From assembly GCA_050260095.1 (NCBI GenBank), contig JBLNBQ010000179.1:1-61819 (forward strand): DNA of 61,819 nt. Reading direction: 5' to 3'. Position 1 is the stretch's first letter; every line of letters starts with the position of its first letter. Position numbers and translations under genes: made by a program. A model generated the notes under the pieces. That model was given only the letters and a program-made list of their open reading frames with translations, had not been told where the DNA came from and ran no database searches. This stretch comes from Chitinophagales bacterium (GTDB lineage: Bacteria; Bacillota; UBA5301; DYFA01). Positions 1 through 61,819 of this stretch are shown piece by piece.

Positions 1-7
1 CATCCAC

Positions 8-379
8 ATGAACTCGTTCAAGCGGCAGGTCCACAGCATCGTGGTGGGTGGCGCCGCCGGCGACTTCCTGGGGGAATACATGGCCGGGGGGACGCTCGTC
101 GTGCTCGGGCTCGACCAGGAAGGGCCGCCGGTGGGCCGCTGGGTGGCCACGGGGATGCATGGGGGCGTCATCTACCTGCGCGGCGAGCTGCCGGAGGACC
201 GCACGGGCAAGGAAGTGACGGCCGGGCCGGCCGGCGCCGAGGATGAGCCGGTGCTTTTCCCCCTGCTTGAGGAGTTCGCAGCTGCCTTTGGCCTTGACGC
301 GGCGGAACTGAAGGCGCTGCCCTTTACCCGCCTCGCGCCGACCAGCCATCGTCCCTACGGGAACCATTACGCCGGTTGA
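8..379 (+). CDS. GXGXG/GltB domain-3 (FwdC-like) protein, probably 5'-truncated by the window edge
   Basis: Repeats GDFLGEYMAGG and ATGMHGGVIYLRG, typical of the glutamate synthase C-terminal beta-helix. Confidence 0.8.
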   Translation: MNSFKRQVHSIVVGGAAGDFLGEYMAGGTLVVLGLDQEGPPVGRWVATGMHGGVIYLRGELPEDRTGKEVTAGPAGAEDEPVLFPLLEEFAAAFGLDAAELKALPFTRLAPTSHRPYGNHYAG

Positions 380-399
380 GCGGGAAGGACGGTAGGAGA

Positions 400-1752
400 A
401 TGGAACGCGCGCAGTACGCCTTCTTTTGGGGCTGCCAGATTCCGGCCCGCCTTCCGCAGATGGAGAAGTCGACCCGCCTAGTGCTGGAGCGCCTCGGTGT
501 CAAGGCGGTCGACCTCGATGGCTTCACCTGTTGTCCCGAACGGAACCTGATCGCCAACCTTGACGAACGGGCCTGGTACCTGACGGCCTCCCGCAACCTG
601 GCCGTCGCCGAAAGGGCCGGCCTGAATCTCCTGACCTCCTGCAACGGTTGCTACGGCACCTTGAAGTCGGTGCTCAACCTCGTCCGGAGCGACCCGGCAC
701 GGAAAGCCGAGATCAACCGGGCGTTGGCCAAGGTCGGCTTGACCCTGGAGGGCCGGGTGGAGGTGCGGCACCTGATCGAGGCGCTCTACCTCGACGTGGG
801 GCCGGAACGCATCGCCAAGCAGGTCTCCCGCCCGCTCCGCGGCATGGTCATCGCTGTCCATCCCGGTTGCCACCTCATCCGCCCGAGCCATGCCCTCCAG
901 TTCGACGACCCGCTCGAGCCGACCAAATACGACGCCCTGGTGGAGGCGCTTGGCGCGCAGAGCCTGAAGTACGACACGAAGATGCAGTGCTGCGGGGGAG
1001 CGCTGGCCAACGTCGGCGAGCTAGACGAGGCCGTGGCGCTGGCGCAACGGAAGCTGCTGAACGTTCGTGACCGCGGGGCCGACGCTCTCACGACGTGCTG
1101 CCCCGAGTGCTTCCTGCAGTTCGACCAGAAGCAGACCATCATGCAGCGGCGCGGCGACAACGTGCATCTGCCGGTCCTGACCTATCCCGAACTCCTCGGG
1201 CTCGCCCTGGGCATTTCCCCGGAGGAACTCGGCCTTGGCGCCCACCGGGTGGCGGTCGGGCCTTTCCTTGAACGCTGGGAGGAGCGGCAGCGCGATCTGG
1301 GAGCGGTGGCGGGCCGGGTCGACCTGGCCGCCGCCGAGCGGTGCCACAAGTGCGCCGCCTGCGTGGTCGACTGCCCGGTGGCGCAGTCGCATGAGGATTT
1401 CGATCCGAACGCCCTGATCGGCCAGTTCGTGCAGGGCAAGATCAACGAACTGCTCGAGGCGGGCCGTTTCTGGCAGTGTCTCGAGTGCCACACCTGCTTC
1501 GAGTTGTGCCCGCAGCGCTTCGGCATGGAGCGGGTCTTCACCGCTCTCAAGCACTTGGCCATCGAGCGCCACCAGATTCCCGGCGGGGTTCAGATCGGCC
1601 TCGGCATGTTCGTCAAGTCAGGCCGACTCGGCGAACCGGATGCCCGGGCCCGGCGCAAGCTGGGCTTGGCCGAGCCGCCGGCCGCCGGAGCCGAGGAGTT
1701 GCGCCGGCTTCTAGCGGGCGAGACACCGGGCCCTAAGGAGGAAGAAGCGTGA
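400..1752 (+). CDS. Heterodisulfide reductase-like HdrB (two CCG domains) fused to a C-terminal HdrC-like 2x[4Fe-4S] domain
   Basis: FFWGC..CCPE..SCNGC and HPGC..CCGG..CCPEC motifs, then CHKCAACVVDCP and CLECHTCFELCPQ. ATG at 400 follows an AGGAG RBS. Confidence 0.85.
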   Translation: MERAQYAFFWGCQIPARLPQMEKSTRLVLERLGVKAVDLDGFTCCPERNLIANLDERAWYLTASRNLAVAERAGLNLLTSCNGCYGTLKSVLNLVRSDPARKAEINRALAKVGLTLEGRVEVRHLIEALYLDVGPERIAKQVSRPLRGMVIAVHPGCHLIRPSHALQFDDPLEPTKYDALVEALGAQSLKYDTKMQCCGGALANVGELDEAVALAQRKLLNVRDRGADALTTCCPECFLQFDQKQTIMQRRGDNVHLPVLTYPELLGLALGISPEELGLGAHRVAVGPFLERWEERQRDLGAVAGRVDLAAAERCHKCAACVVDCPVAQSHEDFDPNALIGQFVQGKINELLEAGRFWQCLECHTCFELCPQRFGMERVFTALKHLAIERHQIPGGVQIGLGMFVKSGRLGEPDARARRKLGLAEPPAAGAEELRRLLAGETPGPKEEEA

Positions 1753-2543
1753 ACCGACCTGTGCCGACGGTGGAACGCCGCGCCAAGAGCGTCCAGGCGG
1801 TCGACCGCACACTGGCGATCCTCGAAACGCTCGCTACCCATCCGGGGCCGGTGCCGTTGTCCGTCCTGGCCCGGGAGGTCGGTCTCAACGTGAGCACCGT
1901 CCACCGCCTCCTGCACACGCTGATGGGGCGCGGCTTCGTCCAGCAGGAGGCCGATTCGGGCCGCTATAAACTGGGACTCAAGGTCTTCGAACTCGGAACG
2001 GCGGCGCTGGCCGCCCTCGACGTACGCCAGGTCGGGCGGGCTTTCCTGGAGGAGATCGTCCGGGCCACCAACGAGACTGCCAACCTGGTCGTGCTCGACC
2101 AGCATGAGGTCGTCTATGTCGATCAGGTCGAGTCGAGCCGGCAGGTGAAGATGAGCGCCAGGATCGGCAGCCGGGCGCCTCTCCACTGCACCGGCGCCGG
2201 GAAGGCGATCCTCGCCCATCTCCCGCCGGCGGAGCGGGATGCCCTGCTCGAACGGCTGAACTTGGTCCGCCGGACCGCCCGGACCCTGGTCGACGTGGGT
2301 GATCTCCGGCGCGACCTGACGGAAACGGCCAGGAGGGGTTATTCGCTCGACCTCGAAGAGATGGAAGACGGGGTGCGGTGCATCGCCGCTCCGGTGCGGA
2401 ACAGCTTCGGACGAGTCGTGGCGGCCATCAGCGTCTCCGGCCCTTCGAGCCGCCTCAGCGACGAGTACCTGGAGGCCAAGCTCATTCCAATGGTCAAGGG
2501 GGCGGCCGCCCAACTCTCGGCCCGGCTGGGCTACTCCGCCTAA
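1749..2543 (+). CDS. IclR family transcriptional regulator
   Basis: N-terminal SVQAVDRTLAIL HTH; C-terminal LHCTGAGKAIL and CIAAPV..AAISVSGP. Confidence 0.93.
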   Translation: MNRPVPTVERRAKSVQAVDRTLAILETLATHPGPVPLSVLAREVGLNVSTVHRLLHTLMGRGFVQQEADSGRYKLGLKVFELGTAALAALDVRQVGRAFLEEIVRATNETANLVVLDQHEVVYVDQVESSRQVKMSARIGSRAPLHCTGAGKAILAHLPPAERDALLERLNLVRRTARTLVDVGDLRRDLTETARRGYSLDLEEMEDGVRCIAAPVRNSFGRVVAAISVSGPSSRLSDEYLEAKLIPMVKGAAAQLSARLGYSA

Positions 2544-2607
2544 ACCCCGTCACCGGCCCCGCATACCTGTCCATCCTCGCCCATAGGCTAACTTACGGGG
2601 ATGAGAC

Positions 2608-2901
2608 GTGGCGCGGGCGGCGGTCTGGCTCATCGTGTTCAACCTGGTGGATGCCGTGGCGACCAGCCGCGGGCTGGCGGTCGGGCTCCTGAAGGAGGCC
2701 AACCCATTCCTGGCTTGGCTCATCCGTGACTGTCCGGCAGGGGCGTGGCTGCTCAAGCTGGGCATGGTTCCGCTGCTCGCTCTCTGGCTGGGGGGCGCCG
2801 CGCGGCCCCGCTGGGCGAGCCACGCGCTGTTCATTCTGGCGCTGGCCTACGGCTGCGTGGTGGCGCTGCACCTTGCGGGGTATCTCGCGAGCTTGGCCTG
2901 A
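2608..2901 (+). CDS. Small membrane protein, DUF5658-like
   Basis: FNLVDAVAT..G..EANP motif followed by hydrophobic helices. Confidence 0.65.
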   Translation: MARAAVWLIVFNLVDAVATSRGLAVGLLKEANPFLAWLIRDCPAGAWLLKLGMVPLLALWLGGAARPRWASHALFILALAYGCVVALHLAGYLASLA

Positions 2902-2935
2902 GCACCACCGCCCACCGAAAGGAGCGACCTCAACC

Positions 2936-3415
2936 ATGAAGACACGCGAACTGGTCGTCACTGCGCTGCTGGCCGCGCTCTCCCTGGTGATCCCGCTCGC
3001 CCTGGGGGGCTACTTGACCATCACCGTCCCGCCGTTCACCGCCACCGTCGCCTCACACGTGCCGGTCATGCTGGCGATGCTGGTCAGCCCCTGGTCGGCC
3101 TTCATGACCGGGCTCGCGTCCGCTCTGGGCTTTCTGATCAGGTTCGGCACGCCCGTGGTGGCCGCCCGGGCGCTGATGCATGCCGTGTTCGGGCTAGCCG
3201 GGGCGGTGCTCATAAGGCGCGGCAGCCGGTTTGCGACTGCCCTGCTGGCAACCTGGCCGCTTCACGCTCTTACGGAGGCGCTGGTCGTGCTGCCGTTCGG
3301 CTTCACCCTGGCCAAGGCGGGACTTGTGGTCGGGGTGGGCACGGCGCTCCACCACCTGATCGACAGCGTGATCGCGCTCGCCGTCCGCCGGCTGGTCAGC
3401 CTGCCTCGTTTCTAG
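2936..3415 (+). CDS. ECF transporter S component (NiaX-like)
   Basis: MKTRELVVTALL, PPFTATVASHVP, GVGTALHH. ATG at 2936 follows an AAGGAG RBS. Confidence 0.75.
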   Translation: MKTRELVVTALLAALSLVIPLALGGYLTITVPPFTATVASHVPVMLAMLVSPWSAFMTGLASALGFLIRFGTPVVAARALMHAVFGLAGAVLIRRGSRFATALLATWPLHALTEALVVLPFGFTLAKAGLVVGVGTALHHLIDSVIALAVRRLVSLPRF

Positions 3416-3493
3416 TGCCTCTTGTGGTTGCCCTTCCCGGAATGCTCACGCCGCTCATCCCCAAACACTAGACCGGAAGGAGGGGGTGAGTGA

Positions 3494-3793
3494 GTGCAGG
3501 ACAAGCGGGTGGAAGCCTATCCGTTCCCGGCGCAGAAGAACCAGAACGTCGAAGTGAAATACAACGGCCTGCTTAAGTGCGCCGGAGCCGATGTGGTCTT
3601 CCTCCACTATGGTCAGGACGGCTGGAAGAACTGTGCCACCAAGCCGATGTTCCGCCAGAACGACGGCAGTTTCTACGCCACTGTGACGGCCACCGGTGAT
3701 CACGAGGTCAACTTGTGCTTCAAGGACTCGGCGGATCACTGGGACAACAACAACGGCTGGAACTGGAACGTCCCGATCAAACTCACCTGGTAG
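3494..3793 (+). CDS. Stand-alone starch-binding module (CBM25/CBM53-like)
   Basis: VFLHYGQDGW and FKDSADHWDNNNGWNW signature; strong RBS. Confidence 0.75.
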   Translation: MQDKRVEAYPFPAQKNQNVEVKYNGLLKCAGADVVFLHYGQDGWKNCATKPMFRQNDGSFYATVTATGDHEVNLCFKDSADHWDNNNGWNWNVPIKLTW

Positions 3794-3806
3794 GCACCTG
3801 GCATCC

Positions 3807-3839
3807 CGGCGGGGCTGAGCATCTGCCCCGCCGATTTCT
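3807..3839 (+). terminator. Probable intrinsic terminator
   Basis: CGGCGGGGC/GCCCCGCCG stem followed by ATTTCT. Confidence 0.45.
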
Positions 3840-3938
3840 GTCCTGCTTCCGGCAGCTTCCGGAAGGGTAGAGCGGTTCCGGCGCCGAACAAGAGAGGGCG
3901 AACCGCAGGAGAGAAGCCTCTCCAAGGAGGAACCCCGC

Positions 3939-4634
3939 TTGGGCAAGTATCGGAAACCCGCTCGAAGCAAGAAGCAGACCAAAGCCGTTCAGTTGGTGGT
4001 GTTGGTGCTGGTCGCAGGGATGGCGCTCAGCCTCGCCGCCTACTACTTCCAGTCCAGCGGCGGCAGCACACCGGTCCCGTCAGCCCCCGCGGCAGGCTAC
4101 GCCGGTGGTGGCTACGTCGACCAGGGCAACACCGCGTACGATGCGGGCGACTATCCCACCGCCATCCGCTTCTATGAGAAGGCCGTCGCCGCGGGCAACA
4201 ACAGCCCCGGCCTCTTGACCGACCTCGGGACCGCGTACTTCTACAAGAATCCCTCCGAACCGGACAAGGCTTTGGAGTACTACGCCCGGGCGCTCAAGGT
4301 TCAACCGAACTTCACCAACGCGATGTTCAACACCGGAGTGGTCCTGCGTGACGGGAAGGGCCAGCCCGAGGCGGCGATCGCGACCTGGGAGAAGCTCCTC
4401 GCCTCATTGCCCGCCGGTGCGCAGGCGGACAAGGTGAAGGCCATCATCAGCGAGACGAAAGCCCAGCTGGCCGCCGCGCCCGCGCCGGCGCCTTCACCGT
4501 CCACCCAGAGGGCCGTCGGCGTGCCGGCTGCCCAGGGCGTTCCAGCGCCGGCTCAAGGACCGGCCCCAGCGCCGGTTCCCAGCGGGGCCGCGCCTCAGGG
4601 TGGCTCCCGCCTGAGCACCGGGTTCGGACGGTAA
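3939..4634 (+). CDS. Membrane-anchored TPR protein with Pro/Ala-rich tail
   Basis: Basic N-terminus plus TM helix; TPR-like helices (GDYPTAIRFYEKA, LGTAYF, PNFTNAMFNTG). Confidence 0.75.
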   Translation: MGKYRKPARSKKQTKAVQLVVLVLVAGMALSLAAYYFQSSGGSTPVPSAPAAGYAGGGYVDQGNTAYDAGDYPTAIRFYEKAVAAGNNSPGLLTDLGTAYFYKNPSEPDKALEYYARALKVQPNFTNAMFNTGVVLRDGKGQPEAAIATWEKLLASLPAGAQADKVKAIISETKAQLAAAPAPAPSPSTQRAVGVPAAQGVPAPAQGPAPAPVPSGAAPQGGSRLSTGFGR

Positions 4635-4642
4635 ACCGGGGG

Positions 4643-5329
4643 ATGGAAGGCAGCATCATCAACGCGGCCGCCATCGCCCTCGGGGGGTTCGCCGGCTTGC
4701 TGGCCGGCGGACGGCTGCCCGAGCGGCTCGTCAAGATCATCATGCAGAGCGTGAGCTTGGCCGTGCTGATGGTCGGGATCGACATGGGCCTGCGCACCAA
4801 GAACTCGGTCATCGTGCTGCTCAGCATCGTGCTCGGCGGCCTCATCGGCGAGTCGCTCCAGATCGAGGAGCGGTTCAACCACCTGAGCGAGCGGCTGGAG
4901 GCCCGGTACACCGCGAACGGCGATGGGCGGTTCACGAAAGGTTTCGTCACGGCCAGCCTGCTCTACTGCGTCGGCCCCATGGCCATCACCGGCGCCTTCC
5001 AAAACGGCCTGCTCGGCGACGCGTCGATCCTCATCACCAAGAGTTTCCTCGACGGGATCTCCGCCATCGCGCTCGGCGCGGGGCTCGGCTATGGGGTCAT
5101 CTTCTCCGCCATCCCGGTCTTGCTCTATCAAGGAGGGCTGGCGCTCGGCGCCACCTGGCTCAAGCCCCTGCTCTCCCAGGCGGTGGTGCTCGAGATGACC
5201 GCCACCGGCGGGGTCCTGATCCTCGGTATCGCCTTGACGATGCTGGAGATCAAGAAGGTCAAAGTGGCCAACTTGCTGCCGGCGCTCTTCGTGGTGGTGC
5301 CGATAGTGTACCTGTGGCAGAGGTTCTGA
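4643..5329 (+). CDS. DUF554 (YdfK-like) membrane protein
   Basis: GSIINAAAI, GFVTASLLYCVGPMAITG, KSFLDG, KVANLLPAL. Confidence 0.88.
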   Translation: MEGSIINAAAIALGGFAGLLAGGRLPERLVKIIMQSVSLAVLMVGIDMGLRTKNSVIVLLSIVLGGLIGESLQIEERFNHLSERLEARYTANGDGRFTKGFVTASLLYCVGPMAITGAFQNGLLGDASILITKSFLDGISAIALGAGLGYGVIFSAIPVLLYQGGLALGATWLKPLLSQAVVLEMTATGGVLILGIALTMLEIKKVKVANLLPALFVVVPIVYLWQRF

Positions 5330-5487
5330 AGGACCATCCGCTTAAGCTCGCGCCACGCCGCCCCTTGGCTGAGACTACGTTCGGTCTCGGTCGGCTCGAG
5401 GAGTCTCCGGACCATCGGCCTTCCGTGGCCGGAGGTCCGGGCGCCTTCAGAACCCTGAGAAGACGAGGATGACGCCAATCGCGACTA

Positions 5488-5525
5488 AACAAGGAAGGGT
5501 GCGGCATTGTTTGTCCGCACCCTTC
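5488..5525 (-). terminator. Probable glnA terminator
   Basis: GAAGGGTGCGG/CCGCACCCTTC stem followed on the minus strand by CTTGTTT. Confidence 0.55.
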
Positions 5526-5550
5526 GCCTTGATGCGCTGTCGGCTAGCAC

Positions 5551-6873
5551 TCAGAAAGTCCGCAGGTACTGGTCGAGTTCCCAGGCGTGGACCTGCGTAC
5601 GATAGACGTCCCACTCGATGAGCTTCGCTTCGACGAAGTGGCGGTAGACGTGCTCGCCCAGCGCCTCTCGCATAAGCGGGTTGCGGGCCAGTTCGTCGAG
5701 GGCCTCCTTCAGGCTACCCGGCAGGCTCGTGATGCCCTCGGCGGCCCGCTCGTCGGCGGTCATGTGGTAGATGTTCTTGGCGGTCGACTCGGGCGGGGTG
5801 ATCTTGTTCTTGATCCCGTCGAGGCCAGCCTTGAGAATGACGGCGAAGGCCAGATACGGGTTGCACGACGGATCCGGGCTGCGCAGCTCGAGCCGGGTGG
5901 AGGCGCCCCGGGCGGCGGGCACCCGGATCAGGGCGGTCCGGTTCATCGCCGACCAGGCCACGTAGACCGGCGCTTCGTAGCCTGGCACCAGGCGCTTGTA
6001 GGAGTTCACCAACGGGTTGGTGATCGCGGTGAACGAGCGGACGTGCTTCAAAAGGCCCCCGATGAAGTACAGCGCCTCCTGGGAGAGCTGGTACGGGCGG
6101 TTCGGGTCGAAGAAGGCGTTGGCGCCGTTGCGGAAAAGGGAGAGGTTGCAATGCATCCCGGAGCCGTTGATCCCGAAGACCGGCTTCGGCATGAACGTGG
6201 CGTGCAGGCCGTGCTTCATGGCGACCGCCCGGGTGGCGATCTTGAAGGTGGCAACCCGGTCGGCGGTGGTCAGCGCGTCGGCGTACTTGAAATCGATCTC
6301 GTGCTGGCCCTGGGCCACTTCGTGGTGGGCCGCCTCCACCTCGTAGCCCATCTTCTCGAGGTAGAGGACGATGTCACGCCGGGCGTCTTCGCCCCGGTCG
6401 ATGGGGGAGAGGTCGAAATAGGAGCCTTCGTCGTGGGTCACGGTGGTCGGCCGCCCGTCGGCCCCCATCTTGAAGAGGAAGAACTCAAGCTCGGGGCCGG
6501 CGTTCATGGTGAAGCCCATCTCCGCCGCCTCGGCCAGGGTCCGCTTGAGGACGTAACGGGGGTCACCCTCGAACGGGCGCCCGTCGTGCAGGTAAACGTC
6601 GCAGACCATGCGGGCGATGGGAGCGTCGTGCCACGGGAGGAGCACGAACGAGTTAAGGTCGGGCTTGAGCAGCATGTCGGACTCTTCGATGCGGGTGAAG
6701 CCTTCGATCGACGAACCGTCGAAGGCGATCTTGCCTTCCAGGGCCTTCTCGAGTTGGGAGTAGGGGATGGCGACGTTCTTGATGACACCGAGGATGTCTA
6801 CGAACTGGAGCCGGATGATCTCCACTTTGTTATCTCTGGCGAGCTTCAGGATCTCCTCCGGGGAATAACCCAC
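5551..6873 (-). CDS. glnA: Glutamine synthetase type I
   Basis: [53 protein letters not shown]. Confidence 0.97.
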
Positions 6874-6929
6874 TGCGTTTACCTCCTCCGCGCACCTGGG
6901 GGAACCACGTGCGTCACTGCTATGGCAAG

Positions 6930-6969
6930 AGTCTATGCCTCTGTCAAGAGAATGTCAATACTTCTGTCA
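6930..6969 (-). promoter_or_regulatory. Sigma-A type glnA promoter with an overlapping GlnR-like operator
   Basis: Minus strand TTGACA (6958-6953), 17-bp spacer, TAGACT (6935-6930). TGACA-N7-TGACA overlaps the -35 box. Confidence 0.6.
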
Positions 6970-7191
6970 TGAAAGCAAGATTTGCTTACAGCCTGTAGCG
7001 TTCACAATTGGGCCGCGACTTTTCCCCGACGAGAGAAGGGAAGTGAAAAACCGCGTTGAATTACCCCGTATTAGGTTTAGTGCGAGAATTTTCGGAATAG
7101 GGGTGATGGGGCTCCGGGAGAGATTCTTTCCGTGCCGGGGAGTGGACTCTAAGGTCCCATGAGGAGTCCTAACGAAAGGAGTTGTGGGGTA

Positions 7192-8274
7192 GTGAGTCGT
7201 GAACTTTTCCAGGACATCAGCCGTCGTGATTTTCTGAAGCTGTGTGGCGGCATCGCAGCGGCTCTTGGTCTCTCCGAACTCTCTGTGCCGCAGGTTGCCA
7301 ACGTTCTCGCCGAAAGCGCCAAGAAGCCTCCGCTGGTCTGGTTGGAGATGGGATCCTGCACCGGGTGCAGCACTTCCTTCCTGAACGCCGATTCCCCGAG
7401 CGCTGCGGACGTGGTCCTGAACCGCCTGTCCGTCCGTTACCATGAGGCGATCATGGCAGCGCAGGGCGAACTCGCCGACAAGGCTCTTGAGGAGACCTTC
7501 AAGAGCGAGGCCGGCAAGTACTTCGTGGTCGTCGAGGGGTGCGTCCCGACCAAGGAAGGCTACGGCATGTTCGGCGGCAAGCAGATGATCGATTGGCTCA
7601 AGGAGGCCGCCGCCGGCGCCGCTGCGGTGCTGGCCGTCGGTTCCTGCTCCGCCTACGGCGGAATCCCGGGCGCCAGCCCGAACCCCGGCGGCGTGAAGCC
7701 GGTCTCCGAGATCATCGGCGCTCAGAAGGTCATCAACCTGCCGGGCTGCCCCTGCAACCCGAACTGGCTGCTGGCCACCGTGGTTCAGGTTCTCCTGACC
7801 GGCCAGGTGCCCAAGCTCGACAAGAACCTCCGCCCGGTCGCCCTCTACGGCCAGTGCCTGCACGACAACTGCCCCCGGCGTGCGTCCTTCGACGAGGGCA
7901 AGTTCGTCGAGGTCTTCGGCCAGAAGGAAGAGACCCGCGACTACTGCCTGGTGAAGGTCGGCTGCAAGGGCCCGAACACCTTCTCCAACTGCCCGCAGGT
8001 TCGCTGGAATTCCGGCAAGGCGTGGTGCATCCAGTCCGGCGCCGGCTGCATCGGCTGCGTCGAGCCGGGTTGGCCCGATCGTTTCATGCCGTTCTACGAT
8101 CGCCTGCCTGATCTCAAACTCGCCAACGTCCGTGCCAGTGCTGACACGGTTGGTGCCGTCCTCGGCGCCGCCACCGTGGTCGGCCTTCTGGGCCATGCGG
8201 TCCTCGGCGCGTCTTTCGGCCGGTTCGGCAAGGGCAAAGAGGCCGAGGCCAAGCACCACGACACCAAGGCGTAA
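7192..8274 (+). CDS. [NiFe]-hydrogenase small subunit, Tat-exported, with C-terminal anchor
   Basis: SRRDFLK Tat motif; CTGC, GSCSAYGG, PGCP, HDNCPR, GCKGP, CIGC; hydrophobic C-terminus. GTG start inferred from the RBS. Confidence 0.95.
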   Translation: MSRELFQDISRRDFLKLCGGIAAALGLSELSVPQVANVLAESAKKPPLVWLEMGSCTGCSTSFLNADSPSAADVVLNRLSVRYHEAIMAAQGELADKALEETFKSEAGKYFVVVEGCVPTKEGYGMFGGKQMIDWLKEAAAGAAAVLAVGSCSAYGGIPGASPNPGGVKPVSEIIGAQKVINLPGCPCNPNWLLATVVQVLLTGQVPKLDKNLRPVALYGQCLHDNCPRRASFDEGKFVEVFGQKEETRDYCLVKVGCKGPNTFSNCPQVRWNSGKAWCIQSGAGCIGCVEPGWPDRFMPFYDRLPDLKLANVRASADTVGAVLGAATVVGLLGHAVLGASFGRFGKGKEAEAKHHDTKA

Positions 8275-8290
8275 GGAGGTAGGATGATAC

Positions 8291-9829
8291 ATGGCTTCTC
8301 AGTTCATCACTGTTGATCCGCTCACCAGAATCGAAGGCCACCTCCGCGTCGAGGTCGAGGTGGAAAACGGTAAGGTAAAGGACGCGTGGACGACAGGGAC
8401 CCTGTTCCGCGGCCTCGAGCTCATCCTGCAGGGCCGCAAGGCTGAGGATGCTTGGCTCGTGACGCAGCGCGCCTGCGGCGTCTGCCCGGTTCCCCACGGT
8501 TACTCCTCCTCCCGGGCCATCGAGGATGCTTACAAGCTGAAGCTCACCGACAACGCCCGGTTGGTTCGTAACCTGATCATGGGCTTCCAGTACATCAACT
8601 CCCACCTGCTGCACTTCTACCACTTGGCGGCGCTCGACTACGTCGATGTCACCGCGGTGGCGAAGTACAAGGGCAACGACGCCCGCTTGAACGAGGTGAA
8701 GTCCCTGATCGCCTCCGGCGACACCGCGCCCTTCACCCCGCGCTACAACGTCGACTACCGCCTCCCGGTCGAGGCCAACATCGAGGCGGTCGCTCAGTAC
8801 GTTGAGGCTCTCACGATCTACCGCCGGGCCAACGAGGCCCTCGGCATGCTGGGCGGCAAGTTCCCGCACATCATGTCGACCGTTCCGGGCGGCGTGACCG
8901 TGAAGCTCGCCCCGGCCCTCATCTCCCAGCTCGTGGGCTACATCAAGGAGGCCCAGGAGTTCATCGACAACAAGCACATCCCGCTCGTCCTCGCCGTGGC
9001 CCCGGTGTACGCCGACTACGGCAAGATCGGTGTGGGCGTGGGCAACTTCCTGGCATGGGGCGAGTTCCAGGATGCCTCCTTTGACCCGAAGAAGCAGCTC
9101 CTCCCGCGGGGCGCCATCTTCGGCGGGCAGATCACCCAGGTCCAGGACGTCGATCCGGCCAAGGTGGTCGAGCACGTGGCTCACTCCTGGTACGAAGGTT
9201 CCGACGCCAAGCAGCCGCTTGACGGCGAGACCAAGCCGGCCTACAAGTCCTTCGGCGAGCATGCCAAGGACGGCGACAAGTACTCCTGGCTCAAGGCCCC
9301 GCGCTATGAGGATAAGCCGATGGAAGTCGGCCCGCTCGCTCGGATGCTGGTGCGCCAGGACAAGGGCCTGCTGGATCTGGCGACCTCCTTGGGCATCGGC
9401 CCGTCCGTCCTGGCCCGTATCGCGGCCCGGGCGCTCGAGGTCAAGCTGGTGGCCGACAGCATGCTCCAGTGGGTCACCGAACTGAAGCTCGACGGCCCGA
9501 CCTTCACCCCCTACGAGCCGCACTCCGGCGACGGCAACGGCTTCTCCGAGGCCCCGCGCGGCGCCCTGTCGCACCACATCAAGATCGAGGGCGGCCGGAT
9601 CAAGAACTTCAACCTGGTCGTGCCGACCACCTGGAACATGGGGCCGCGTGACGCCAATGGCGTCCGGGGTCCGATCGAGGAGGCCCTGGTGGGCACCCCG
9701 GTCAAGGATCCGACTCAGCCGATCGAGATCTGCCGTGTTGTCCGCTCCTTCGACCCGTGCATCTCGTGCGCCGTCCATGTGGTCGACGTGGAGAACCCGG
9801 AGAAGGCGGCCGAGTTCCGGGCAGTCTAG
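8291..9829 (+). CDS. [NiFe]-hydrogenase large subunit (group 1, probably 1a-like)
   Basis: DPLTRIEGH; L1 QRACGVCPVPH; L2 SFDPCISCAVH followed by a cleavable C-terminal extension. Confidence 0.95.
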   Translation: MASQFITVDPLTRIEGHLRVEVEVENGKVKDAWTTGTLFRGLELILQGRKAEDAWLVTQRACGVCPVPHGYSSSRAIEDAYKLKLTDNARLVRNLIMGFQYINSHLLHFYHLAALDYVDVTAVAKYKGNDARLNEVKSLIASGDTAPFTPRYNVDYRLPVEANIEAVAQYVEALTIYRRANEALGMLGGKFPHIMSTVPGGVTVKLAPALISQLVGYIKEAQEFIDNKHIPLVLAVAPVYADYGKIGVGVGNFLAWGEFQDASFDPKKQLLPRGAIFGGQITQVQDVDPAKVVEHVAHSWYEGSDAKQPLDGETKPAYKSFGEHAKDGDKYSWLKAPRYEDKPMEVGPLARMLVRQDKGLLDLATSLGIGPSVLARIAARALEVKLVADSMLQWVTELKLDGPTFTPYEPHSGDGNGFSEAPRGALSHHIKIEGGRIKNFNLVVPTTWNMGPRDANGVRGPIEEALVGTPVKDPTQPIEICRVVRSFDPCISCAVHVVDVENPEKAAEFRAV

Positions 9830-9858
9830 CAGAAGCAGGCGAGAAGGAGGCGTAAGCT

Positions 9859-10452
9859 ATGGCAACGGCAACGGCGACGGTCGCCGTGCGGACTCCGGAT
9901 CAGCCGTTGGCGATCCGCATCCTGCACTGGATTCACGCCGCGTGCATCGCACTGCTCCTGTGGTCGGGCTTCTACATCCACTATCCGGGCAGCTTCGGCT
10001 TCCCGGGTGCGATGAACGGAGCGCGCATCGTCCACTTCATCGCGATGTACGTGATCGTGTTCAACCTGATCGTGAAGGTCTACCATGCCATCGTGACGGG
10101 CTACTACAAGAGTATCTGGGCCTACCCCAGGCACTTCCTGCAGATGCCGGCGTTGATTGCCTTCTACCTGTGGTTCAGCGAGACTGAGCCAAAGGAGGGG
10201 CACCTCAACCCGGGTCAGCGGATCACGTACTCGTTCTGGCTGTTCCTGCTGATCTTCGAGGCGCTCACCGGTTTCGGGCTGTACTTCTACCTCCCGATGC
10301 TCCGGCAGGGCCTCGGCGGGATGCAGTGGCTGCGTGAACTGCACTTCCTGGGCGCGTGGCTCTTCGCCATCACCACCATGATCCACGTATACCTCGGCCT
10401 CTACAACGGGTTGCACCTGTTCAAGGGCATCATCACGGGATACGAGGACTAG
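9859..10452 (+). CDS. Hydrogenase b-type cytochrome subunit
   Basis: RILHWIHA..SGFYI, NPGQR, LRELHF, HVY; four TM helices. Confidence 0.88.
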   Translation: MATATATVAVRTPDQPLAIRILHWIHAACIALLLWSGFYIHYPGSFGFPGAMNGARIVHFIAMYVIVFNLIVKVYHAIVTGYYKSIWAYPRHFLQMPALIAFYLWFSETEPKEGHLNPGQRITYSFWLFLLIFEALTGFGLYFYLPMLRQGLGGMQWLRELHFLGAWLFAITTMIHVYLGLYNGLHLFKGIITGYED

Positions 10453-10914
10453 ATGCCCAAGAAGTGGCGCGTCCTGATCCTGGGAGTCGGGAACCTTCTC
10501 TTGCGGGACGAAGGGTTCGGGGTGAGGGTCATCCAGGCGCTCGAAGAGCGCGGGGTGGCTCTCCCCCCGGACGTCACCCTCCTCGACGGGGGGACGGCGG
10601 GGTTTGCCCTGATGAACCCTATCGCCGAAGCGGAGAAGGTGGTCGTGGTGGACGTGGTGAAGGCGGGGCAACCGCCGGGCACCATGTACCGCTTCGACAC
10701 CAGGGAAGTGGGGGTCAAGCGGATGCCGCAAGACTCCCTGCACCAGGTCGATCTGTACCAGGTGCTTGCCGCCCTCGAACAGATGGGGGAACGACCGCCG
10801 GAAGTGGTGGTCATCGGCATCGAACCCAAGGTGATCGACGTGGGACTCGACCTCAGTCCCGAACTCGAGGAGAAAATCGACCGGGCAATCGAGTTGGTAC
10901 TGGCCGAACTGTGA
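10453..10914 (+). CDS. Hydrogenase maturation protease (HybD/HyaD family)
   Basis: LGVGNLLLRDEGFG, LLDGGT, SLHQ. Confidence 0.93.
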   Translation: MPKKWRVLILGVGNLLLRDEGFGVRVIQALEERGVALPPDVTLLDGGTAGFALMNPIAEAEKVVVVDVVKAGQPPGTMYRFDTREVGVKRMPQDSLHQVDLYQVLAALEQMGERPPEVVVIGIEPKVIDVGLDLSPELEEKIDRAIELVLAEL

Positions 10915-10924
10915 GCCTGAATGG

Positions 10925-10962
10925 TGAGCCCGCCGCGGGCGACTGCGGCGGGCTCATCTTTC
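10925..10962 (+). terminator. Hairpin/terminator after the hydrogenase structural genes
   Basis: TGAGCCCGCCGC/GCGGCGGGCTCA stem followed by TCTTT. Confidence 0.5.
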
Positions 10963-10982
10963 CCGGGAAGGAGTAGCGGACC

Positions 10983-11324
10983 GTGCACGAACTGGCGATC
11001 GCCACCGGAATCGTCGAACTGATTCAGAAGGAAGTGGCCAAGCGCGGCCTCTCCAAGGTGACTGAGGTGGCGCTGGTGGTCGGAGAACTGACCAACGTCG
11101 TCCCCGAAGCCCTGGAGTTCTGTTTCGAGGTCGCCAGTCAGGAGACGGCGGCCGCCGGGGCCAAGCTGCTCATCGAGACCAGGCCGATCACCGCACGCTG
11201 CAAGGCGTGCGGGACGGAGTTCCCGGTCAAGAATTACTCCTTTATCTGCCCTGCGTGCGGTTCGCGCGAGACCGAGCAGACGGGGGGCAACGAATTGTAC
11301 GTGGACCATCTGATTGCCGACTAG
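10983..11324 (+). CDS. hypA: Hydrogenase nickel metallochaperone HypA
   Basis: MHELAIA, two CxxC motifs, GNEL. Confidence 0.95.
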   Translation: MHELAIATGIVELIQKEVAKRGLSKVTEVALVVGELTNVVPEALEFCFEVASQETAAAGAKLLIETRPITARCKACGTEFPVKNYSFICPACGSRETEQTGGNELYVDHLIAD

Positions 11325-11501
11325 TGGGGCCGAAAGGAGGCCGCTCCTCTGGGAACTCGGAGCCCTGCCGCCCCGCCTCGTCGTCTACCCCTCCCAGCTC
11401 GCAACTGCAGGGGCGAGTGCAGGCTTGCCCAAGAAGGATGACGGTGCCCCGCGAGGTGGGCTGCCCCGGGCGGCCCAGGCTGGCGGTTCCGCCAAGGCTT
11501 G

Positions 11502-11510
11502 TGTTACAAT
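11502..11510 (+). promoter_or_regulatory. Possible extended -10 promoter for hypB
   Basis: TG-T-TACAAT just upstream of the GGAGGA RBS, in the ~210-bp hypA-hypB gap. Confidence 0.35.
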
Positions 11511-11536
11511 TGAGACAGTTTGGGGGAGGAGTGCAA

Positions 11537-12196
11537 TTGGAGATCAACCTGCAGGCCAACGTACTCGGCGCCAACGAAGCCATCGCCCGGGAACTCCGGG
11601 AAGAGTTCGGCCGCCGGGGCATCCTCTGTCTCAACTTCATCAGTTCTCCGGGCGCCGGCAAGACCACCATCCTGGAACGCCTCTGCGGCCTGCTGAAAGA
11701 CCGGGTGCGGCTGGCGGTCGTGGAGGGCGACATCACGACCTCCATCGATGCCGACCGGGTGGCGCGTTCGGGCGTACCCGTCCACCAGGTCAACACCTAT
11801 GGCGGTTGCCATCTCGACGCGCGCATGGTGCGCAAGGCGCTGGGGAGTTTCGATCTCGACCAGCTCGACCTGGTCATCATCGAGAACGTCGGCAACCTGG
11901 TCTGCCCGGCCGACTTCGACCTGGGAGAAGACGAGAAAGTGGTCGTGCTCTCCGTTCCGGAAGGCGACGACAAGCCGGCGAAGTACCCGGCCACCTTCCG
12001 CCGGGCAGGGGTCGTCCTGCTCAACAAGGTTGACTTGTTGCCATATTTCAACTTCGACCTGCCGGGAGTCAAGAAGGAACTCGCCAGCCTGAACCCGGCT
12101 CAGACCGTCTTCGAGGTGGTGGCAACCACCGGGCAGGGCTTGGAGCAGTTGGTCGACTGGATCATGGCCGAGGTCGAACGTAAACGGAAGCGGTAG
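11537..12196 (+). CDS. hypB: Hydrogenase nickel-insertion GTPase HypB
   Basis: SSPGAGKT, GGCHLDA, ENVGNLVCPA, KYP, NKVDL. TTG start inferred from the RBS. Confidence 0.95.
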   Translation: MEINLQANVLGANEAIARELREEFGRRGILCLNFISSPGAGKTTILERLCGLLKDRVRLAVVEGDITTSIDADRVARSGVPVHQVNTYGGCHLDARMVRKALGSFDLDQLDLVIIENVGNLVCPADFDLGEDEKVVVLSVPEGDDKPAKYPATFRRAGVVLLNKVDLLPYFNFDLPGVKKELASLNPAQTVFEVVATTGQGLEQLVDWIMAEVERKRKR

Positions 12197-12207
12197 GGGG
12201 AACGCGG

Positions 12208-14571
12208 GTGCGGCGCGGCATTCTCCGCCTGGGCGGGGTCGTTCAAGGGATCGGCTTTCGACCCTTCATGTACCGGCTGGCCAAGGAGTGGGGTTTGACC
12301 GGGGTCGTCTTCAACGATGTCCACGGCGTCGTGGTCGAAGTCGAGGGCCCTGAGGCTGCCATCGAGGGTTTCCGCGCGGCGGTTCCCCTCGAGATGCCGC
12401 CGCTTGCTCAGATAAACCGTTCCGAGTTCGCTTGGGCCCAACCGAAGGGCTACCGCGACTTTACGATCCTGGCCAGCGCGGTGGGCCAGCGCCCCTCTGT
12501 GCTCATCGCCCCCGATATCGGCCTGTGCCCGCAGTGCCTGGCGGAGCTGAAGGACCCAAGCGACCGCCGGGCGGGCTATCCTTTCATCAATTGCACCAAC
12601 TGCGGTCCCCGGTTCACCATCGTGCAATCCCTACCGTACGACCGGGTGCGGACGACGATGGCCGGCTTCAAGATGTGCCCCGCGTGCCAGGCGGAGTACG
12701 ATGATCCCGGCGACCGGCGGTTCCACGCGCAGCCGAACGCCTGTCCGGTCTGCGGTCCCAAGGCTTTCCTGCGGCTTCCGGCGGAGCTCGTCGGCCTGTC
12801 CGAAGGCGAGCTGGCCGCCGCGGTGGCGGCGCCGCGGCCGGCGGAGGCTGCCGCTCAGGGAGCTGTCTTCGCCAGGGCCCGCCGCCTCATCAAAGAGGGG
12901 AAGATCCTGGCGGTCAAGGGCATCGGCGGCTTCCACCTGGTCTGCGACGCCCACCAGCCGGCTGCGGTGGAGGCGCTCCGGGCCCGGAAGCACCGGGAAG
13001 CCAAGCCGCTCGCCCTGCTCTGCCCGGATTTGGAGGCTGCCGCCCGGTACGGCGTGGTCGACGCGGCCGCCCGGGAGCTGCTGACCTCCTGGCGCCGCCC
13101 CATCGTGCTGCTGCCTAAGGTTCCGGCGCCGGCCCGGCCCTTGGCCGAGGCCATCGCTCCGGGGGTCGACACGGTCGGCGTCATGCTGGTCTACGCTCCG
13201 TTGCAGGTCCTTCTCTTCGACGAGAACCTCGACTGCCTCGTGGCGACCAGCGCCAACCTCTCCGATTCGCCCCTGGTCACGGACAACCTGGAGGCGGTGC
13301 GGGAACTCGGGGCGATCGCCGACGCGTACCTGTTCCACAACCGCGACATCCACAACCGCTGCGACGATTCGGTCGCCACCACCGTCGCCGGCGGTCCGCT
13401 CCTGATGCGCCGTTCCCGGGGGTACGCGCCCCAGCCCCTCGAGTACCATCGCCCGCTCACCTCGCTGCTGGCGCTGGGGGGAGATCAGAAGAACGCATTC
13501 TGCCTGACGGCGGGTCGCCGGCTCTACCTCTCCCAGCACATCGGGGAGGTGGGAGATCTGCGGTCGCTAGCCTTCCTGGAGGAGGCGATCACCCGCCTGA
13601 AGGGGTTCTTCGAGATCGAACCGCAGGCGGTGGTGCACGACCTGCACCCGGAGTATCACTCCAGCAAGCTGGCCCGGCGGTGGTTCGAAGGGCGGCTGCC
13701 GTTGGTGGCCGTGCAGCATCACGAGGCGCACCTGGCGGCCTGCCTGGCGGAGCACGGCGTGGAAGAGCCCGTCTTGGGCGTGGTTTGCGACGGCACCGGG
13801 TACGGGCGCGACGGCCGCCTGTGGGGGTTCGAATTCTTTTCCGGCGCGCCGCCCGCGTTCGTCCGGCAGGGGCACCTCGCCTACACTCAACTCCCCGGGG
13901 GCGAAGGCGCCATCCGGCATCCCGGGCGGATGGCTTTCAGCCACCTCTGGGCGGCCGCCGGGGAGGAACTGGTGGCGCGGCTGGAGCGGCGGGGACTCGC
14001 CTCCTGGCCCGATGCCGAGGGGCGCCTGCTCCGGCGCCAATTGGCCTTGGGGCTCAATGCCCCCTGGTGTTCGAGCGCCGGCCGCCTTTTCGATGCGGCT
14101 TCGGCCCTCATCGGGGTCTGCCGGAAAGGACAGTACGAGGGTCAACCCGCCATCGAACTCGAGGCGCTGCTCCAGCAGGAGAAGCCCGGGGTGCCGCGTT
14201 CGGAGGCCTATCCCTTCGGTTGGAAAGAGGAGGGCGAATCCTGGCTGCTCGATCCCTCCCCCCTCTGGGCGGCGCTGGTGCAGGACCTCCTTGCGGGGGT
14301 CGCTCCCGCGGTCATGGCGGCGCGTTTTCACCACGCCGTCGCGACGATGATCCTGGCGGGCATCGACCGGATGAGTCGCGCCACGGGTCTCACCCGCGTG
14401 GCGCTGTCAGGCGGCACCTTCCAGAACCGTTATCTTACAGAGCATCTGGTGGACTCTCTTGCGTTGAAGGGTTATGAAGTCCTGCTGCACCGGCGCCTGC
14501 CGCCCAACGACGGCGGGCTCTCGGTGGGACAGGCGCTCCTGGGCGATCTGTTGCTGGGCGAGAGAAGCTAA
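12208..14571 (+). CDS. hypF: Carbamoyltransferase HypF
   Basis: GVVQGIGFRP, zinc fingers, RRFHAQPNACPVCGP, KGIGGFHL, HDLHP, PNDGG. Confidence 0.96.
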   Translation: MRRGILRLGGVVQGIGFRPFMYRLAKEWGLTGVVFNDVHGVVVEVEGPEAAIEGFRAAVPLEMPPLAQINRSEFAWAQPKGYRDFTILASAVGQRPSVLIAPDIGLCPQCLAELKDPSDRRAGYPFINCTNCGPRFTIVQSLPYDRVRTTMAGFKMCPACQAEYDDPGDRRFHAQPNACPVCGPKAFLRLPAELVGLSEGELAAAVAAPRPAEAAAQGAVFARARRLIKEGKILAVKGIGGFHLVCDAHQPAAVEALRARKHREAKPLALLCPDLEAAARYGVVDAAARELLTSWRRPIVLLPKVPAPARPLAEAIAPGVDTVGVMLVYAPLQVLLFDENLDCLVATSANLSDSPLVTDNLEAVRELGAIADAYLFHNRDIHNRCDDSVATTVAGGPLLMRRSRGYAPQPLEYHRPLTSLLALGGDQKNAFCLTAGRRLYLSQHIGEVGDLRSLAFLEEAITRLKGFFEIEPQAVVHDLHPEYHSSKLARRWFEGRLPLVAVQHHEAHLAACLAEHGVEEPVLGVVCDGTGYGRDGRLWGFEFFSGAPPAFVRQGHLAYTQLPGGEGAIRHPGRMAFSHLWAAAGEELVARLERRGLASWPDAEGRLLRRQLALGLNAPWCSSAGRLFDAASALIGVCRKGQYEGQPAIELEALLQQEKPGVPRSEAYPFGWKEEGESWLLDPSPLWAALVQDLLAGVAPAVMAARFHHAVATMILAGIDRMSRATGLTRVALSGGTFQNRYLTEHLVDSLALKGYEVLLHRRLPPNDGGLSVGQALLGDLLLGERS

Positions 14572-14586
14572 GAGGAGGTTTGGCCC

Positions 14587-14811
14587 ATGTGTCTGGCGGT
14601 TCCGGCAAAAGTGCTTTCGATCGACGGGACTCTGGCCCGGGTCGAGGTTGAGGGGAACGTGCGCGAGGTGGGCGTCCGTTTGGTGCCCGACGTCAAGGTG
14701 GGGGATTTCGTGCTGGTTCACGCCGGTTTCGCGGTGGAGATCGTGGACGAGAAGGCCGCCGAAGAGACCCTCGACATCTTTCGCCAGTTGTTGGGAGGGG
14801 AGAGCGCATGA
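14587..14811 (+). CDS. hypC: HypC chaperone
   Basis: MCLAVP, VLVHAGFA. Confidence 0.96.
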   Translation: MCLAVPAKVLSIDGTLARVEVEGNVREVGVRLVPDVKVGDFVLVHAGFAVEIVDEKAAEETLDIFRQLLGGESA

Positions 14812-15962
14812 CGGCTGCGTTGGACCTTCAGAGGCTCCACACGGCTGCCGAGGCCCTGGCCGACGGTGAAGTGGCTCGCGTCTTGGTCTCCCGCATCCAG
14901 CGCCGGGCGGGCAAGTTCGGCCGGCCCATCAACTTCATGGAGGTTTGCGGCACGCACACCGTGGCGATCTCTCGTTTCGGCCTGCGCGCCGTGCTTCCCA
15001 AGAGCGTCCGGCTGCTCTCCGGCCCGGGTTGTCCGGTCTGCGTGACCGATCAGGCCGACATCGATCTCTTCTTGGCCCTGGCGCGCCAGCCGAACGTCAT
15101 CGTCACCACCTTCGGCGACATGATCCGGGTGCCGGGGAGCGAGACGACCCTGGCGGCGGAGAAGGCCAAGGGACGGGACGTGCGGGTGGTCTATTCCCCG
15201 CTCGATGCCTTGGCGGTCGCCGAAGCCAACCCCGATGCGCTGGTCGTCTTCTATGCGGTGGGATTCGAGACCACCACGCCCATGGTGGCCGCGACCCTCG
15301 AAGTGGCGGCGCAGAAGGGGATAGGTAACTTCACCATTTACCCGGTGCACAAGACGGTGCCGGAGGCGCTCGCCGCGCTGCTCTCATCGGAGGGCGTCCG
15401 CATCGACGGGTTCCTGCTCCCGGGCCACGTCAGCGCCATCATCGGCGCGGGCGCCTACCGGGAGGTGGTTGAACGCTTCCACGTCCCGTCGGTGATCGCC
15501 GGCTTCGAGGGCAACGACATCCTGCTGGCGGTCGACATGCTCCTGGCCCAACTCGAGGCGGGAGAGGCCAAAGTGGAGATCGAGTACCGGCGGGCGGTGA
15601 CCTGGGAGGGGAACGAGACTGCCCAGCGGCTCGTCGCCCAGTTCTTCACGCCGGTCGATGCCAGCTGGCGGGGCATCGGGGTGATCCCCGGCACCGGGCT
15701 GGCTCTCCGCCCGGAGTACGCCCAGTTCGACGTCCGCAACCGCTTCGACACGGAGGCGCTCAAGGCGGCCCTGCCCGAGGTGCCCGCCAGGCTCAAGGCC
15801 TGCGCCTGCGGCGAGGTGCTTCAGGGCGTCAAATTGCCGACCGAGTGCCGCCTCTTCGGCACGGCCTGCACGCCGGTCTCGCCGGTGGGGCCGTGCATGG
15901 TCTCGAGCGAAGGCTCATGCGCCGCGTATTACCGGTACGAACGCCATCAAGGAGGACGGTAG
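14808..15962 (+). CDS. hypD: HypD
   Basis: MEVCGTHT, GPGCPVC, GFETT, PGHVS, GPCMVSSEGSC. Confidence 0.96.
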   Translation: MTAALDLQRLHTAAEALADGEVARVLVSRIQRRAGKFGRPINFMEVCGTHTVAISRFGLRAVLPKSVRLLSGPGCPVCVTDQADIDLFLALARQPNVIVTTFGDMIRVPGSETTLAAEKAKGRDVRVVYSPLDALAVAEANPDALVVFYAVGFETTTPMVAATLEVAAQKGIGNFTIYPVHKTVPEALAALLSSEGVRIDGFLLPGHVSAIIGAGAYREVVERFHVPSVIAGFEGNDILLAVDMLLAQLEAGEAKVEIEYRRAVTWEGNETAQRLVAQFFTPVDASWRGIGVIPGTGLALRPEYAQFDVRNRFDTEALKAALPEVPARLKACACGEVLQGVKLPTECRLFGTACTPVSPVGPCMVSSEGSCAAYYRYERHQGGR

Positions 15963-15965
15963 GCC

Positions 15966-16991
15966 ATGGAAGACGTCATTCTGCTGGCCCACGGCAGCGG
16001 CGGGGGCCAGACGCACCGCCTGATCGACCAGGTCTTCCGCAGGCGCCTGGACAACGAGTTCCTCCGCCAGGGGGACGACGCGGCTCTGTTGCCGCCCCCC
16101 GCGGAACTGGCGGCGGAAGGGGCGCGCCTCGCCTTCACCACCGACTCTTTCGTGGTGAAACCGCTCTTCTTCCGGGGGGGCAACATCGGCAAGCTGGCGG
16201 TCTGCGGGACGGTGAACGACCTCGCGGTGCAGGGCGCCGAACCTCTCTACCTCAGCCTCGCCTTCATCATAGAGGAAGGGCTTTCCTTTTCCGACCTCGA
16301 AAAGATAGTCGACGCCATCGCCGCCACGGCGGCTGACGCCGGGGTCAGGATCGTCACCGGCGACACCAAGGTGGTCGAGCGGGGCAAGGCCGACGGCCTC
16401 TACATCAACACGGCCGGCATCGGGGTGGTTCCGGCCGGGCGAAACCTGGGAGGAGCGCTGGCCCGTCCGGGCGACCAGGTGCTGGTCTCCGGCACCCTCG
16501 GCGAGCATACCATGGCGGTGCTGTCCGAGCGGGCCGGCCTCTCTTGGGAGACGCCGCTGGCCAGCGACTGCGCGCCGCTAAACGGCTTGGTCAGGGAGCT
16601 TCTGGCCGCGGTGCCGGAGACCCGCGTCCTGCGCGACCCGACCCGGGGCGGGCTGGCGACCACCCTCAACGAGATTGCACGACAGTCCAAGGTGGGGATC
16701 CGCCTGCAGGAGACGGCGATCCCCGTCAGCCCGGAGGTCAGGGGCGCCTGCGACATGCTGGGGTTCGACCCGCTCTACGCGGCCAACGAGGGGAAGGTCA
16801 TCGTGGTGGTACCCCCGGGAAGGGCTGAGGCGGCGCTTGAGGCCCTGCGTCGTCACCCCTACGGCAAAGATGCAGCCTTGATCGGCGAGGTGCGGGAGGA
16901 TCCCAACAGTCTGGTCACGATGGTCACCCGGTTTGGCGGCGAACGGGTGCTCGACATGCTCGAAGGAGAGATGCTCCCGCGCATCTGTTGA
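15966..16991 (+). CDS. hypE: HypE
   Basis: LAHGSGG, TTDSFVV, GDTKVV, RDPTRGG, C-terminal PRIC. Confidence 0.96.
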   Translation: MEDVILLAHGSGGGQTHRLIDQVFRRRLDNEFLRQGDDAALLPPPAELAAEGARLAFTTDSFVVKPLFFRGGNIGKLAVCGTVNDLAVQGAEPLYLSLAFIIEEGLSFSDLEKIVDAIAATAADAGVRIVTGDTKVVERGKADGLYINTAGIGVVPAGRNLGGALARPGDQVLVSGTLGEHTMAVLSERAGLSWETPLASDCAPLNGLVRELLAAVPETRVLRDPTRGGLATTLNEIARQSKVGIRLQETAIPVSPEVRGACDMLGFDPLYAANEGKVIVVVPPGRAEAALEALRRHPYGKDAALIGEVREDPNSLVTMVTRFGGERVLDMLEGEMLPRIC

Positions 16992-17015
16992 CGGCGAGGG
17001 CGGGGAGGAAGCGGC

Positions 17016-18533
17016 ATGAAGGCCAGAATCCTGCTGGCAGATGACAGTCCCACCATCCTCAAAGTGGTGGGGTCGGTGCTCGAACACCAGGGTTACGAAG
17101 TGATCACCGCGAGCAACGGGGTCGAGGCGGCCGAAAAGGCCTATCTGGTCGGCCCCGACCTGGTGCTGCTCGACGTCATGATGCCCCGCCTGAACGGGTA
17201 TCAGGTTTGCCGGTTGATCAAGAACGAGCCGGCGCTGCGCCACGTGCCGGTGGTCATCCTCACCTCGCGCGACCAACCCCGCGACCGGTTCTGGGGTTAT
17301 CAGACCGGGGCCGACGAATACGTGACCAAGGGGTTCGACCAGGAGCGACTACTCCAGGTGGTGGCCGAGCTGTTGGACAAGCGGGGGGAATGGGGGACCG
17401 GCGAGGTCGACCGGGCCGCGGCGGCGGGTTCGGCTATCGTCGACATCCTGGCCTTGTCCAACGACTTGCTCGACCGGAAACTCTTCGAGGCGACGGTCGT
17501 CAACGAACTGGGCAAACTGGCGACGGTCATGCAGAGCTACGAACAGACCGTGGACGCCGTTTTGAGCCTGGTCCATCGCCTGGTCGACTACTCGGTGGCC
17601 GCCGTGGCGACCGTCCATGAGGGACAGGGCGAGCTGACGCTCAAGATCCGCACACCGGTGGTCCGGGAGTATCTCGAAGAGTTCAAACAGCGAACTTTCG
17701 ACGCTTTCCACGCCTACTTCCGCGGGGCGCACCTGTTCCACGGCTTCCGGAGCAACGTGCTCTATGCCGATGGCTTGGCGACCACCATGGAGGTGGAGGG
17801 CGCCCCCACCGCGGTGGAAGACTTCCTCTTCGTGCCCATCATGGCCAAGGGCGAAGTGGTCGGCGGCCTGGCCCTGGCCCATCCGCCGGGCGGTCACTTT
17901 ACCGCTGAGGACCAGGCGAATCTTCAGTTGATCGCCACCCACGCCTATTTGGTCATCGAGAACGCTTTCCTCTACGAGCAGGTCAAGCAGCTTTCGATCA
18001 CCGACGGCTTGACCAGGGTTTTCAACCGGCGGTACCTGGAAGACCGCTTGGAGCAGGAATTTCGCCGCAGCCAGCGCCACAAGACATTCCTCTCTTGCCT
18101 GATGATGGACATCGACCATTTCAAACAGATCAACGACACCTACGGCCACCAGGCGGGCGACCTGGTGCTACGCAAGCTGATGGAGCTTTGCCGCCAGGTC
18201 ACCCGGTCAACCGACATCATCGGCCGGTTCGGCGGAGAGGAGTTCGTGGTGCTCCTTCCCGAAACCGATACCCTGGGGGGCAAATGCGTGGCCGAGCGCT
18301 TGCGGAAGCTGGTCGAAAGCCAGACTTTCACGACTGACGCCGGTCCGGTCCGGATGACCATCAGCCTTGGACTCTGCTCGATACCGGCGGTAGGCGTCGA
18401 GGAACCGGCCGACCTAATCAAGCAGACCGACGCGGCGCTTTATGAGGCCAAGCACAGCGGGCGTAACAAGACTTGCGTGGCCAAGGTGAATCTGCCGCTG
18501 GAAGACGGCCAGGGCGGGGCCTGCGCTTCCTGA
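17016..18533 (+). CDS. Response-regulator diguanylate cyclase (REC-GAF-GGDEF)
   Basis: REC (LLADD, LLDVMMP), GAF-like middle region, DGLT..NRR, DIDHFK, RSTD I-site, GGEEF. Confidence 0.93.
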   Translation: MKARILLADDSPTILKVVGSVLEHQGYEVITASNGVEAAEKAYLVGPDLVLLDVMMPRLNGYQVCRLIKNEPALRHVPVVILTSRDQPRDRFWGYQTGADEYVTKGFDQERLLQVVAELLDKRGEWGTGEVDRAAAAGSAIVDILALSNDLLDRKLFEATVVNELGKLATVMQSYEQTVDAVLSLVHRLVDYSVAAVATVHEGQGELTLKIRTPVVREYLEEFKQRTFDAFHAYFRGAHLFHGFRSNVLYADGLATTMEVEGAPTAVEDFLFVPIMAKGEVVGGLALAHPPGGHFTAEDQANLQLIATHAYLVIENAFLYEQVKQLSITDGLTRVFNRRYLEDRLEQEFRRSQRHKTFLSCLMMDIDHFKQINDTYGHQAGDLVLRKLMELCRQVTRSTDIIGRFGGEEFVVLLPETDTLGGKCVAERLRKLVESQTFTTDAGPVRMTISLGLCSIPAVGVEEPADLIKQTDAALYEAKHSGRNKTCVAKVNLPLEDGQGGACAS

Positions 18534-18629
18534 CGCTGCACCGGTAGGGCGGACCCCTCTGGTTCGCCCTGCCAGGAAGACCATTATCTCCCATGTGTAT
18601 GGGGGCGGTCTGCCGGACACCGTAATAGC

Positions 18630-19030
18630 GAGGTTTGCAACGGCCGAGCCAAGATCAGTACGAGGTCCACCAGGGCTTCGTATTGGTCGGCCAAAGGTTG
18701 CTACAGGATCCTTTTGGGTTCTGTAGTAGCCGGCGGGCAGATCGTCGTGGGTTCCGATCCGGGTTTGCAGTAGCCCGAACGGTTACTGCAGGCTCGTCAG
18801 GGATTCACGGCGGTCGAGCTAAGATCATCACGGGTTCCGCACTCACAATGGTCATGTGGCCTTGGGGTTTACGGCAGCCGAAAGGTTGTCGTAGGCTCCG
18901 TAGGTATCCGTGATGGTCGAGCAACGGTTATTGTAGGTTCCGTAAGGGTCTATTGCAGCCGAAAGGTTGCAGTTGGCTCTGAGGGAATCTGCAGTAGCCC
19001 GAGCAAAGGTCGTTGCAGGCCTTTTTTTAC
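18630..19030 (+). ncRNA. Candidate large structured ncRNA: nine 16-bp helices, six-way junction, 3' U-tract; family unknown
   Basis: Manual pairing of 18 alternating 16-nt arms gives 142/144 positions paired (36 G-U, 2 U-U, 0 A-C). The closing helix 18630-18645:19008-19023 runs into T7. Confidence 0.8.
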
Positions 19031-19110
19031 ATAGAGGGAAAGTCTTGCACCTGGTCGAAGGGTAACCTGACCACGCCGTCAGACGGCCCGACAGGAGCGA
19101 ATCGCCCAGG

Positions 19111-21117
19111 ATGCGGTCAGCCAGTCGTCCTCCCTCTGTCATCAGGCCAATTCTCGCCGGAATGCTCACGCTCGCAGTCATGCTGGGCGCCGTTGGCGTT
19201 TCCGCCAGGGCCGCGCTCCTGCCTCCCGCTCCTCCTTCCAATCTCACTCTTGTCTTCAACGGGGAAACCCAAGCGAACCAAGGACGATTGGTGGGCGGGG
19301 TGATCCTCGTCCCGCTCGAGGCCCTGACGCGCCAGTTCGCCATCGCCTCGGGCTACCTTCAGGAGACGCGCACCCTCCGGCTGGAGTCTTTCGGCAAGGT
19401 GGTCTATCTCACTCTCGGCAACAAGGTCGCGCTGGCCGACGGGAAGAGTCTCAAGCTCGTGGAACCGGCTCAGCTCTTCGATGGCCGCATCTACGTCCCG
19501 CTCCGCTTCTTGGGCGAGCTGTTGGGCCTGGAGGTCGTCTACTCCGCCCGCGAGAGACGGGTCGAGGTCCGAGGTCCCGAATACGGTGTCACGGCGGTCG
19601 CTTTCGGAATGCAAGACGGGCGGCCGGCGGTGACCATCGATGCCACTCGCCCGCCCTCGGTGCGGCCGAGCCTCAAGCGCAACCCGCTCCGGGTGGTCTT
19701 GGACGTCGAAGGCGGGCGGCTCGCCGTGGCGCCCGGCACCACCAGCACCCAGGATCCGGTGGCGCCCAAGCTTGCGTGGGCCCAGCCCCGTCCCGATCTC
19801 GCCCAGGTCACCATCACCCTTGGCCGGGAGGTCGGCTATGAGCTGGTGCAGGACGGCTCCCGCTTCACGCTGCTCTTTCCGCCGGAAGTCAGGAGCGCTG
19901 CCCTGGTGACCCGCGACGGGCGCCGGTACCTGACCGTCGACGCCACCGCCCCGGTGAAGGCGAACGTCTCGCGGCTGTCCAACCCCGACCGGCTGGTCGT
20001 CGATTTCCCGGGCGCCGCGCTGGCCGGACCCGCCCGGATCGAGGTCGGCGACGCGTGGGTGGACAACCTCCGGCTCGGACAACTCGATGCGAGCACGGTG
20101 CGGGTCGTCGCGACGCTGGCGGGACCGCTCGGCTTCCGGGAGGAAGCCCTGCCGGACAGCGACCGCCCGCCCGCCACTATGTGGTCGGCTCATCTCTACA
20201 ACCGGGTGACCAAGCTGGAAACAGCCACCTTGCGCGACCGGAGCCAGGTCAGGATGGCCTTGGCGGTTCCGGCCGTCCCCGCGGTGGCCGTCGACCGGAA
20301 AGCGGGGCGGCTCTCGGTGAGTCTTTCGGAGACATTGGGGGAGGGACTCCCCTCCGAACTGGCCGTGGGCGACGGAACGGTGAGCCGGGTGCGGCTTGAG
20401 ACAGCCGGCCCTCCCAACCTGCAGGTGGCGCTGGACCTTCCGTACTACGTCGGGCACCAGGTCCTGGCGGAGACGCCGCGGGTGGCCGTGGTCGAGGTCA
20501 GCCGCTCCCCGGTCTATCGCCAGAAGATCTACCTCGATCCCGGGCACGGAGGGAGTGACCCGGGGGCAATCGGCCCCGGCGGGCTTCAGGAGAAAGAGGT
20601 CAACCTCGACGTCGCCCTCCGGGTGCGCGACCTGCTCACCGACGCGGGCGCCTTGGTGAGCCTCTCCCGGGAGACCGACGCCTTCATCCCGCTTCACGAC
20701 CGGCCGAAGGACGCCAACGACCGCCAGGTCGCCGCGTTCGTCAGCCTGCACCACAATGCCAGCCTGCGCAAGGATACCGGCACGGAGGTCTACTACCACC
20801 CCGAACACGGGGCCAGCAGGGACTTGGCGGTGGAGGTCCAGCGCCGGGTGCCCGAGGCGCTCGGCCTGCTCAATCGGGGCATCAAGATCAGCCGCGAGTT
20901 CGTCGTGCTGAAGGAGACCACCATGCCGGCCATCCTCGTCGAAGGAGGATTCATCTCCAACCCCGATGAGGAGAAGCGCTTGGCCGACCCCGCCTTCCGG
21001 CAGAAGGAGGCCGCCGCGGTGGCCGAGGGGATCATCGCTTTCTTCCGCGCCCAACTGGAGCTGCCCGCACCGCCCGCCGCTCCTCTCGCGACCGCCGCTG
21101 CCGACCCCGCCCGCTGA
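19111..21117 (+). CDS. N-acetylmuramoyl-L-alanine amidase (signal peptide, Cu-amine-oxidase-N-like stalk, AMIN domains, Amidase_3); start uncertain
   Basis: GRIYVPLRF; NPLRVVLD and NPDRLVVDF (AMIN); YLDPGHGGSDPGA, EKEVNL, SLHHNA, PAILVE. Confidence 0.9.
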   Translation: MRSASRPPSVIRPILAGMLTLAVMLGAVGVSARAALLPPAPPSNLTLVFNGETQANQGRLVGGVILVPLEALTRQFAIASGYLQETRTLRLESFGKVVYLTLGNKVALADGKSLKLVEPAQLFDGRIYVPLRFLGELLGLEVVYSARERRVEVRGPEYGVTAVAFGMQDGRPAVTIDATRPPSVRPSLKRNPLRVVLDVEGGRLAVAPGTTSTQDPVAPKLAWAQPRPDLAQVTITLGREVGYELVQDGSRFTLLFPPEVRSAALVTRDGRRYLTVDATAPVKANVSRLSNPDRLVVDFPGAALAGPARIEVGDAWVDNLRLGQLDASTVRVVATLAGPLGFREEALPDSDRPPATMWSAHLYNRVTKLETATLRDRSQVRMALAVPAVPAVAVDRKAGRLSVSLSETLGEGLPSELAVGDGTVSRVRLETAGPPNLQVALDLPYYVGHQVLAETPRVAVVEVSRSPVYRQKIYLDPGHGGSDPGAIGPGGLQEKEVNLDVALRVRDLLTDAGALVSLSRETDAFIPLHDRPKDANDRQVAAFVSLHHNASLRKDTGTEVYYHPEHGASRDLAVEVQRRVPEALGLLNRGIKISREFVVLKETTMPAILVEGGFISNPDEEKRLADPAFRQKEAAAVAEGIIAFFRAQLELPAPPAAPLATAAADPAR

Positions 21118-21191
21118 CCGTCCCCCCGACGCCCGGCCGAAGCGGACCCGTGTTCTTGCTGCACCCCGAGAGGCCATTCGCCCTGGCAGCG

Positions 21192-21200
21192 TGATATAAT
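21192..21200 (+). promoter_or_regulatory. Extended -10 promoter upstream of murI
   Basis: TG-A-TATAAT, 42 bp before the murI ATG. Confidence 0.55.
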
Positions 21201-21242
21201 AACGGAGGCCGGGGGAGCGTTCACAAAGGAGAAATCTGCCAC

Positions 21243-22070
21243 ATGCTGAATAACCCAGCGGATGGGCCGATCGGCGTCTTCGACTCCGGGTTCGGAGGGT
21301 TGACGGTGGTCCAGGCGATCTGGCGTCACTTGCCTCTGGAGCATGTCCTTTACGTCGGCGACACGGCCCGCGTGCCATACGGTGGGCGGGAGCCCAAGGA
21401 AATCCGCAGCTTCAACCGGGAGATTCTCCGCTTCCTGGTCCAGGAAGGCTGTAAGCTGGTGGTTTTCGCCTGCAACACCTCTTCGGCGCTGGCCTTCGCC
21501 GAGATGGAGCGGGAATTCGACCTGCCCATGGTCGAGGTCATCACGCCTGGGGCCAAAGCGGCGGCGGCCGCCTCACGCAACGGTCGCATCGGGCTGTGGG
21601 CAACGGAGGCGACCGTGCGGAGCGGCGCATACGCCAGAGCGGTCAAGGCCCAGCGGCCCGACGCCGAGATCGTTCAGGTGGCCTGCCCGCGGCTGGTTCC
21701 CCTCATCGAGGGAGGGCGGGCGGCGTCGCCCGACGTACAAGAGGCCGTACAGGAATATGCCGGCCCGATCCGGCGAGCCGGCGTCGACACGCTCATCCTG
21801 GGGTGCACGCACTATCCCTTCCTGGCGCCTTTCATCCGGGAAGCGCTGGGCGATGGGGTCGCGCTCGTGAACCCGGCCGAGGAAACGGCCCGGCGGACGG
21901 GAGAAGTCCTGCGCCTGAGCGGGCTCAGCGCCACTCACCGGCAAGACGACCGGTTCTGCACGTCGGGCGATGCGGAGGTCTTCCAGAACCTGGGGAGCGT
22001 GTTGGCCGGCCGGCCGTTGGCGCAGGTGGAGCAGGTGGCTTTTTCCTCCCAACTCGGAGTCACCGGTTGA
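21243..22070 (+). CDS. murI: Glutamate racemase
   Basis: IGVFDSGFGGLTV, DTARVPYG, ACNTSS, LGCTHYP. Confidence 0.95.
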   Translation: MLNNPADGPIGVFDSGFGGLTVVQAIWRHLPLEHVLYVGDTARVPYGGREPKEIRSFNREILRFLVQEGCKLVVFACNTSSALAFAEMEREFDLPMVEVITPGAKAAAAASRNGRIGLWATEATVRSGAYARAVKAQRPDAEIVQVACPRLVPLIEGGRAASPDVQEAVQEYAGPIRRAGVDTLILGCTHYPFLAPFIREALGDGVALVNPAEETARRTGEVLRLSGLSATHRQDDRFCTSGDAEVFQNLGSVLAGRPLAQVEQVAFSSQLGVTG

Positions 22071-22095
22071 GGCAAGATGGGGGTAGAGGGCAGAG

Positions 22096-22533
22096 ATGGC
22101 GGTGACGACCAACCAGAAGACCATCGTGATGGGAGTCATCGGCGCCGACGTGCACGCGATCGGCAACAAGATACTGGAACATGCGTTCCGCGACGCCGGG
22201 TTCAGAGTGGTGAACCTCGGCGTCCTTGTGTCTCAGGAGGAGTTCGTACACGCGGCCATCGAGACGGCCGCCGATGTCCTGGCCGTCTCTTCGCTCTACG
22301 GCCACGGGGAGATCGACTGCCGCGGGCTCAAGGAGAAGTGCCGGGAGGCCGGGCTTGACCGCCTCCTGCTGTACGTGGGCGGGAACCTGGTCGTGGGGAA
22401 GCAAGACTGGAAGGAGACCGAGGCCAAGTTCCGCGCCATGGGCTTCGACCGCGTCTTTCCGCCGGGAACCCTGCCTGAGCAGGCCATCGCGGCGTTGCGG
22501 CGCGACCTGGGGCTCCCCGGAGGTGAAGCGTAG
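22096..22533 (+). CDS. mamA: Methylaspartate (glutamate) mutase, B12-binding S subunit
   Basis: [12 protein letters not shown] (DxH), [21 protein letters not shown]. Confidence 0.95.
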
Positions 22534-23900
22534 TGGATTTCGAAGGCAAGAGGGTCGCGGTCGTCGGCCTGGGGGTCTCGAACCTCCCGCTGATTCGCTT
22601 CCTGAAGGCGAAAGGCGCGCACGTCACCGGGTGCGACAAGAAGAGCCTGGACGAACTCGCCGCACGCGTTCCCCTGATCCAGGAGCTTGACTGCCGCCTC
22701 GACCTTGGCCCCGGCTATCTCGCCTCGCTCAGCGAGCACGAGGTGATCTTCCTCACGCCCGGGATGCGCAAGAACCTGCCGGAGATCGCCCGGGCCCGCG
22801 CGGCGGGGGCGATCATCTCCAGCGAGATCAGCCTCGTCTTCGAGCTTTGCCGCGCGCCCATCCTGGGGATCACGGGTTCGAGCGGGAAGACCACCACGAC
22901 GATGCTCTGCGGGCGCATCCTGGAGACCAACGGCGACCAGGTATTCGTCGGCGGGAACATCGGCCGGCCCCTGATCGAAATCGCAGAGCAGATTCCGGCG
23001 ACCGCCAAGGTCGTCCTCGAACTCTCCAGCTTCCAGTTGGAGGAGTTGGCCCACAGCCCGCATCTGAGCATCGTCACCAACATCACGCCCAACCATCTGG
23101 ACCAGCACGCTTCCATGGAAGAGTACGTGGAGGCGAAAAAACACATCTACCGCCACCAGACGCCTGGCGACGCCTGCATCCTCAACTTCGACGACCCGAC
23201 CACCCGGGCGATGCAGCACGACTGCCCCGGGCGGGTCGCCTTCTTCAGCCGGCGGACGGAGCTTGACGAAGGGGCGTTCGTCCGCCACGGCGACCTCCTG
23301 CTCCGCTGGGCGGGCCGGGAAGAACGGATCTGTTCCCGGGATGAACTCAAGCTGCTCGGCGAACACAACGTCGAGAACGTGCTGGCGGCTTCTCTCGCCA
23401 CCCACCTCTTCGGCGCCCGGACTGCCGCCGTGCACGAGGCGGTCACGACCTTCACCGGCGCGCCGCATCGCTTGGAGTTCGTCCGGGAGGTCTCCGGGGT
23501 CCGCTACTACAACGACTCCATCGCGACGACGCCCAGCCGGGCCATGGCGGCCTTGAGCTCCTTCGACCAGCCCATCGTGCTCATCGCGGGCGGATACGAC
23601 AAGAAGATCCCCTTCGACGAATTCGCCCGGCTCGCGGTGCGGAAGGTCAAGGCGGTCGTGGTCCTGGGCGTCACCGCCGGGCTCATCGAGGAGGCCATCC
23701 GCCGGGCCGCCGCCGAGGGTTCCGCCAGGCTCCCCATCATCGTGCGCGCCGGCGGCTTCGACGAGGCGGTGAGGGAGGCGGCGCATCTCGCGGCGCCAGG
23801 CGATGTGGTGCTGCTGTCGCCGGCCTGCGCCAGTTACGACATGTTCAACAATTTCGAGGAGCGGGGCCAGCGGTTCCGCGACCTGGTGCGGGGGTTGTAG
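22533..23900 (+). CDS. murD: UDP-N-acetylmuramoyl-L-alanine--D-glutamate ligase
   Basis: GLGVSN, GITGSSGKTTT, LELSSFQL, NITPNHLD, HRLE, YNDS, LLSPACASYDMF..FEERG. Confidence 0.93.
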   Translation: MDFEGKRVAVVGLGVSNLPLIRFLKAKGAHVTGCDKKSLDELAARVPLIQELDCRLDLGPGYLASLSEHEVIFLTPGMRKNLPEIARARAAGAIISSEISLVFELCRAPILGITGSSGKTTTTMLCGRILETNGDQVFVGGNIGRPLIEIAEQIPATAKVVLELSSFQLEELAHSPHLSIVTNITPNHLDQHASMEEYVEAKKHIYRHQTPGDACILNFDDPTTRAMQHDCPGRVAFFSRRTELDEGAFVRHGDLLLRWAGREERICSRDELKLLGEHNVENVLAASLATHLFGARTAAVHEAVTTFTGAPHRLEFVREVSGVRYYNDSIATTPSRAMAALSSFDQPIVLIAGGYDKKIPFDEFARLAVRKVKAVVVLGVTAGLIEEAIRRAAAEGSARLPIIVRAGGFDEAVREAAHLAAPGDVVLLSPACASYDMFNNFEERGQRFRDLVRGL

Positions 23901-23901
23901 C

Positions 23902-25323
23902 GTGACCGGTGCGGGGGAGCGGGTCCTCCTCGTAGACTTCGGGAGCACCTTCACCAAGCTGACGGCGGTCGAGACCGGCGCGCCGCGCCTGCTCGGCAAC
24001 GCCCAGGCGCCCACCACGGTGGCTCAAGGCATCATGCTGGGCTTCCGCGCCGCCTTGGACAAGCTGACCGCCCTCACCGGGCTTGGGCTGGGCGATTTTG
24101 CGCGCACCCTGGTCGCCTCCTCCGCCGCCGGCGGCCTGCGGATGGTCGCGGTGGGGCTGGTGCCCGAACTCACGGTCGAGGCCGCCCGGCGGGCCGCCCT
24201 GGGCGCCGGCGCCAAACTGCTCGGCGGGTTCGCCTACGAGTTGATTCCCGACGACTTGGAGCGGATGGCCGCCCTCTCGCCCGACCTGATCCTCCTGGCC
24301 GGCGGGACCGACGGAGGCAACAAGGAGGTCATCCTGCACAACGCCGCGGTGCTGGCCCGCTCACGGCTCACCGCTCCCATCATCGTGGCCGGGAACCGCT
24401 GCGTGGCCCCGGAGGTGCTCCGCGTGCTCAGCGAGGGCGGCAAGGAGGCCCGGGTCACGGAAAACGTCATGCCCGAACTCGACCAGCTCAACGTCGAACC
24501 CGCCCGCCGGGCCATCCGGGCGCTCTTTTTGGAGCGCATCATCGAGGCCAAGGGTCTCGAGGCCGTCCGCGACCTGGCCGGCGGGCAGGTCATCCCCACG
24601 CCCGCCGCCGTCCTCCAGGCCGCCGAACTGTTAGCCAGAGGACTTCCCGGGGAGCCGGGGTTCGGCGACCTCATGGTGATCGATCCGGGGGGCGCCACGA
24701 CCGACGTGCACTCGCTCAGCAAGGGGGAGCCGACCCGGCCGAACGTGGCCTGGAAAGGCCTGCCGGAGCCCTTCGCCAAGCGGACCGTCGAAGGCGACCT
24801 GGGGCTTCGGGTCTCGGCGGTGGCGGCCGTGGAGGCGGTGGGCGAGGAGCGCCTGCGTCGCCTGATGAACGACCCGACCTACCCGGCGGCGGAGCGGGCG
24901 GCGACTCTGGCCAAGGCGACGGAGGCGCTGCCGGAGGATGCCCGCGACCGGGCCTTCGACCTGGCCTTGGCCCGGGCCTGCGTCGAGCTGGCGGTGAGCC
25001 GCCACGCCGGCCGGCTGGAGACGCTCTACACGCCCATGGGCGTTTCGTACCTCCAAAAGGGGAAGGACCTGACCGGGCTCAAAGTGGTCATCGGCACCGG
25101 GGGGCCGATCATCCGGGCGGCCGACCCGGCCTGGGTGCTGGCGGGGGCGTGTTTCGACCCGGCCGAACCAGACCTGCTGCGCCCGGAGCACCCCGACCTG
25201 CTGCTCGACCGCGACTACCTTCTGTCGGGGCTGGGCCTCTTGGCGGAGCATGACCCGCAAGCGGCCCTCCGGCTCGCCAAGCTGCACCTTACCCCCTGTC
25301 CGGCGCCCACGAGGCCAGCCTGA
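23902..25323 (+). CDS. glmL: Glutamate mutase accessory protein GlmL/MutL
   Basis: DFGSTFTK, SSAAGGL, AGGTDGG, DPGGATTDVHS, KRTVEGDLG. GTG start 1 nt after the murD stop. Confidence 0.92.
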   Translation: MTGAGERVLLVDFGSTFTKLTAVETGAPRLLGNAQAPTTVAQGIMLGFRAALDKLTALTGLGLGDFARTLVASSAAGGLRMVAVGLVPELTVEAARRAALGAGAKLLGGFAYELIPDDLERMAALSPDLILLAGGTDGGNKEVILHNAAVLARSRLTAPIIVAGNRCVAPEVLRVLSEGGKEARVTENVMPELDQLNVEPARRAIRALFLERIIEAKGLEAVRDLAGGQVIPTPAAVLQAAELLARGLPGEPGFGDLMVIDPGGATTDVHSLSKGEPTRPNVAWKGLPEPFAKRTVEGDLGLRVSAVAAVEAVGEERLRRLMNDPTYPAAERAATLAKATEALPEDARDRAFDLALARACVELAVSRHAGRLETLYTPMGVSYLQKGKDLTGLKVVIGTGGPIIRAADPAWVLAGACFDPAEPDLLRPEHPDLLLDRDYLLSGLGLLAEHDPQAALRLAKLHLTPCPAPTRPA

Positions 25324-25359
25324 GCCGTCCGACGGGTCCTTAGAGGGAGGAAGAACCCG

Positions 25360-26811
25360 ATGCCTGCGAGTAACGTCCGTCTGCCTGAAGATCAGTTCCT
25401 GGCCGCCCGCCAGGAGGTGCTCCCGGCTTGGCCGACGGGGGCCGAAGTCGACCTGGAGGAGGCCGTTTCATTTCACCGGAGCCTACCCCCGGCCAAGCTC
25501 TTTGCCGAGCGGCTCCGCGTGGCACAGCAGCGCGGGGAGACGCTCTGCCAGCCGCGCGCCGGCGTCGCTATCCTCGGGGAGCACATCAAGCTGCTCCAGT
25601 ACCTGCAAGACGAAGGCGAGGCCGACCTCCTCCCCTCGACCATCGACTCGTACACCCGCCAGAATCGCTACCGGGAGGCCCAGGCCGGGATCGAGGAGTC
25701 GGTGAAGCTCGGCCGTTCGATGCTCAACGGTTTGCCGGCGGTGAACTACGGGGTCGCCGCCTGCCGCTCCATCGTGGAAAGCCTGAACGTCCCCGTCCAG
25801 GTCCGGCACGGCACCCCGGACGCGCGCCTCTTGGCCGAGATCACCCTGGCGGCCGGCTTCACCGCCTTCGAGGGCGGGGGCATCTCCTACAACATCCCGT
25901 ACGCGAAAGACGTGCCGCTGGAGCGATCGATCGCCGACTGGCAGTACGTCGACCGGTTGTGCGGCTGGTATGCGGAACGCGGCATCGTCATCAACCGGGA
26001 GCCGTTCGGGCCGCTCACCGGCACCTTGGTCGAGCCGTCCCTTTCCCACGCGGTGGGGATCATCGAAGCGCTGCTCGCCGCGGAGCAGGGGGTGCGGAGT
26101 CTGACCCTTGGCTACGGCCAGTGCGGCAACCTGCTGCAGGACGTGGCCGCCGTCCTCACGCTTGGTGAATTGGCCCAAGAGTACCTCGCCCGCTTCGGCC
26201 ATACCGGGGTCGAGGTGACGACCGTCTTCCACCAGTGGATGGGCGGTTTCCCCCAAGACGAAGCCCGGGCCTTCGGTGTGATCGCCTGGGGGGCGGCCAC
26301 CGCGGCCTTGGCCAAAGCGACCAAGGTCATCGTGAAGACGCCCCACGAGGCGCTCGGCATCCCCACGCCGGAGGCCAACGCGGCCGGGCTCAAGGCGACC
26401 AAGCAGGTGCTCAAGATGCTGCGCGACCAGAGCCTCTCCGGCACCGCGGAGTTCCAGGCCGAATGCGACCTCATCCGGCGGGAGACTCGCAGCCTCTTGG
26501 AGCGGGTTCTGGAACTGGGCGAGGGTGACGTGGCGCAGGGGGCCGTGCGGGCCTTCGCAGCCGGGGTGCTCGATGTGCCGTTCGCCCCGAGCCGCTTCAA
26601 CGCCGGCCGGATCATGCCGGCCCGCGACGACACCGGTGCGGTCAGGTTCCTGGAGTTCGGCAACCTGCCGTTCGATGAGGAGATCAAGCGGTTCCACCGT
26701 GACCGGATTGCCGCCCGGGGAGCGAGGGAGAATCGCTCCCCCAGCTTCCAGATGGTCATCGATGATGTCTATGCCATCGGGAAGGGCATGTTAGTGGGGC
26801 GTCCGCGCTGA
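25360..26811 (+). CDS. glmE: Methylaspartate (glutamate) mutase E subunit
   Basis: [50 protein letters not shown]. Confidence 0.96.
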
Positions 26812-26895
26812 TGGGCCGGTCTCAAGCAGGGAAACGGAGCCCGGTGGGAGAAAGATGAATACTGTATACAAGTGGCGATAGGGGAGGCAGTTGCG

Positions 26896-28158
26896 TTGAG
26901 CACCGACGTCACCATCGAACAGGTGATCCTTTCTCCCGGGCTATCAGGCTTCTATTTCGACGACCAGCGCGCTATCAAGGCCGGCGCCGAACAGAACGGG
27001 TTTTCCTATGAGGGCCAGCCGCTGACCCCCGGCTTCCGAGCGGTTCGCCAGGCCGGCGAATCCGTCTCCGTGCAGTTGGTCCTCTCCGACGGGCAGGTGG
27101 CCTACGGCGACTGCGCGGCGGTTCAGTATTCGGGCGTCGACGGGCGTGACCCGGTCTTCCTGGCCCGCGACTTCCTTCCGGTGATGGTCCAGGAAATCGT
27201 GCCGCTGCTGGTCGGGCGGGCGGCCACTGACTTCCGGCGCAACGCCGGCCTGGTCGACAAGCACCAGACCGGCACGGGCGAACGCCTCCACACGGCGATC
27301 CGCTACGGAGTGACCCAGGCCCTGCTCGACGCGGCCGCCCGCGCCCGCCACCTTACCATGGCGGAAGTGGTCGCGGCCGACTATGAAGGCTGCATCACTC
27401 CCTCGGCCCCGGTGGCCATCTTCGGCCAAAGCGGCGACGACCGCTACAACAACGCCGACAAGATGATCATCAAGCGCGCCGATGTGCTCCCCCACGGCCT
27501 CATCAACAACGTCGGCAAGCTTGGCCCTCAGGGAGAGAAGCTCGCCGACTACGTCCGCTGGCTGAACCATCGCATTCGGGAGCTGGGGGGCGAACACTAC
27601 CGGCCGACCATCCACCTCGACGTGTATGGCACCTTCGGGTTGGCCTTCGACAACGACCTGGACCGCATCGTGGGCTACATCGCCGAGCTGGAGAAGCTGG
27701 CCAAGCCGTATCCCCTGCGCATCGAAGGGCCGGTTGATCTCGGCAGCAAGCAGGCGCAGATCGACGCGTTGGCCGAACTCTGCCGGCGGCTCAGGAGCGC
27801 GGGCGTAAACGTGCAGATCGTGGCCGACGAGTGGTGCAACACCTACGAGGACGTGGTCGACTTCACCCAGGCCAAGGCGGGCGATATGGTCCAGATCAAG
27901 ACGCCCGACCTCGGCGGGATCAACAACTCCATCGAGGCGGTGCTCTATTGCCGGGCCAACGGCATGGGCGCCTACCTGGGCGGGACCTGCAACGAGACCG
28001 AACGGTCAGCCCAGATCTGCGTGCACGTCGCCCTGGCGACCCGGCCCGTCCAAATCCTGGCCAAGCCGGGCATGGGCGTCGACGAGGCGTTCGAAGTGGT
28101 CTACAACGAGATGCAGCGCACGATCGCTCTGGTGCGGGCGCGTCGCACCAGCCGGTAG
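26896..28158 (+). CDS. mal: Methylaspartate ammonia-lyase
   Basis: GFYFDDQRAIK, GDCAAVQYSG, QSGDDRY, PHGLINN, ADEWCNT, QIKTPDLG, GGTCNET. TTG start inferred from the RBS. Confidence 0.95.
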   Translation: MSTDVTIEQVILSPGLSGFYFDDQRAIKAGAEQNGFSYEGQPLTPGFRAVRQAGESVSVQLVLSDGQVAYGDCAAVQYSGVDGRDPVFLARDFLPVMVQEIVPLLVGRAATDFRRNAGLVDKHQTGTGERLHTAIRYGVTQALLDAAARARHLTMAEVVAADYEGCITPSAPVAIFGQSGDDRYNNADKMIIKRADVLPHGLINNVGKLGPQGEKLADYVRWLNHRIRELGGEHYRPTIHLDVYGTFGLAFDNDLDRIVGYIAELEKLAKPYPLRIEGPVDLGSKQAQIDALAELCRRLRSAGVNVQIVADEWCNTYEDVVDFTQAKAGDMVQIKTPDLGGINNSIEAVLYCRANGMGAYLGGTCNETERSAQICVHVALATRPVQILAKPGMGVDEAFEVVYNEMQRTIALVRARRTSR

Positions 28159-28191
28159 GCCTCGGGCCGGTCGCGGTAGGGGGGATAAGGC

Positions 28192-29124
28192 TTGTTCGTC
28201 GGGCTCGACCGGGCGGTTTACTTTGCCCCCCGGGGGCGGAAACGGCTCATGTTTCTGGGCAACCTGGTGGCGCAGCGCTACCTCAACCCGGAGGATCATC
28301 TCATCGGGCTGATCGGCGACGCAGGGGCGGGGAAATCCCTGCTCATCAGGGGAATGTTCCCCGGCCTCATCCTCACCAACGACGACGACGGGATCAACGT
28401 GCGCCCGGCGCCCATCCTGGCCGATGCCGAGGTGGGGTACTTCCGGACGCACACCTACCACCTCGACGTGCGCTTCGAGGCCGCCTTCACGCCATACCCG
28501 GTGATGGCCGCCGCCATCCAGGCCGCCCTCCGGCAGCATCGCCGGGTGGTGGTCGAGCACTTCGAACTGCTCTTTCCCACCCTCCAGATGAATGCGGAGG
28601 TGCTGATCGGGATCGGCGAGGAGGTCATGGTCTACCGGCCTGGCGTCTTTGGACCGCACCCGCAGCGCGTGGCCGATGTCGTCTTCGCCTCGCTCAAGTA
28701 CCGCAAAGCGGCCCACTCCGCGGAGGACCTGACGACCCTGGCTTTCGAGCAGTTGGGATACCCGGTCCCCGACGTCCATTCCGACGTCCGGCGGGGCTTC
28801 CTGCTCGAGTTCCCGCGCCCGCCCCGGGAGCTTGACCTCGATGCCATCGAGGCGACCGTGCGCGACTTCATCGCTCGCGACGTGCCGATATGCTACGAGG
28901 ATGACGAGCATATTAGGATTGGCGGCGTCCTTCATGCCTGTTCCGGGCCGCGCCTCCACGTCCGTTCGGCCGCGGAGATTGGCGATTTCCGGCTCATGAA
29001 GGATTTCCTCTATGATCCTATAACTCACCTGTATCTCCTGGCCGGGCTGGTCGGCGAGGCAGCCGTCCACCCGCCGGAGCCGGTGGGGCACAGCCCGGAG
29101 GAGGTTTTTCATGGAACGCCCTGA
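28192..29124 (+). CDS. P-loop domain fused to an AlaRS/ThrRS second-additional (editing-like) domain; function unknown
   Basis: [11 protein letters not shown] Walker A; C-terminal AHSAEDL and [12 protein letters not shown] resemble the HxxxH/CxxxH editing motifs. Confidence 0.65.
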
Positions 29125-29890
29125 TGGTCGCCGGCCAGACGAACTGCGCCCGGTCAAGTTCACCCGCAACTTCCTGAAGCACGCCGAGGGCTCCTGCCTG
29201 ATCGAGGTGGGGGAGACGAAGGTGCTCTGCGCGGCCTCGCTCGAGAGCAAGGTGCCGCCCTGGCTGCGGGGGAACGGGCAAGGCTGGGTGACCGCCGAAT
29301 ACGCGATGCTGCCGCGGGCGACCGGCACCCGGACGCCCCGCGAGCGGAGCACCGGCAAGCAGAGCGGGCGGACGCTGGAGATTCAACGCCTGGTGGGGAG
29401 GTCGCTCCGGTCGGTGATCGACCTGACGGCCCTCGGCGAGCGCACCATCTGGCTCGACTGCGACGTGATCCAGGCCGACGGTGGCACCCGGACGGCCTCG
29501 GTCACCGGCGCCTTCCTCGCCCTTGCCGACGCCTTGCTCACCATCCGGCGCGACGCAGGGTGGGAAAGGCTGCCGCTCACCGGGTTCCTGGCGGCTACCA
29601 GCGTTGGGATCGTCGAAGGCGAGCCCCGCCTGGATCTGGCCTTCGCTGAAGACTCCAAGGCCGATGTCGACATGAACGTGGTCATGACCGACCGCGGCGA
29701 GTTCGTGGAGGTGCAGGGGACGGGCGAAAGCCGGCCCTTCAGCCGGGCCGAGCTGGATGGGCTCCTGGGCTTGGCGGGCGAGGGGATCAGCCGGCTCATC
29801 GCCCTGCAGAAAGAGGCGCTCGGCGAGGCGGCCGCGCTGGTGGGAGGCTGGAAGAGTGGCAACCGTCCTCGTGTTGGCGTCGCGGAATAG
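29111..29890 (+). CDS. rph: Ribonuclease PH
   Basis: [49 protein letters not shown]. Confidence 0.96.
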
Positions 29891-30458
29891 ACACAAGTGC
29901 GAAGAACTGCGGCAGCTCCTCAAGGGCCTGCCGGTCGACTTGAAGCTCCTCTCCGACTATCCTGGCGCCCCCGACGTGGAGGAGGACGGCGAGACCTTCG
30001 CGGAGAACGCGATCAAGAAGGCCCGGGCGGCGGCTGAGTTCACCGGCGAGTGGAGCCTGGCCGACGACTCGGGGTTGGTGGTCGACGCGCTGGGCGGGGC
30101 GCCCGGCGTCCACTCGGCGCGGTTCGCCGGCGAACCCCGGAGCGACGCCCGGAACAACCAGAAGCTCCTCCGGTTGCTGGAAGGCGTGCCGGCGGAACGC
30201 CGCACGGCCCGCTTCAAGGCGGTCATCGCGCTGGCCGGCCCCCACGGCGAGCTCGACGTGGTCGAGGGGACGGCCGAAGGACGGGTCATCGAGGAACTGC
30301 GCGGGGCGGGCGGCTTCGGGTACGACCCTCTCTTCCTCTTCCCCGAACTCGGACGGACGATGGCGGAACTCAGCCCGGCCGAGAAAAACGAACTCTCGCA
30401 CCGGGGGCTGGCTGTAAAAGCCCTGCTCGGGCGCCTCGAGGAACGGTTCGGCGCCTGA
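29856..30458 (+). CDS. rdgB: dITP/XTP pyrophosphatase (HAM1 family)
   Basis: [34 protein letters not shown]. Confidence 0.94.
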
Positions 30459-30470
30459 ATGCGTCCGCCG

Positions 30471-30500
30471 TTGACTGCCGGGCGCGGCCGGTGCTATCAT
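30471..30500 (+). promoter_or_regulatory. Sigma-A promoter for tRNA-Pro
   Basis: TTGACT, 18-bp spacer, TG-C-TATCAT. Confidence 0.6.
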
Positions 30501-30519
30501 AGGGATGCATCAGGCGAGG

Positions 30520-30596
30520 CGGGGCGTAGCGCAGTTTGGTAGCGCATCTGCTTTGGGAGCAGAGGGTCGCAGGTTCGAATCCTGTCGCCCCGACCA
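30520..30596 (+). tRNA. tRNA-Pro(TGG)
   Basis: Cloverleaf; anticodon arm TCTGC-TT-TGG-GA-GCAGA; GTTCGAA T-loop; encoded CCA. Confidence 0.96.
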
Positions 30597-30607
30597 CCAC
30601 TTGAGGG

Positions 30608-30637
30608 TTGCAGAAGGCCGGCTACCTGTGCTATCAT
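30608..30637 (+). promoter_or_regulatory. Sigma-A promoter for tRNA-Arg/tRNA-His
   Basis: TTGCAG, 18-bp spacer, TG-C-TATCAT (same GTGCTATCAT as the tRNA-Pro promoter). Confidence 0.55.
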
Positions 30638-30665
30638 GAGTAGGCTGGCCGGAAAGCGAGAACAT

Positions 30666-30741
30666 GCGCCTGTAGCTCAGTGGATAGAGCAGCTGCCTTC
30701 TAAGCAGCGGGCCGCAGGTTCGATTCCTGCCAGGCGCGCCA
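30666..30741 (+). tRNA. tRNA-Arg(TCT)
   Basis: Anticodon arm GCTGC-CT-TCT-AA-GCAGC; T-loop; encoded CCA. Confidence 0.96.
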
Positions 30742-30759
30742 GTTCCTCGCAAGCCGTAT

Positions 30760-30837
30760 GGTGGGTATAGCTCAGTTGGTTAGAGCGCCAGGTTGTGGCC
30801 CTGGAGGCCGTGGGTTCGAGTCCCACTACTCACCCCA
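30760..30837 (+). tRNA. tRNA-His(GTG)
   Basis: G-1, anticodon arm CCAGG-TT-GTG-GC-CCTGG, C73 and CCA. Confidence 0.96.
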
Positions 30838-30845
30838 AAGATTCA

Positions 30846-30876
30846 GCGCCGCTTCTGCCAGAAGCGGCGTTTTTTT
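30846..30876 (+). terminator. Intrinsic terminator after the tRNA cluster
   Basis: CGCCGCTTCT/AGAAGCGGCG stem followed by T7. Confidence 0.85.
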
Positions 30877-30911
30877 GCTGCTTAGGGGAAGGCTAACGCA
30901 CAGGTGAGACA

Positions 30912-32636
30912 GTGGCACACTCCCGCAAGCCCCCGAAGCAGCCGAATTCGCTGACCGACGCCATCCGGCGCCTCTGGAAGGCGAGCGATCCGGAGGCTGA
31001 GCCCCGGCCGACCGAGTTCTCCCTGGGCAACCGGCCGGCGCACCCGTCGAACCCTCCCGCGCCGGAGAACACTGAGCCGGATCTCTCCCGGAGCCTGGAG
31101 GACAACTTGGCCCGGCTCAGGCAGGCGCTTCACGCCGACCTCAATTCCGACGTGGTCTTCCGCCAGTTCGAACTCGGTTTCAAGAAGCCCCGCCGCGCCT
31201 TCCTCCTGTACGTGGAGGGCCTGGTGGACAAGGCGACGGAGAACCAGTTCATCCTGGAGCCCCTGATGCTGCTGGTCCGGCTCCGCCCCGAACTGCCGGA
31301 GGGCGAAATCATCCGCTGCCTGGCGGAGCACCTGACGCCGGCCACCTCGACCAGTATCGAGCAGAACCTAGGCTCCGTCATAGACAAGGTGCTGACCGGC
31401 ATCACGGCCCTGTTCGTCGAGGGGAGCGCGGAAGCGCTGCTCATCGAGACGAAAGGCTGGAAGATGCGGAGCATCGATAAGCCTTCCTCCGAGCCGGCAG
31501 TCCGCGGGCCGCAGGAAGCGTTCACCGAGACCTTGCGGGTCAACACCGCCCTTGTCCGCCGCAGATTGCGCACCAAGGACCTGGTCGTGGAGGCGCTGCC
31601 GGTGGGAAACCTCAGCAAGACCGACGTCGCCCTCATCTACATCCAGGGGCTCACCAACCCCAAGCTGGTAGAGGAGGTTCGCCGGCGGCTGCGGGGCATC
31701 AAGATGGATTATGCCGCTTCCAGCGGCATGATCGAGCACATGCTCGTGGATCATCCCCACAGCCCGTTCCCTCAGGTGATGCCGACCGAGCGCCCGGACC
31801 GGGTGGCGGCGTCCGTGGCGGAGGGCTACGTCGCAGTCATCGTGGACACCTCTCCCTTCGCGCTGGTTCTTCCGGCCACCTTCACGAGCGCGATCCATAG
31901 CGCCGAAGACTATTACATCCTGTGGCCGCTGGCCTCGTTCGCCCGCCTGATCAGGGTGGCGGCCATGCTCACCTCCTTGCTCCTGCCGGGCTTCTATATC
32001 GCCGCTGTGAGCTACCACTCCGAGATGCTGCCGACCCCGCTGCTCCTGGCCATCGCCGGCAGCCGGCTGACCATCCCTTTCCCGCTCTGGCTGGAGGTTC
32101 TCATAATGGAGTTCTCCTTCCAGCTGGTGCGCGAGGCTGGCGTCCGGATTCCGAGCGTCATCGGACCGACCATCGGCATCGTGGGCGCGCTCATCCTGGG
32201 ACAGGCCTCGGTGGCTGCCAACCTGATCAGCCCCATCCCAGTGGTGCTGGTGGCGCTCACCGCCCTGGGCTCCTTCTTGGTGCCCAACTATCAAGCCTCC
32301 TACACTCTCCAGGTCGCGCGCTTCGCCATTATCGTGGCCGGGTCGGTCTTCGGCTTCTACGGCATCGTGCTCGCGGTCTACGTGATGTCGCTCCACCTCG
32401 TCAGCCTCACGAGCTTCGGAGTGCCGATGGTTTCCCCGGTCGGCCCCTACGAGCCTGGCTCGGGCGACCTGATCCTGGTCCAGCCGACTTCCTCCTTCGA
32501 GACCCGTCCCAGCTTCCTGCGCCCGGTGAAGGAGCGGAAGCAGCCGAACATCTCCCGCCAGTGGGACATGCCCGAACCAACCTCCGGGCAGTCGACCGCG
32601 GGACAAGAGGAGAGCGACCGTGAGCCCTCTGATTAG
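30912..32636 (+). CDS. Spore germination receptor, A subunit (GerAA/GerKA family)
   Basis: EPAVRGPQEAFTE, TERPDRV, REAGVRIP..IGIVGALILGQASV. Confidence 0.93.
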   Translation: MAHSRKPPKQPNSLTDAIRRLWKASDPEAEPRPTEFSLGNRPAHPSNPPAPENTEPDLSRSLEDNLARLRQALHADLNSDVVFRQFELGFKKPRRAFLLYVEGLVDKATENQFILEPLMLLVRLRPELPEGEIIRCLAEHLTPATSTSIEQNLGSVIDKVLTGITALFVEGSAEALLIETKGWKMRSIDKPSSEPAVRGPQEAFTETLRVNTALVRRRLRTKDLVVEALPVGNLSKTDVALIYIQGLTNPKLVEEVRRRLRGIKMDYAASSGMIEHMLVDHPHSPFPQVMPTERPDRVAASVAEGYVAVIVDTSPFALVLPATFTSAIHSAEDYYILWPLASFARLIRVAAMLTSLLLPGFYIAAVSYHSEMLPTPLLLAIAGSRLTIPFPLWLEVLIMEFSFQLVREAGVRIPSVIGPTIGIVGALILGQASVAANLISPIPVVLVALTALGSFLVPNYQASYTLQVARFAIIVAGSVFGFYGIVLAVYVMSLHLVSLTSFGVPMVSPVGPYEPGSGDLILVQPTSSFETRPSFLRPVKERKQPNISRQWDMPEPTSGQSTAGQEESDREPSD

Positions 32637-33732
32637 GCAGGGTCACATCGGGGCCACGGAGGCGACCGTGATTCTCGCGACGGCGGTCGGCGGCAAGCTC
32701 CTGTTCATCTCCCGGACCGCCGCGGAGGCGGCCGCGACAGCCGGGTGGATGCTGCCGCTCATCAACGCCGTGGTGGCGTTTCTCTTCTTCTGCCTGGCGG
32801 TCCGGGTCTTCGACCCCGAGTCCTCCGAAGGGCTGGTGGAACAGTACGAGCGCCAGGCCGGTCTCTTGGGAACGCTCCTGGTGCTCGCCGTCGCGCTCGA
32901 CTTCCTGCTGCTCGAGGGGCTCACGATCCGCCGGTTCGGCGCCGAGACCCGTACCATCATCCTGCCCACCACGCCGGTCATCTTCATTGAACTGGTAGCC
33001 TTCATCGCCATCTCCTACGCCGCCGCGCTGGGGATCGAAAGCCTCGGCCGCGCCTCGATGCTCTACGGCGTCCCGATGGCCATCACCGTGCTGGCGCTGT
33101 TGGTGGTCGCCATCGCCCGGGCCCGGCCCGGCAACCTTTTGCCCCTGCTCGGCAACGGGCTCCGGCCGCTGCTCTACAGCGGAACGCTGGGCGGGTTCTA
33201 CCGCGAACTCTGGGTCCTGCTGGCCATGTGGCCGTACCTGCGGGAACGCCACCAGATGCTGCGGATAGGCGCAATCGGGGTTGCGCTGACCGGGGTGCTG
33301 CAGTCTCTGGTGGTGGCCGTGACCCTGGCGGTGATCGCCATGCCGGCCACGACGCGCCTGCCGTTTCCGGTGGCCGAGATCGCCCGGGCGGCCCAGCTGG
33401 GGGAGTACATCAGCAATCTGGAGGCGGTCTTCACCTTCCTGTTGGCCTTCGTCGTGCTGCTGCACCTCTCGATGATCTACTGGACCGTGCTGCTGCTGAT
33501 GGCGGACCTCCTGCGCATCCCGAACTACCGGCAGCTTGTCCCCATCGCCTCCATGGCGGTGCTGGCAGCTTCACTCCTGCCGAAAGGGCTCGCGGAAACG
33601 CTGACGCTTGGCGAGCAGATTCGTCATTTTGGCTCCCTCGTCATCTACCCGCTGCTGGTCGTGGTCTGGCTGGTGACACTGGTCAAACGGCGGCGGCGCG
33701 GGAAAGGGAAGGAGGCGGGCGGTCCTGCCTAG
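32620..33732 (+). CDS. Spore germination receptor, B subunit (GerAB family)
   Basis: Polytopic membrane protein, ILPTTP, LGIESLGR; lies between the A and C subunit genes. Confidence 0.85.
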   Translation: MSPLIRQGHIGATEATVILATAVGGKLLFISRTAAEAAATAGWMLPLINAVVAFLFFCLAVRVFDPESSEGLVEQYERQAGLLGTLLVLAVALDFLLLEGLTIRRFGAETRTIILPTTPVIFIELVAFIAISYAAALGIESLGRASMLYGVPMAITVLALLVVAIARARPGNLLPLLGNGLRPLLYSGTLGGFYRELWVLLAMWPYLRERHQMLRIGAIGVALTGVLQSLVVAVTLAVIAMPATTRLPFPVAEIARAAQLGEYISNLEAVFTFLLAFVVLLHLSMIYWTVLLLMADLLRIPNYRQLVPIASMAVLAASLLPKGLAETLTLGEQIRHFGSLVIYPLLVVVWLVTLVKRRRRGKGKEAGGPA

Positions 33733-35065
33733 ACGGAGGCTGCTGTCCGTGGCACTCCTCCTGCTGCTGATGCTGGTCGCCTCTCCCGGCTGCTGGGACT
33801 ATCGGGAGATCAACGATTTGGCCATCGTGAGCGCGCTCGGCATAGACGTGACCGGGGATGCCCGGACCGTCAGGGCCAGCGTGCTGATCGCGCTGCCCGG
33901 CGGGGGTGGCGGCGGGGGAGGCGGCGGCGGGGCGGGCGGGATGAGTTCGGGTCCGCCCGCGCTCATGGAAATGGCCGAGGGCGTCTCGCTCGGGGAAGCC
34001 TTCAACCGGCTCAACTCCTTCACCGGACGGCGGCCCATCTTCTCGCACACCCGGGTGCTCGTCTTCAGCGAGAAAGCGGCCAGGCAAGGCCTTGAGCGGC
34101 TCCTCGACGTGCTGACCCGCTGGTATGAGTTCCGGCGGACGATGGTGGTCTTCATCGCCCGGCCCGACGCCGCACAGTGTCTCGACATCGAGTCGCCGCT
34201 CAGCAAAGACCCCACCAATTTCCTGCTGGGGTTGGCCAGGAGTCCGGTCCTGGCGGGGGCGAACGCTCCCACGATGCAGGACCTCCTCGATGGGCTTCAG
34301 TCGTCAAGGCGCGAGGCGCTGATCCCGCTGATCGAACCTGTGCCGACCCCGCACGTCCACGCCGGCGGCCCGGGCGGCGGCGGAGGGGGTGGCGGCGGTG
34401 GCAGCAGCGCAGGTGGCAGGGAAGGTGGCGGTCAGGAGCAGCCGCGTCGCGAACCGGCCGTCCGGGTGGCGGGGCTGGCCGTGATGAGGCGCGACCGGAT
34501 GATCGCCGTCCTCAACCCGGCCGAGACCCTGGATTGGCTGATCCTCACGGGGCGGATGAAGCGGGCCTTCGCCGTGCTGCCGGACCCGCGGCGCCCGGGG
34601 CGCCACATAACGGTGCAGTTCAGCGGCGTCCAGCGGCGGATCAAGGCGCGGCGGGGGAACCCGCCCTCCGTCCACATCGAGTTGACCCTGCCAGCGGAGA
34701 TCGCCGAGATCGAATCCGGCCTTGACTACGCGACGGCTGCGGGGCGGGACCGGCTCGAGACCTCTTGCGAGCAGGCCATCCAACGGGATCTGGAGAAGCT
34801 GGTCCGGCGGGCGCAGCACGAATTCCGCACCGACATTTTCGATTTCGGGGAGTTCTTCATCGGCAAGTTCCTGTACTGGGACGAGTGGCTCAAATACGGT
34901 TGGCTTCGCCGGCAGTTCCCCCGGGCCGACATCCGTTTGCACGTCAACGTCAGCATCATCCGCCCGGGCGCGACCCTGCGGCCCATTCGGCCGATGCTGC
35001 AGGATTCAGGAGGGTCTACGGAAGTGGCAGCGGGCGAAGCAGCACGTACACGGTCACAGCGCTGA
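33725..35065 (+). CDS. Spore germination receptor, C subunit lipoprotein (Ger(x)C); start either CTG 33725 or GTG 33749
   Basis: Lipobox SPGC-WDYREINDLAIV..GID, HTRVLVFSE, TDIFDFG. Confidence 0.88.
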   Translation: MPRRRLLSVALLLLLMLVASPGCWDYREINDLAIVSALGIDVTGDARTVRASVLIALPGGGGGGGGGGGAGGMSSGPPALMEMAEGVSLGEAFNRLNSFTGRRPIFSHTRVLVFSEKAARQGLERLLDVLTRWYEFRRTMVVFIARPDAAQCLDIESPLSKDPTNFLLGLARSPVLAGANAPTMQDLLDGLQSSRREALIPLIEPVPTPHVHAGGPGGGGGGGGGGSSAGGREGGGQEQPRREPAVRVAGLAVMRRDRMIAVLNPAETLDWLILTGRMKRAFAVLPDPRRPGRHITVQFSGVQRRIKARRGNPPSVHIELTLPAEIAEIESGLDYATAAGRDRLETSCEQAIQRDLEKLVRRAQHEFRTDIFDFGEFFIGKFLYWDEWLKYGWLRRQFPRADIRLHVNVSIIRPGATLRPIRPMLQDSGGSTEVAAGEAARTRSQR

Positions 35066-35195
35066 CGGCCGCCGTGAAGAGCAACAGCCCCAGGCCACCG
35101 CGCACGTTGCCCGCCCGCCAGGCGCGGATGGCCAAGGTGACCGTGTAGGCGACGATCGAGGCGGCGGCCACGCCAAGGGCGAAAGCGGTCGGCAC
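35016..35195 (-). CDS. Small two-helix membrane protein (hypothetical)
   Basis: GGAGGTG RBS before the GTG; two hydrophobic segments flank AWRAGNVRGG. Confidence 0.5.
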   Translation of the reverse strand: MPTAFALGVAAASIVAYTVTLAIRAWRAGNVRGGLGLLLFTAAVSAVTVYVLLRPLPLP

Positions 35196-35212
35196 GGGGG
35201 AGGCACCTCCGG

Positions 35213-35241
35213 TTGAACCCCGCTGCGGGGTATGGTATGAT
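35213..35241 (+). promoter_or_regulatory. Sigma-A promoter for tRNA-Leu
   Basis: TTGAAC, 17-bp spacer, TG-G-TATGAT. Confidence 0.6.
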
Positions 35242-35252
35242 TTTTGCGGCAC

Positions 35253-35335
35253 GCGGAGATGGCGGAACTGGCAGACGCGCTAGCCTTAGGAGCTAGTGGG
35301 CGACCGTGCGGGTTCGATTCCCGCTCTCCGCACCA
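35253..35335 (+). tRNA. tRNA-Leu(TAG)
   Basis: Anticodon arm CTAGC-CT-TAG-GA-GCTAG, long variable arm, encoded CCA. Confidence 0.95.
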
Positions 35336-35394
35336 ACTGAAGACGAGATGGGGCGCCCGTTGCGGGCGCCCCTCACGCGTGCGCCCGCCCGGAG

Positions 35395-35643
35395 CTAGCC
35401 CTGGGCTGGCGGGCTGGCGGCGCCCTCTTCCTCGGCGAGCTTCTCCTCGCCCTTCTCGATCAGGCGCTTGACCATGTTCCCGCCGATCTTCCCGGCCTCC
35501 CGGACCGAGAGTTGGTCGGGATCCTGAAGGTCATCGTCGAGCCCCAGGTCGCGGGCCACCTCCATCTTGAGGTTCTCGTGGGCGTCCTCTTTCGCCTGTC
35601 CCTGCTGCTGTTTCGCCCGGTTCATCATGTCCAGGAAACTCAC
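35395..35643 (-). CDS. Small acid-soluble spore protein, alpha/beta-type
   Basis: LKMEVARDLG..LSVREAGKIGGNMVKRLI; GTG start after GGGAGGTG. Confidence 0.85.
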   Translation of the reverse strand: MSFLDMMNRAKQQQGQAKEDAHENLKMEVARDLGLDDDLQDPDQLSVREAGKIGGNMVKRLIEKGEEKLAEEEGAASPPAQG

Positions 35644-35858
35644 CGACGGCCACCTCCCGCAGAAATTGGGTACGGATATATCATTTCTCTCCCGCGGCAA
35701 GACAAATCCAGCCGGCCCGCTGTGGTATAATAGCCACGCAACGCTCGGAGGCCGGAAGAAGAGGAGAACCTGCGGTTTCCAGCGAAGACTACACGGAACG
35801 CCCGGACGGTCGAACACCGAACTGCCGCCGGACATAGATTGTTGCAGGAGGAGAATGG

Positions 35859-37247
35859 ATGCAAACGGAGTTGGCCAGACTAGAGGGTAATCGTGTCGAA
35901 CTGAAGATCGAAGTGCCGGCTGATGAAGTCGAGCGGGCGTTCGCCCGGGCTTACGCCAACGTCGCGGCGAAAGTGCGCATCCCCGGCTTTCGGAAGGGCA
36001 AGGCGCCCCGGGCGCTGATCCAGCGTTTCGTGGGGCAAGGGGCCGTGATGGAAGAGGCCTTCGAACAGCTCTTCCCCAAAGCCTACTTCGAGGCGCTCAA
36101 GGAGACCGGGGTCGAGCCGATCGAGCAACCCGAGGTTTCCGACCTCGCGCTCGAAGAGGGTAAACCGTGCACCTTCAAAGTGCAGGTCGAGGTGATGCCC
36201 GAGGTCAAGCTGGGCCAATACCGCGGCCTTTCGGCGGTCAAGGCCGTCACGCCGGTGACCGACATCGATGTGGCCTCGGTGCTGGAGAACCTCCGGGAAC
36301 GCCAGGCCGAACTGGTCGAGAGCGAGAAGGAGAAGTTGGAGCCGGGCCTGTTCGCGGTGATCGACTTCGATGGCTTCATCGACGGGGCGCCCTTCTCGGG
36401 CGGTGCCGGCCGGGACGTTCAGATCGAGATCGGCGGCGGGCGGTTCCTGCCCGGCTTCGAAGAGGGGCTGGTCGGTGCGGCGAAGGGCGAGGAGCGGGAA
36501 GTGACCGTTCCGTTCCCGGAGAACTACCACGCCCGCCACTTGGCCGGGAAAGAGGCCGTCTTCAAGATCAAGGTCAAGGAGATCAAGGAGAAAAAGGTCC
36601 CGGAGCTTGACGATGAGTTCGCCAAGGACGTGTCCGATTTCGCGACCCTGGAAGAGCTGAAGGAGGACATCCGGCGGCGAATCGGGGAAGAGCGCGACAA
36701 GGCCGCCCAGGAGGCGGTGGAGAACCAGCTGATCGCCGCCGCCGCCGAGAACGCCTCGGTGGAAGTGCCGGAGAAGCTGGTGGAGCGCCGCGTGGAGCGG
36801 AAGTTCGCTGAGTTCGTGCAGCGCCTGGAGGAGGGCGGCTATACCCTCGCCGACTACCTGGGCGAGGAGCGGACCGAAGAGGATCTCCGGAACGACCTGA
36901 AGGAGGCGGCGCGCGAAGAGGTCAAGACCCGGCTGGTCGTCGAGGCCATCGTCAAGGCCGAAGGGATCACGGTCAGCGATGATGAGGTCCAGGCGCGGCT
37001 GGTCGCCCTCGCTGGCGGGAACGAAGAGCAGGGGAAGAGCCTGAAGGACCGGCTCGAAAAGGAAGGCCGGTACCTCGACTTTGTGGACCGGATGGCATCT
37101 GAGCGGGCGGTAAACCTTCTCGTGGAAACGGCGGACATTAAAGAAGAGGTAACCCCGACCGAACCGGAGAAGGATAAGAAGGCGAAGACCCGCCGGAGTC
37201 CCCGCAAGAAAGCCGGGGCTGCCGACGCGAAGGAGGATGAGGCGTGA
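35859..37247 (+). CDS. tig: Trigger factor
   Basis: [39 protein letters not shown]. Confidence 0.96.
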
Positions 37248-37852
37248 GCACCTTGGTTCCGATGGTCGTCGAGCAGACCAATCGCGGCGAGCGGGCCTAT
37301 GACATCTTCAGCCGGCTGCTTAAGGACCGCATCGTCTTTCTCGGTGGCCCAATCGAGGACCACATCGCCAATCTGGCGATCGCCCAGATGATCTTCCTGG
37401 AGGGAGAGGATCCGGAGAAGGACATCTTCCTCTACATCAACTCGCCGGGCGGCGACATCTACGCAGGGCTGGCCATCTACGACACGATGCAGTACATCCG
37501 GTGCGACGTCTCGACCATCTGCGTGGGGATGGCGGCCAGCATGGCCGCGGTGCTGCTGGCGGCAGGGACGAAGGGCAAGCGCTACGCGCTGCCGAACTCG
37601 CGCATCATGATCCACCAACCCCTCGGGGGCTTCCAGGGCCAGGCCAAGGACCTGGAGATCAGGGCCAAGGAGATCCTGACCTTGAAGAAAGGGCTCAACC
37701 AGATCCTGGTGAAACATACGGGACAGCCCTATGAGAAGATCGACGCCGACACCGACCGCGACTACTTCATGTCGGCGGAGGAAGCGAAGGTGTACGGGCT
37801 CATCGACTCGGTGTTCACGGAAAAGAGGAAGATCGGCCAGGAAGTCAGGTGA
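37244..37852 (+). CDS. clpP: Clp protease proteolytic subunit
   Basis: [30 protein letters not shown]. Confidence 0.97.
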
Positions 37853-37856
37853 AGAC

Positions 37857-39119
37857 ATGTTCAAGTTTGGCGACGAGAAGGGCCAACTGAAGTGCTCGTT
37901 CTGCGGCAAGACCCAGGAACAGGTCAAGAAGTTGATCGCCGGCCCGGGGGTCTATATCTGCGACGAGTGCATCGAGTTGTGCACCGAGATCATCGAAGAG
38001 GAGTTCAACGAGGACGTCGAGGTTGAACTGGGCAGCATCCCCAAGCCCGGCGAGATCAAGGACATCCTCGACCAGTACGTCATCGGGCAGGAGCACGCCA
38101 AGCGGGCGCTGGCCGTCGCGGTCTACAACCACTACAAGCGCATCAACGCGGGCGCCCGACTCGACGACGTCGAACTCCAGAAGTCGAACATCCTGTTGCT
38201 CGGTCCGACGGGATGCGGGAAGACCCTGCTCGCCCAAACGCTCGCGAAGATCCTGAACGTTCCGTTTGCCATCGCCGACGCCACCAGCCTCACGGAGGCC
38301 GGCTACGTCGGGGAAGATGTGGAGAACATCCTGCTCAAGCTGATCCAGAACGCCGACTACGATATCGAAAAGGCCGAGAAGGGCATCGTCTACATCGACG
38401 AGGTCGACAAGATCGCCCGGAAGTCGGAGAACCCGTCCATCACCCGCGACGTGTCGGGCGAGGGCGTGCAGCAGGCGCTCCTGAAGATTCTCGAAGGCAC
38501 GGTCGCCTCCGTGCCGCCGCAGGGCGGCCGGAAGCACCCGCACCAGGAGTTCATCCAGATCGACACGACGAACATCCTGTTCATCTGCGGCGGCGCCTTC
38601 GAGGGTCTCGAGAAGATCATCGAGAACCGGACGGGCAAGAAGACGCTGGGCTTCGGGGCCGAGGTCAAGAGCCGGGCCGAGAAGCCCATCGGGGAGATCC
38701 TGCGGCAGATCATGCCGGAAGACCTGCTCAAGTTCGGGCTCATCCCCGAGTTCGTGGGCCGGCTGCCGATCGTGGTCACGCTCGACCCGCTTGACGAAGA
38801 CGCGCTCGTCCGCATCCTGTGCGAGCCGCGCAACGCCCTGGTGAAGCAGTTCAAGAAGCTGCTCGAACTGGACGGGGTCGAGGTCGAGTTCACGCCGGAG
38901 GCGCTGAGGCTCATCTCCCGCAAGGCGATCAAGCGGAAGACCGGGGCGCGGGGCCTGCGCTCCATCATCGAGGAGTTCATGCTCGATGTGATGTTCGAAC
39001 TGCCCGCGCAGGATGACGTCAAGAAGTGCGTCATCAACGAGCAGGTGGTCGAGCGGGAGGCGCCGCCGATCCTGGTCAGGACCGAACGGCGGGCCAAGAA
39101 GAAGGAGAATACGGCCTGA
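37857..39119 (+). CDS. clpX: Clp protease ATP-binding subunit ClpX
   Basis: CSFCGK zinc finger, [27 protein letters not shown]. Confidence 0.97.
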
Positions 39120-39140
39120 CGCGGCACAAGACCATAGGTC

Positions 39141-39187
39141 AACCGGCAACTGGGTCTACCCTGACCCGGCTGCCGGTTTTTGTTTTT
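39141..39187 (+). terminator. Probable terminator after clpX
   Basis: AACCGGCA..GGGTC/GACCC..TGCCGGTT stem followed by a T-rich tail. Confidence 0.6.
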
Positions 39188-39348
39188 CCGGGGGCGGGAT
39201 GAGCGCAATTGCCGGGAGAGATAATACTAGCAGCCTTGAGGAACCCGCTTTTAGCTGGGAAAACAATGTGAAGGCTCCTGGCGGACGACCATCTGCCGGG
39301 AGCCGCACGTTGAGTGACTTGAGGTGAGAGACGGCAAAGAGAGAAGGG

Positions 39349-41100
39349 GTGACCGTGACCGGCAATTTCTTCGGGCTCATCAGCCTCTTCTTTACAGTGG
39401 TCATCGGGATCTACTTCTGGAACCTCCTGCGGCAGCAGCAGTCCTCCCGGGGGGCGATCGACCGGGAGTCCCGCAAGGAACTGGAGAAGCTGGAGCGCCT
39501 GCGCGCCATCAGCCTGAGCGAACCGCTGGCGGAGAAGACGCGCCCCTCGACCCTTTCCGAGATCATCGGGCAGGAGGACGGCGTGAGATCGCTTCGGGCG
39601 GCCCTGTGCGGCCCCAACCCGCAGCACGTGATCATGTACGGCCCGCCGGGCGTGGGCAAGACCGCCGCCGCCCGGGTGGTGCTGGAGGAGGCCAAGATGA
39701 ACCCTCTGTCGCCCTTCCTTCCGACCGCCAAGTTCGTGGAAGTCGACGCCACCACCGCCCGTTTCGACGACCGGGGGATCGCCGACCCGCTGATGGGCTC
39801 GGTGCACGACCCGATCTACCAGGGCGCCGGTCCTTTGGGCATGGCGGGCATCCCGCAGCCGAAGCCCGGGGCGGTGACCAAGGCCCACGGCGGCGTGCTC
39901 TTCATCGACGAGATCGGCGAACTGCATCCCATCCAGATGAACAAGCTGCTCAAAGTGCTGGAGGACCGGAAGGTCTTCCTGGAGAGCGCCTACTACTCCT
40001 CGGAGGATAGCAACATCCCCGCCTACATCCACGATATTTTCCAGAACGGTCTGCCCGCCGACTTCCGGCTGGTCGCCGCCACTACCCGACAGCCACACGA
40101 GATCCCGCCGGCCATCCGGTCGCGGTGCCTGGAGATCTTCTTCCGGGCCCTCACGCCGGAGGAGGTGGAGACCATCGCCCGCAACGCGGTGAAGAAGATC
40201 GAGTTCACGGCGGAGGAGGGGGCCATCCGGGTGCTGACCCGGTACGCCACCAACGGGCGGGACGCGGTGAACATGATCCAGGTCGCGGCCGGGCTGGCTT
40301 TGACCGAGGGCCGGAAGAGCATCCGGCAGGCCGACGTGGAGTGGGTGGTGCAGAGCGGCCAGTACAGCCCCCGCCCTGACCGGAAAGTGCCGGAGACGCC
40401 GCAGGTCGGCCTGGTCAACGGCCTGGCGGTCTACGGGCCCAACATGGGCGCGCTCATGGAAGTGGAAGCCTCAGCGGTGCCGGCCGAGAAGGGCAAAGGG
40501 CGCCTCATGATCACCGGGGTGGTCGAGGAGGAGGAGATGAGTTCGGTCGGCCGGACGCTGCGGTCGAAGTCGACCGCCCGCGGTTCGGTGGAGAACGTGC
40601 TCACCGTGCTGAAGAAGTGCTTCGACCTCGACCCGCACGACTACGACCTGCACGTGAACTTCCCGGGCGGGACGCCGGTGGACGGTCCCTCAGCCGGCGT
40701 GACCATCGTGACCGCCATCTACTCGGCGATCACCGGTTACCCGGTGGACAACCTTGTGGCGATGACCGGCGAGGTCTCGATCCGGGGGTACGTGAAACCC
40801 ATCGGCGGGGTGGTGCCGAAGGTGAAAGCCGCCCTGCAGGCCGGGGCGAAGAAGGTCCTGATCCCGAAGGAGAACTACCAGGACCTCTTCGCGACGATGG
40901 AGGACATCAAGGTCCAGCCGGTGGAGCACATCCGCCAGGTCATCGAGGAGGCCGTAATTGGCAACCCGTTCGCCGGCCACCGCTGGTCGGAGGCGGAGGT
41001 CGCTGCGGCAGTGCCGCCCGCCGGCGGGGTGGCCGCCTCCGGGCCGGTGGTGAACCCGGTGGTCCCGGCGCCGGCCTTGCAACCGCCGGTGGGGTGCTAG
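39349..41100 (+). CDS. lonB: Sporulation-type ATP-dependent protease LonB
   Basis: N-terminal [25 protein letters not shown]; lies after clpX. Confidence 0.93.
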   Translation: MTVTGNFFGLISLFFTVVIGIYFWNLLRQQQSSRGAIDRESRKELEKLERLRAISLSEPLAEKTRPSTLSEIIGQEDGVRSLRAALCGPNPQHVIMYGPPGVGKTAAARVVLEEAKMNPLSPFLPTAKFVEVDATTARFDDRGIADPLMGSVHDPIYQGAGPLGMAGIPQPKPGAVTKAHGGVLFIDEIGELHPIQMNKLLKVLEDRKVFLESAYYSSEDSNIPAYIHDIFQNGLPADFRLVAATTRQPHEIPPAIRSRCLEIFFRALTPEEVETIARNAVKKIEFTAEEGAIRVLTRYATNGRDAVNMIQVAAGLALTEGRKSIRQADVEWVVQSGQYSPRPDRKVPETPQVGLVNGLAVYGPNMGALMEVEASAVPAEKGKGRLMITGVVEEEEMSSVGRTLRSKSTARGSVENVLTVLKKCFDLDPHDYDLHVNFPGGTPVDGPSAGVTIVTAIYSAITGYPVDNLVAMTGEVSIRGYVKPIGGVVPKVKAALQAGAKKVLIPKENYQDLFATMEDIKVQPVEHIRQVIEEAVIGNPFAGHRWSEAEVAAAVPPAGGVAASGPVVNPVVPAPALQPPVGC

Positions 41101-41134
41101 GACAGACCCGGCTAGAACGATTGGCGATAATAAG

Positions 41135-41170
41135 GGCGCCGGGGGATTCCCCCGGCGCCTCTCTGCCTTT
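41135..41170 (+). terminator. Hairpin/terminator after lonB
   Basis: GGCGCCGGGG/CCCCGGCGCC stem followed by a pyrimidine tail. Confidence 0.5.
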
Positions 41171-41366
41171 GGACGGTAGCCTAGAAGGAGAACCGTGCGC
41201 CGACGAACGGACCATTCACTTAAAGGATGTGCCGTTTGCTGGTATCCTGTTCCGGCCTTGGTGGGCGGTTACTTATCACGGCGGAACCCGTTTCCGCGTG
41301 CTTCCATGAATGGAAACGGTGGCAGGACGATATGCTGAGTGGGGAATTCTGTGAGGAGGGGTTAAC

Positions 41367-42038
41367 TTGAAGAGTTGGATGATCTGCCTCGTTCTGGCTG
41401 CTGTTCTCCTGCTCGGGTCGGTCTCGGTGGGGGCTGGCGATTTCGGAGCCACGGCATGCGCCGACTACTTGTTCGGGAAGCTCGAGTCTTGGTGGCGCAG
41501 CGATTCCGACGTCAACGGCTTCCTGCTACGGGCCGAAGCTCCCGTGACCGGACCTTTCGGGGTCCTCGGTGAAGCGGGCTTCCTGACTGCGAAGGACTAC
41601 TTCTATGGGGAGAGCGAATCCCTGGCGGCCGGGGATCTCAAGGTCCAGGACTGGAATCTCTTCGCCACGTACGCGCTGCCCATCGAGGGTGTTCAGCTTA
41701 AGGCGCTCGGGGGCTACGGCTCGGCTCGCTTCCCTGACGAAGCCGACGTTGCGTACGCCTTCAAGGGTTTCAAGCTGGGTGCCGCGGCTGAACTCAAGCC
41801 GGTGGAGAACCTCACCTTGAACGGCTTGGTAGCTTTTGGCCTAGGAGCGAAGGCTTGCTTCAACGAGGGGGATGAGTTCGACGCGAAGGCCACCGAGTAC
41901 CGCCTGTCTGGGAGTTACGCCGTGACCTCCAACGTCGCGATTGAGGCTGGATACAGCTACGCCAAGTACGAGTATACGGACGAGGCCCCGTACTTCGCCA
42001 CCAAGGGCTTCTTCGTGGGCGCCAAGGCCACGTTCTAA
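41367..42038 (+). CDS. Putative outer-membrane beta-barrel protein
   Basis: Signal peptide, alternating amphipathic strands (VAIEAGYSY), C-terminal GFFVGAKATF ending in Phe. Confidence 0.7.
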   Translation: MKSWMICLVLAAVLLLGSVSVGAGDFGATACADYLFGKLESWWRSDSDVNGFLLRAEAPVTGPFGVLGEAGFLTAKDYFYGESESLAAGDLKVQDWNLFATYALPIEGVQLKALGGYGSARFPDEADVAYAFKGFKLGAAAELKPVENLTLNGLVAFGLGAKACFNEGDEFDAKATEYRLSGSYAVTSNVAIEAGYSYAKYEYTDEAPYFATKGFFVGAKATF

Positions 42039-42068
42039 GCGGTTCGGAACCGAACAAAGGCTACACCG

Positions 42069-42100
42069 GAACGCCGGGGTTCACCCCGGCGTTCTTTCTT
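42069..42100 (+). terminator. Intrinsic terminator after the beta-barrel gene
   Basis: GAACGCCGGGG/CCCCGGCGTTC stem followed by TTTCTT. Confidence 0.7.
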
Positions 42101-42209
42101 ATGGTGGGCAGACGCAGGCGGATCGGCTCCCAGCCCTGGTAGATGGTTACGGCAGGGAATCCGTCCTCCGCAAGCGAAACGTCTTATGATTCGCAGAGGA
42201 GGACTAGGC

Positions 42210-44645
<2,436 letters not shown>

Positions 44646-44684
44646 GGGCAGGGATACGGACGGGCAGCGACGAAAGACGCAGGT

Positions 44685-45353
44685 ATGACTGCCGGCGGAG
44701 GAATGCTGATGGGGCCGGACCTAAAGATCGGACAGAGGCTCCAGGTTCGCTTGGCCTACACGGACGACCAGTGGTACTCCTCCCGGGTGGAGGATCTGGG
44801 TGACGAGGTCATCGTGATCGGGGCCCCGCTAAAGGGCGGGGCGGTCATCCCCATCCACCCTGGGGAACTGGTGGAAGGGTTCTACTCCCAGCCCGACGGC
44901 TTCTTCGTCTTCCAGGCGGAGGTCCTGGAACGCCGGCTGGAACCAGTGCCGGTGCTCTTGCTGCGCTGCCCCGACGGCATCCGCAAGGTCCAGCGGCGCC
45001 GCCACTTCCGCCTGCCGGTGGTGCTGCCGGTGTATTACGAGGTCAAGGGCGCAGAAACGACCCTCAAAGGGTCCACCCTCGATCTGTCCGGGGGTGGACT
45101 CTGCATTGCCACGGGCCAGCCGCTGAAGCCGGGTCAGGAGCTGCAGGTCAAGTTGGAGCTGTCCGACGGCACCACCATCACGGCGGCTGGGCGGGTGATC
45201 TCGTGCGCCGAGGTGGAGAACGCGCCCAAGCAGCGGCGGTATTCGTCGGGCATCCAGTTCGTCGACCTTCCCGCACCGGTTGAGGAACGCATCGTGAGCT
45301 TTGTCTTTAGGGAACAGCGGGAGCGCCGGTGGCGCGAGGCGGGTCGCTGGTAG
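44685..45353 (+). CDS. YcgR-like flagellar brake protein (PilZ domain)
   Basis: QRRRHFR and DLSGGG c-di-GMP-binding motifs. Confidence 0.88.
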   Translation: MTAGGGMLMGPDLKIGQRLQVRLAYTDDQWYSSRVEDLGDEVIVIGAPLKGGAVIPIHPGELVEGFYSQPDGFFVFQAEVLERRLEPVPVLLLRCPDGIRKVQRRRHFRLPVVLPVYYEVKGAETTLKGSTLDLSGGGLCIATGQPLKPGQELQVKLELSDGTTITAAGRVISCAEVENAPKQRRYSSGIQFVDLPAPVEERIVSFVFREQRERRWREAGRW

Positions 45354-45368
45354 ATTTGAGGTGACAGC

Positions 45369-46223
45369 ATGCATCAGATCTTGGAGAAGCGGGAGATAGC
45401 GCCGGGCATCCACTCGCTCAAGGTCCGGGCCGAGCGGGTCGCCCGCAAGGCCCGCCCGGGCCATTTCGTCATCTTACGGCTGCACGAAGAGGGGGAGCGC
45501 ATCCCCCTTACCATCGTCGGCACCGAGCCGGAGAAGGGCCTCGTCTGGCTCATCTTCCAGGAAATCGGCAAGTCCACCAAGGAGTTGGCCGGTTACCGGG
45601 AGGGCGACGCGCTCCTCGACCTGGCCGGTCCGCTCGGGCACGCGGAACCCGCCCGGAAGGTGGGTCCGGTTCTGTGCATCGGGGGCGGGGTCGGCACCGC
45701 GCCGGTGCTGCCACGGGCCAAGGAGTTCGCCGCCGCCGGCAACCTCGTGGTCGGCCTGGTCGGCGCCAGGTCCCAGGAACTGCTGATCCTGAAAGATGAG
45801 ATGGAGGCGGCCTGCGCGAAGGTCCGCTACTGCACCGACGACGGGTCGTTCGGGCACCACGGGCTCGTGACCGATCTGATCGGGCCCTTGAACGAAGAGC
45901 ACGGGCCGTTTGCCGAGGTGCTGGCGATCGGACCGGTCCCCATGATGCGGGCCTGCGTGGCGCGCTGCAAGGAATTGGGGCTTCCGGTCACGGTGAGCCT
46001 CAACGCCTTGATGGTCGACGGCACGGGGATGTGCGGCGCCTGCCGGGTGACGGTGGGCGGCAAGACGCGCTTCACCTGCGTAGACGGTCCGGAGTTCGAC
46101 GGCGCGCAGGTCGATTTCGCCGAACTCTCGGCGCGCCTGCGCCAGTACACCGAGGAAGAGCGGTCGGCTCTGGGCCGGTTCACTGCCAGGAAGGAGGGAA
46201 CCTGCCAATGCCAGGGCGCGTAG
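45369..46223 (+). CDS. nfnA: NfnA/SudB-like FAD/[2Fe-2S] subunit of electron-bifurcating transhydrogenase
   Basis: GERIPLTI, GGGVG, TDDGS, DGTGMCGACRV..CVDGPEFD. Confidence 0.85.
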   Translation: MHQILEKREIAPGIHSLKVRAERVARKARPGHFVILRLHEEGERIPLTIVGTEPEKGLVWLIFQEIGKSTKELAGYREGDALLDLAGPLGHAEPARKVGPVLCIGGGVGTAPVLPRAKEFAAAGNLVVGLVGARSQELLILKDEMEAACAKVRYCTDDGSFGHHGLVTDLIGPLNEEHGPFAEVLAIGPVPMMRACVARCKELGLPVTVSLNALMVDGTGMCGACRVTVGGKTRFTCVDGPEFDGAQVDFAELSARLRQYTEEERSALGRFTARKEGTCQCQGA

Positions 46224-47620
46224 CGATGCCGAAGCAGGCGCCGGAAGAGAGGCGGCGCAACTTCTCCGAGGTGGCGCTCGGCCTGTCGCCGGTGGAAGCG
46301 CAGGCCGAGGCCGGGCGGTGCCTCCAGTGCAAGAACCCCACCTGCGTGGAGGGTTGCCCCGTTCAGGTGCCGATCAAGGATTTCGTGGCCCTGGTGGCGC
46401 AGGGACGCTTCCGGGAGGCGGCGGCCAAGGTCAAGGAGAAGAACCGCCTGCCGGCCATCTGCGGGCGAGTCTGCCCGCAGGAGAACCAGTGCGAGGCGAA
46501 GTGCGTCTGGGCGAAGAAGGGCGTGCCCATCGCCATCGGCGCCTTGGAGCGCTTCGTGGCCGACGTCGACCGGGAGGCCGCCGCAGGCGAGGCTCCGGTC
46601 GCGCAGAAGGGCCTGTCCGGGAGCGCCGCCAAAGTGGCGGTGATCGGCTCGGGTCCGGCGGGCCTGACGGCCGCCGCCGAGCTGGCCCGCTTCGGCTACC
46701 GGGTGACGGTCTTCGAATCGCTCCATGCGCCGGGCGGGGTGCTCCGCTACGGTATCCCCGAGTTCCGGCTGCCCAAGGCGATCCTCGACGCGGAGATCGC
46801 CGGCCTCAAGGAGCAGGGCGTCGAATTCGAATGCAACGTGGTCGTCGGCCAGACCGTCACGCTGGACGATCTGTGGGCCGAGGGCTACGCCGCGGCTTTC
46901 GTGGCCACCGGCGCCGGCCTGCCGCACTTTCTCGGCGTCCCCGGGGAGAACCTGAGCGGCGTCTACAGCGCCAACGAGTTCCTCACCCGGGCCAACCTGA
47001 TGCGGGCTTACGCTTTCCCCGACACCGACACGCCGATCCGAACCGGCAAGAGGGTGGCGGTCATCGGCGGCGGCAACGTCGCGATGGATTCGGCCCGGAC
47101 TGCCCTGCGGCTGGGGGCCGAGGAAGTGATGATCGTCTACCGGCGGTCCCGGGCGGAGCTGCCGGCCCGGCACGAAGAGGTGGAGAACGCGGAGGAGGAG
47201 GGGATCGTCTTCCGCCTCCTTGAGAACCCGCTGCGCATCCTCGGGGACGAGCGGGGTCTGGCGACGGGTCTGGAGGTCCAGCGCATGGAGTTGGGCGAAC
47301 CCGACGCCAGCGGCCGGCGGCGCCCGGTGCCGGTGCCGGGGGCCACGGAGGTCATCCCGGTCGACACGGTGATCGTCGCGGTCGGCCAGGGTCCGAACCC
47401 GCTGCTCATCCGGTACACCCCGGGCCTTGAGACCACGCCAGCCGGGCAGATCGCCGTCGACGAACACCTGCGGACCAGCCTGCCGCGGGTCTTCGCCGGC
47501 GGGGACATCGCCACGGGCGCCGCTACGGTGATCCTCGCCATGGGCGCCGGAAAGCAGGCGGCCCGGGAAATCCATGCACTGCTAAGTGAAAAAAGTGACG
47601 AGAGCCAGACTAACGCATGA
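46208..47620 (+). CDS. nfnB: NfnB/SudA-like (GltD-family) NADPH oxidoreductase subunit
   Basis: RCLQC..C..GCP, CGRVCPQE.QCE, GSGPAG, GGGNVAMD, GGDI; overlaps nfnA. Confidence 0.85.
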   Translation: MPGRVAMPKQAPEERRRNFSEVALGLSPVEAQAEAGRCLQCKNPTCVEGCPVQVPIKDFVALVAQGRFREAAAKVKEKNRLPAICGRVCPQENQCEAKCVWAKKGVPIAIGALERFVADVDREAAAGEAPVAQKGLSGSAAKVAVIGSGPAGLTAAAELARFGYRVTVFESLHAPGGVLRYGIPEFRLPKAILDAEIAGLKEQGVEFECNVVVGQTVTLDDLWAEGYAAAFVATGAGLPHFLGVPGENLSGVYSANEFLTRANLMRAYAFPDTDTPIRTGKRVAVIGGGNVAMDSARTALRLGAEEVMIVYRRSRAELPARHEEVENAEEEGIVFRLLENPLRILGDERGLATGLEVQRMELGEPDASGRRRPVPVPGATEVIPVDTVIVAVGQGPNPLLIRYTPGLETTPAGQIAVDEHLRTSLPRVFAGGDIATGAATVILAMGAGKQAAREIHALLSEKSDESQTNA

Positions 47621-47647
47621 GGTAGTACAGCCAGGGAGGGATGCAGC

Positions 47648-49318
47648 GTGTTGTCCGACATCGAGATCGCCCAGGCAGCCAAGCTCCGGCCGATCGAAGA
47701 GATCGCCGCTCAGGTCGGTCTGACCGCCCACGACCTGGAACTCTACGGGCGGAACAAGGCGAAGGTCACCCTCGAGGCCTGCGAGCGGGTCAAGAACAAC
47801 CCCGCGGGGAAGCTCATCTTCGTCACGGCCATCACTGCTACGCCAGCCGGCGAGGGCAAGACCTGCACCGCGGTGGGGCTGACCCAGGCGTTGGGCCACC
47901 TGAAGAAGAAGGTCATGCTCTGCCTCCGGGAGCCGTCCCTAGGCCCGGTCTTCGGCGTCAAGGGCGGCGCGGCCGGCGGCGGGTATGCCCAGGTGCTGCC
48001 GATGGAGGACATCAACCTTCATTTCACCGGCGATTTCGCGGCCATCACGGCGGCGCATAACCTGCTCGCCGCGCTGCTCGACAACCACCTCGTCCAGGGC
48101 AACGAACTCGACATCGACTTCCAGCGTCTGCTGTGGCGCCGGGTCATGGACATCAACGACCGGATGCTCCGTGACATCGTCGTGGGGCTCGGCGGCAAGG
48201 GGAACGGCTTCCCCCGGGAGACGGGCTTCGACATAACCGCGGCCAGCGAACTCATGGCCGTCCTCTGCCTCGCCCAAGACTGGGAAGACCTGCGCCGGCG
48301 CCTCGGCCGTTTGGTCGTAGCGTACAACCGGAAGGGCGACCCGGTCACCGCCGCCGATCTGAAAGCGGTCGGCGCGATGCTGGTTCTCTTGAAGGACGCG
48401 ATCAAGCCCAACCTCGTCCAGACGCTGGAAGGGCAGCCGGCCTTCATCCACGGCGGGCCGTTCGCCAACATCGCGCACGGCAACAACTCGATCATCGCGA
48501 CCCGCACGGCGCTGGGGCTGGCCGACTATGTGGTGACCGAGGGCGGCTTCGCCGCCGACCTGGGCGCGGAGAAGTTCTTCGACATCGTCTGCGCTCAGAG
48601 CGGCCTCAGGCCCGATGTCGCGGTGCTGGTCTGCTCGGTCAGGGCGCTGCACATGCACGGCGGGGCGACCAAGGAGGAACTGAACAACCTCAACCTGACG
48701 GCCCTGGAGAAGGGCTGCGAGAACCTGGCGAAGCACTTGGAGAACGTGCGCAAGTTCGGGGTGCCCACGGTGGTCGCCGTGAACCGCTTCCCGCAGGATC
48801 ACCCGGAGGAGCTTGCCTTCATCAAGGAGTACGTCGAGTCGCGGGGCGGCACGGCCGCCATCTCCGAGGTCTTCACCCACGGCGGACCGGGCGGGGTGGC
48901 CCTGGCCGAGGCGGTGCTGAAGACGCTCGAGACCCAGCCCTCCGACTTTCACCCGCTTTATAAAGCCAGCTTGCCGCTGCGGCAGAAGCTCGACCTGCTG
49001 GCCGTGGAGATCTACGGCGCGAGCCGGGTGCAGTACACGCCCCAGGCCGAGAAGGACATCAAGGAGATCACCCGGCTGGGGCTCGACAACCTGCCGCTCT
49101 GCGTCGCCAAGACGCAGTTCTCCCTCTCCGACGACCCCACGCTGCTCGGGGCGCCGCACGGGTGGAAGCTGACCGTGCGGGAGATTCGCCCGTCGGTCGG
49201 GGCCGGGTTCCTGGTCGTCTACACCGGCGAAATCCGCACGATGCCGGGGTTGCCGAAGCGCCCGGCGGCGGAGGCGATGGACATCGACGCGCAGGGGCGG
49301 ATTACCGGCCTCTTCTAG
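47648..49318 (+). CDS. fhs: Formate--tetrahydrofolate ligase
   Basis: [40 protein letters not shown]. Confidence 0.96.
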
Positions 49319-49466
49319 CCGTCACACCTGCTTCGCTGAGACAGACGGACTCTCGCGACCCCCGGGTCAGCCCGGGGTTCTCGGCGCGGGGAGCCGGAAC
49401 GGGAGGAATCCCCGGGGCACGCGGAGAAGCAGCGGGGGTACGACTAAATCGAGGGGGTTTTCTGAA

Positions 49467-49910
49467 GTGGCAGTGGAACGGACCTTCATCATCGTCAAGC
49501 CCGAGGCGGTGCAGCGGGGTCTCATCGGCACCGTGCTCAGCCGGTTCGAGAACCGGGGCCTCAAGATCGTGAAGCTGGAAGTCCGGCAGATCAGCCGCGA
49601 GACGGCGAGCGTGCACTACCAGCACCTGGCCGACAAGCCGTTCTTCGGGGGCGTGCTCGACTCCATCACCGCCGGCCCCGCAGTGCTCGGGATTCTCGAG
49701 GGCGAGGGCGTGGTGGACCTGGTGAGGCAACTGCTCGGCGCGACCGATCCGCTGAAGGCGGCGCCCGGCACGATCCGGGGCGACTACGGCACGGTCCTGC
49801 CCTATAACGTTGTCCACGCCTCCGACTCGCTCGAGAGCGCCGCCCGCGAGATCGGCCTCTTCTTCCCGGGGGAGAGCGCCAAACCGGCTGGCTGCGGCTG
49901 TGGCTGCTGA
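49467..49910 (+). CDS. ndk: Nucleoside diphosphate kinase
   Basis: [25 protein letters not shown]. Confidence 0.94.
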
Positions 49911-50760
49911 GCTGATCGACGGCAAGGCCCTGGCGGAGGTCATCCGGGCCCGGGTCCGGACGGAGGTGGCGGAACTCGCCGCCGCCGGCATCGTGCCGGG
50001 GCTGGCCGTGATCCTGGTGGGGGAGGATCCGGCTTCGCAGGTCTACGTGCGCAACAAGGAGCGGGACGCCCTTGAGGTGGGCATGCGCTCCTTCATGTAT
50101 CGGCTGCCGGCCGAGACGAGCCAGGGCGAACTTTTGGCCCTGATCGCCCGGCTCAACGCCGACCCGGCGGTCCACGGCATTCTGGTTCAGGTGCCGCTGC
50201 CGGTCCACCTCTCCGCCCCCCTGCTCCAACAGGCGATCGACCCCGCTAAGGATGTCGACGGTTTCCACCCGCTCAACGCCGGCAAGCTCCTGCTGGGACA
50301 GCCGGGGGGGTTCGTCGCGTGCACGCCGGCGGGCGTGCTGGAGCTGGTCAAGACCACCGGGGTACCCATCGCGGGGCGCGAGGTGGTGGTCGTCGGGCGC
50401 AGCGCCACGGTGGGCAAACCGGCGGCCGCGCTCTTCCTCAAGGAGAACGCCACGGTCACCGTCTGCCACTCTCAGACCAGAGACCTTCCGGCGGTCTGCC
50501 GCCGGGCCGACATCCTGGTCGTGGCGGTGGGCCGGCGGGAACTGGTCAAGGGCGACTGGATCAAGCCGGGGGCGGTGGTCATCGACGTCGGCATGAACCG
50601 GCACGAAGACAAGCTTTATGGTGACGTCGAGTTCGAACGGGCGAAGGAGGTGGCCGCTTTCATCACGCCGGTTCCCGGCGGAGTCGGCCCGATGACCAGA
50701 GCGATGTTGCTGGTCAACACAGTCCAAGGCGCACGGCGGGCCGCCGGGCAGGCCAGCTAG
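49900..50760 (+). CDS. folD: Methylenetetrahydrofolate dehydrogenase/cyclohydrolase
   Basis: [37 protein letters not shown]; GTG start overlaps ndk. Confidence 0.95.
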
Positions 50761-50770
50761 AAAGCGGGTT

Positions 50771-51568
50771 TTGTCGATGTCGTGGGAGACGGTCGTCCGG
50801 CGCCGCGTCGTGGAAGTGGTCCAGGGCGAGCGCCGGGAGAAGGAAGACGCACTGCTCACCGAGGTGCCGCTGACCCTGGAGGTCAACGGCCAGGAGTTCG
50901 TGACGCTCCTCTGCACCCCTACTGCGCTGGAGGATCTGGTCTACGGCTTCCTCTTCTCGGAGGGGCTGATCGATGAGGCCGGGGACCTCCTGCGGCTGGA
51001 GATCGACGCCGAGGCGCAGCGGGCCGCGGTGAGGACGCGCCAGGCGGACCTGCTCGCCGCCAAGCTCTACGGCAAGCGGACGATCACCACGGGCTGCGGC
51101 CGGGGCACGATCTTCTACCATCTGAACGATGCGCTAAAGACGCGGCCGGTGACGGCGGAGTGGTCCGTTTCGGCGGAGACCATCTTCGAGGCGCTGCGGC
51201 GGTGGGGCGATAAGTGCGACCTTTTCGCCGAGACGGGGTGTCCGCATTCGGCGGCGCTCGTCGCCGGGGATGGGGGGATCGCTTGCCTGGCGGAGGACCT
51301 CGGCCGGCACAACGCGGTCGACAAGGTGATCGGCCGGTCGGTGCGCGAGGGGTGGTCCCGGGCGGACAAATGCCTGGTGACCACGGGCCGGATCTCCTCG
51401 GAGATCCTGGTCAAGGCGGCCCGGGCGGGGGTGCCGGTCCTGATCTCCCGGTCCGCGGCGACGGGGCTGGCCGTGGCGCTCGCCGAAGAACTGGGGATCA
51501 CGGCGGTCGGCTTTGTCCGGGGTCGCCGTCTGGTCGTCTACAGCCATCCTGAGCGGATTACGCCTTGA
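50771..51568 (+). CDS. fdhD: Formate dehydrogenase accessory sulfurtransferase
   Basis: GFLFSEG, TGCG, EDLGRHNAVDKVIG, TGRISSE. Confidence 0.92.
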   Translation: MSMSWETVVRRRVVEVVQGERREKEDALLTEVPLTLEVNGQEFVTLLCTPTALEDLVYGFLFSEGLIDEAGDLLRLEIDAEAQRAAVRTRQADLLAAKLYGKRTITTGCGRGTIFYHLNDALKTRPVTAEWSVSAETIFEALRRWGDKCDLFAETGCPHSAALVAGDGGIACLAEDLGRHNAVDKVIGRSVREGWSRADKCLVTTGRISSEILVKAARAGVPVLISRSAATGLAVALAEELGITAVGFVRGRRLVVYSHPERITP

Positions 51569-51595
51569 TATTCCCCCCGGGCGGGGGTAAAATAG

Positions 51596-51829
<234 letters not shown>

Positions 51830-51900
51830 CTCGGTTCAGCGACGAGCATAGTGCGGAGAAGCGGGGGTGACCCGCTTCTCTTGGTATCAGGGGGGCCGGG

Positions 51901-52542
51901 ATGGAGACGCGCCTTTTGCTCGTTCGTCACGGGGAGACGGAGTGGAACCGGGACGGGCGGATTCAGGGTCATCTGGACGTGGTCCTGTCGGAGAACGGCC
52001 GCGAGCAGGCGAAAAGGCTCGCCCGGCGGCTCGCCCGCGAGCAACTGGCGGCCGTCTACGCCTCGACCCTGGCGCGGGCGAGCGAGACCGCCGCGATCAT
52101 CGCCCAGCCGCATGGCTTGCCGGTCGCCACCCGGCCCGAACTCCGGGAGGGTTGCTTCGGCGCCTGGCAGGGACTGACCATGGCCGAAGTGCGGGAGCGC
52201 TTCGCGGAGAACTACGCGGCGGTCCGGCAGGACCCGATCCACGGGCGGCCCCAAGACGGCGAGACCTGCTTCGAGATGGCGGAACGGGCGTACCAAACCG
52301 TGGGGGAGCTGGCGGCCGCCCACGCCGGCGAGACGATCGTCGTGGTGACCCACGGCGGCACGCTCAAGACCATCATCAGCCAGCTGCTCGGCCTCGACCT
52401 CCGCTACCGGTGGCGGTTCACGGTCGATAACTGCAGCCTAACGGTGGCGGCTTGGCGGGAAGGCGGACCCGTCCTTCTGACTTTGAACGACACCGCGCAC
52501 CTCGCCGGCGGCTTCGTCGGCCACGACGCGGCCGAGGCTTAG
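51901..52542 (+). CDS. Histidine phosphatase family protein (PspA/CobC-like)
   Basis: LVRHGETEWN, LRE..FG.WQG, VVTHGG, LNDTAHL. Confidence 0.9.
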   Translation: METRLLLVRHGETEWNRDGRIQGHLDVVLSENGREQAKRLARRLAREQLAAVYASTLARASETAAIIAQPHGLPVATRPELREGCFGAWQGLTMAEVRERFAENYAAVRQDPIHGRPQDGETCFEMAERAYQTVGELAAAHAGETIVVVTHGGTLKTIISQLLGLDLRYRWRFTVDNCSLTVAAWREGGPVLLTLNDTAHLAGGFVGHDAAEA

Positions 52543-53877
52543 CCGGGCCAGGTCTAGCAGGGATTCCCGCCGGTTCAAGGCCGGTTCGTCGAGCACGGCC
52601 GCGAGCAGGAGCTTGAGCAGGCGCCCGATGGCCGGACCCGGTGGGAGGGCAAACTCGCGCATCAGGTCTTCACCGGAGACCGCCAGATCGGTTGGGCGCA
52701 CCGGCGGCGCCGCCGCCAGCACCCGGCTGACGGCGGTTTCCAGGTTTTCCAGCACGGTGAGGCGACGGTCGCCCGGCTGAAGCGGTCGCATCGCCAACAG
52801 GTCCGCCCGGCGGAGCGCGACGAGCGCGAGGAGATCGTCCGGCCCGACCTCGGCCAGAAGGCGCCGGAGGCCGGCCTCCCCTTCGGCGGGAGTCCAGTGG
52901 AACATGTGGCGCTCCACCAGCCGCACCACCCGCTCGACCACTTCTCCGGGGAAACGGAGCCGGCGGAGGGCGCGCCCGGCGATTTCGGCGGAGACGCGGT
53001 GGTGGCCGGGGAAGAGCGGGGCGCCGCTCGCGTCCTCGGTCCGCGTCGCCACCTTGCCGAGGTCGTGGAAGAGGGCGACTAGCCGGAGCGGCAGCACAGG
53101 CGCAATGAGCGAGACCGCCCGTACAGTGTGGGAGAAGACCGTGTAGGCGTGGTGGTGGCTTTGCCGGAGGCCGTAAGTATCCCCCAGTTCGGGGAGGAGG
53201 ACGGGGAGAAGACCGCCGACTCGGAGCAGTTGCAGCCCGCGCCGGGCCTGGGGGGCGACGAGCAGTTTCGTCAGTTCGTCGCGCTGGCGCTCGCTGGAGA
53301 CAGCGCCGAGCAGCGGCGCCCGCTCCCGGCAGGCCGCCAGGACCCGCTTGACGGGGCGGAAGCCTAATTCGGCCGCGAACCGGCAGGCTCGGAGCATCCG
53401 CAGCGCGTCCTCGCCGAAGCGGCTGGCCGGGTCTCCCACGGTGTCGAGCCGACGGTGGGCCAGATCGGCCAGGCCGCCGTGATGGTCGATGATACCGGTC
53501 TCCGGATGGTAGGCGAGGGCGTTGATGGTGAAGTCACGCCGGGCTAGGTCGCCTTCGAGCCCTTCGGCGAAGGTGACGGCGGCGGGATGCCGTCCGTCCA
53601 GGTACGGACCGTCGGTGCGGAAGGTGGTCACTTCGACGCCGCCGAGTTCCGGGTCGAGTGCGGTGACGGTGCCGTAACGCAGTCCGGTCGGGCGGGCGCC
53701 CGGAAAGAGGCGGAGCACCTCTTCGGGGCGGGCCGCGGTCGCCACGTCCCAGTCTTTGGGGCTTCGTTGCAGCAGGAGATCGCGTACGGCACCGCCGACC
53801 ACGAACGCCGGGTGGCCATGCGCATTTAGGCGCTCGATGACCATTAGAACGCCTTGCGGGATGCTCCCAGCGTCCAA
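52438..53877 (-). CDS. cca: CCA tRNA nucleotidyltransferase with HD domain; 3' end overlaps the convergent phosphatase gene
   Basis: VGGAVRD..DWDVAT, EVTTFR plus flexible loop, DLARRDFTINA, EDALRMLR, FHDLGK. TTG start inferred from the RBS. Confidence 0.85.
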   Translation of the reverse strand: MDAGSIPQGVLMVIERLNAHGHPAFVVGGAVRDLLLQRSPKDWDVATAARPEEVLRLFPGARPTGLRYGTVTALDPELGGVEVTTFRTDGPYLDGRHPAAVTFAEGLEGDLARRDFTINALAYHPETGIIDHHGGLADLAHRRLDTVGDPASRFGEDALRMLRACRFAAELGFRPVKRVLAACRERAPLLGAVSSERQRDELTKLLVAPQARRGLQLLRVGGLLPVLLPELGDTYGLRQSHHHAYTVFSHTVRAVSLIAPVLPLRLVALFHDLGKVATRTEDASGAPLFPGHHRVSAEIAGRALRRLRFPGEVVERVVRLVERHMFHWTPAEGEAGLRRLLAEVGPDDLLALVALRRADLLAMRPLQPGDRRLTVLENLETAVSRVLAAAPPVRPTDLAVSGEDLMREFALPPGPAIGRLLKLLLAAVLDEPALNRRESLLDLARLSLGRVVADEAAGEVRGVVQSQKDGSAFPPSRHR

Positions 53878-54154
53878 CCCTCGCCCCTCCTCAGGCTGAT
53901 GCTCCCTATCGAGTACCCCGTTCATTTTACCACGAGATGTCTTCCCCCGTACCGCCAGGCAAAAAGCCCTCCACAACCTGCAGCCCAACTCTCTGTTCCT
54001 TGGCGGTTTGGGCCATGGCTGCACGCGCCTCGACGTCGCTACACGCCCCAAGACACCGATACACGGTCTCCCGTGCCTAATGGTCGGCCGTTTCGGCCCA
54101 TGTCGCCCCCGGACGTCTTTGGATATGTATGCACCGTACTAGAAAGGGACGTCC

Positions 54155-54895
54155 ATGGCCAGGTACGCATGGACGAGTGGAGGGATGAGCATGTACGGGA
54201 TGACCCGCTTGGCGGCGAGATCTTCGACGCCTCAACCAACGCCGGTCGAGCCTGCGTGGAAGCGACAGTCAGTTTACGCGGAGGCGGTCGGTGCGGTACC
54301 TAGCGCCAGTGGGCTAGCCGAAGGTATTGCCATGCACGAGCGGGCGGTCAAAGGAGACAAAGCAGCTACCCTGCAGGCCGTCAAAGTGCTCAGCGCGGTC
54401 TGCGAGAGAGAACCGGGCAATACTCTGGCGCTGGCTTACCTGGGCAGCGCCACCGCCCTGCTGGGCCGCGACGCCATCGACCCAAACGAGCAGTTCAGCC
54501 ACGCCATGCGCGGCCTCAAACTCCTGGATCAGGCGGTTGAGCGGGCCCCGGACGACATCCAAGTGCGAACGCTGCGCGGGTACGTTTGTCTCAACCTGCC
54601 CCAGGCGTACTTTCAACGGGGACGGTGCGCAGTCGAGGACTTCGGCCACCTCGCGCGGCTCCACGAATCAGGCCGGGCTTGTTTGCCCGAGGGTTTCTAC
54701 TGCGAAGTGCTCTACAACCTGGGTCTTGCCTGCAAGGAGACCGGCCGCCTGGCTGAGGCGTACGAGACCTGGAAGAAGCTCCTCGCGGTCACCACGGACC
54801 CAAGATACCGGGCGCTCCTCAAGAACGAAGGCATGGTCAACGACCCTTTTGCGGACTCGAGCAAGGGGGGGGCGAGATCAGGTCATCGCCGGTGA
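54155..54895 (+). CDS. TPR-repeat protein; start uncertain
   Basis: Helical repeats (ALAYLGSA, LLDQAVERAPDD, LYNLGLA). Confidence 0.7.
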   Translation: MARYAWTSGGMSMYGMTRLAARSSTPQPTPVEPAWKRQSVYAEAVGAVPSASGLAEGIAMHERAVKGDKAATLQAVKVLSAVCEREPGNTLALAYLGSATALLGRDAIDPNEQFSHAMRGLKLLDQAVERAPDDIQVRTLRGYVCLNLPQAYFQRGRCAVEDFGHLARLHESGRACLPEGFYCEVLYNLGLACKETGRLAEAYETWKKLLAVTTDPRYRALLKNEGMVNDPFADSSKGGARSGHRR

Positions 54896-56007
54896 ACGGC
54901 CCACTCTCCGGCGAACTCCAGGAAGCGATTCGCCTGCACGACATGGCTCTCGCCGGTGACAGATCGGCGGGAGAACGGGCGCTTGCTCAACTCTCGGAAA
55001 TCGTGCGCCGCGACCCCGGCAACGCACTGGCCGCTGCCTATGAGGCCAGTGCCATGTCGCTCACGGGGCGGAACTCGGGGGATACCGCCCGGATGTTCGA
55101 ACGCGCCATCAAGGCGATGATCGCGCTGGACAGGGTGGTTGAGCGTGAGCCAAGCAACGTGCAGGTGCGCCTGATACGGGCACGGCACAGCCTCCGTTTG
55201 CCGGAACCCTTTTTCCACCGGACCGCTACGGCCATCAGCGATTTCGAATGGCTCCTGCACGTACTCCAAACCAGGCCGGGAGCACTAGCCTCTTCCGACG
55301 TTGAGTCCGTCCGGCGCGACCTGGCGCTCGCCTACGAACGCCTCGGCATGAAAGCGGAGGCGGAACGAGCTTGGCGAGAACTACGGGACAGCCGTCCGGC
55401 GCCGGACCTCCTGGCCTTGGCGGAGAGTCGCCTTGCCGGCCGCACACCCACCCTGGCGTTGCTCCCCCCTGCTGGACAGGATGAGCTGCTAAAGGAAGGC
55501 ATCCGACAGCATCACCTGGGGGTCTCCGGCGACCGGGAGGCCGTTCAGAAAGCCCTGGGCCTCTTGGCTTCGGCCCATGAACGGGACCCCAAAAACCCTC
55601 TGGCGCTGGCCTACTACGGCAGTGCGGTCGCATTGAGCGCCCGCGATTCCGCGGAACCCGGAGAGATGTACACCAAGGCGATCCAAGGACTGATGCTGCT
55701 CCGGCAAGCCGTGGACCAGGAGCCCGGCAACCCCACTATCCATGCCCTACGTGGCTACCTCTGCTTCTCGTTGCCCGAGTCATTCTTCCACTTGTCGCGG
55801 CAAGCCGTCCAGGACTTTCTCCTGGTCGTGTCGGCCTATGAACAGGGCAGCCCCGACGTGCCCGAGGCTGGATACTGGATGGTGCTTCGCGACCTTGGGT
55901 TCGCTTACCAGAAGCTGGGGGAAGAGGAATCTGCTCGACAGACTTGGAGGAAGCTTCGCCGGGTCTGCACTGATAAGCGCTTTCTTGATGTCCCATCAAT
56001 CGTGTGA
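54892..56007 (+). CDS. TPR-repeat protein with an internal duplication, paralogous to the upstream gene
   Basis: The unit GI..H..GD..A..L....P.N.LA.AY..SA....LPE.FF occurs twice here and once in 54155-54895. Confidence 0.75.
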   Translation: MNGPLSGELQEAIRLHDMALAGDRSAGERALAQLSEIVRRDPGNALAAAYEASAMSLTGRNSGDTARMFERAIKAMIALDRVVEREPSNVQVRLIRARHSLRLPEPFFHRTATAISDFEWLLHVLQTRPGALASSDVESVRRDLALAYERLGMKAEAERAWRELRDSRPAPDLLALAESRLAGRTPTLALLPPAGQDELLKEGIRQHHLGVSGDREAVQKALGLLASAHERDPKNPLALAYYGSAVALSARDSAEPGEMYTKAIQGLMLLRQAVDQEPGNPTIHALRGYLCFSLPESFFHLSRQAVQDFLLVVSAYEQGSPDVPEAGYWMVLRDLGFAYQKLGEEESARQTWRKLRRVCTDKRFLDVPSIV

Positions 56008-56018
56008 GGTGATCCGAG

Positions 56019-57350
56019 ATGACATCCCGTTTTGACCTCCTGCGCCGCCAGGCATCACTGCCGCTCATAGAGCGGCACTTCCCTGAAGAAGGGATCCAAG
56101 CGGACGCCATACCGCTCGAGCGGCTCCGGGTCTTCCAGGACGAGGCGGTGCGTGACGTAGTTGCGCACGCCCAAGCAAAGTCGCCCTTCTACCAGACGAA
56201 GTTCGCAGAAGCCGGAGTTCCTTTGGGCTCGGTCAAGGGAGTATCTGACCTCCCCCTCCTGCCGTTCACCACCAAGGATGACTTGCGAGGCGATCCCTGG
56301 CGCCTGCTAACCTGCGATAAGCAGGACGTTTCCATCGTCCACGTCTCGACCGGCACGACGGGCGGCGAGCAGATCTACATCTTCCACACCTGGCAGGACT
56401 TCTTCCTCAACGACCTGGGAATCGGATACTCTTCGCTCGTGCCGGTCGGACCAGGCGATCGGTGCCTCAACGCTCTACCCTACGAGATGAGCTCTGCGGG
56501 ACTCGCCTTCCATAAGGTCTTCATGGACGGCTGTGCGGCAACGGTGATTCCGGTGGGGAAGGGCGGAGCCTATTCCACCCCCGCAAAGACCGTGAAAGTG
56601 ATGAGAGACCTGGAGCCGACCGTCGTGATCACCACTCCCTCGTACGCGGTGACGCTTGCCGAAGCCGCGGCCGAGGCTGGGCTTGATCTTAAGTCTCTCC
56701 CCATCCACACCATGTGGGTGACCGGGGAAGGCTGCTCATCGGCCTTCAGGGACCGGCTGCAACAGATATGGGGTACGGTGATCAACTCCTATTACGGCTC
56801 GCTCGAGGCGGGAGCTTTGGGGGCGGAGTGCGCGAAGCACGCCGGCTACCACGTCATGCTCGGACACGTGGCGGTCGAGATCGTCGATCCGAAGACGGGG
56901 GAGCCGCGGGAGCCGGGGGAGATCGGGGAAATCGTCGCCACCTGCCTCCTCCGCTACGGTTCCCCTCTGATTCGTTATCGCACGGAGGATCTGGGCTACC
57001 TGGAGTGGGATCAGTGCGAGTGTGGAGTCGCCCTGCCACGCCTCTTCCTTCGGGGACGCCTCGTCGACCAGGTGAAGGTGAGAGGCGTCGAGTTCTCCCC
57101 CTACTACCTCGAGGAGTTCCTGATGCGGCTGCCGGAGGTGGGGCTCTGGTACCAGTTCGTAGTGCCGGAGGAGGGAGCCGAGCAACTGAAGATCCGTGCG
57201 GAGCTCCAACCGGGAATCGAACCCACGGCGCAGCTTGCCGACGAACTGGCAAGCCGACTCGAGTTCTGGGTTGGAGTGCCGTGCGAGTTCGAGTTCGTCG
57301 ACCGGTTGCCCCGACCGGGCAGCAAGACCCTCCGGGTCGTACGTCGGTAA
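56019..57350 (+). CDS. Phenylacetate-CoA ligase-like adenylating enzyme
   Basis: LPFTTKDDLR, HVSTGTTGG, GEG, YYGSLE, PLIRYRTEDLG. Confidence 0.88.
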   Translation: MTSRFDLLRRQASLPLIERHFPEEGIQADAIPLERLRVFQDEAVRDVVAHAQAKSPFYQTKFAEAGVPLGSVKGVSDLPLLPFTTKDDLRGDPWRLLTCDKQDVSIVHVSTGTTGGEQIYIFHTWQDFFLNDLGIGYSSLVPVGPGDRCLNALPYEMSSAGLAFHKVFMDGCAATVIPVGKGGAYSTPAKTVKVMRDLEPTVVITTPSYAVTLAEAAAEAGLDLKSLPIHTMWVTGEGCSSAFRDRLQQIWGTVINSYYGSLEAGALGAECAKHAGYHVMLGHVAVEIVDPKTGEPREPGEIGEIVATCLLRYGSPLIRYRTEDLGYLEWDQCECGVALPRLFLRGRLVDQVKVRGVEFSPYYLEEFLMRLPEVGLWYQFVVPEEGAEQLKIRAELQPGIEPTAQLADELASRLEFWVGVPCEFEFVDRLPRPGSKTLRVVRR

Positions 57351-57364
57351 GGGGGGGAGCCAAA

Positions 57365-58144
57365 ATGATAATCGACGCTCACGCTCATGTGTCGACGACC
57401 GACTACGGCAGCCGGGAACTTCTGCTCTCTCAACTCGACGAAAGCGGCGTCGACGCGGCGCTCGTCGTTCCCGGAGGGATGGCCGATGTCCGGCGGATGA
57501 CGGATTACATCACGGGACGGGCCACCCCGGAAACCGTACCGAACAACAGCTACGTGGAGGAGAGTGTCCGCGCCGAACCCCAGAGGCTGGGGGGGTTCTT
57601 CTGCGTGGATCCCCACCTTCCGGGTGCGACCGAAGCCCTAGCGGACGCCTTGGCACGCGGCTTCCTTGGCCTTAAACTCTCACCCATCACTCACCAATTC
57701 TCTTTCGCCAGCAAGGCTGTGGCGGAGCTCTCGGAGCTCTGCGGGCAACGAGGGGTTCCGGTCTATAGTCATACGCTCTTCAACCCAGGAGCGTCGACGG
57801 CTCGGTTCGTGAGTCTGGCCAGAGAGTTTCCCGGAACGAACTTCATCCTGGGGCACCTGGGCTTCGGTCCGGCGGACCAGGAGGGGCTGGAAGCGGCCTG
57901 CGCGCTCGACAACTTCTTCTTGGAGAGTTCCACCGGGAACTTCCTTCACCTGCAAGCCATCCTCGACAAGGCCGGGCCGGCGAAACTGATCTTCGGTTCG
58001 GAGTTTCCCCTCTCTCATCCGAAGGCCGAACTCGAGAAGATCTTGTTGCTGAAGGCGCCCGGCGAGGCCCTCGACCTGATCCTGGGCGGCAACATCATGG
58101 CGCTGACTGGCTGGCGGCCGGGTCCAAAGGGGGGGGAGGCATGA
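57365..58144 (+). CDS. Amidohydrolase family protein
   Basis: MIIDAHAH, GLKL, FILGHLG, LIFGSEFP; ATG at 57365 after a G-rich RBS. Confidence 0.85.
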   Translation: MIIDAHAHVSTTDYGSRELLLSQLDESGVDAALVVPGGMADVRRMTDYITGRATPETVPNNSYVEESVRAEPQRLGGFFCVDPHLPGATEALADALARGFLGLKLSPITHQFSFASKAVAELSELCGQRGVPVYSHTLFNPGASTARFVSLAREFPGTNFILGHLGFGPADQEGLEAACALDNFFLESSTGNFLHLQAILDKAGPAKLIFGSEFPLSHPKAELEKILLLKAPGEALDLILGGNIMALTGWRPGPKGGEA

Positions 58145-59391
58145 CGTGCGAGTCCAGGCTTGATGCCCTCAATCTGACGTTAGCCCGGGCGCGCCGGGGA
58201 GAGTTCTATCGGGAACGTCTCCCCGCGACCCCACTGAACTCGCTAGCTGCGCTAGCGGAGATACCCCTCACGACCAAGGAGGATTTGCGTTCCGCCTCCC
58301 CTTACGGCCTGCTGTGTGTGCCGCTGGCCGAGGTGGCCCAGTATCACGAGTCCTTCGGCACCACGGGTACGCCCGTGTCGGCCTGGTACACGGAACAGGA
58401 CCTGCGTGACAACGACGCGCAGATCGATTTCGGAGATGTGGGTCTGGGGGCAACCGACCTCATGCTCATTCGCTTCCCGTATGCCATCTCTTCGGCAGCC
58501 CACCTCTTCCACCACGCGGCACAGGCCAGGGGGGCCGGCGTGATTCCCGCCAGCAGTCGTTCGACGGTCAGCCCGTACCCCCGGGTCATCACGTTGCTGC
58601 ACAAACTGGGCGTGACGGTCATGGCCGCGCTTCCCCTGCAGGGTCTGCTCTTGGCTCGCACCGCAGAGCTGATGGGTTTTGTCCCAAGCCGCGACTTTCC
58701 CGAGCTCCGCGCCATCTGCACGGCGGGCGAAACCCTTACCCCGGTCCGAAGAGACCTCCTCCATCAGCTATGGGGAGTTCCGGTCTTCAACTTCTATGGC
58801 TTGACCGAACTCGGCAACGTCGCCTCCGACTGCCGATTCGGACACCTGCACCCACACGAGAACTTTCTCGTCGAAGTCCTGGCGGACGACCTCCGTTCAC
58901 CTGCAGAGCCAGGTCAGGCTGGTCATCTGGTGGTCACCACCCTCAGGCGCCAGGCTTCACCCGTCATCCGGTTTCTTACCGGCGATCGCGCCCGGCTCGT
59001 ACCCGGTTGTCCCTGCGGGCGAGGGGACTACCTGGAACTGCGAGGGCGCACCGCGGACGCAATCGAAGCCGGTGGGCGGTTGTTTGATCAGTGGGAGCTC
59101 GAGGAGATCGTCTCGCACTTACCCTGCAAACGATTCTGGGCCGTGGCCCCAGCCCCGTGGGGGCTTCACTTCGTGGTGGAGCAGGAGACGCCCTGGGATA
59201 CGGTGAGCCCAGACTTGCGCCGCTTCCTTGAGCGCAAGTTCGGTGTCGGATTGGCCTTTGAAGTAGTCCATCAAGGGTCTTTTCACGAACCCCTGGAGCT
59301 TCTATCCGCCTCGGAGGTGGGCAAACCGCGCTACATCTACACCGAGGAGGAGCTCCGGCGCGGCGCTCACCTCGGTTCCAAAAGAACATGA
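58141..59391 (+). CDS. Second phenylacetate-CoA ligase-like adenylating enzyme
   Basis: IPLTTKEDLR, HESFGTTGTP, AGE, FYGLTE, PVIRFLTGD. Confidence 0.85.
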   Translation: MTCESRLDALNLTLARARRGEFYRERLPATPLNSLAALAEIPLTTKEDLRSASPYGLLCVPLAEVAQYHESFGTTGTPVSAWYTEQDLRDNDAQIDFGDVGLGATDLMLIRFPYAISSAAHLFHHAAQARGAGVIPASSRSTVSPYPRVITLLHKLGVTVMAALPLQGLLLARTAELMGFVPSRDFPELRAICTAGETLTPVRRDLLHQLWGVPVFNFYGLTELGNVASDCRFGHLHPHENFLVEVLADDLRSPAEPGQAGHLVVTTLRRQASPVIRFLTGDRARLVPGCPCGRGDYLELRGRTADAIEAGGRLFDQWELEEIVSHLPCKRFWAVAPAPWGLHFVVEQETPWDTVSPDLRRFLERKFGVGLAFEVVHQGSFHEPLELLSASEVGKPRYIYTEEELRRGAHLGSKRT

Positions 59392-59397
59392 GACGAG

Positions 59398-60534
59398 GTG
59401 TGTCCGATGGGATATGAAGGAAGCAACCGCCCGGCATCCGGCCGCGAAATCTGGTTCGACGGGCGGAACGTGCCATTGGATCGGCAGAACACGTGGGAAC
59501 TCATCAACAACTCAGCACTGCAGTCTCTCCTGGTCACTGCTGCCCAGCGACGGGAAGGGCGCTTCCCCACCAAGAGCCGGCTGATCACCGAGGTCACAAC
59601 CGAGGAGGACGCCCGGGGCTTGGCTGAAGGGGAGACGGTCGCCTCCGGGGACTGCGCTCTCTTGGCCACTCTTCGGGCTAACGGTTTCCGGACCTGTCTC
59701 TTGCTCAAGATCGATAGCAAGGAAGCTTTGGAAGCCGCCTGGCAAGCAGCCTCCGAACATGACTACGCGGCGGTGGAGTTCGACCTGCCTACCAACATCC
59801 CATTGGAGCTGATCTTGGCCCGGCTGCCGGGGCGCCGGACTCGTGTGCTGAAACGAGAGACCACGGCGGAAGGAGTCGAAGTCGCGTTCGGAGTCATGGA
59901 ACAGGGTAGTGACGGCGTTCTCCTGGCCACCGAAGACCCAACGGAGTTGGGGCGAATAAGCCGTCTCCTGCTCCGTCAGGAGACGGGCCGGATCCAGCTG
60001 CAACCAGTTGGAATCACGGCCGTCCGGCACGTCGGGATGGGGGTTAGGGCCTGCGTGGACACGACCGGCCTCATGGGTCGAGATGAAGGGATGCTGGTCG
60101 GATCCACTTCGAACGGTGGAATACTCGTTTGCTCGGAGACGCACTACCTGCCCTACATGAACTTGAGGCCTTTCCGGGTCAACGCGGGGGCGGTCCACTC
60201 GTACATCTGGCAGCCCCAGGGTCGTGCCGAATACCTGACCGACCTGGCTGCTGGGAGCAAGGTGCTAAGCGTGAGTTGGCAAGGGGAGACCCGCCCGTTG
60301 ACCGTGGGGCGCGTCAAGCTGGAGGTTAGGCCGTTACTCCTTATCCAGGGAGAGGCGGCCGGTGTGCCTGTCAACGTGATCGTCCAGGATGACTGGCATA
60401 TCCGCCTGATGGGGGTGGGCGGGGAACCGAGAAATGCGACCGAGGTACGACCGGGTGAGGAACTGTTGGGTTACCTTTGCCCGGCGGGTCGTCACGTGGG
60501 ACTGCCGGTCGAGGAAACGATCGTGGAGCGCTAA
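59398..60534 (+). CDS. 3-dehydroquinate synthase II family protein (GriH-like 3,4-AHBA synthase)
   Basis: IPLELILA, RACVDT, EGMLVGS, RPFRVNAGAVHSY, VGRVKLEVRPL, GRHVG..EETIVER. Confidence 0.88.
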   Translation: MCPMGYEGSNRPASGREIWFDGRNVPLDRQNTWELINNSALQSLLVTAAQRREGRFPTKSRLITEVTTEEDARGLAEGETVASGDCALLATLRANGFRTCLLLKIDSKEALEAAWQAASEHDYAAVEFDLPTNIPLELILARLPGRRTRVLKRETTAEGVEVAFGVMEQGSDGVLLATEDPTELGRISRLLLRQETGRIQLQPVGITAVRHVGMGVRACVDTTGLMGRDEGMLVGSTSNGGILVCSETHYLPYMNLRPFRVNAGAVHSYIWQPQGRAEYLTDLAAGSKVLSVSWQGETRPLTVGRVKLEVRPLLLIQGEAAGVPVNVIVQDDWHIRLMGVGGEPRNATEVRPGEELLGYLCPAGRHVGLPVEETIVER

Positions 60535-60554
60535 GAAACAAGGGGGAGAGATCG

Positions 60555-61337
60555 ATGGACGGTAAAGACTTGCGGCTTCGTCGCTTGTTCAAGTCGGAGC
60601 GGCTGCTCCTGGTGCCAATGGATCATGGCGTGACCCTCGGGGCGGTGGGCGGATTGGGGGACATCCGGGGGGCGGTGCGGGCGGTGGCGGCGGGAGGAGC
60701 CGACGGGGTGGTGGTGCACAAGGGGATCGCTTGCCAGATCATGCCGGAGCTGACGGCGTCAAACCGGTGCGAATTGGTCGTTCATCTGTCCGCATCGACA
60801 AGCCTGGCCCCGGACCCCAACCGTAAGGAGTTGGTCGGGTCAGTGGAGCGGGCGGTTCGCCTCGGTGCGGCCGGGGTATCGGTTCACGTCAACCTGGCCA
60901 GCCAGTCTGAGGCGAGGATGCTGCGTGATCTGGGCCTCGTGGCCGAGGACTGCGCGGCTTGGGGCATGCCGCTCTTGGCGATGATGTACGTGCGGGATGG
61001 CAGCCGGGCCAGCGAATACGACCCGGAGAAGCTGGCACACGCCGCAAGAGTGGCTGAGGAACTCGGGGCAGACATCGTAAAGGTTAACTACACCGGTGAT
61101 CCTGAATCATTCGCTCGGGTCGTCGAAGCCGTCCGCCTGCCGGTGATCATCGCTGGCGGGCCGAAGTCGAGCCGAACGGAGGCTCTGCTGGCTGCGATTA
61201 GGGGCGCGCTGCAGGCGGGGGCCAGGGGCGTGGCGATTGGGAGAAACCTCTTCGAGGACGCCGATCCTCGTGCCCTAACGGCCTCGATCCGGCGGATCCT
61301 CGATGGCCAGGAGGGGGAGCCGCGTGGCGGAGATTGA
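60555..61337 (+). CDS. DhnA-type aldolase (ADH synthase / GriI-like)
   Basis: VPMDHG, HKG, HLSAST, ELGADIVKVNYTG, IAGG, GRN. Confidence 0.88.
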   Translation: MDGKDLRLRRLFKSERLLLVPMDHGVTLGAVGGLGDIRGAVRAVAAGGADGVVVHKGIACQIMPELTASNRCELVVHLSASTSLAPDPNRKELVGSVERAVRLGAAGVSVHVNLASQSEARMLRDLGLVAEDCAAWGMPLLAMMYVRDGSRASEYDPEKLAHAARVAEELGADIVKVNYTGDPESFARVVEAVRLPVIIAGGPKSSRTEALLAAIRGALQAGARGVAIGRNLFEDADPRALTASIRRILDGQEGEPRGGD

Positions 61338-61536
61338 CTGGCTTACGATCCCGGAGGCCTGCTCCTATCTCAAAGTTTCCCGCTCGACCCTCTACAATTG
61401 GGAGAAAACGGGCCGCCTGGCAATGTTCAGGTTTGGCGGGATGGTGCGCATCCGCCGGGACGACCTCAATCGCCTCGCCCGTACCAGGACGCAAGTGAAA
61501 GGCCCCGGAGAAGAGGAGAGGCAGTCCCCGGAGTAA
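61324..61536 (+). CDS. Excisionase-like helix-turn-helix (HTH_17) DNA-binding protein
   Basis: WLTIPEACSYLKVSRSTLYNW..G.L...FGG.VRIRRDDL. Confidence 0.8.
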   Translation: MAEIDWLTIPEACSYLKVSRSTLYNWEKTGRLAMFRFGGMVRIRRDDLNRLARTRTQVKGPGEEERQSPE

Positions 61537-61559
61537 AGGCGAAGCAACTGGCGCCCTGT

Positions 61560-61819
61560 GGAGCTTCCGCTGGGGGAGGCAGCTGATCCGGCGCCGATTC
61601 GCCGCGACGAAGCACACCCCAACCCTTGCGATGAGTTCGGCGAGACGGACAGACGCGGAAGTGGGGGGGGCCCGCGGGCGGGGGGTGGGGGCCCCCCCGC
61701 CGGGTGGGGCCCCCCCACTTCCGCGTCTGTCCGTCTCGCCGAACTCATCGCAAGGGTTGGGGTGTGCTTCGTCGCGGCGAATCGGCGCCGGATCAGCTGC
61801 CTCCCCCAGCGGAAGCTCC
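61560..61819. repeat. Perfect 110-bp inverted repeat (61560-61669 / 61710-61819) around a 40-nt G/C-run spacer at the window end
   Basis: The final 110 nt are the exact reverse complement of 61560-61669. Confidence 0.9.

What the first reader, a model, noticed from the sequence alone, without database searches (positions are those of the whole stretch)
18630..19030. Unrecognised ~400-nt star-shaped RNA built from nine 16-bp helices around a six-way junction
Seen: the gap between the diguanylate cyclase and amidase genes holds 18 alternating 16-nt arms. A arms start at 18630, 18673, 18716, 18760, 18800, 18864, 18903, 18945 and 18984. B arms start at 18653, 18696, 18740, 18781, 18823, 18884, 18926, 18965 and 19008. 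Arm sequences differ, yet each has one near-perfect partner. A1:B9 closes the whole element. B1:A2 and B2:A3 are short hairpins. B3:A5, B5:A7 and B7:A9 are long arms capped by the hairpins A4:B4, A6:B6 and A8:B8, two of which have GAAA tetraloops. Of 144 positions, 142 pair, including 36 G-U, with 2 U-U and no A-C mismatches, so the fold works only for the + strand as single-stranded RNA. The six junction linkers are related (GAGCCAA, GGCCAAA, GGCGGGCA, GAGCTAA, GAGCAAC, CGAGCAAA). The closing helix runs into a T7 tract, like an intrinsic terminator. Inference: partner-specific compensatory changes between paralogous arms point to selection on RNA structure. Possible roles are a multivalent protein scaffold or sponge, a self-assembling RNA, or a precursor processed into uniform duplexes. 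It does not match any CRISPR, riboswitch, tmRNA, RNase P, 6S or SRP pattern I recognise.
Basis: partly seen in the sequence, partly recalled or inferred. Interest (0 to 1): 0.95.

Follow-up and report, generated by a model that had tools for sequence, protein, structure and literature searches.

The report
Nine-helix star RNA of spore-formers
The gap between two genes holds a real gene for a ~400-base RNA that folds into a star of nine look-alike helices, belongs to an uncatalogued family found only in spore-forming bacteria among those searched, and carries the kind of promoter used inside the developing spore.

Summary
Window 18630-19023 (+) holds 18 arms of 16 nt that form nine helices: 106 Watson-Crick, 36 G-U and 2 U-U of 144 positions. 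The + strand folds at -248 kcal/mol (z -16.9), the - strand at -128.

It is a conserved RNA gene, not chance or a dispersed repeat. It occupies one locus in its own genome. Full-length homologues at 55-83% identity all take the same fold. In 64 sequences, 97.1% of cells pair and 120 of 144 pairs show compensatory changes. RNAalifold finds the same fold independently.

Rfam 15 has no match, and ten literature searches found no description.

A sub-domain model hits 70 of 151 genomes of the phylum. All 70 are among the 131 genomes with SASP genes, and none of the 20 without has it.

The upstream region carries a conserved sigma-G/F-like promoter of the type found before SASP genes but not before spoIVA.

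Best reading: a new forespore-expressed, trans-acting RNA that displays nine copies of one G-U-marked helix module. Expression and partner are untested.

The parts
18595..18599 (+). -35-like box GTGTA of the predicted forespore-type promoter
   Evidence: Same position in the two same-family homologues (GCATG, GGATG). The whole promoter scores at the 99.2 percentile of 4000 windows from the own genome, using a matrix built from other lineages.
18615..18624 (+). -10-like box GGA-CACCGTA (family consensus GGnCATA(A/C)TA), 18 nt after the -35 box
   Evidence: It matches only 8 of 11 positions of the recalled sigma-G consensus. It keeps the A and the final TA, which are near-invariant in the family (55 of 56 each).
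18630..19030 (+). Predicted RNA, about 400 nt. The 5' end is inferred from promoter spacing and the 3' end from the U tract.
   Evidence: The ends are inferred, not mapped.
18630..18645 (+). P1, 5' strand (arm A1); pairs with 19008-19023
   Evidence: helix 1: 98.7% of cells paired, 11 of 16 pairs with changes on both sides.
18646..18652 (+). Linker J1, GAGCCAA
   Evidence: GAGCC(A/C)A in 49 of 64. Possible 2-bp pairing with J6 (95% paired, no change on both sides).
18653..18688 (+). Hairpin H1 (B1:A2, loop 18669-18672)
   Evidence: helix 2: 97.8% paired. The loop is variable (49 variants).
18689..18695 (+). Linker J2, GGCCAAA
   Evidence: 49 of 64. Pairs 2 bp with J3 (100% paired, 13 sequences changed on both sides).
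18696..18731 (+). Hairpin H2 (B2:A3, loop 18712-18715)
   Evidence: helix 3: 98.1% paired. The loop is variable (54 variants).
18732..18739 (+). Linker J3, GGCGGGCA
   Evidence: 35 of 64.
18740..18815 (+). Long arm 3: B3:A5 capped by A4:B4 (loop CGAAC at 18776-18780; internal loop 18756-18759 / 18797-18799)
   Evidence: helices 5-7. The sub-domain model R1 also matches 18728-18838 at E 3.7e-14, which shows the arms are paralogous.
18816..18822 (+). Linker J4, GAGCTAA
   Evidence: 55 of 64. Its GCU pairs with AGC of J5 (96.9% paired, 4 sequences changed on both sides).
18823..18918 (+). Long arm 4: B5:A7 capped by A6:B6 (GAAA loop 18880-18883), with a variable insert at 18839-18863
   Evidence: helices 8, 9. 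Insert length is 3-51 nt across homologues; the cap loop is GNRA in 55 of 64.
18919..18925 (+). Linker J5, GAGCAAC
   Evidence: GAGCAAA in 48 of 64 and GAGCAAC in 4 of 64.
18926..18999 (+). Long arm 5: B7:A9 capped by A8:B8 (GAAA loop 18961-18964; internal loop GTA / GAG)
   Evidence: helices 10-12. Most conserved part of the RNA. Cap loop is GAAA in 47 of 64; internal loop is GUA in 48 of 64 opposite GCA or GUA in 50 of 64.
19000..19007 (+). Linker J6, CGAGCAAA
   Evidence: 21 variants, all of the form G-N-A-G-C/U-N-N-A.
19008..19023 (+). P1, 3' strand (arm B9)
19022..19028 (+). T7 tract, the likely transcript end
   Evidence: Across 64 homologues, 27 have a T run of 4 or more just after P1, 39 have a further strong hairpin, and 55 have one or the other.

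Best explanation
Window 18630-19030 (+) is a free-standing gene for a ~400-nt structured non-coding RNA of a family not in Rfam 15. Shown: the RNA closes with helix P1. From a central junction it sends out two 16-bp hairpins and three long arms, each made of two 16-bp helices joined across a small purine-rich internal loop. All nine helices are copies of one module. Reading from the junction or cap end, the module is G-C, R-Y, U.G, Y-R, then about seven free Watson-Crick pairs, then the two-fold symmetric element 5'-GGNUC-3'/5'-GGNUC-3' with G.U and U.G wobbles. The six 7-8-nt linkers all resemble GAGCNAA and appear to pair with each other in three sets (J1:J6, J2:J3, J4:J5). The family occurs at one locus in this genome and at one to several loci in other genomes. 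Among the genomes searched it was found only in genomes that have sporulation genes. Inferred: it is transcribed from its own sigma-G/sigma-F-type promoter in the forespore and ends at P1 plus the U tract. It then acts in trans as a very stable multivalent platform. It presents up to nine equivalent helical sites, six of them paired tail-to-tail as three symmetric sites. These sites would bind several copies of one, probably dimeric, protein that recognises A-form helices in the developing or dormant spore, in the manner of 6S or CsrB-type sequestration. My odds: real conserved RNA gene, over 0.95. Forespore-type expression, about 0.65. Multivalent protein platform as the mode of action, about 0.35.
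For: Fold and strand: -248 kcal/mol and z -16.85 on the + strand against -127.6 on the - strand. All 24 sequences folded (the window and 23 homologue stretches) fold far better on this strand than on the other.

Conservation: A1 holds 64 distinct sequences with GC 0.36-0.61 and 55-83% identity to the window. 97.1% of 9074 cells pair, against 31-44% when partners are slid. 120 of 144 pairs change on both sides, and 0 of 500 shuffles reach the observed values. RNAalifold, run without my structure, gives the same nine helices: 145 pairs, 118 with compensatory change, covariation term -44 kcal/mol.

Module: over 9 helices x 64 sequences, wobble frequency is 83% at position 3, 91% at position 12 and 81% at position 14.

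Linker pairs.

Not coding: the longest stop-free stretch has a median of 71 codons and is not conserved.

Free-standing gene: the immediate neighbours differ between genomes. Of 86 flanking ORFs, the largest cluster has 6 and 43 are singletons (Pfam). The downstream gene often lies on the opposite strand.

Promoter: the recalled sigma-G consensus is matched at 10 or more of 11 positions in 36 of 64 upstream windows, against 1.2% of 2999 control windows. The sigma-A consensus is matched at 11 or more of 12 in 0 of 64. The match sits at a fixed place, 5-6 nt before the alignment start in 28 of 36. The family consensus is G(A/T)ATA-N17-GGnCATA(A/C)TA. A matrix built from these promoters scores 17 of 27 SASP-gene upstream regions above the 95th percentile of controls, but only 3 of 28 spoIVA upstream regions.

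Distribution: model R1 hits 70 of 151 genomes of the phylum. SASP genes are in 131 of the same 151. The RNA is in 70 of 131 SASP-positive and 0 of 20 SASP-negative genomes (Fisher 1.1e-6; related genomes are not independent). SpoIVA is missing from the same 8 of 61 relatives that lack SASP genes and the RNA.

Named hosts are Moorella/Neomoorella, Thermoanaerobacterium, Fervidicola, Thermovorax and Propionispora isolates, plus Desulforudis, Pelotomaculum, Desulfotomaculaceae and Dethiobacter MAGs.
Against: No direct evidence of transcription. The RNA-seq contigs laid on the Moorella homologue span the whole 1.5 kb, and the two raw-read runs gave 0 reads.

The sigma-F/G, sigma-E, sigma-K and sigma-A consensus strings are recalled, not taken from a paper I could read.

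The window's own promoter is a weak match: 8 of 11, a score that 13% of windows from its own genome also reach. Only the position-matched matrix score (99.2 percentile) supports it.

61 of 131 SASP-positive genomes gave no hit, so the RNA is not a universal part of sporulation. Alternatively, the 112-nt model with strict filters misses divergent copies.

No partner protein is known and no conserved neighbour points to one.

Non-cognate arms are nearly complementary, so other conformers or intermolecular pairing are possible.

The association with spore-formers was tested within one phylum sample only.
Confidence: 0.55

Rival explanations
1. RNA-only architecture. The RNA works without a protein partner as a self-assembling particle or lattice. 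Contacts would come from its conserved GNRA cap loops docking into the conserved internal loops, or from swapping of the near-interchangeable A and B arms between molecules, as in the ROOL, GOLLD and OLE homo-oligomers.
For: The cap loops of arms 4 and 5 are GNRA in 55 of 64 and 52 of 64 sequences. The internal loops are conserved in sequence. Non-cognate arms pair 12.6 of 16 on average and up to 15 of 16. The linker pairs give the junction a three-fold pseudo-symmetry. Natural RNA-only homo-oligomers exist (PMC12286853, abstract from the listing).
Against: The loops of H1, H2 and the arm-3 cap vary freely (49, 54 and 38 variants). The central base pairs of each helix covary independently, which argues for cognate partners within one molecule. 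No tetraloop-receptor motif was identified. Nothing here tests oligomerisation.
Confidence: 0.2
2. Precursor RNA. The star is cut, for example by RNase III at the long arms, into uniform short duplexes or small RNAs, and these are the active species.
For: The helices have a uniform length of 16 bp. The three long arms approach two helical turns. The variable central base pairs could carry target specificity.
Against: The variable cores covary to keep pairing, but they are not conserved as sequence the way guide or seed regions would be. The most conserved parts are the linkers, helix ends and loops, as expected for an intact folded particle. No processing data exist.
Confidence: 0.1
3. Cis-acting or DNA-level element: a REP/BIME-like palindromic repeat, a transcription terminator or insulator, an mRNA-stabilising 3' structure of the upstream gene, or a leader of the downstream gene.
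For: It lies in an intergenic gap on the same strand as both neighbours in the window. It ends in a U tract.
Against: It occupies one locus in the genome. Neighbours and their orientation are not conserved. It has its own conserved promoter at a fixed distance. The 36 G-U pairs make the fold specific to one strand, which a DNA cruciform would not need.
Confidence: 0.03
4. RNA component of a mobile element or defence system: a retron or DRT-type template RNA, a type III antitoxin array, an IS-associated guide RNA, or a phage RNA.
For: Some genomes carry 2-4 copies, including two copies 2 kb apart on one contig.
Against: No conserved neighbouring protein. No reverse transcriptase, transposase or toxin family appears among the 25 families that one search lists for the 84 flanking ORFs (87 families matched in all). 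No match in 50,697 phage records or 72,556 plasmids, and none in viral contigs by pattern. The arms are not near-identical direct repeats.
Confidence: 0.03
5. Same biology, but already described under a name I did not find, for example in a subscription journal or in supplementary tables of motif surveys. This affects novelty, not mechanism.
For: The family is common: 70 of 151 genomes of a phylum. Systematic surveys of bacterial intergenic regions exist (PMC5737381, PMC11109978, PMC2864571).
Against: Rfam 15 (4227 families) has no match in the window or in 8 homologue loci. Ten full-text searches found nothing. The main texts of two surveys have no mention of Moorella, Desulfotomaculum, Thermoanaerobacter or spores in connection with a motif of this kind.
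Confidence: 0.1

Closest known systems
CsfG (forespore-specific small RNA of endospore formers; Marchais et al. 2011, known to me only through passages of PMC3574147)
   Same: A non-coding RNA tied to sporulation. It is conserved in endospore-forming Bacillota and is said to be sporulation-specific. That it is controlled by sigma-F and sigma-G is recalled, not read.
   Different: CsfG is 136 nt, is the reverse complement of the ylbH leader motif, and has conserved CU-rich loops. The present RNA is about 400 nt, has G/U-rich arms and gives no ylbH hit in Rfam. They are unrelated in sequence and fold.
OLE, ROOL, GOLLD and raiA: large ornate bacterial ncRNAs
   Same: Large, highly structured, strongly covarying and free-standing RNAs, many of them in Bacillota. 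Function is unknown or only partly known. OLE is likewise found in anaerobic or extremophilic Bacillota (PMC12054373, abstract). raiA disruption affects sporulation (PMC10861870, abstract).
   Different: No Rfam match to any of them. Those RNAs have many different irregular helices, pseudoknots and multistem junctions (PMC5737381, passage). This RNA is built from nine copies of one regular 16-bp module around a single junction.
CsrB/RsmZ and 6S RNA: protein-sequestering RNAs (comparison from established knowledge, recalled)
   Same: The proposed logic is the same: one RNA offers repeated or mimic sites that titrate a protein in a particular growth state.
   Different: CsrB-type RNAs repeat single-stranded GGA loops, and 6S mimics an open promoter. 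Here the repeated unit is a double helix with fixed G-U wobbles. No partner is known, and no Rfam match to either class was found.
REP/BIME and other intergenic palindromic repeats
   Same: An intergenic set of imperfect inverted repeats able to form hairpins.
   Different: Those occur in tens to hundreds of dispersed copies per genome. This element is at one locus, has its own promoter, and keeps a defined 400-nt architecture across a phylum.

Membership tests
Any Rfam 15 family (4227 models, including 6S, tmRNA, RNase P, SRP, OLE, ROOL, GOLLD, raiA, ylbH, riboswitches) | Score at or above the family's gathering threshold | tested here: not met
   (window 17500-20000, E up to 10): the only hits are miRNA, snoRNA or viral models with E 2.1-4.8, far below gathering. 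(whole window): 4 tRNAs only. (8 homologue loci from named records): nothing at the RNA.
CsfG | About 136 nt, antisense to the ylbH leader motif, CU-rich conserved loops | tested here: not met
   Features taken from PMC3574147 passages. This RNA has a median length of 410 nt, no ylbH hit on either strand, and GNRA or variable loops.
CsfG | Forespore-specific transcription (sigma-F/sigma-G) | tested here: inconclusive
   A promoter of that type is predicted but expression was not observed. This is a shared working feature, not evidence of membership.
REP/BIME-type dispersed repeats | Many dispersed copies per genome | tested here: not met
   BLAST of the 421-nt query on the own genome: the only other hit with E under 0.01 is 27 nt long. 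All 4 hits of the covariance model lie inside the element.
CRISPR array / type III antitoxin (ToxI-like) array | Near-identical direct repeats in tandem, with adjacent cas or toxin genes | tested here: not met
   Tandem Repeats Finder finds no array in 18630-19030. The arms differ in sequence. No cas or toxin family is among the flanks listed.
Cis-regulatory leader or riboswitch | Fixed position upstream of one gene class on the same strand | tested here: not met
   Downstream genes are unrelated and often on the opposite strand. The RNA carries its own terminator features.
Forespore (sigma-G/F) regulon member | Promoter matching GHATR-N17/18-CATXHTA (consensus recalled) at the right distance from the start | tested here: met
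   Family: 36 of 64 match at 10 or more of 11, against 1.2% of controls. The matrix is shared with SASP-gene promoters (17 of 27) and not with spoIVA promoters (3 of 28). Window copy: only 8 of 11, at the 99.2 percentile by matrix.
Forespore (sigma-G/F) regulon member | Expression confined to the forespore and dependent on sigF/sigG | not testable with these tools
   One search gave no usable RNA evidence. This needs a sporulation time course and sigma-factor mutants.

The most novel reading that the evidence does not exclude
A new class of bacterial RNA particle made for the spore. The forespore would transcribe an extremely stable, pseudo-three-fold 'star' of nine identical-type A-form helices, each marked by fixed G-U wobbles. 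In the dehydrating spore core this RNA would act as a multivalent decoy or organiser for an abundant helix-binding spore protein. Candidates are alpha/beta-type SASPs, whose genes share its promoter type, or HU-like proteins. Alternatively it would form an RNA-only lattice through its interchangeable arms. Either way it would influence dormancy, resistance or germination.
Probability: 0.2. Interest if true: 0.95.

Novelty: categorically new. Interest (0 to 1): 0.88.

Why it matters
Large, strongly conserved bacterial RNAs without a known job are rare, and they have repeatedly led to new biochemistry. This one is unusually easy to test. Its fold is regular, very stable and supported at almost every base pair. 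That makes it well suited to cryo-EM, chemical probing and pull-downs.

Among the genomes searched it occurs only in spore-formers, and its promoter is of the type used for the spore's DNA-coating proteins. It could therefore reveal an RNA layer in spore development or dormancy, where only small RNAs such as CsfG are known. It would also be a natural example of a modular, origami-like RNA built by duplicating one helix.

Practically, the family should be added to RNA family libraries so that these loci stop being annotated as empty intergenic gaps.

Tried and rejected
1. Expression. The look-up of sequencing runs with the Moorella thermoacetica homologue, then read laying on L064:1-1500. Two RNA-seq runs hold the stretch only as 4.4-kb and 14.7-kb contigs that cover everything evenly. 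The two raw-read runs gave 0 reads. No verdict on transcription.

2. Searches of other phyla. Searches used 'phylum of' handles G159, G162 and G160, obtained from loci. They returned the same genomes at the same coordinates, under new handles. Breadth beyond the window's phylum rests only on the record names and NCBI lineages. MAG labels there are unreliable.

I used a 112-nt sub-domain covariance model instead. A full-length model exceeds the size the tool will calibrate.

4. Conserved neighbours as a clue to a partner: none found.

5. CsfG as the identity: rejected. The original CsfG paper is not held.

6. A printed sigma-F/G consensus to cite: not found. The consensus is therefore marked as recalled, and SASP and spoIVA promoters were used as internal positive and negative controls. 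A first SASP control with a fixed 62-nt window was poor: only 10 of 27 reached 9 or more of 11, because promoter distance varies.

7. Phage, plasmid or viral origin: no match.

8. Tandem repeat, CRISPR and coding readings: rejected.

9. The search of earlier findings was not open.

10. Complex prediction, protein structure tools and the metagenome scan were not used, because no protein partner is in hand.
Full report
**1.

The 18 arms of 16 nt start where stated and pair as stated. Of 144 positions, 106 are Watson-Crick, 36 are G-U and 2 are U-U. None is A-C.

The linkers, the two GAAA loops and the T7 run (19022-19028) are as described. RNAfold of 18620-19040 (+) returns the same nested fold at -248 kcal/mol. 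Shuffles average -145, giving z -16.85, and 0 of 100 shuffles fold as well. The reverse strand reaches only -127.6 kcal/mol with z -3.34. The fold therefore belongs to the + strand as RNA.

One claim needs tempering. Non-cognate A x B arm pairs still match 12.6 of 16 on average and up to 15 of 16, against 6.5 for random 16-mers. All A arms resemble each other, and so do all B arms. Partner choice cannot be read from this one sequence alone.

**2. It is a conserved gene, present at one locus**

In the window's own assembly (2.69 Mb, 197 contigs) the 421-nt query finds only itself. The next hit is 27 nt at E 0.006. All four hits of a sub-domain covariance model lie inside the element.

Among 60 relatives, BLAST finds homologues at E below 1e-5 in 22 genomes of many families, with 65-85% identity. 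About ten of these matches cover nearly the whole query.

I fetched these loci. I also fetched 47 further stretches found with a two-motif pattern in one genome per GTDB species. All 24 sequences folded take the same architecture, at -101 to -293 kcal/mol on this strand against -47 to -190 on the other. The 48 pattern sites fold at -124 to -286 kcal/mol.

Alignment A1 holds 64 distinct sequences, nearly all full-length. Median length is 410 nt, GC is 0.36-0.61, and identity to the window is 55-83%.

- 97.1% of 9074 cells pair, against 31-44% when partners are slid by 1-3 columns.
- 120 of 144 pairs change on both sides.
- No shuffle of 500 reaches the observed values.

RNAalifold, given only the alignment, predicts the same nine helices. 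It finds 145 pairs, 118 with compensatory change, and an energy of -235 kcal/mol of which -44 is covariation.

No reading frame is conserved. Tandem Repeats Finder sees no array.

**3. Anatomy**

The primary sequence is nine repeats of [A arm - linker - B arm - linker]. Every helix is a B arm paired to an A arm.

Oriented from the junction or cap end, the pooled module over 9 x 64 helices reads as follows:
- Position 1: G-C, 89%.
- Position 2: R-Y.
- Position 3: U.G, 80%.
- Position 4: Y-R.
- Positions 5-10: free Watson-Crick pairs.
- Position 11: mostly G-C or G.U.
- Position 12: G.U, 88%.
- Position 13: any pair.
- Position 14: U.G, 73%.
- Position 15: C-G.

The far end is thus a two-fold symmetric 5'-GGNUC-3'/5'-GGNUC-3' element. 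In the three long arms, two such ends face each other across a conserved 3 x 3 purine-rich loop. In arm 5 this loop is GUA in 48 of 64, opposite GCA or GUA in 50 of 64.

The caps of arms 4 and 5 are GNRA loops in 55 and 52 of 64. The loops of H1, H2 and arm 3 vary freely, and arm 4 carries a 3-51-nt insert.

The six linkers resemble GAGCNAA. J4 is GAGCUAA in 55 of 64, J5 is GAGCAAA in 48, and J2 is GGCCAAA in 49.

RNAalifold and a targeted count suggest that the linkers pair with each other:
- J2:J3: 2 bp, 100% paired, 13 sequences changed on both sides.
- J4:J5: 3 bp, 96.9% paired, 4 sequences changed on both sides.
- J1:J6: possibly 2 bp, 95% paired, only G-C to G-U changes.

The 'open six-way junction' may therefore have a three-fold pseudo-symmetric core. 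This refinement is tentative.

**4. Context and ends**

In the window the RNA lies between a receiver-GAF-GGDEF gene and an Amidase_3/AMIN gene. Neighbours are not conserved elsewhere. Of 86 flanking ORFs, the largest similarity cluster has 6 members and 43 are singletons. Pfam shows a mixed bag. The downstream gene often lies on the other strand. This argues for a trans-acting RNA with its own signals.

Downstream of P1, 27 of 64 homologues have a T run of 4 or more, 39 have a further strong hairpin, and 55 have one or the other. The window copy has T7. No sigma-70-type promoter is found in 18300-19300.

**5. A forespore-type promoter**

The 60 nt upstream of the 64 homologues share two boxes at a fixed distance. 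I scored them against consensus strings that I recall from the Bacillus literature. I could not find a paper in the library that prints them.

- The sigma-G pattern GHATR-N17/18-CATXHTA is matched at 10 or more of 11 positions in 36 of 64 upstream windows. Only 1.2% of 2999 random windows from the same loci do as well.
- In 28 of those 36, the -10 box ends 5-6 nt before the alignment start.
- The sigma-A pattern is matched at 11 or more of 12 in 0 of 64.
- The family consensus is G(A/T)ATA-N17-GGnCATA(A/C)TA.

As an internal control I built a matrix from 56 of these promoters.
- 17 of 27 upstream regions of alpha/beta-type SASP genes score above the 95th percentile of 3000 control windows, and 5 score above the 99th. 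SASP genes (PF00269) are classic sigma-G targets by established knowledge.
- Only 3 of 28 upstream regions of spoIVA score above the 95th percentile, and 0 above the 99th. SpoIVA is a mother-cell gene.

The window's own copy is a weak match. Its boxes are GTGTA at 18595 and GGA-CACCGTA at 18615, and they match 8 of 11. With a matrix built without its own family, it still reaches the 99.2 percentile of 4000 windows from its own genome. It does so at the same position as its two closest relatives.

**6. Distribution**

A 112-nt covariance model of arm 5 plus its linkers hits 70 of 151 genomes sampled from the window's phylum, or 65 of 140 high-quality ones. Some genomes carry 2-4 loci.

SASP genes are present in 131 of the same 151 genomes. 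The RNA is in 70 of the 131 and in 0 of the 20 without SASP genes. Fisher's test gives 1.1e-6. Related genomes are not independent, and the 20 fall in about 11 families.

In the 61-genome set, SASP genes and SpoIVA are missing from the same 8 genomes, and none of these has the RNA.

Named carriers include Moorella/Neomoorella, Thermoanaerobacterium, Fervidicola, Thermovorax and Propionispora isolates. Propionispora belongs to the class Negativicutes, and Thermoanaerobacterium and Moorella belong to the class Clostridia.

Three attempts to sample other phyla only re-searched the same genomes. No match was found in phage or plasmid collections or in viral contigs.

**7. Comparison with what is known**

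Rfam 15 gives nothing at this RNA in the window or in eight homologue loci from named records.

CsfG is the known forespore small RNA of endospore-formers. It is a 136-nt RNA antisense to the ylbH motif with CU-rich loops (PMC3574147, passages). It is a functional analogue at most.

OLE, ROOL, GOLLD and raiA share the status of 'large, ornate, function unknown', but they are irregular folds and do not match.

Ten full-text searches found no description. The main texts of two motif surveys do not mention such an RNA.

**8. What it most likely does**

Shown: a conserved, strand-specific, modular RNA fold; a single locus in this genome; presence, among the genomes searched, only in genomes with sporulation genes; and a conserved promoter of the SASP type.

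Inferred: forespore transcription, the two ends, and action in trans.

Most speculative is the mechanism. The module repeats nine times with wobble pairs fixed at the same three positions. The helix ends are two-fold symmetric, and the three long arms are built tail-to-tail. I therefore favour a multivalent platform for a dimeric helix-binding protein of the developing spore, at about 0.35. An RNA-only assembly is the main rival at about 0.2, and a processed precursor stands at about 0.1.

Transcription could not be tested. The RNA-seq contigs were uninformative and the raw-read runs were empty.

**9. Verdict**

This is a real and very well supported new structured RNA family with an unexpected link to sporulation. 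Its function is open. It is of high interest.

Noticed in passing
L064:1418-1506 (-), beside the Moorella thermoacetica copy at L064:156-557: A c-di-GMP-I riboswitch (84 bits) leads the gene that converges on the RNA. In the window the RNA follows a GGDEF diguanylate cyclase gene, and the flank of L062 is also a GGDEF protein. This may be coincidence.
   Followed up: no
window 35437-35589 (-): A weaker SASP-family match (E 1.4e-13) lies in the same window. Two stronger SASP genes are on other contigs of the genome. The organism therefore has spore DNA-binding proteins.
   Followed up: partly
window 30520-30837 and 35253-35335 (+): Four tRNA genes: Pro-TGG, Arg-TCT, His-GTG and Leu-TAG.
   Followed up: no
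window 14808-16991 (+): HypD and a HypE-like AIR-synthase-related protein (hydrogenase maturation) lie just upstream of the GGDEF gene.
   Followed up: no
L046:217-628 and L046:2204-2615; G160 contigs C14, C5, C2: Some genomes carry several copies. There are two copies 2 kb apart on one contig labelled Pelotomaculum, with a third on L041. The Propionispora isolate has three loci.
   Followed up: partly
window 19005-19024 (+): A small local hairpin (7 pairs) ahead of the T run could compete with the 3' strand of P1 as an alternative terminator stem.
   Followed up: no
SASP-gene upstream regions, e.g. L088, L091, L100, L102, L104, L106: Many SASP promoters in these relatives share an extra TTCTAG motif just before the -35 box. 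A similar CTAG(C/T)AT is seen before some copies of the RNA.
   Followed up: no
L064:5570-5665 and L069:4922-5015 (-): tRNA-Sec genes lie a few kb from the RNA in two Moorella/Neomoorella loci.
   Followed up: no
tool behaviour: the genome search with where='phylum' and 'of' set to handles obtained from genome-contig loci returned the same sample as the window's own phylum. Either those records (labelled Aneurinibacillus, C. thermobutyricum and Propionispora) are filed in that phylum, or the grouping falls back to the window's.
   Followed up: no

Follow-up and report, generated by a model that had tools for sequence, protein, structure and literature searches.

The five closely spaced genes at positions 56019–61337 of the window (the whole 61,819-nucleotide stretch analysed here) probably form a biosynthetic operon for closoxazole-type benzoxazoles with a closoxazole A-like product, a reading to which we assign a probability of roughly 0.85. 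Judged by homology, the operon appears to be another copy of the recently described pathway that leads from 3-amino-4-hydroxybenzoate (3,4-AHBA) to benzoxazoles, and it does not serve as another way of making aromatic amino acids. Support comes from gene content, gene order, homology, the retention of catalytic motifs, redundancy with the shikimate genes and the placement of the synthase. A first-pass annotation had suggested a closoxazole-type cluster, and gene-for-gene homology with pfxA-E and clxA-E supports that suggestion.

All five genes lie on the + strand, spaced from −4 to +20 bp apart, and promoter-like or terminator-like sites were not enriched in a consensus scan; with this spacing and no such enrichment they fit a single operon, as originally proposed. 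Each gene was found where it had been placed, with two starts corrected. The amidohydrolase ORF as listed (56714–58144) is over-extended, and the gene begins instead at the ATG at 57365, which lies 14 bp past the ligase stop behind a GGGGGGAG ribosome-binding site and gives a protein of 259 aa. For the aldolase, a 286-aa ORF from a TTG at 60477 was set aside in favour of the ATG at 60555, preceded by AAGGGGGAG, which gives 260 aa. When the window proteins were compared by tblastn with 80 loci fetched with the amidohydrolase, all five were found in 20 of them, 18 of which have the order of the window (ligase 1, amidohydrolase, ligase 2, synthase, aldolase), and the genes downstream vary between loci.

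The unit extends further upstream than the first-pass annotation had it, and includes two + strand genes, TPR gene 1 (54155–54895, 246 aa) and TPR gene 2 (54892–56007, 371 aa), the second ending 11 bp before ligase 1. Together they encode three TPR-like modules of about 185 residues: one in TPR gene 1, which has generic TPR matches in Pfam, and a tandem pair in TPR gene 2 that is paralogous to it. The second module of TPR gene 2 was modelled by AlphaFold as nine helices (pLDDT 93.4), and a Foldseek search with it against the PDB gave generic TPR matches only. The two genes are fused as a single ORF of 605–701 aa in loci L006, L011 and L013, and among 400 genomes sampled from the phylum, 19 are ClxD-positive and 18 of these have modules of this kind; in the Bacillota the TPR genes and the five genes make up one conserved unit. 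No such modules were seen in any of the 11 myxobacterial loci or near clxA-E. The divergent intergenic region at 54052–54154, between the first TPR gene and a CCA-adding enzyme gene on the − strand, is presumed from its position to be the operon promoter region; a consensus scan found no sigma-70-like site within it.

In the model that we propose from homology, the aldolase and the DHQ-synthase-II-like enzyme would together supply 3,4-AHBA without drawing on the shikimate pathway. Ligase 2 (58141–59391, + strand), an ANL ligase of the NatL2/ClxA/PfxC type, would adenylate one aryl acid and couple it to a second 3,4-AHBA, and the amidohydrolase (57365–58144, + strand), of the ClxD/PfxB type, would act as the benzoxazole-forming cyclase, converting the dimer by cyclodehydration to a meta-substituted benzoxazole. 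Ligase 1 (56019–57350, + strand), of the ClxC/PfxA type, would then join the carboxylate of the benzoxazole to a third aryl unit, giving the closoxazole A-like product.

The two ligases differ in their closest relatives. Ligase 1 is PaaK-like, with AMP-binding (E 9e-15) and AMP-binding_C_2 domains, and shares 59% identity with PfxA and 38% with ClxC, compared with just 24–30% for the ClxA/PfxC type; it retains the P-loop STGTTGG and the C-terminal lysine. Ligase 2, which also retains its P-loop and C-terminal lysine, is 49–50% identical to PfxC and 36% to ClxA. Its top solved structure is 9s3l (E 5.7e-69), shown to be ClxA, followed by full-length matches to AjiA1 (6wuq, E 9e-60) and NatL2 (6siw, E 1.7e-56). 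Neither ligase reaches the curated PaaK equivalog cut-offs of NCBIfam (224 vs 700 and 162 vs 646 for ligase 1; 124 vs 700 and 97 vs 646 for ligase 2). The amidohydrolase matches Amidohydro_2 (E 9e-25) and is identical over its full length to PfxB at 52% and to ClxD at 39% of positions. An alignment of eight sequences including ClxD and PfxB has 49 invariant columns, among them the N-terminal HxH; the invariant residues include H6, H8, H110, H136, H164, D171, E187 and E213. A PDB search with this protein gave no NatAM-like match.

The moderate identity shared with the characterised enzymes (33–59%) means that substrates and end product may not be those of the known clusters. The same enzymes might make a related product other than closoxazole A, for example linear amide or ester oligomers of 3,4-AHBA, a benzoxazole with a different aryl starter (4-aminobenzoate or hydroxybenzoates), or closoxazole C, D or another regioisomer. 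In the Pfx study (PMC12118335), PfxA and PfxC are reported to have relaxed substrate choice and two regioselectivities, and the cyclases to use different substrates, an amide for ClxD and an ester for PfxB; the Bacillota synthases, moreover, form a branch of their own and their loci carry the TPR genes that are absent from the studied clusters. Nevertheless, the five functions stand in the order of pfxA-E with no tailoring genes among them, the downstream genes vary from locus to locus, and the cyclase residues common to ClxD and PfxB are kept. We regard a different product as unlikely and retain a closoxazole A-like compound as the preferred prediction.

A second possibility is that the aldolase and synthase are an archaeal-type AroA'/AroB' entry to the shikimate pathway and have unrelated ligases as mere neighbours. 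The synthase (59398–60534, + strand) belongs to the PF01959 family (E 4e-96), is 33–46% identical to archaeal and Desulfobacterota members, and has close homologues publicly named '3-dehydroquinate synthase II'. The database lists a protein of 375 aa for it, and the start may therefore be three codons later. Against an AroB' assignment, it misses every DHQS-II equivalog cut-off (249 vs 485, 244 vs 392, 206 vs 569 and 200 vs 629). The window synthase, ClxB and PfxD share one NCBIfam ranking, with NF002625 first and BagC_FevH second (252 bits vs a cut-off of 750 for the window protein), whereas a Desulfobacterota AroB' fragment scores highest with an equivalog DHQS-II model (429.5 vs a cut-off of 392) and places BagC_FevH last. 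No solved DHQS-II structure was found in the structure search.

The first-pass annotation had proposed phylogeny as the means of separating GriH-like from AroB' proteins, and here the synthase falls with ClxB and PfxD. A tree of 66 rows is divided, by a branch whose SH-aLRT support is 100%, into 27 AroB' rows (13 archaeal and 14 Desulfobacterota) and 39 rows that include the window protein, ClxB, PfxD and ClxD-linked proteins, the bacterial rows on this side having mostly been picked by ClxD linkage. One of them (L104, from G018) is labelled ClxD-linked though it is without a ClxD-like match in the phylum sample. In AU tests, for both of which the groups were chosen after the tree was seen, forcing the 24 Bacillota rows together with the 14 Desulfobacterota rows cost 156.8 lnL units and was rejected (p-AU 2.9e-46), whereas a placement of just the window protein and L006, its nearest relative, with the AroB' rows was not (delta lnL 19.8, p 0.116), a result on the side of the AroB' reading. 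Both the synthase and the aldolase trees were built by a quick method, contain long branches and are without the Streptomyces GriH/GriI sequences. Taken together, these placements favour a ClxB/PfxD/GriH-type enzyme, a predicted 3,4-AHBA synthase.

The other half of the proposed phylogenetic check, on the aldolase (60555–61337, + strand), does not discriminate from AroA'. This DeoC/DhnA-type class I aldolase (DeoC, E 8e-55) is ClxE/GriI-like, and its predicted reaction is the condensation of aspartate semialdehyde and a C3 sugar phosphate; it is 43% identical to ClxE, 33% to PfxE and 39–51% to archaeal and Desulfobacterota AroA', and its closest solved structure is MJ0400 (E 1.7e-69). It passes the cut-off of TIGR01949, the AroA'/ADH synthase equivalog (306.2 vs 299.45), a point for the AroA' reading; however, ClxE, whose cluster leads to closoxazoles in E. 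coli, scores 323.2, so that TIGR01949 does not discriminate. In the aldolase tree the Bacillota group has only 93% support, ClxE falls weakly (84%) among the AroA' rows, and a branch of length 4.9 leads to the myxobacterial aldolases. As neither the Bacillota group nor ClxE is cleanly set apart from AroA' in this tree, the aldolase gives no independent support, and neither it nor ClxE can be told from AroA' by sequence.

The genome encodes a pair of DAHP synthases, scoring 511 and 443 bits vs an NCBIfam cut-off of 335, and an AroK-AroB fusion (TIGR01357, 349 vs a cut-off of 305), with a chorismate synthase gene adjoining the AroK-AroB region; no PF01474 match was found in the genome, which is 97.5% complete. 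The aldolase/synthase pair is redundant with the canonical DAHP synthase/AroB route in this genome. Canonical AroB was found in all 15 of the synthase-bearing relatives tested (of 18), and a ClxD-like amidohydrolase in 17 of the 18 other synthase-bearing genomes of the 400-genome phylum sample. By contrast, in a sample of 121 genomes from the phylum of G403, reached via the Thermodesulfobacteriota-titled locus L054, a PF01761 match is absent from 25 of 39 PF01959-positive genomes vs 10 of 82 PF01959-negative ones. The pair is also packed with the ligases, at gaps of 6 to 20 bp. An AroA'/AroB' entry is thus very improbable here, and a role of the pair in 3,4-AHBA supply for a closoxazole-type pathway is favoured. 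That the operon serves the breakdown of aromatic acids, its PaaK-like proteins acting as aryl-CoA ligases and its Amidohydro_2 protein as a decarboxylase or hydrolase, is scarcely credible: phenylacetate-CoA ligases are the top NCBIfam and PDB matches of ligase 1, and 2,3-dihydroxybenzoate decarboxylases are among the PDB matches of the amidohydrolase, but the PaaK scores lie far below their cut-offs, ligase 1 has far closer orthologues in PfxA and ClxC, the decarboxylase matches are weak and non-significant (E 0.27–0.43), and Pfam finds no paa ring-oxidation or beta-oxidation genes within the operon.

The composition of the cluster differs from that of its host, a spore-forming Bacillota lineage. 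Its GC content is 63.6% vs 67.5% for the genome, which ranks it at the 6th percentile among 1602 segments of 7.2 kb, and its GC3 is 0.73–0.78 vs 0.83–0.93 in most + strand neighbours, with percentiles of GC3 being rough as the ORF set includes spurious ORFs. The codon usage noted by eye as less GC-skewed than in the flanking genes is thus borne out qualitatively. The cluster is also absent from a conserved site in a relative. Low GC, this empty site and a patchy distribution suggest that the cluster was acquired horizontally, as had been proposed, and neither date nor prove the event.

Compared with known systems, the aldolase and synthase belong to the same two protein families as the archaeal-type AroA'/AroB' (ADH synthase and DHQ synthase II), but unlike these they are redundant with a canonical route and linked to ClxD, and the synthase stands apart on the tree and below the DHQS-II cut-offs. 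In Streptomyces, 3,4-AHBA is synthesised by GriI/GriH (grixazone) and BagB/BagC (bagremycin). These are of the same two enzyme families as the window pair, which scores far below the NCBIfam exception-model cut-offs for BagB/BagC (FevI/FevH), at 252 vs 750 and 219 vs 500; ClxB and ClxE fall short of them too.

The pathways to nataxazole and AJI9561 (NatL2, AjiA1, NatAM) follow the same logic of ATP-dependent aryl ligation and then cyclisation by an amidohydrolase. They start from 3-hydroxyanthranilate and give ortho-substituted benzoxazoles, whereas meta-substituted ones are predicted for the window, and Pfam and NCBIfam find neither 3-hydroxyanthranilate supply nor carrier-protein domains in the seven operon genes. 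The parallel with NatAM drawn in the first-pass annotation holds for function but not for sequence, ClxD-type and NatAM-type enzymes being described as unrelated in sequence (16% similarity) by Horch et al. (PMC9400959).

The clxA-E cluster of Clostridium cavendishii DSM 21758 (L039), whose expression in E. coli leads to closoxazoles (Horch et al. 2022, PMC9400959), shares all five protein types with the window (38, 39, 36, 38 and 43% identity for ligase 1, amidohydrolase, ligase 2, synthase and aldolase), including an aldolase that is likewise AroA'-like to curated models, but in a different order: ligase 2, synthase, ligase 1, amidohydrolase, aldolase. The pfxA-E cluster of Pyxidicoccus fallax DSM 14698 (L032) differs from the window in its very distant aldolase (PfxE, 33%), and the window operon in being preceded by three TPR modules and in its Bacillota host. 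In other respects the two correspond: gene content and order agree, all five genes share a strand, identities are 59, 52, 50, 44 and 33% for the proteins as listed above, and there are neither carrier-protein nor tailoring genes; the Pfx enzymes turn 3,4-AHBA into closoxazole A in vitro (Lernoud et al. 2025, PMC12118335).

Seven tightly spaced ORFs lie on the + strand between 54155 and 61337 of the window, and the five gene types named in the first-pass annotation are each confirmed by Pfam and NCBIfam. These are a PaaK-like ANL ligase (ligase 1, 56019–57350), an Amidohydro_2 protein (from 57365), a second, PaaK/NatL2-like ligase (ligase 2, 58141–59391), a DHQ-synthase-II-family protein (the synthase, 59398–60534; PF01959, E 4e-96) and a DeoC/DhnA-type aldolase (from 60555), all on the + strand. 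They are preceded by two ORFs (54155–54895 and 54892–56007) that have generic TPR matches only in Pfam and NCBIfam. Two gene starts were corrected: the amidohydrolase begins at the ATG at 57365 behind GGGGGGAG, 14 bp past the ligase stop, and not at the GTG of a long overlapping ORF, and the aldolase begins at the ATG at 60555 behind AAGGGGGAG, 20 bp past the synthase stop. From the intergenic spacing, which runs from -4 to +20 bp, we infer that the seven genes form one operon; a consensus scan of 53800–61819 for promoter-like and terminator-like sites gives counts no higher than in shuffled sequence. The window is one entire contig (61819 bp) of a 2.69 Mb draft genome of 197 contigs, 97.5% complete, and the contig ends 482 bp beyond the last cluster gene.

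Parts of the window are also present in sequencing runs. Six soil-metagenome runs contain small shares of it (0.07–0.18 of sampled words), and two RNA-library runs yield short contigs, 6 from one and 3 from the other, each matching at 99% or more and scattered over both TPR genes, ligase 1, the amidohydrolase, ligase 2 and the synthase, one of them crossing the ligase 2/synthase junction (59236–59454). Because RNA libraries can contain DNA, these matches are not counted as evidence of expression or habitat.

To place the cluster we used the amidohydrolase to retrieve 80 loci from a collection of species-representative genomes and searched these with the window's seven proteins by tblastn. All five biosynthetic proteins are present in 20 of the 80 loci, 18 of which have the window's gene order. 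Two closoxazole clusters serve as references, pfxA-E of Pyxidicoccus fallax and clxA-E of Clostridium cavendishii, and their genes are named here as in PMC12118335 and PMC9400959. According to Horch et al. (PMC9400959), E. coli expressing clxA-E produces closoxazoles, 3-amino-4-hydroxybenzoate (3,4-AHBA) supply is assigned to ClxB and ClxE, the first ligation falls to ClxA, heterocycle formation to ClxD and attachment of the final unit to the ligase ClxC. The text and supplement of that paper also report that clusters of this type are widespread, Firmicutes included, with Syntrophomonas and Desulfitobacterium entries among the amidohydrolase nodes of the supplement.

The catalytic features of these enzymes are retained in the window. 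When the amidohydrolase is aligned with its Clx and Pfx counterparts, 49 columns are invariant across 8 sequences, among them the N-terminal HxH and other His, Asp and Glu positions, and alignments of the same kind show the P-loop, YGxTE and GD motifs and the C-terminal lysine preserved in the two ligases. Among solved structures ligase 2 matches 9s3l best (E 5.7e-69), which is ClxA itself, ranked above AjiA1 and NatL2; a PDB sequence search with the amidohydrolase returned only 3cjp, an uncharacterised amidohydrolase (E 1e-7), and insignificant decarboxylase matches, and one with the synthase returned no solved structure at E <= 0.001. At its C-terminus (columns about 470–494 of alignment A2) ligase 2 has a conserved extra tail of ~14 residues, shared by the window, its closest cluster-bearing relative (L006) and a further related locus (L011), shorter in PfxC and another related locus (L013) and absent from ClxA; the tail correlates imperfectly with TPR-gene presence. 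The genes 3' of the cluster differ among relatives (UPF0047, isochorismatase, Rce1-like or none) and show no conservation, so we propose no tailoring step.

The first-pass annotation had itself set one outcome against its reading, namely that the aldolase/synthase pair is the archaeal-type AroA'/AroB' entry to the shikimate pathway, and we examined this by redundancy, co-occurrence, curated models and phylogeny. The genome has a canonical shikimate route in addition to the pair. It encodes two type-I-beta DAHP synthases, which score 511 and 443 bits where the cut-off is 335, one gene adjoining a hisC-like aminotransferase gene and the other prephenate dehydratase, together with an AroK-AroB fusion (TIGR01357, 349 against 305) that adjoins chorismate synthase.

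Co-occurrence points the same way. Among 400 other genomes of the window's phylum, the synthase is found in 18 and a ClxD-like amidohydrolase in 19. Both occur together in 17 of the 18 with the synthase, and the one without an amidohydrolase match (G018) has the second-weakest synthase match. Canonical AroB is present in all 15 synthase-positive genomes searched (G365, G380 and G397 being left out of the 18). The contrast is a sample of 121 genomes from the phylum of G403, which was reached via a Thermodesulfobacteriota-titled locus (L054). Here PF01959 is found in 39 genomes and PF01761 in 86, and 25 of the 39 genomes with PF01959 have no PF01761 match, compared with 10 of the 82 that lack PF01959, a complementary pattern that is expected of a true AroB'. 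Within the 400-genome sample, two genomes (G038 and G217) have a ClxD-like amidohydrolase adjoining TPR genes and no 3,4-AHBA synthase match; either the precursor genes were missed or unassembled, or these are variants that use another aryl acid.

The two kinds of synthase rank differently on curated NCBIfam models. For the window's synthase, ClxB and PfxD alike the best model is NF002625 ('family protein') and the second BagC_FevH, the Streptomyces 3,4-AHBA synthase, and each protein falls under every DHQ synthase II equivalog cut-off, whereas a Desulfobacterota AroB' fragment has an equivalog model first and above cut-off and BagC_FevH lowest. The aldolase is a different matter, as it scores above the ADH synthase equivalog cut-off TIGR01949 (306.2 against 299.45); since ClxE passes too (323.2), that name cannot separate the two functions.

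The synthase phylogeny (66 rows; LG+C20 in IQ-TREE, after removal of the duplicates L087, L092 and L107, the truncated L015 and L102 and the very long branch L038) is divided in two by a branch of length about 1.85 with 100% SH-aLRT support. On the AroB' side are 13 archaeal rows, which come from 61 sampled genomes in the phylum of one titled Bathyarchaeota, and 14 Desulfobacterota rows, of which 11 have a source genome with no AroB match. The remaining 39 rows lie on the opposite side. They are those of the window, ClxB and PfxD together with proteins whose loci or genomes were selected via ClxD, a linkage through which nearly all rows on this side were gathered; the exception is L104 from G018, a genome with no ClxD-like match. 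The window's synthase falls within a 24-row Bacillota group (99% support) beside that of L006 (65–67% identity). A tree constrained to unite these 24 rows with the 14 from Desulfobacterota is worse by 156.8 log-likelihood units (p-AU 2.9e-46), and one that moves the window's synthase and L006 alone to the AroB' side is worse by 19.8 units, which is not significant (AU p 0.116), the groups in both tests having been picked after the tree was seen. Both this tree and that of the aldolase are quick trees with several long branches, and neither includes Streptomyces GriH/GriI or a characterised archaeal enzyme by name. As far as such a tree goes, the synthase half of the pair lies with ClxB and PfxD and not with AroB'.

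The aldolase tree (61 rows) was dropped as a discriminator, as it does not separate 3,4-AHBA-type from AroA'-type proteins: the Bacillota group has 93% support, ClxE falls weakly (84%) with AroA' rows and the myxobacterial PfxE group is very distant. The aldolase shares 39–51% identity with AroA' of archaea and Desulfobacterota, 43% with ClxE and 33% with PfxE, and is not diagnostic for either function. Taken together, the canonical route, the co-occurrence with ClxD, the model ranking and the synthase tree rule against an alternative shikimate entry. Curated models would misname two genes of the operon as alternative shikimate pathway and one as phenylacetate-CoA ligase, which assignment to a closoxazole-type cluster corrects.

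The cluster lies among core genes of a spore former. GerA, spore-permease and GerAC germination genes are situated at 30912–35065; the host is probably an endospore former. Further along, 35859–49318 encodes trigger factor, ClpX, two Lon-family proteases, a PilZ protein and formate-tetrahydrofolate ligase, and HypF/HypD/HypE-like maturation genes are found at 12208–16991. A MutL-like protein, methylaspartate mutase E chain and methylaspartate ammonia-lyase at 23803–28158 point to a methylaspartate route of glutamate fermentation.

The composition of the cluster differs from that of its host. Together with the TPR genes it has a GC content of 63.6% against 67.5% for the genome (6th percentile of 1602 equal-length windows), and the codon usage noticed by eye as less GC-skewed than in the flanks is borne out qualitatively, with GC3 of 0.73–0.78 against 0.83–0.93 in most neighbouring + strand genes of a crude ORF set. 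The segment 49184–61500 is collinear with L006 (1–12255), including FdhD, a hypothetical gene and an opposite-strand CCA-enzyme gene, at 63–84% amino-acid identity in the best pieces. As the L006 cluster is GC-poor too (64.2% against 69.1% upstream and 66.0% downstream), the GC dip predates the split of the two lineages. We then compared L006 (4543–13842) and the window (54052–61819) with G073, a 99% complete genome of the same genus as the L006 relative but without a match to the synthase, amidohydrolase or TPR gene. At the corresponding site (L135, G073:C32:96000-113500, about 12900–14320) only about 1.4 kb separates the CCA gene from the next conserved large gene, and this interval holds no homologue of a TPR gene or of any of the five biosynthetic genes. 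The unit of roughly 9 kb is therefore cleanly present in one case and absent in the other, at a site that is itself conserved in the chromosome. The cluster is absent from all eight sampled genomes of the same class, and Bacillaceae and Paenibacillaceae rows are nested among clostridial-type rows in the synthase tree. Taken together, these observations indicate gain and loss of a discrete ~9 kb unit and its transfer within Bacillota, and they suggest the horizontal acquisition proposed in the first-pass annotation.

The two TPR genes consist jointly of three paralogous modules of ~185 residues each. L006, L011 and L013 carry all three modules in one ORF of 605–701 aa immediately before ligase 1, and in a fourth locus (L016) they are split as in the window. 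Of the retrieved loci, 17 have module matches adjoining the cluster, each of them from Bacillota or an unclassified MAG, and tblastn finds none in the 11 myxobacterial loci or at C. cavendishii. In the 400-genome sample TPR gene 2 is matched in 23 other genomes at E <= 1e-10. Of the 19 genomes with ClxD, 18 are among these, mostly with the two no more than a few kb apart; the remaining one (G274) carries the most divergent ClxD. Five genomes (G135, G200, G254, G364 and G388) have weaker single-module matches (E 1e-19 to 1e-35) and no ClxD-like amidohydrolase, and the module family therefore occurs outside the cluster as well. Extra single-module ORFs of 160–240 aa are seen beside the cluster in relatives.

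The modules have a signature of their own. Alignment A3 combines window 54287–56004 with 47 module stretches from 21 related loci, and across the 50 modules F114 is invariant and G28, A32, Y56, R99, R102, P110, A120, D123, F124, L147, L150, Y154 and L170 are nearly so. The structure predicted for one module from these 50 sequences is of high confidence (pLDDT 93.4, pTM 0.88), has nine helices and matches only generic TPR scaffolds in the PDB by Foldseek (PTPIP51, LGN, MamA and PilF; E >= 3.5e-4, TM 0.4–0.6), and the ESM Atlas returned only clusters named 'tetratricopeptide repeat protein'. Neither TPR nor tetratricopeptide appears in the main text of the two closoxazole papers (PMC12118335, PMC9400959) or in a supplement of Horch et al., and a full-text literature search for benzoxazole with tetratricopeptide gave no paper that, judged by title and opening of the abstract, concerns such clusters.

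We conclude that the TPR genes belong to the conserved unit in Bacillota. A tentative proposal, to which we give a probability of about 0.3, is that the closoxazole-type pathway of Bacillota is a seven-gene unit in which a tri-module TPR protein (or split pair), marked by its near-invariant Tyr, two Arg, Pro, Phe and Asp-Phe, acts together with the pathway. It might, for instance, scaffold both ligases and the cyclase, or bind or sequester the carboxylated benzoxazole. In that case the product in Bacillota would have a cell-associated physiological role, and the pathway a part revealed by neither studied system. The TPR tri-module gene is the practical lead, given its near-perfect co-occurrence with the ClxD-type cyclase in the phylum and its going unmentioned in the two defining papers, and its protein is the part that deserves experiment.

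Comparison with those two systems bears on the product. P. fallax DSM 14698 (L032) has pfxA-E in the window's order at 59, 52, 50, 44 and 33% identity, but in C. cavendishii DSM 21758 (L039) the order differs, with clxC, clxD, clxA, clxB and clxE at 38, 39, 36, 38 and 43%. As described in the enzymatic part of Lernoud et al. (PMC12118335), PfxC, PfxB and PfxA convert 3,4-AHBA to closoxazole A in vitro, the substrate of PfxB is an ester and not an amide, and both Pfx ligases are flexible in substrate and regiochemistry; the masses given for the pfx system are m/z 289.08 for the ligation product, 271.07 for the benzoxazole and 406.10 for closoxazole A. We infer the exact product from this likeness, and identities of 33–59% together with the flexibility of the Pfx enzymes allow for a variant product. 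The cluster adds a soil lineage of Bacillota, high in GC and spore-forming, to the hosts of a pathway with a pharmaceutically interesting scaffold. The original reading as a closoxazole-type benzoxazole cluster is supported by gene-for-gene homology to pfxA-E and clxA-E, the kept motifs and the placement of the synthase, and the cluster is a further member of the family that these two systems define.
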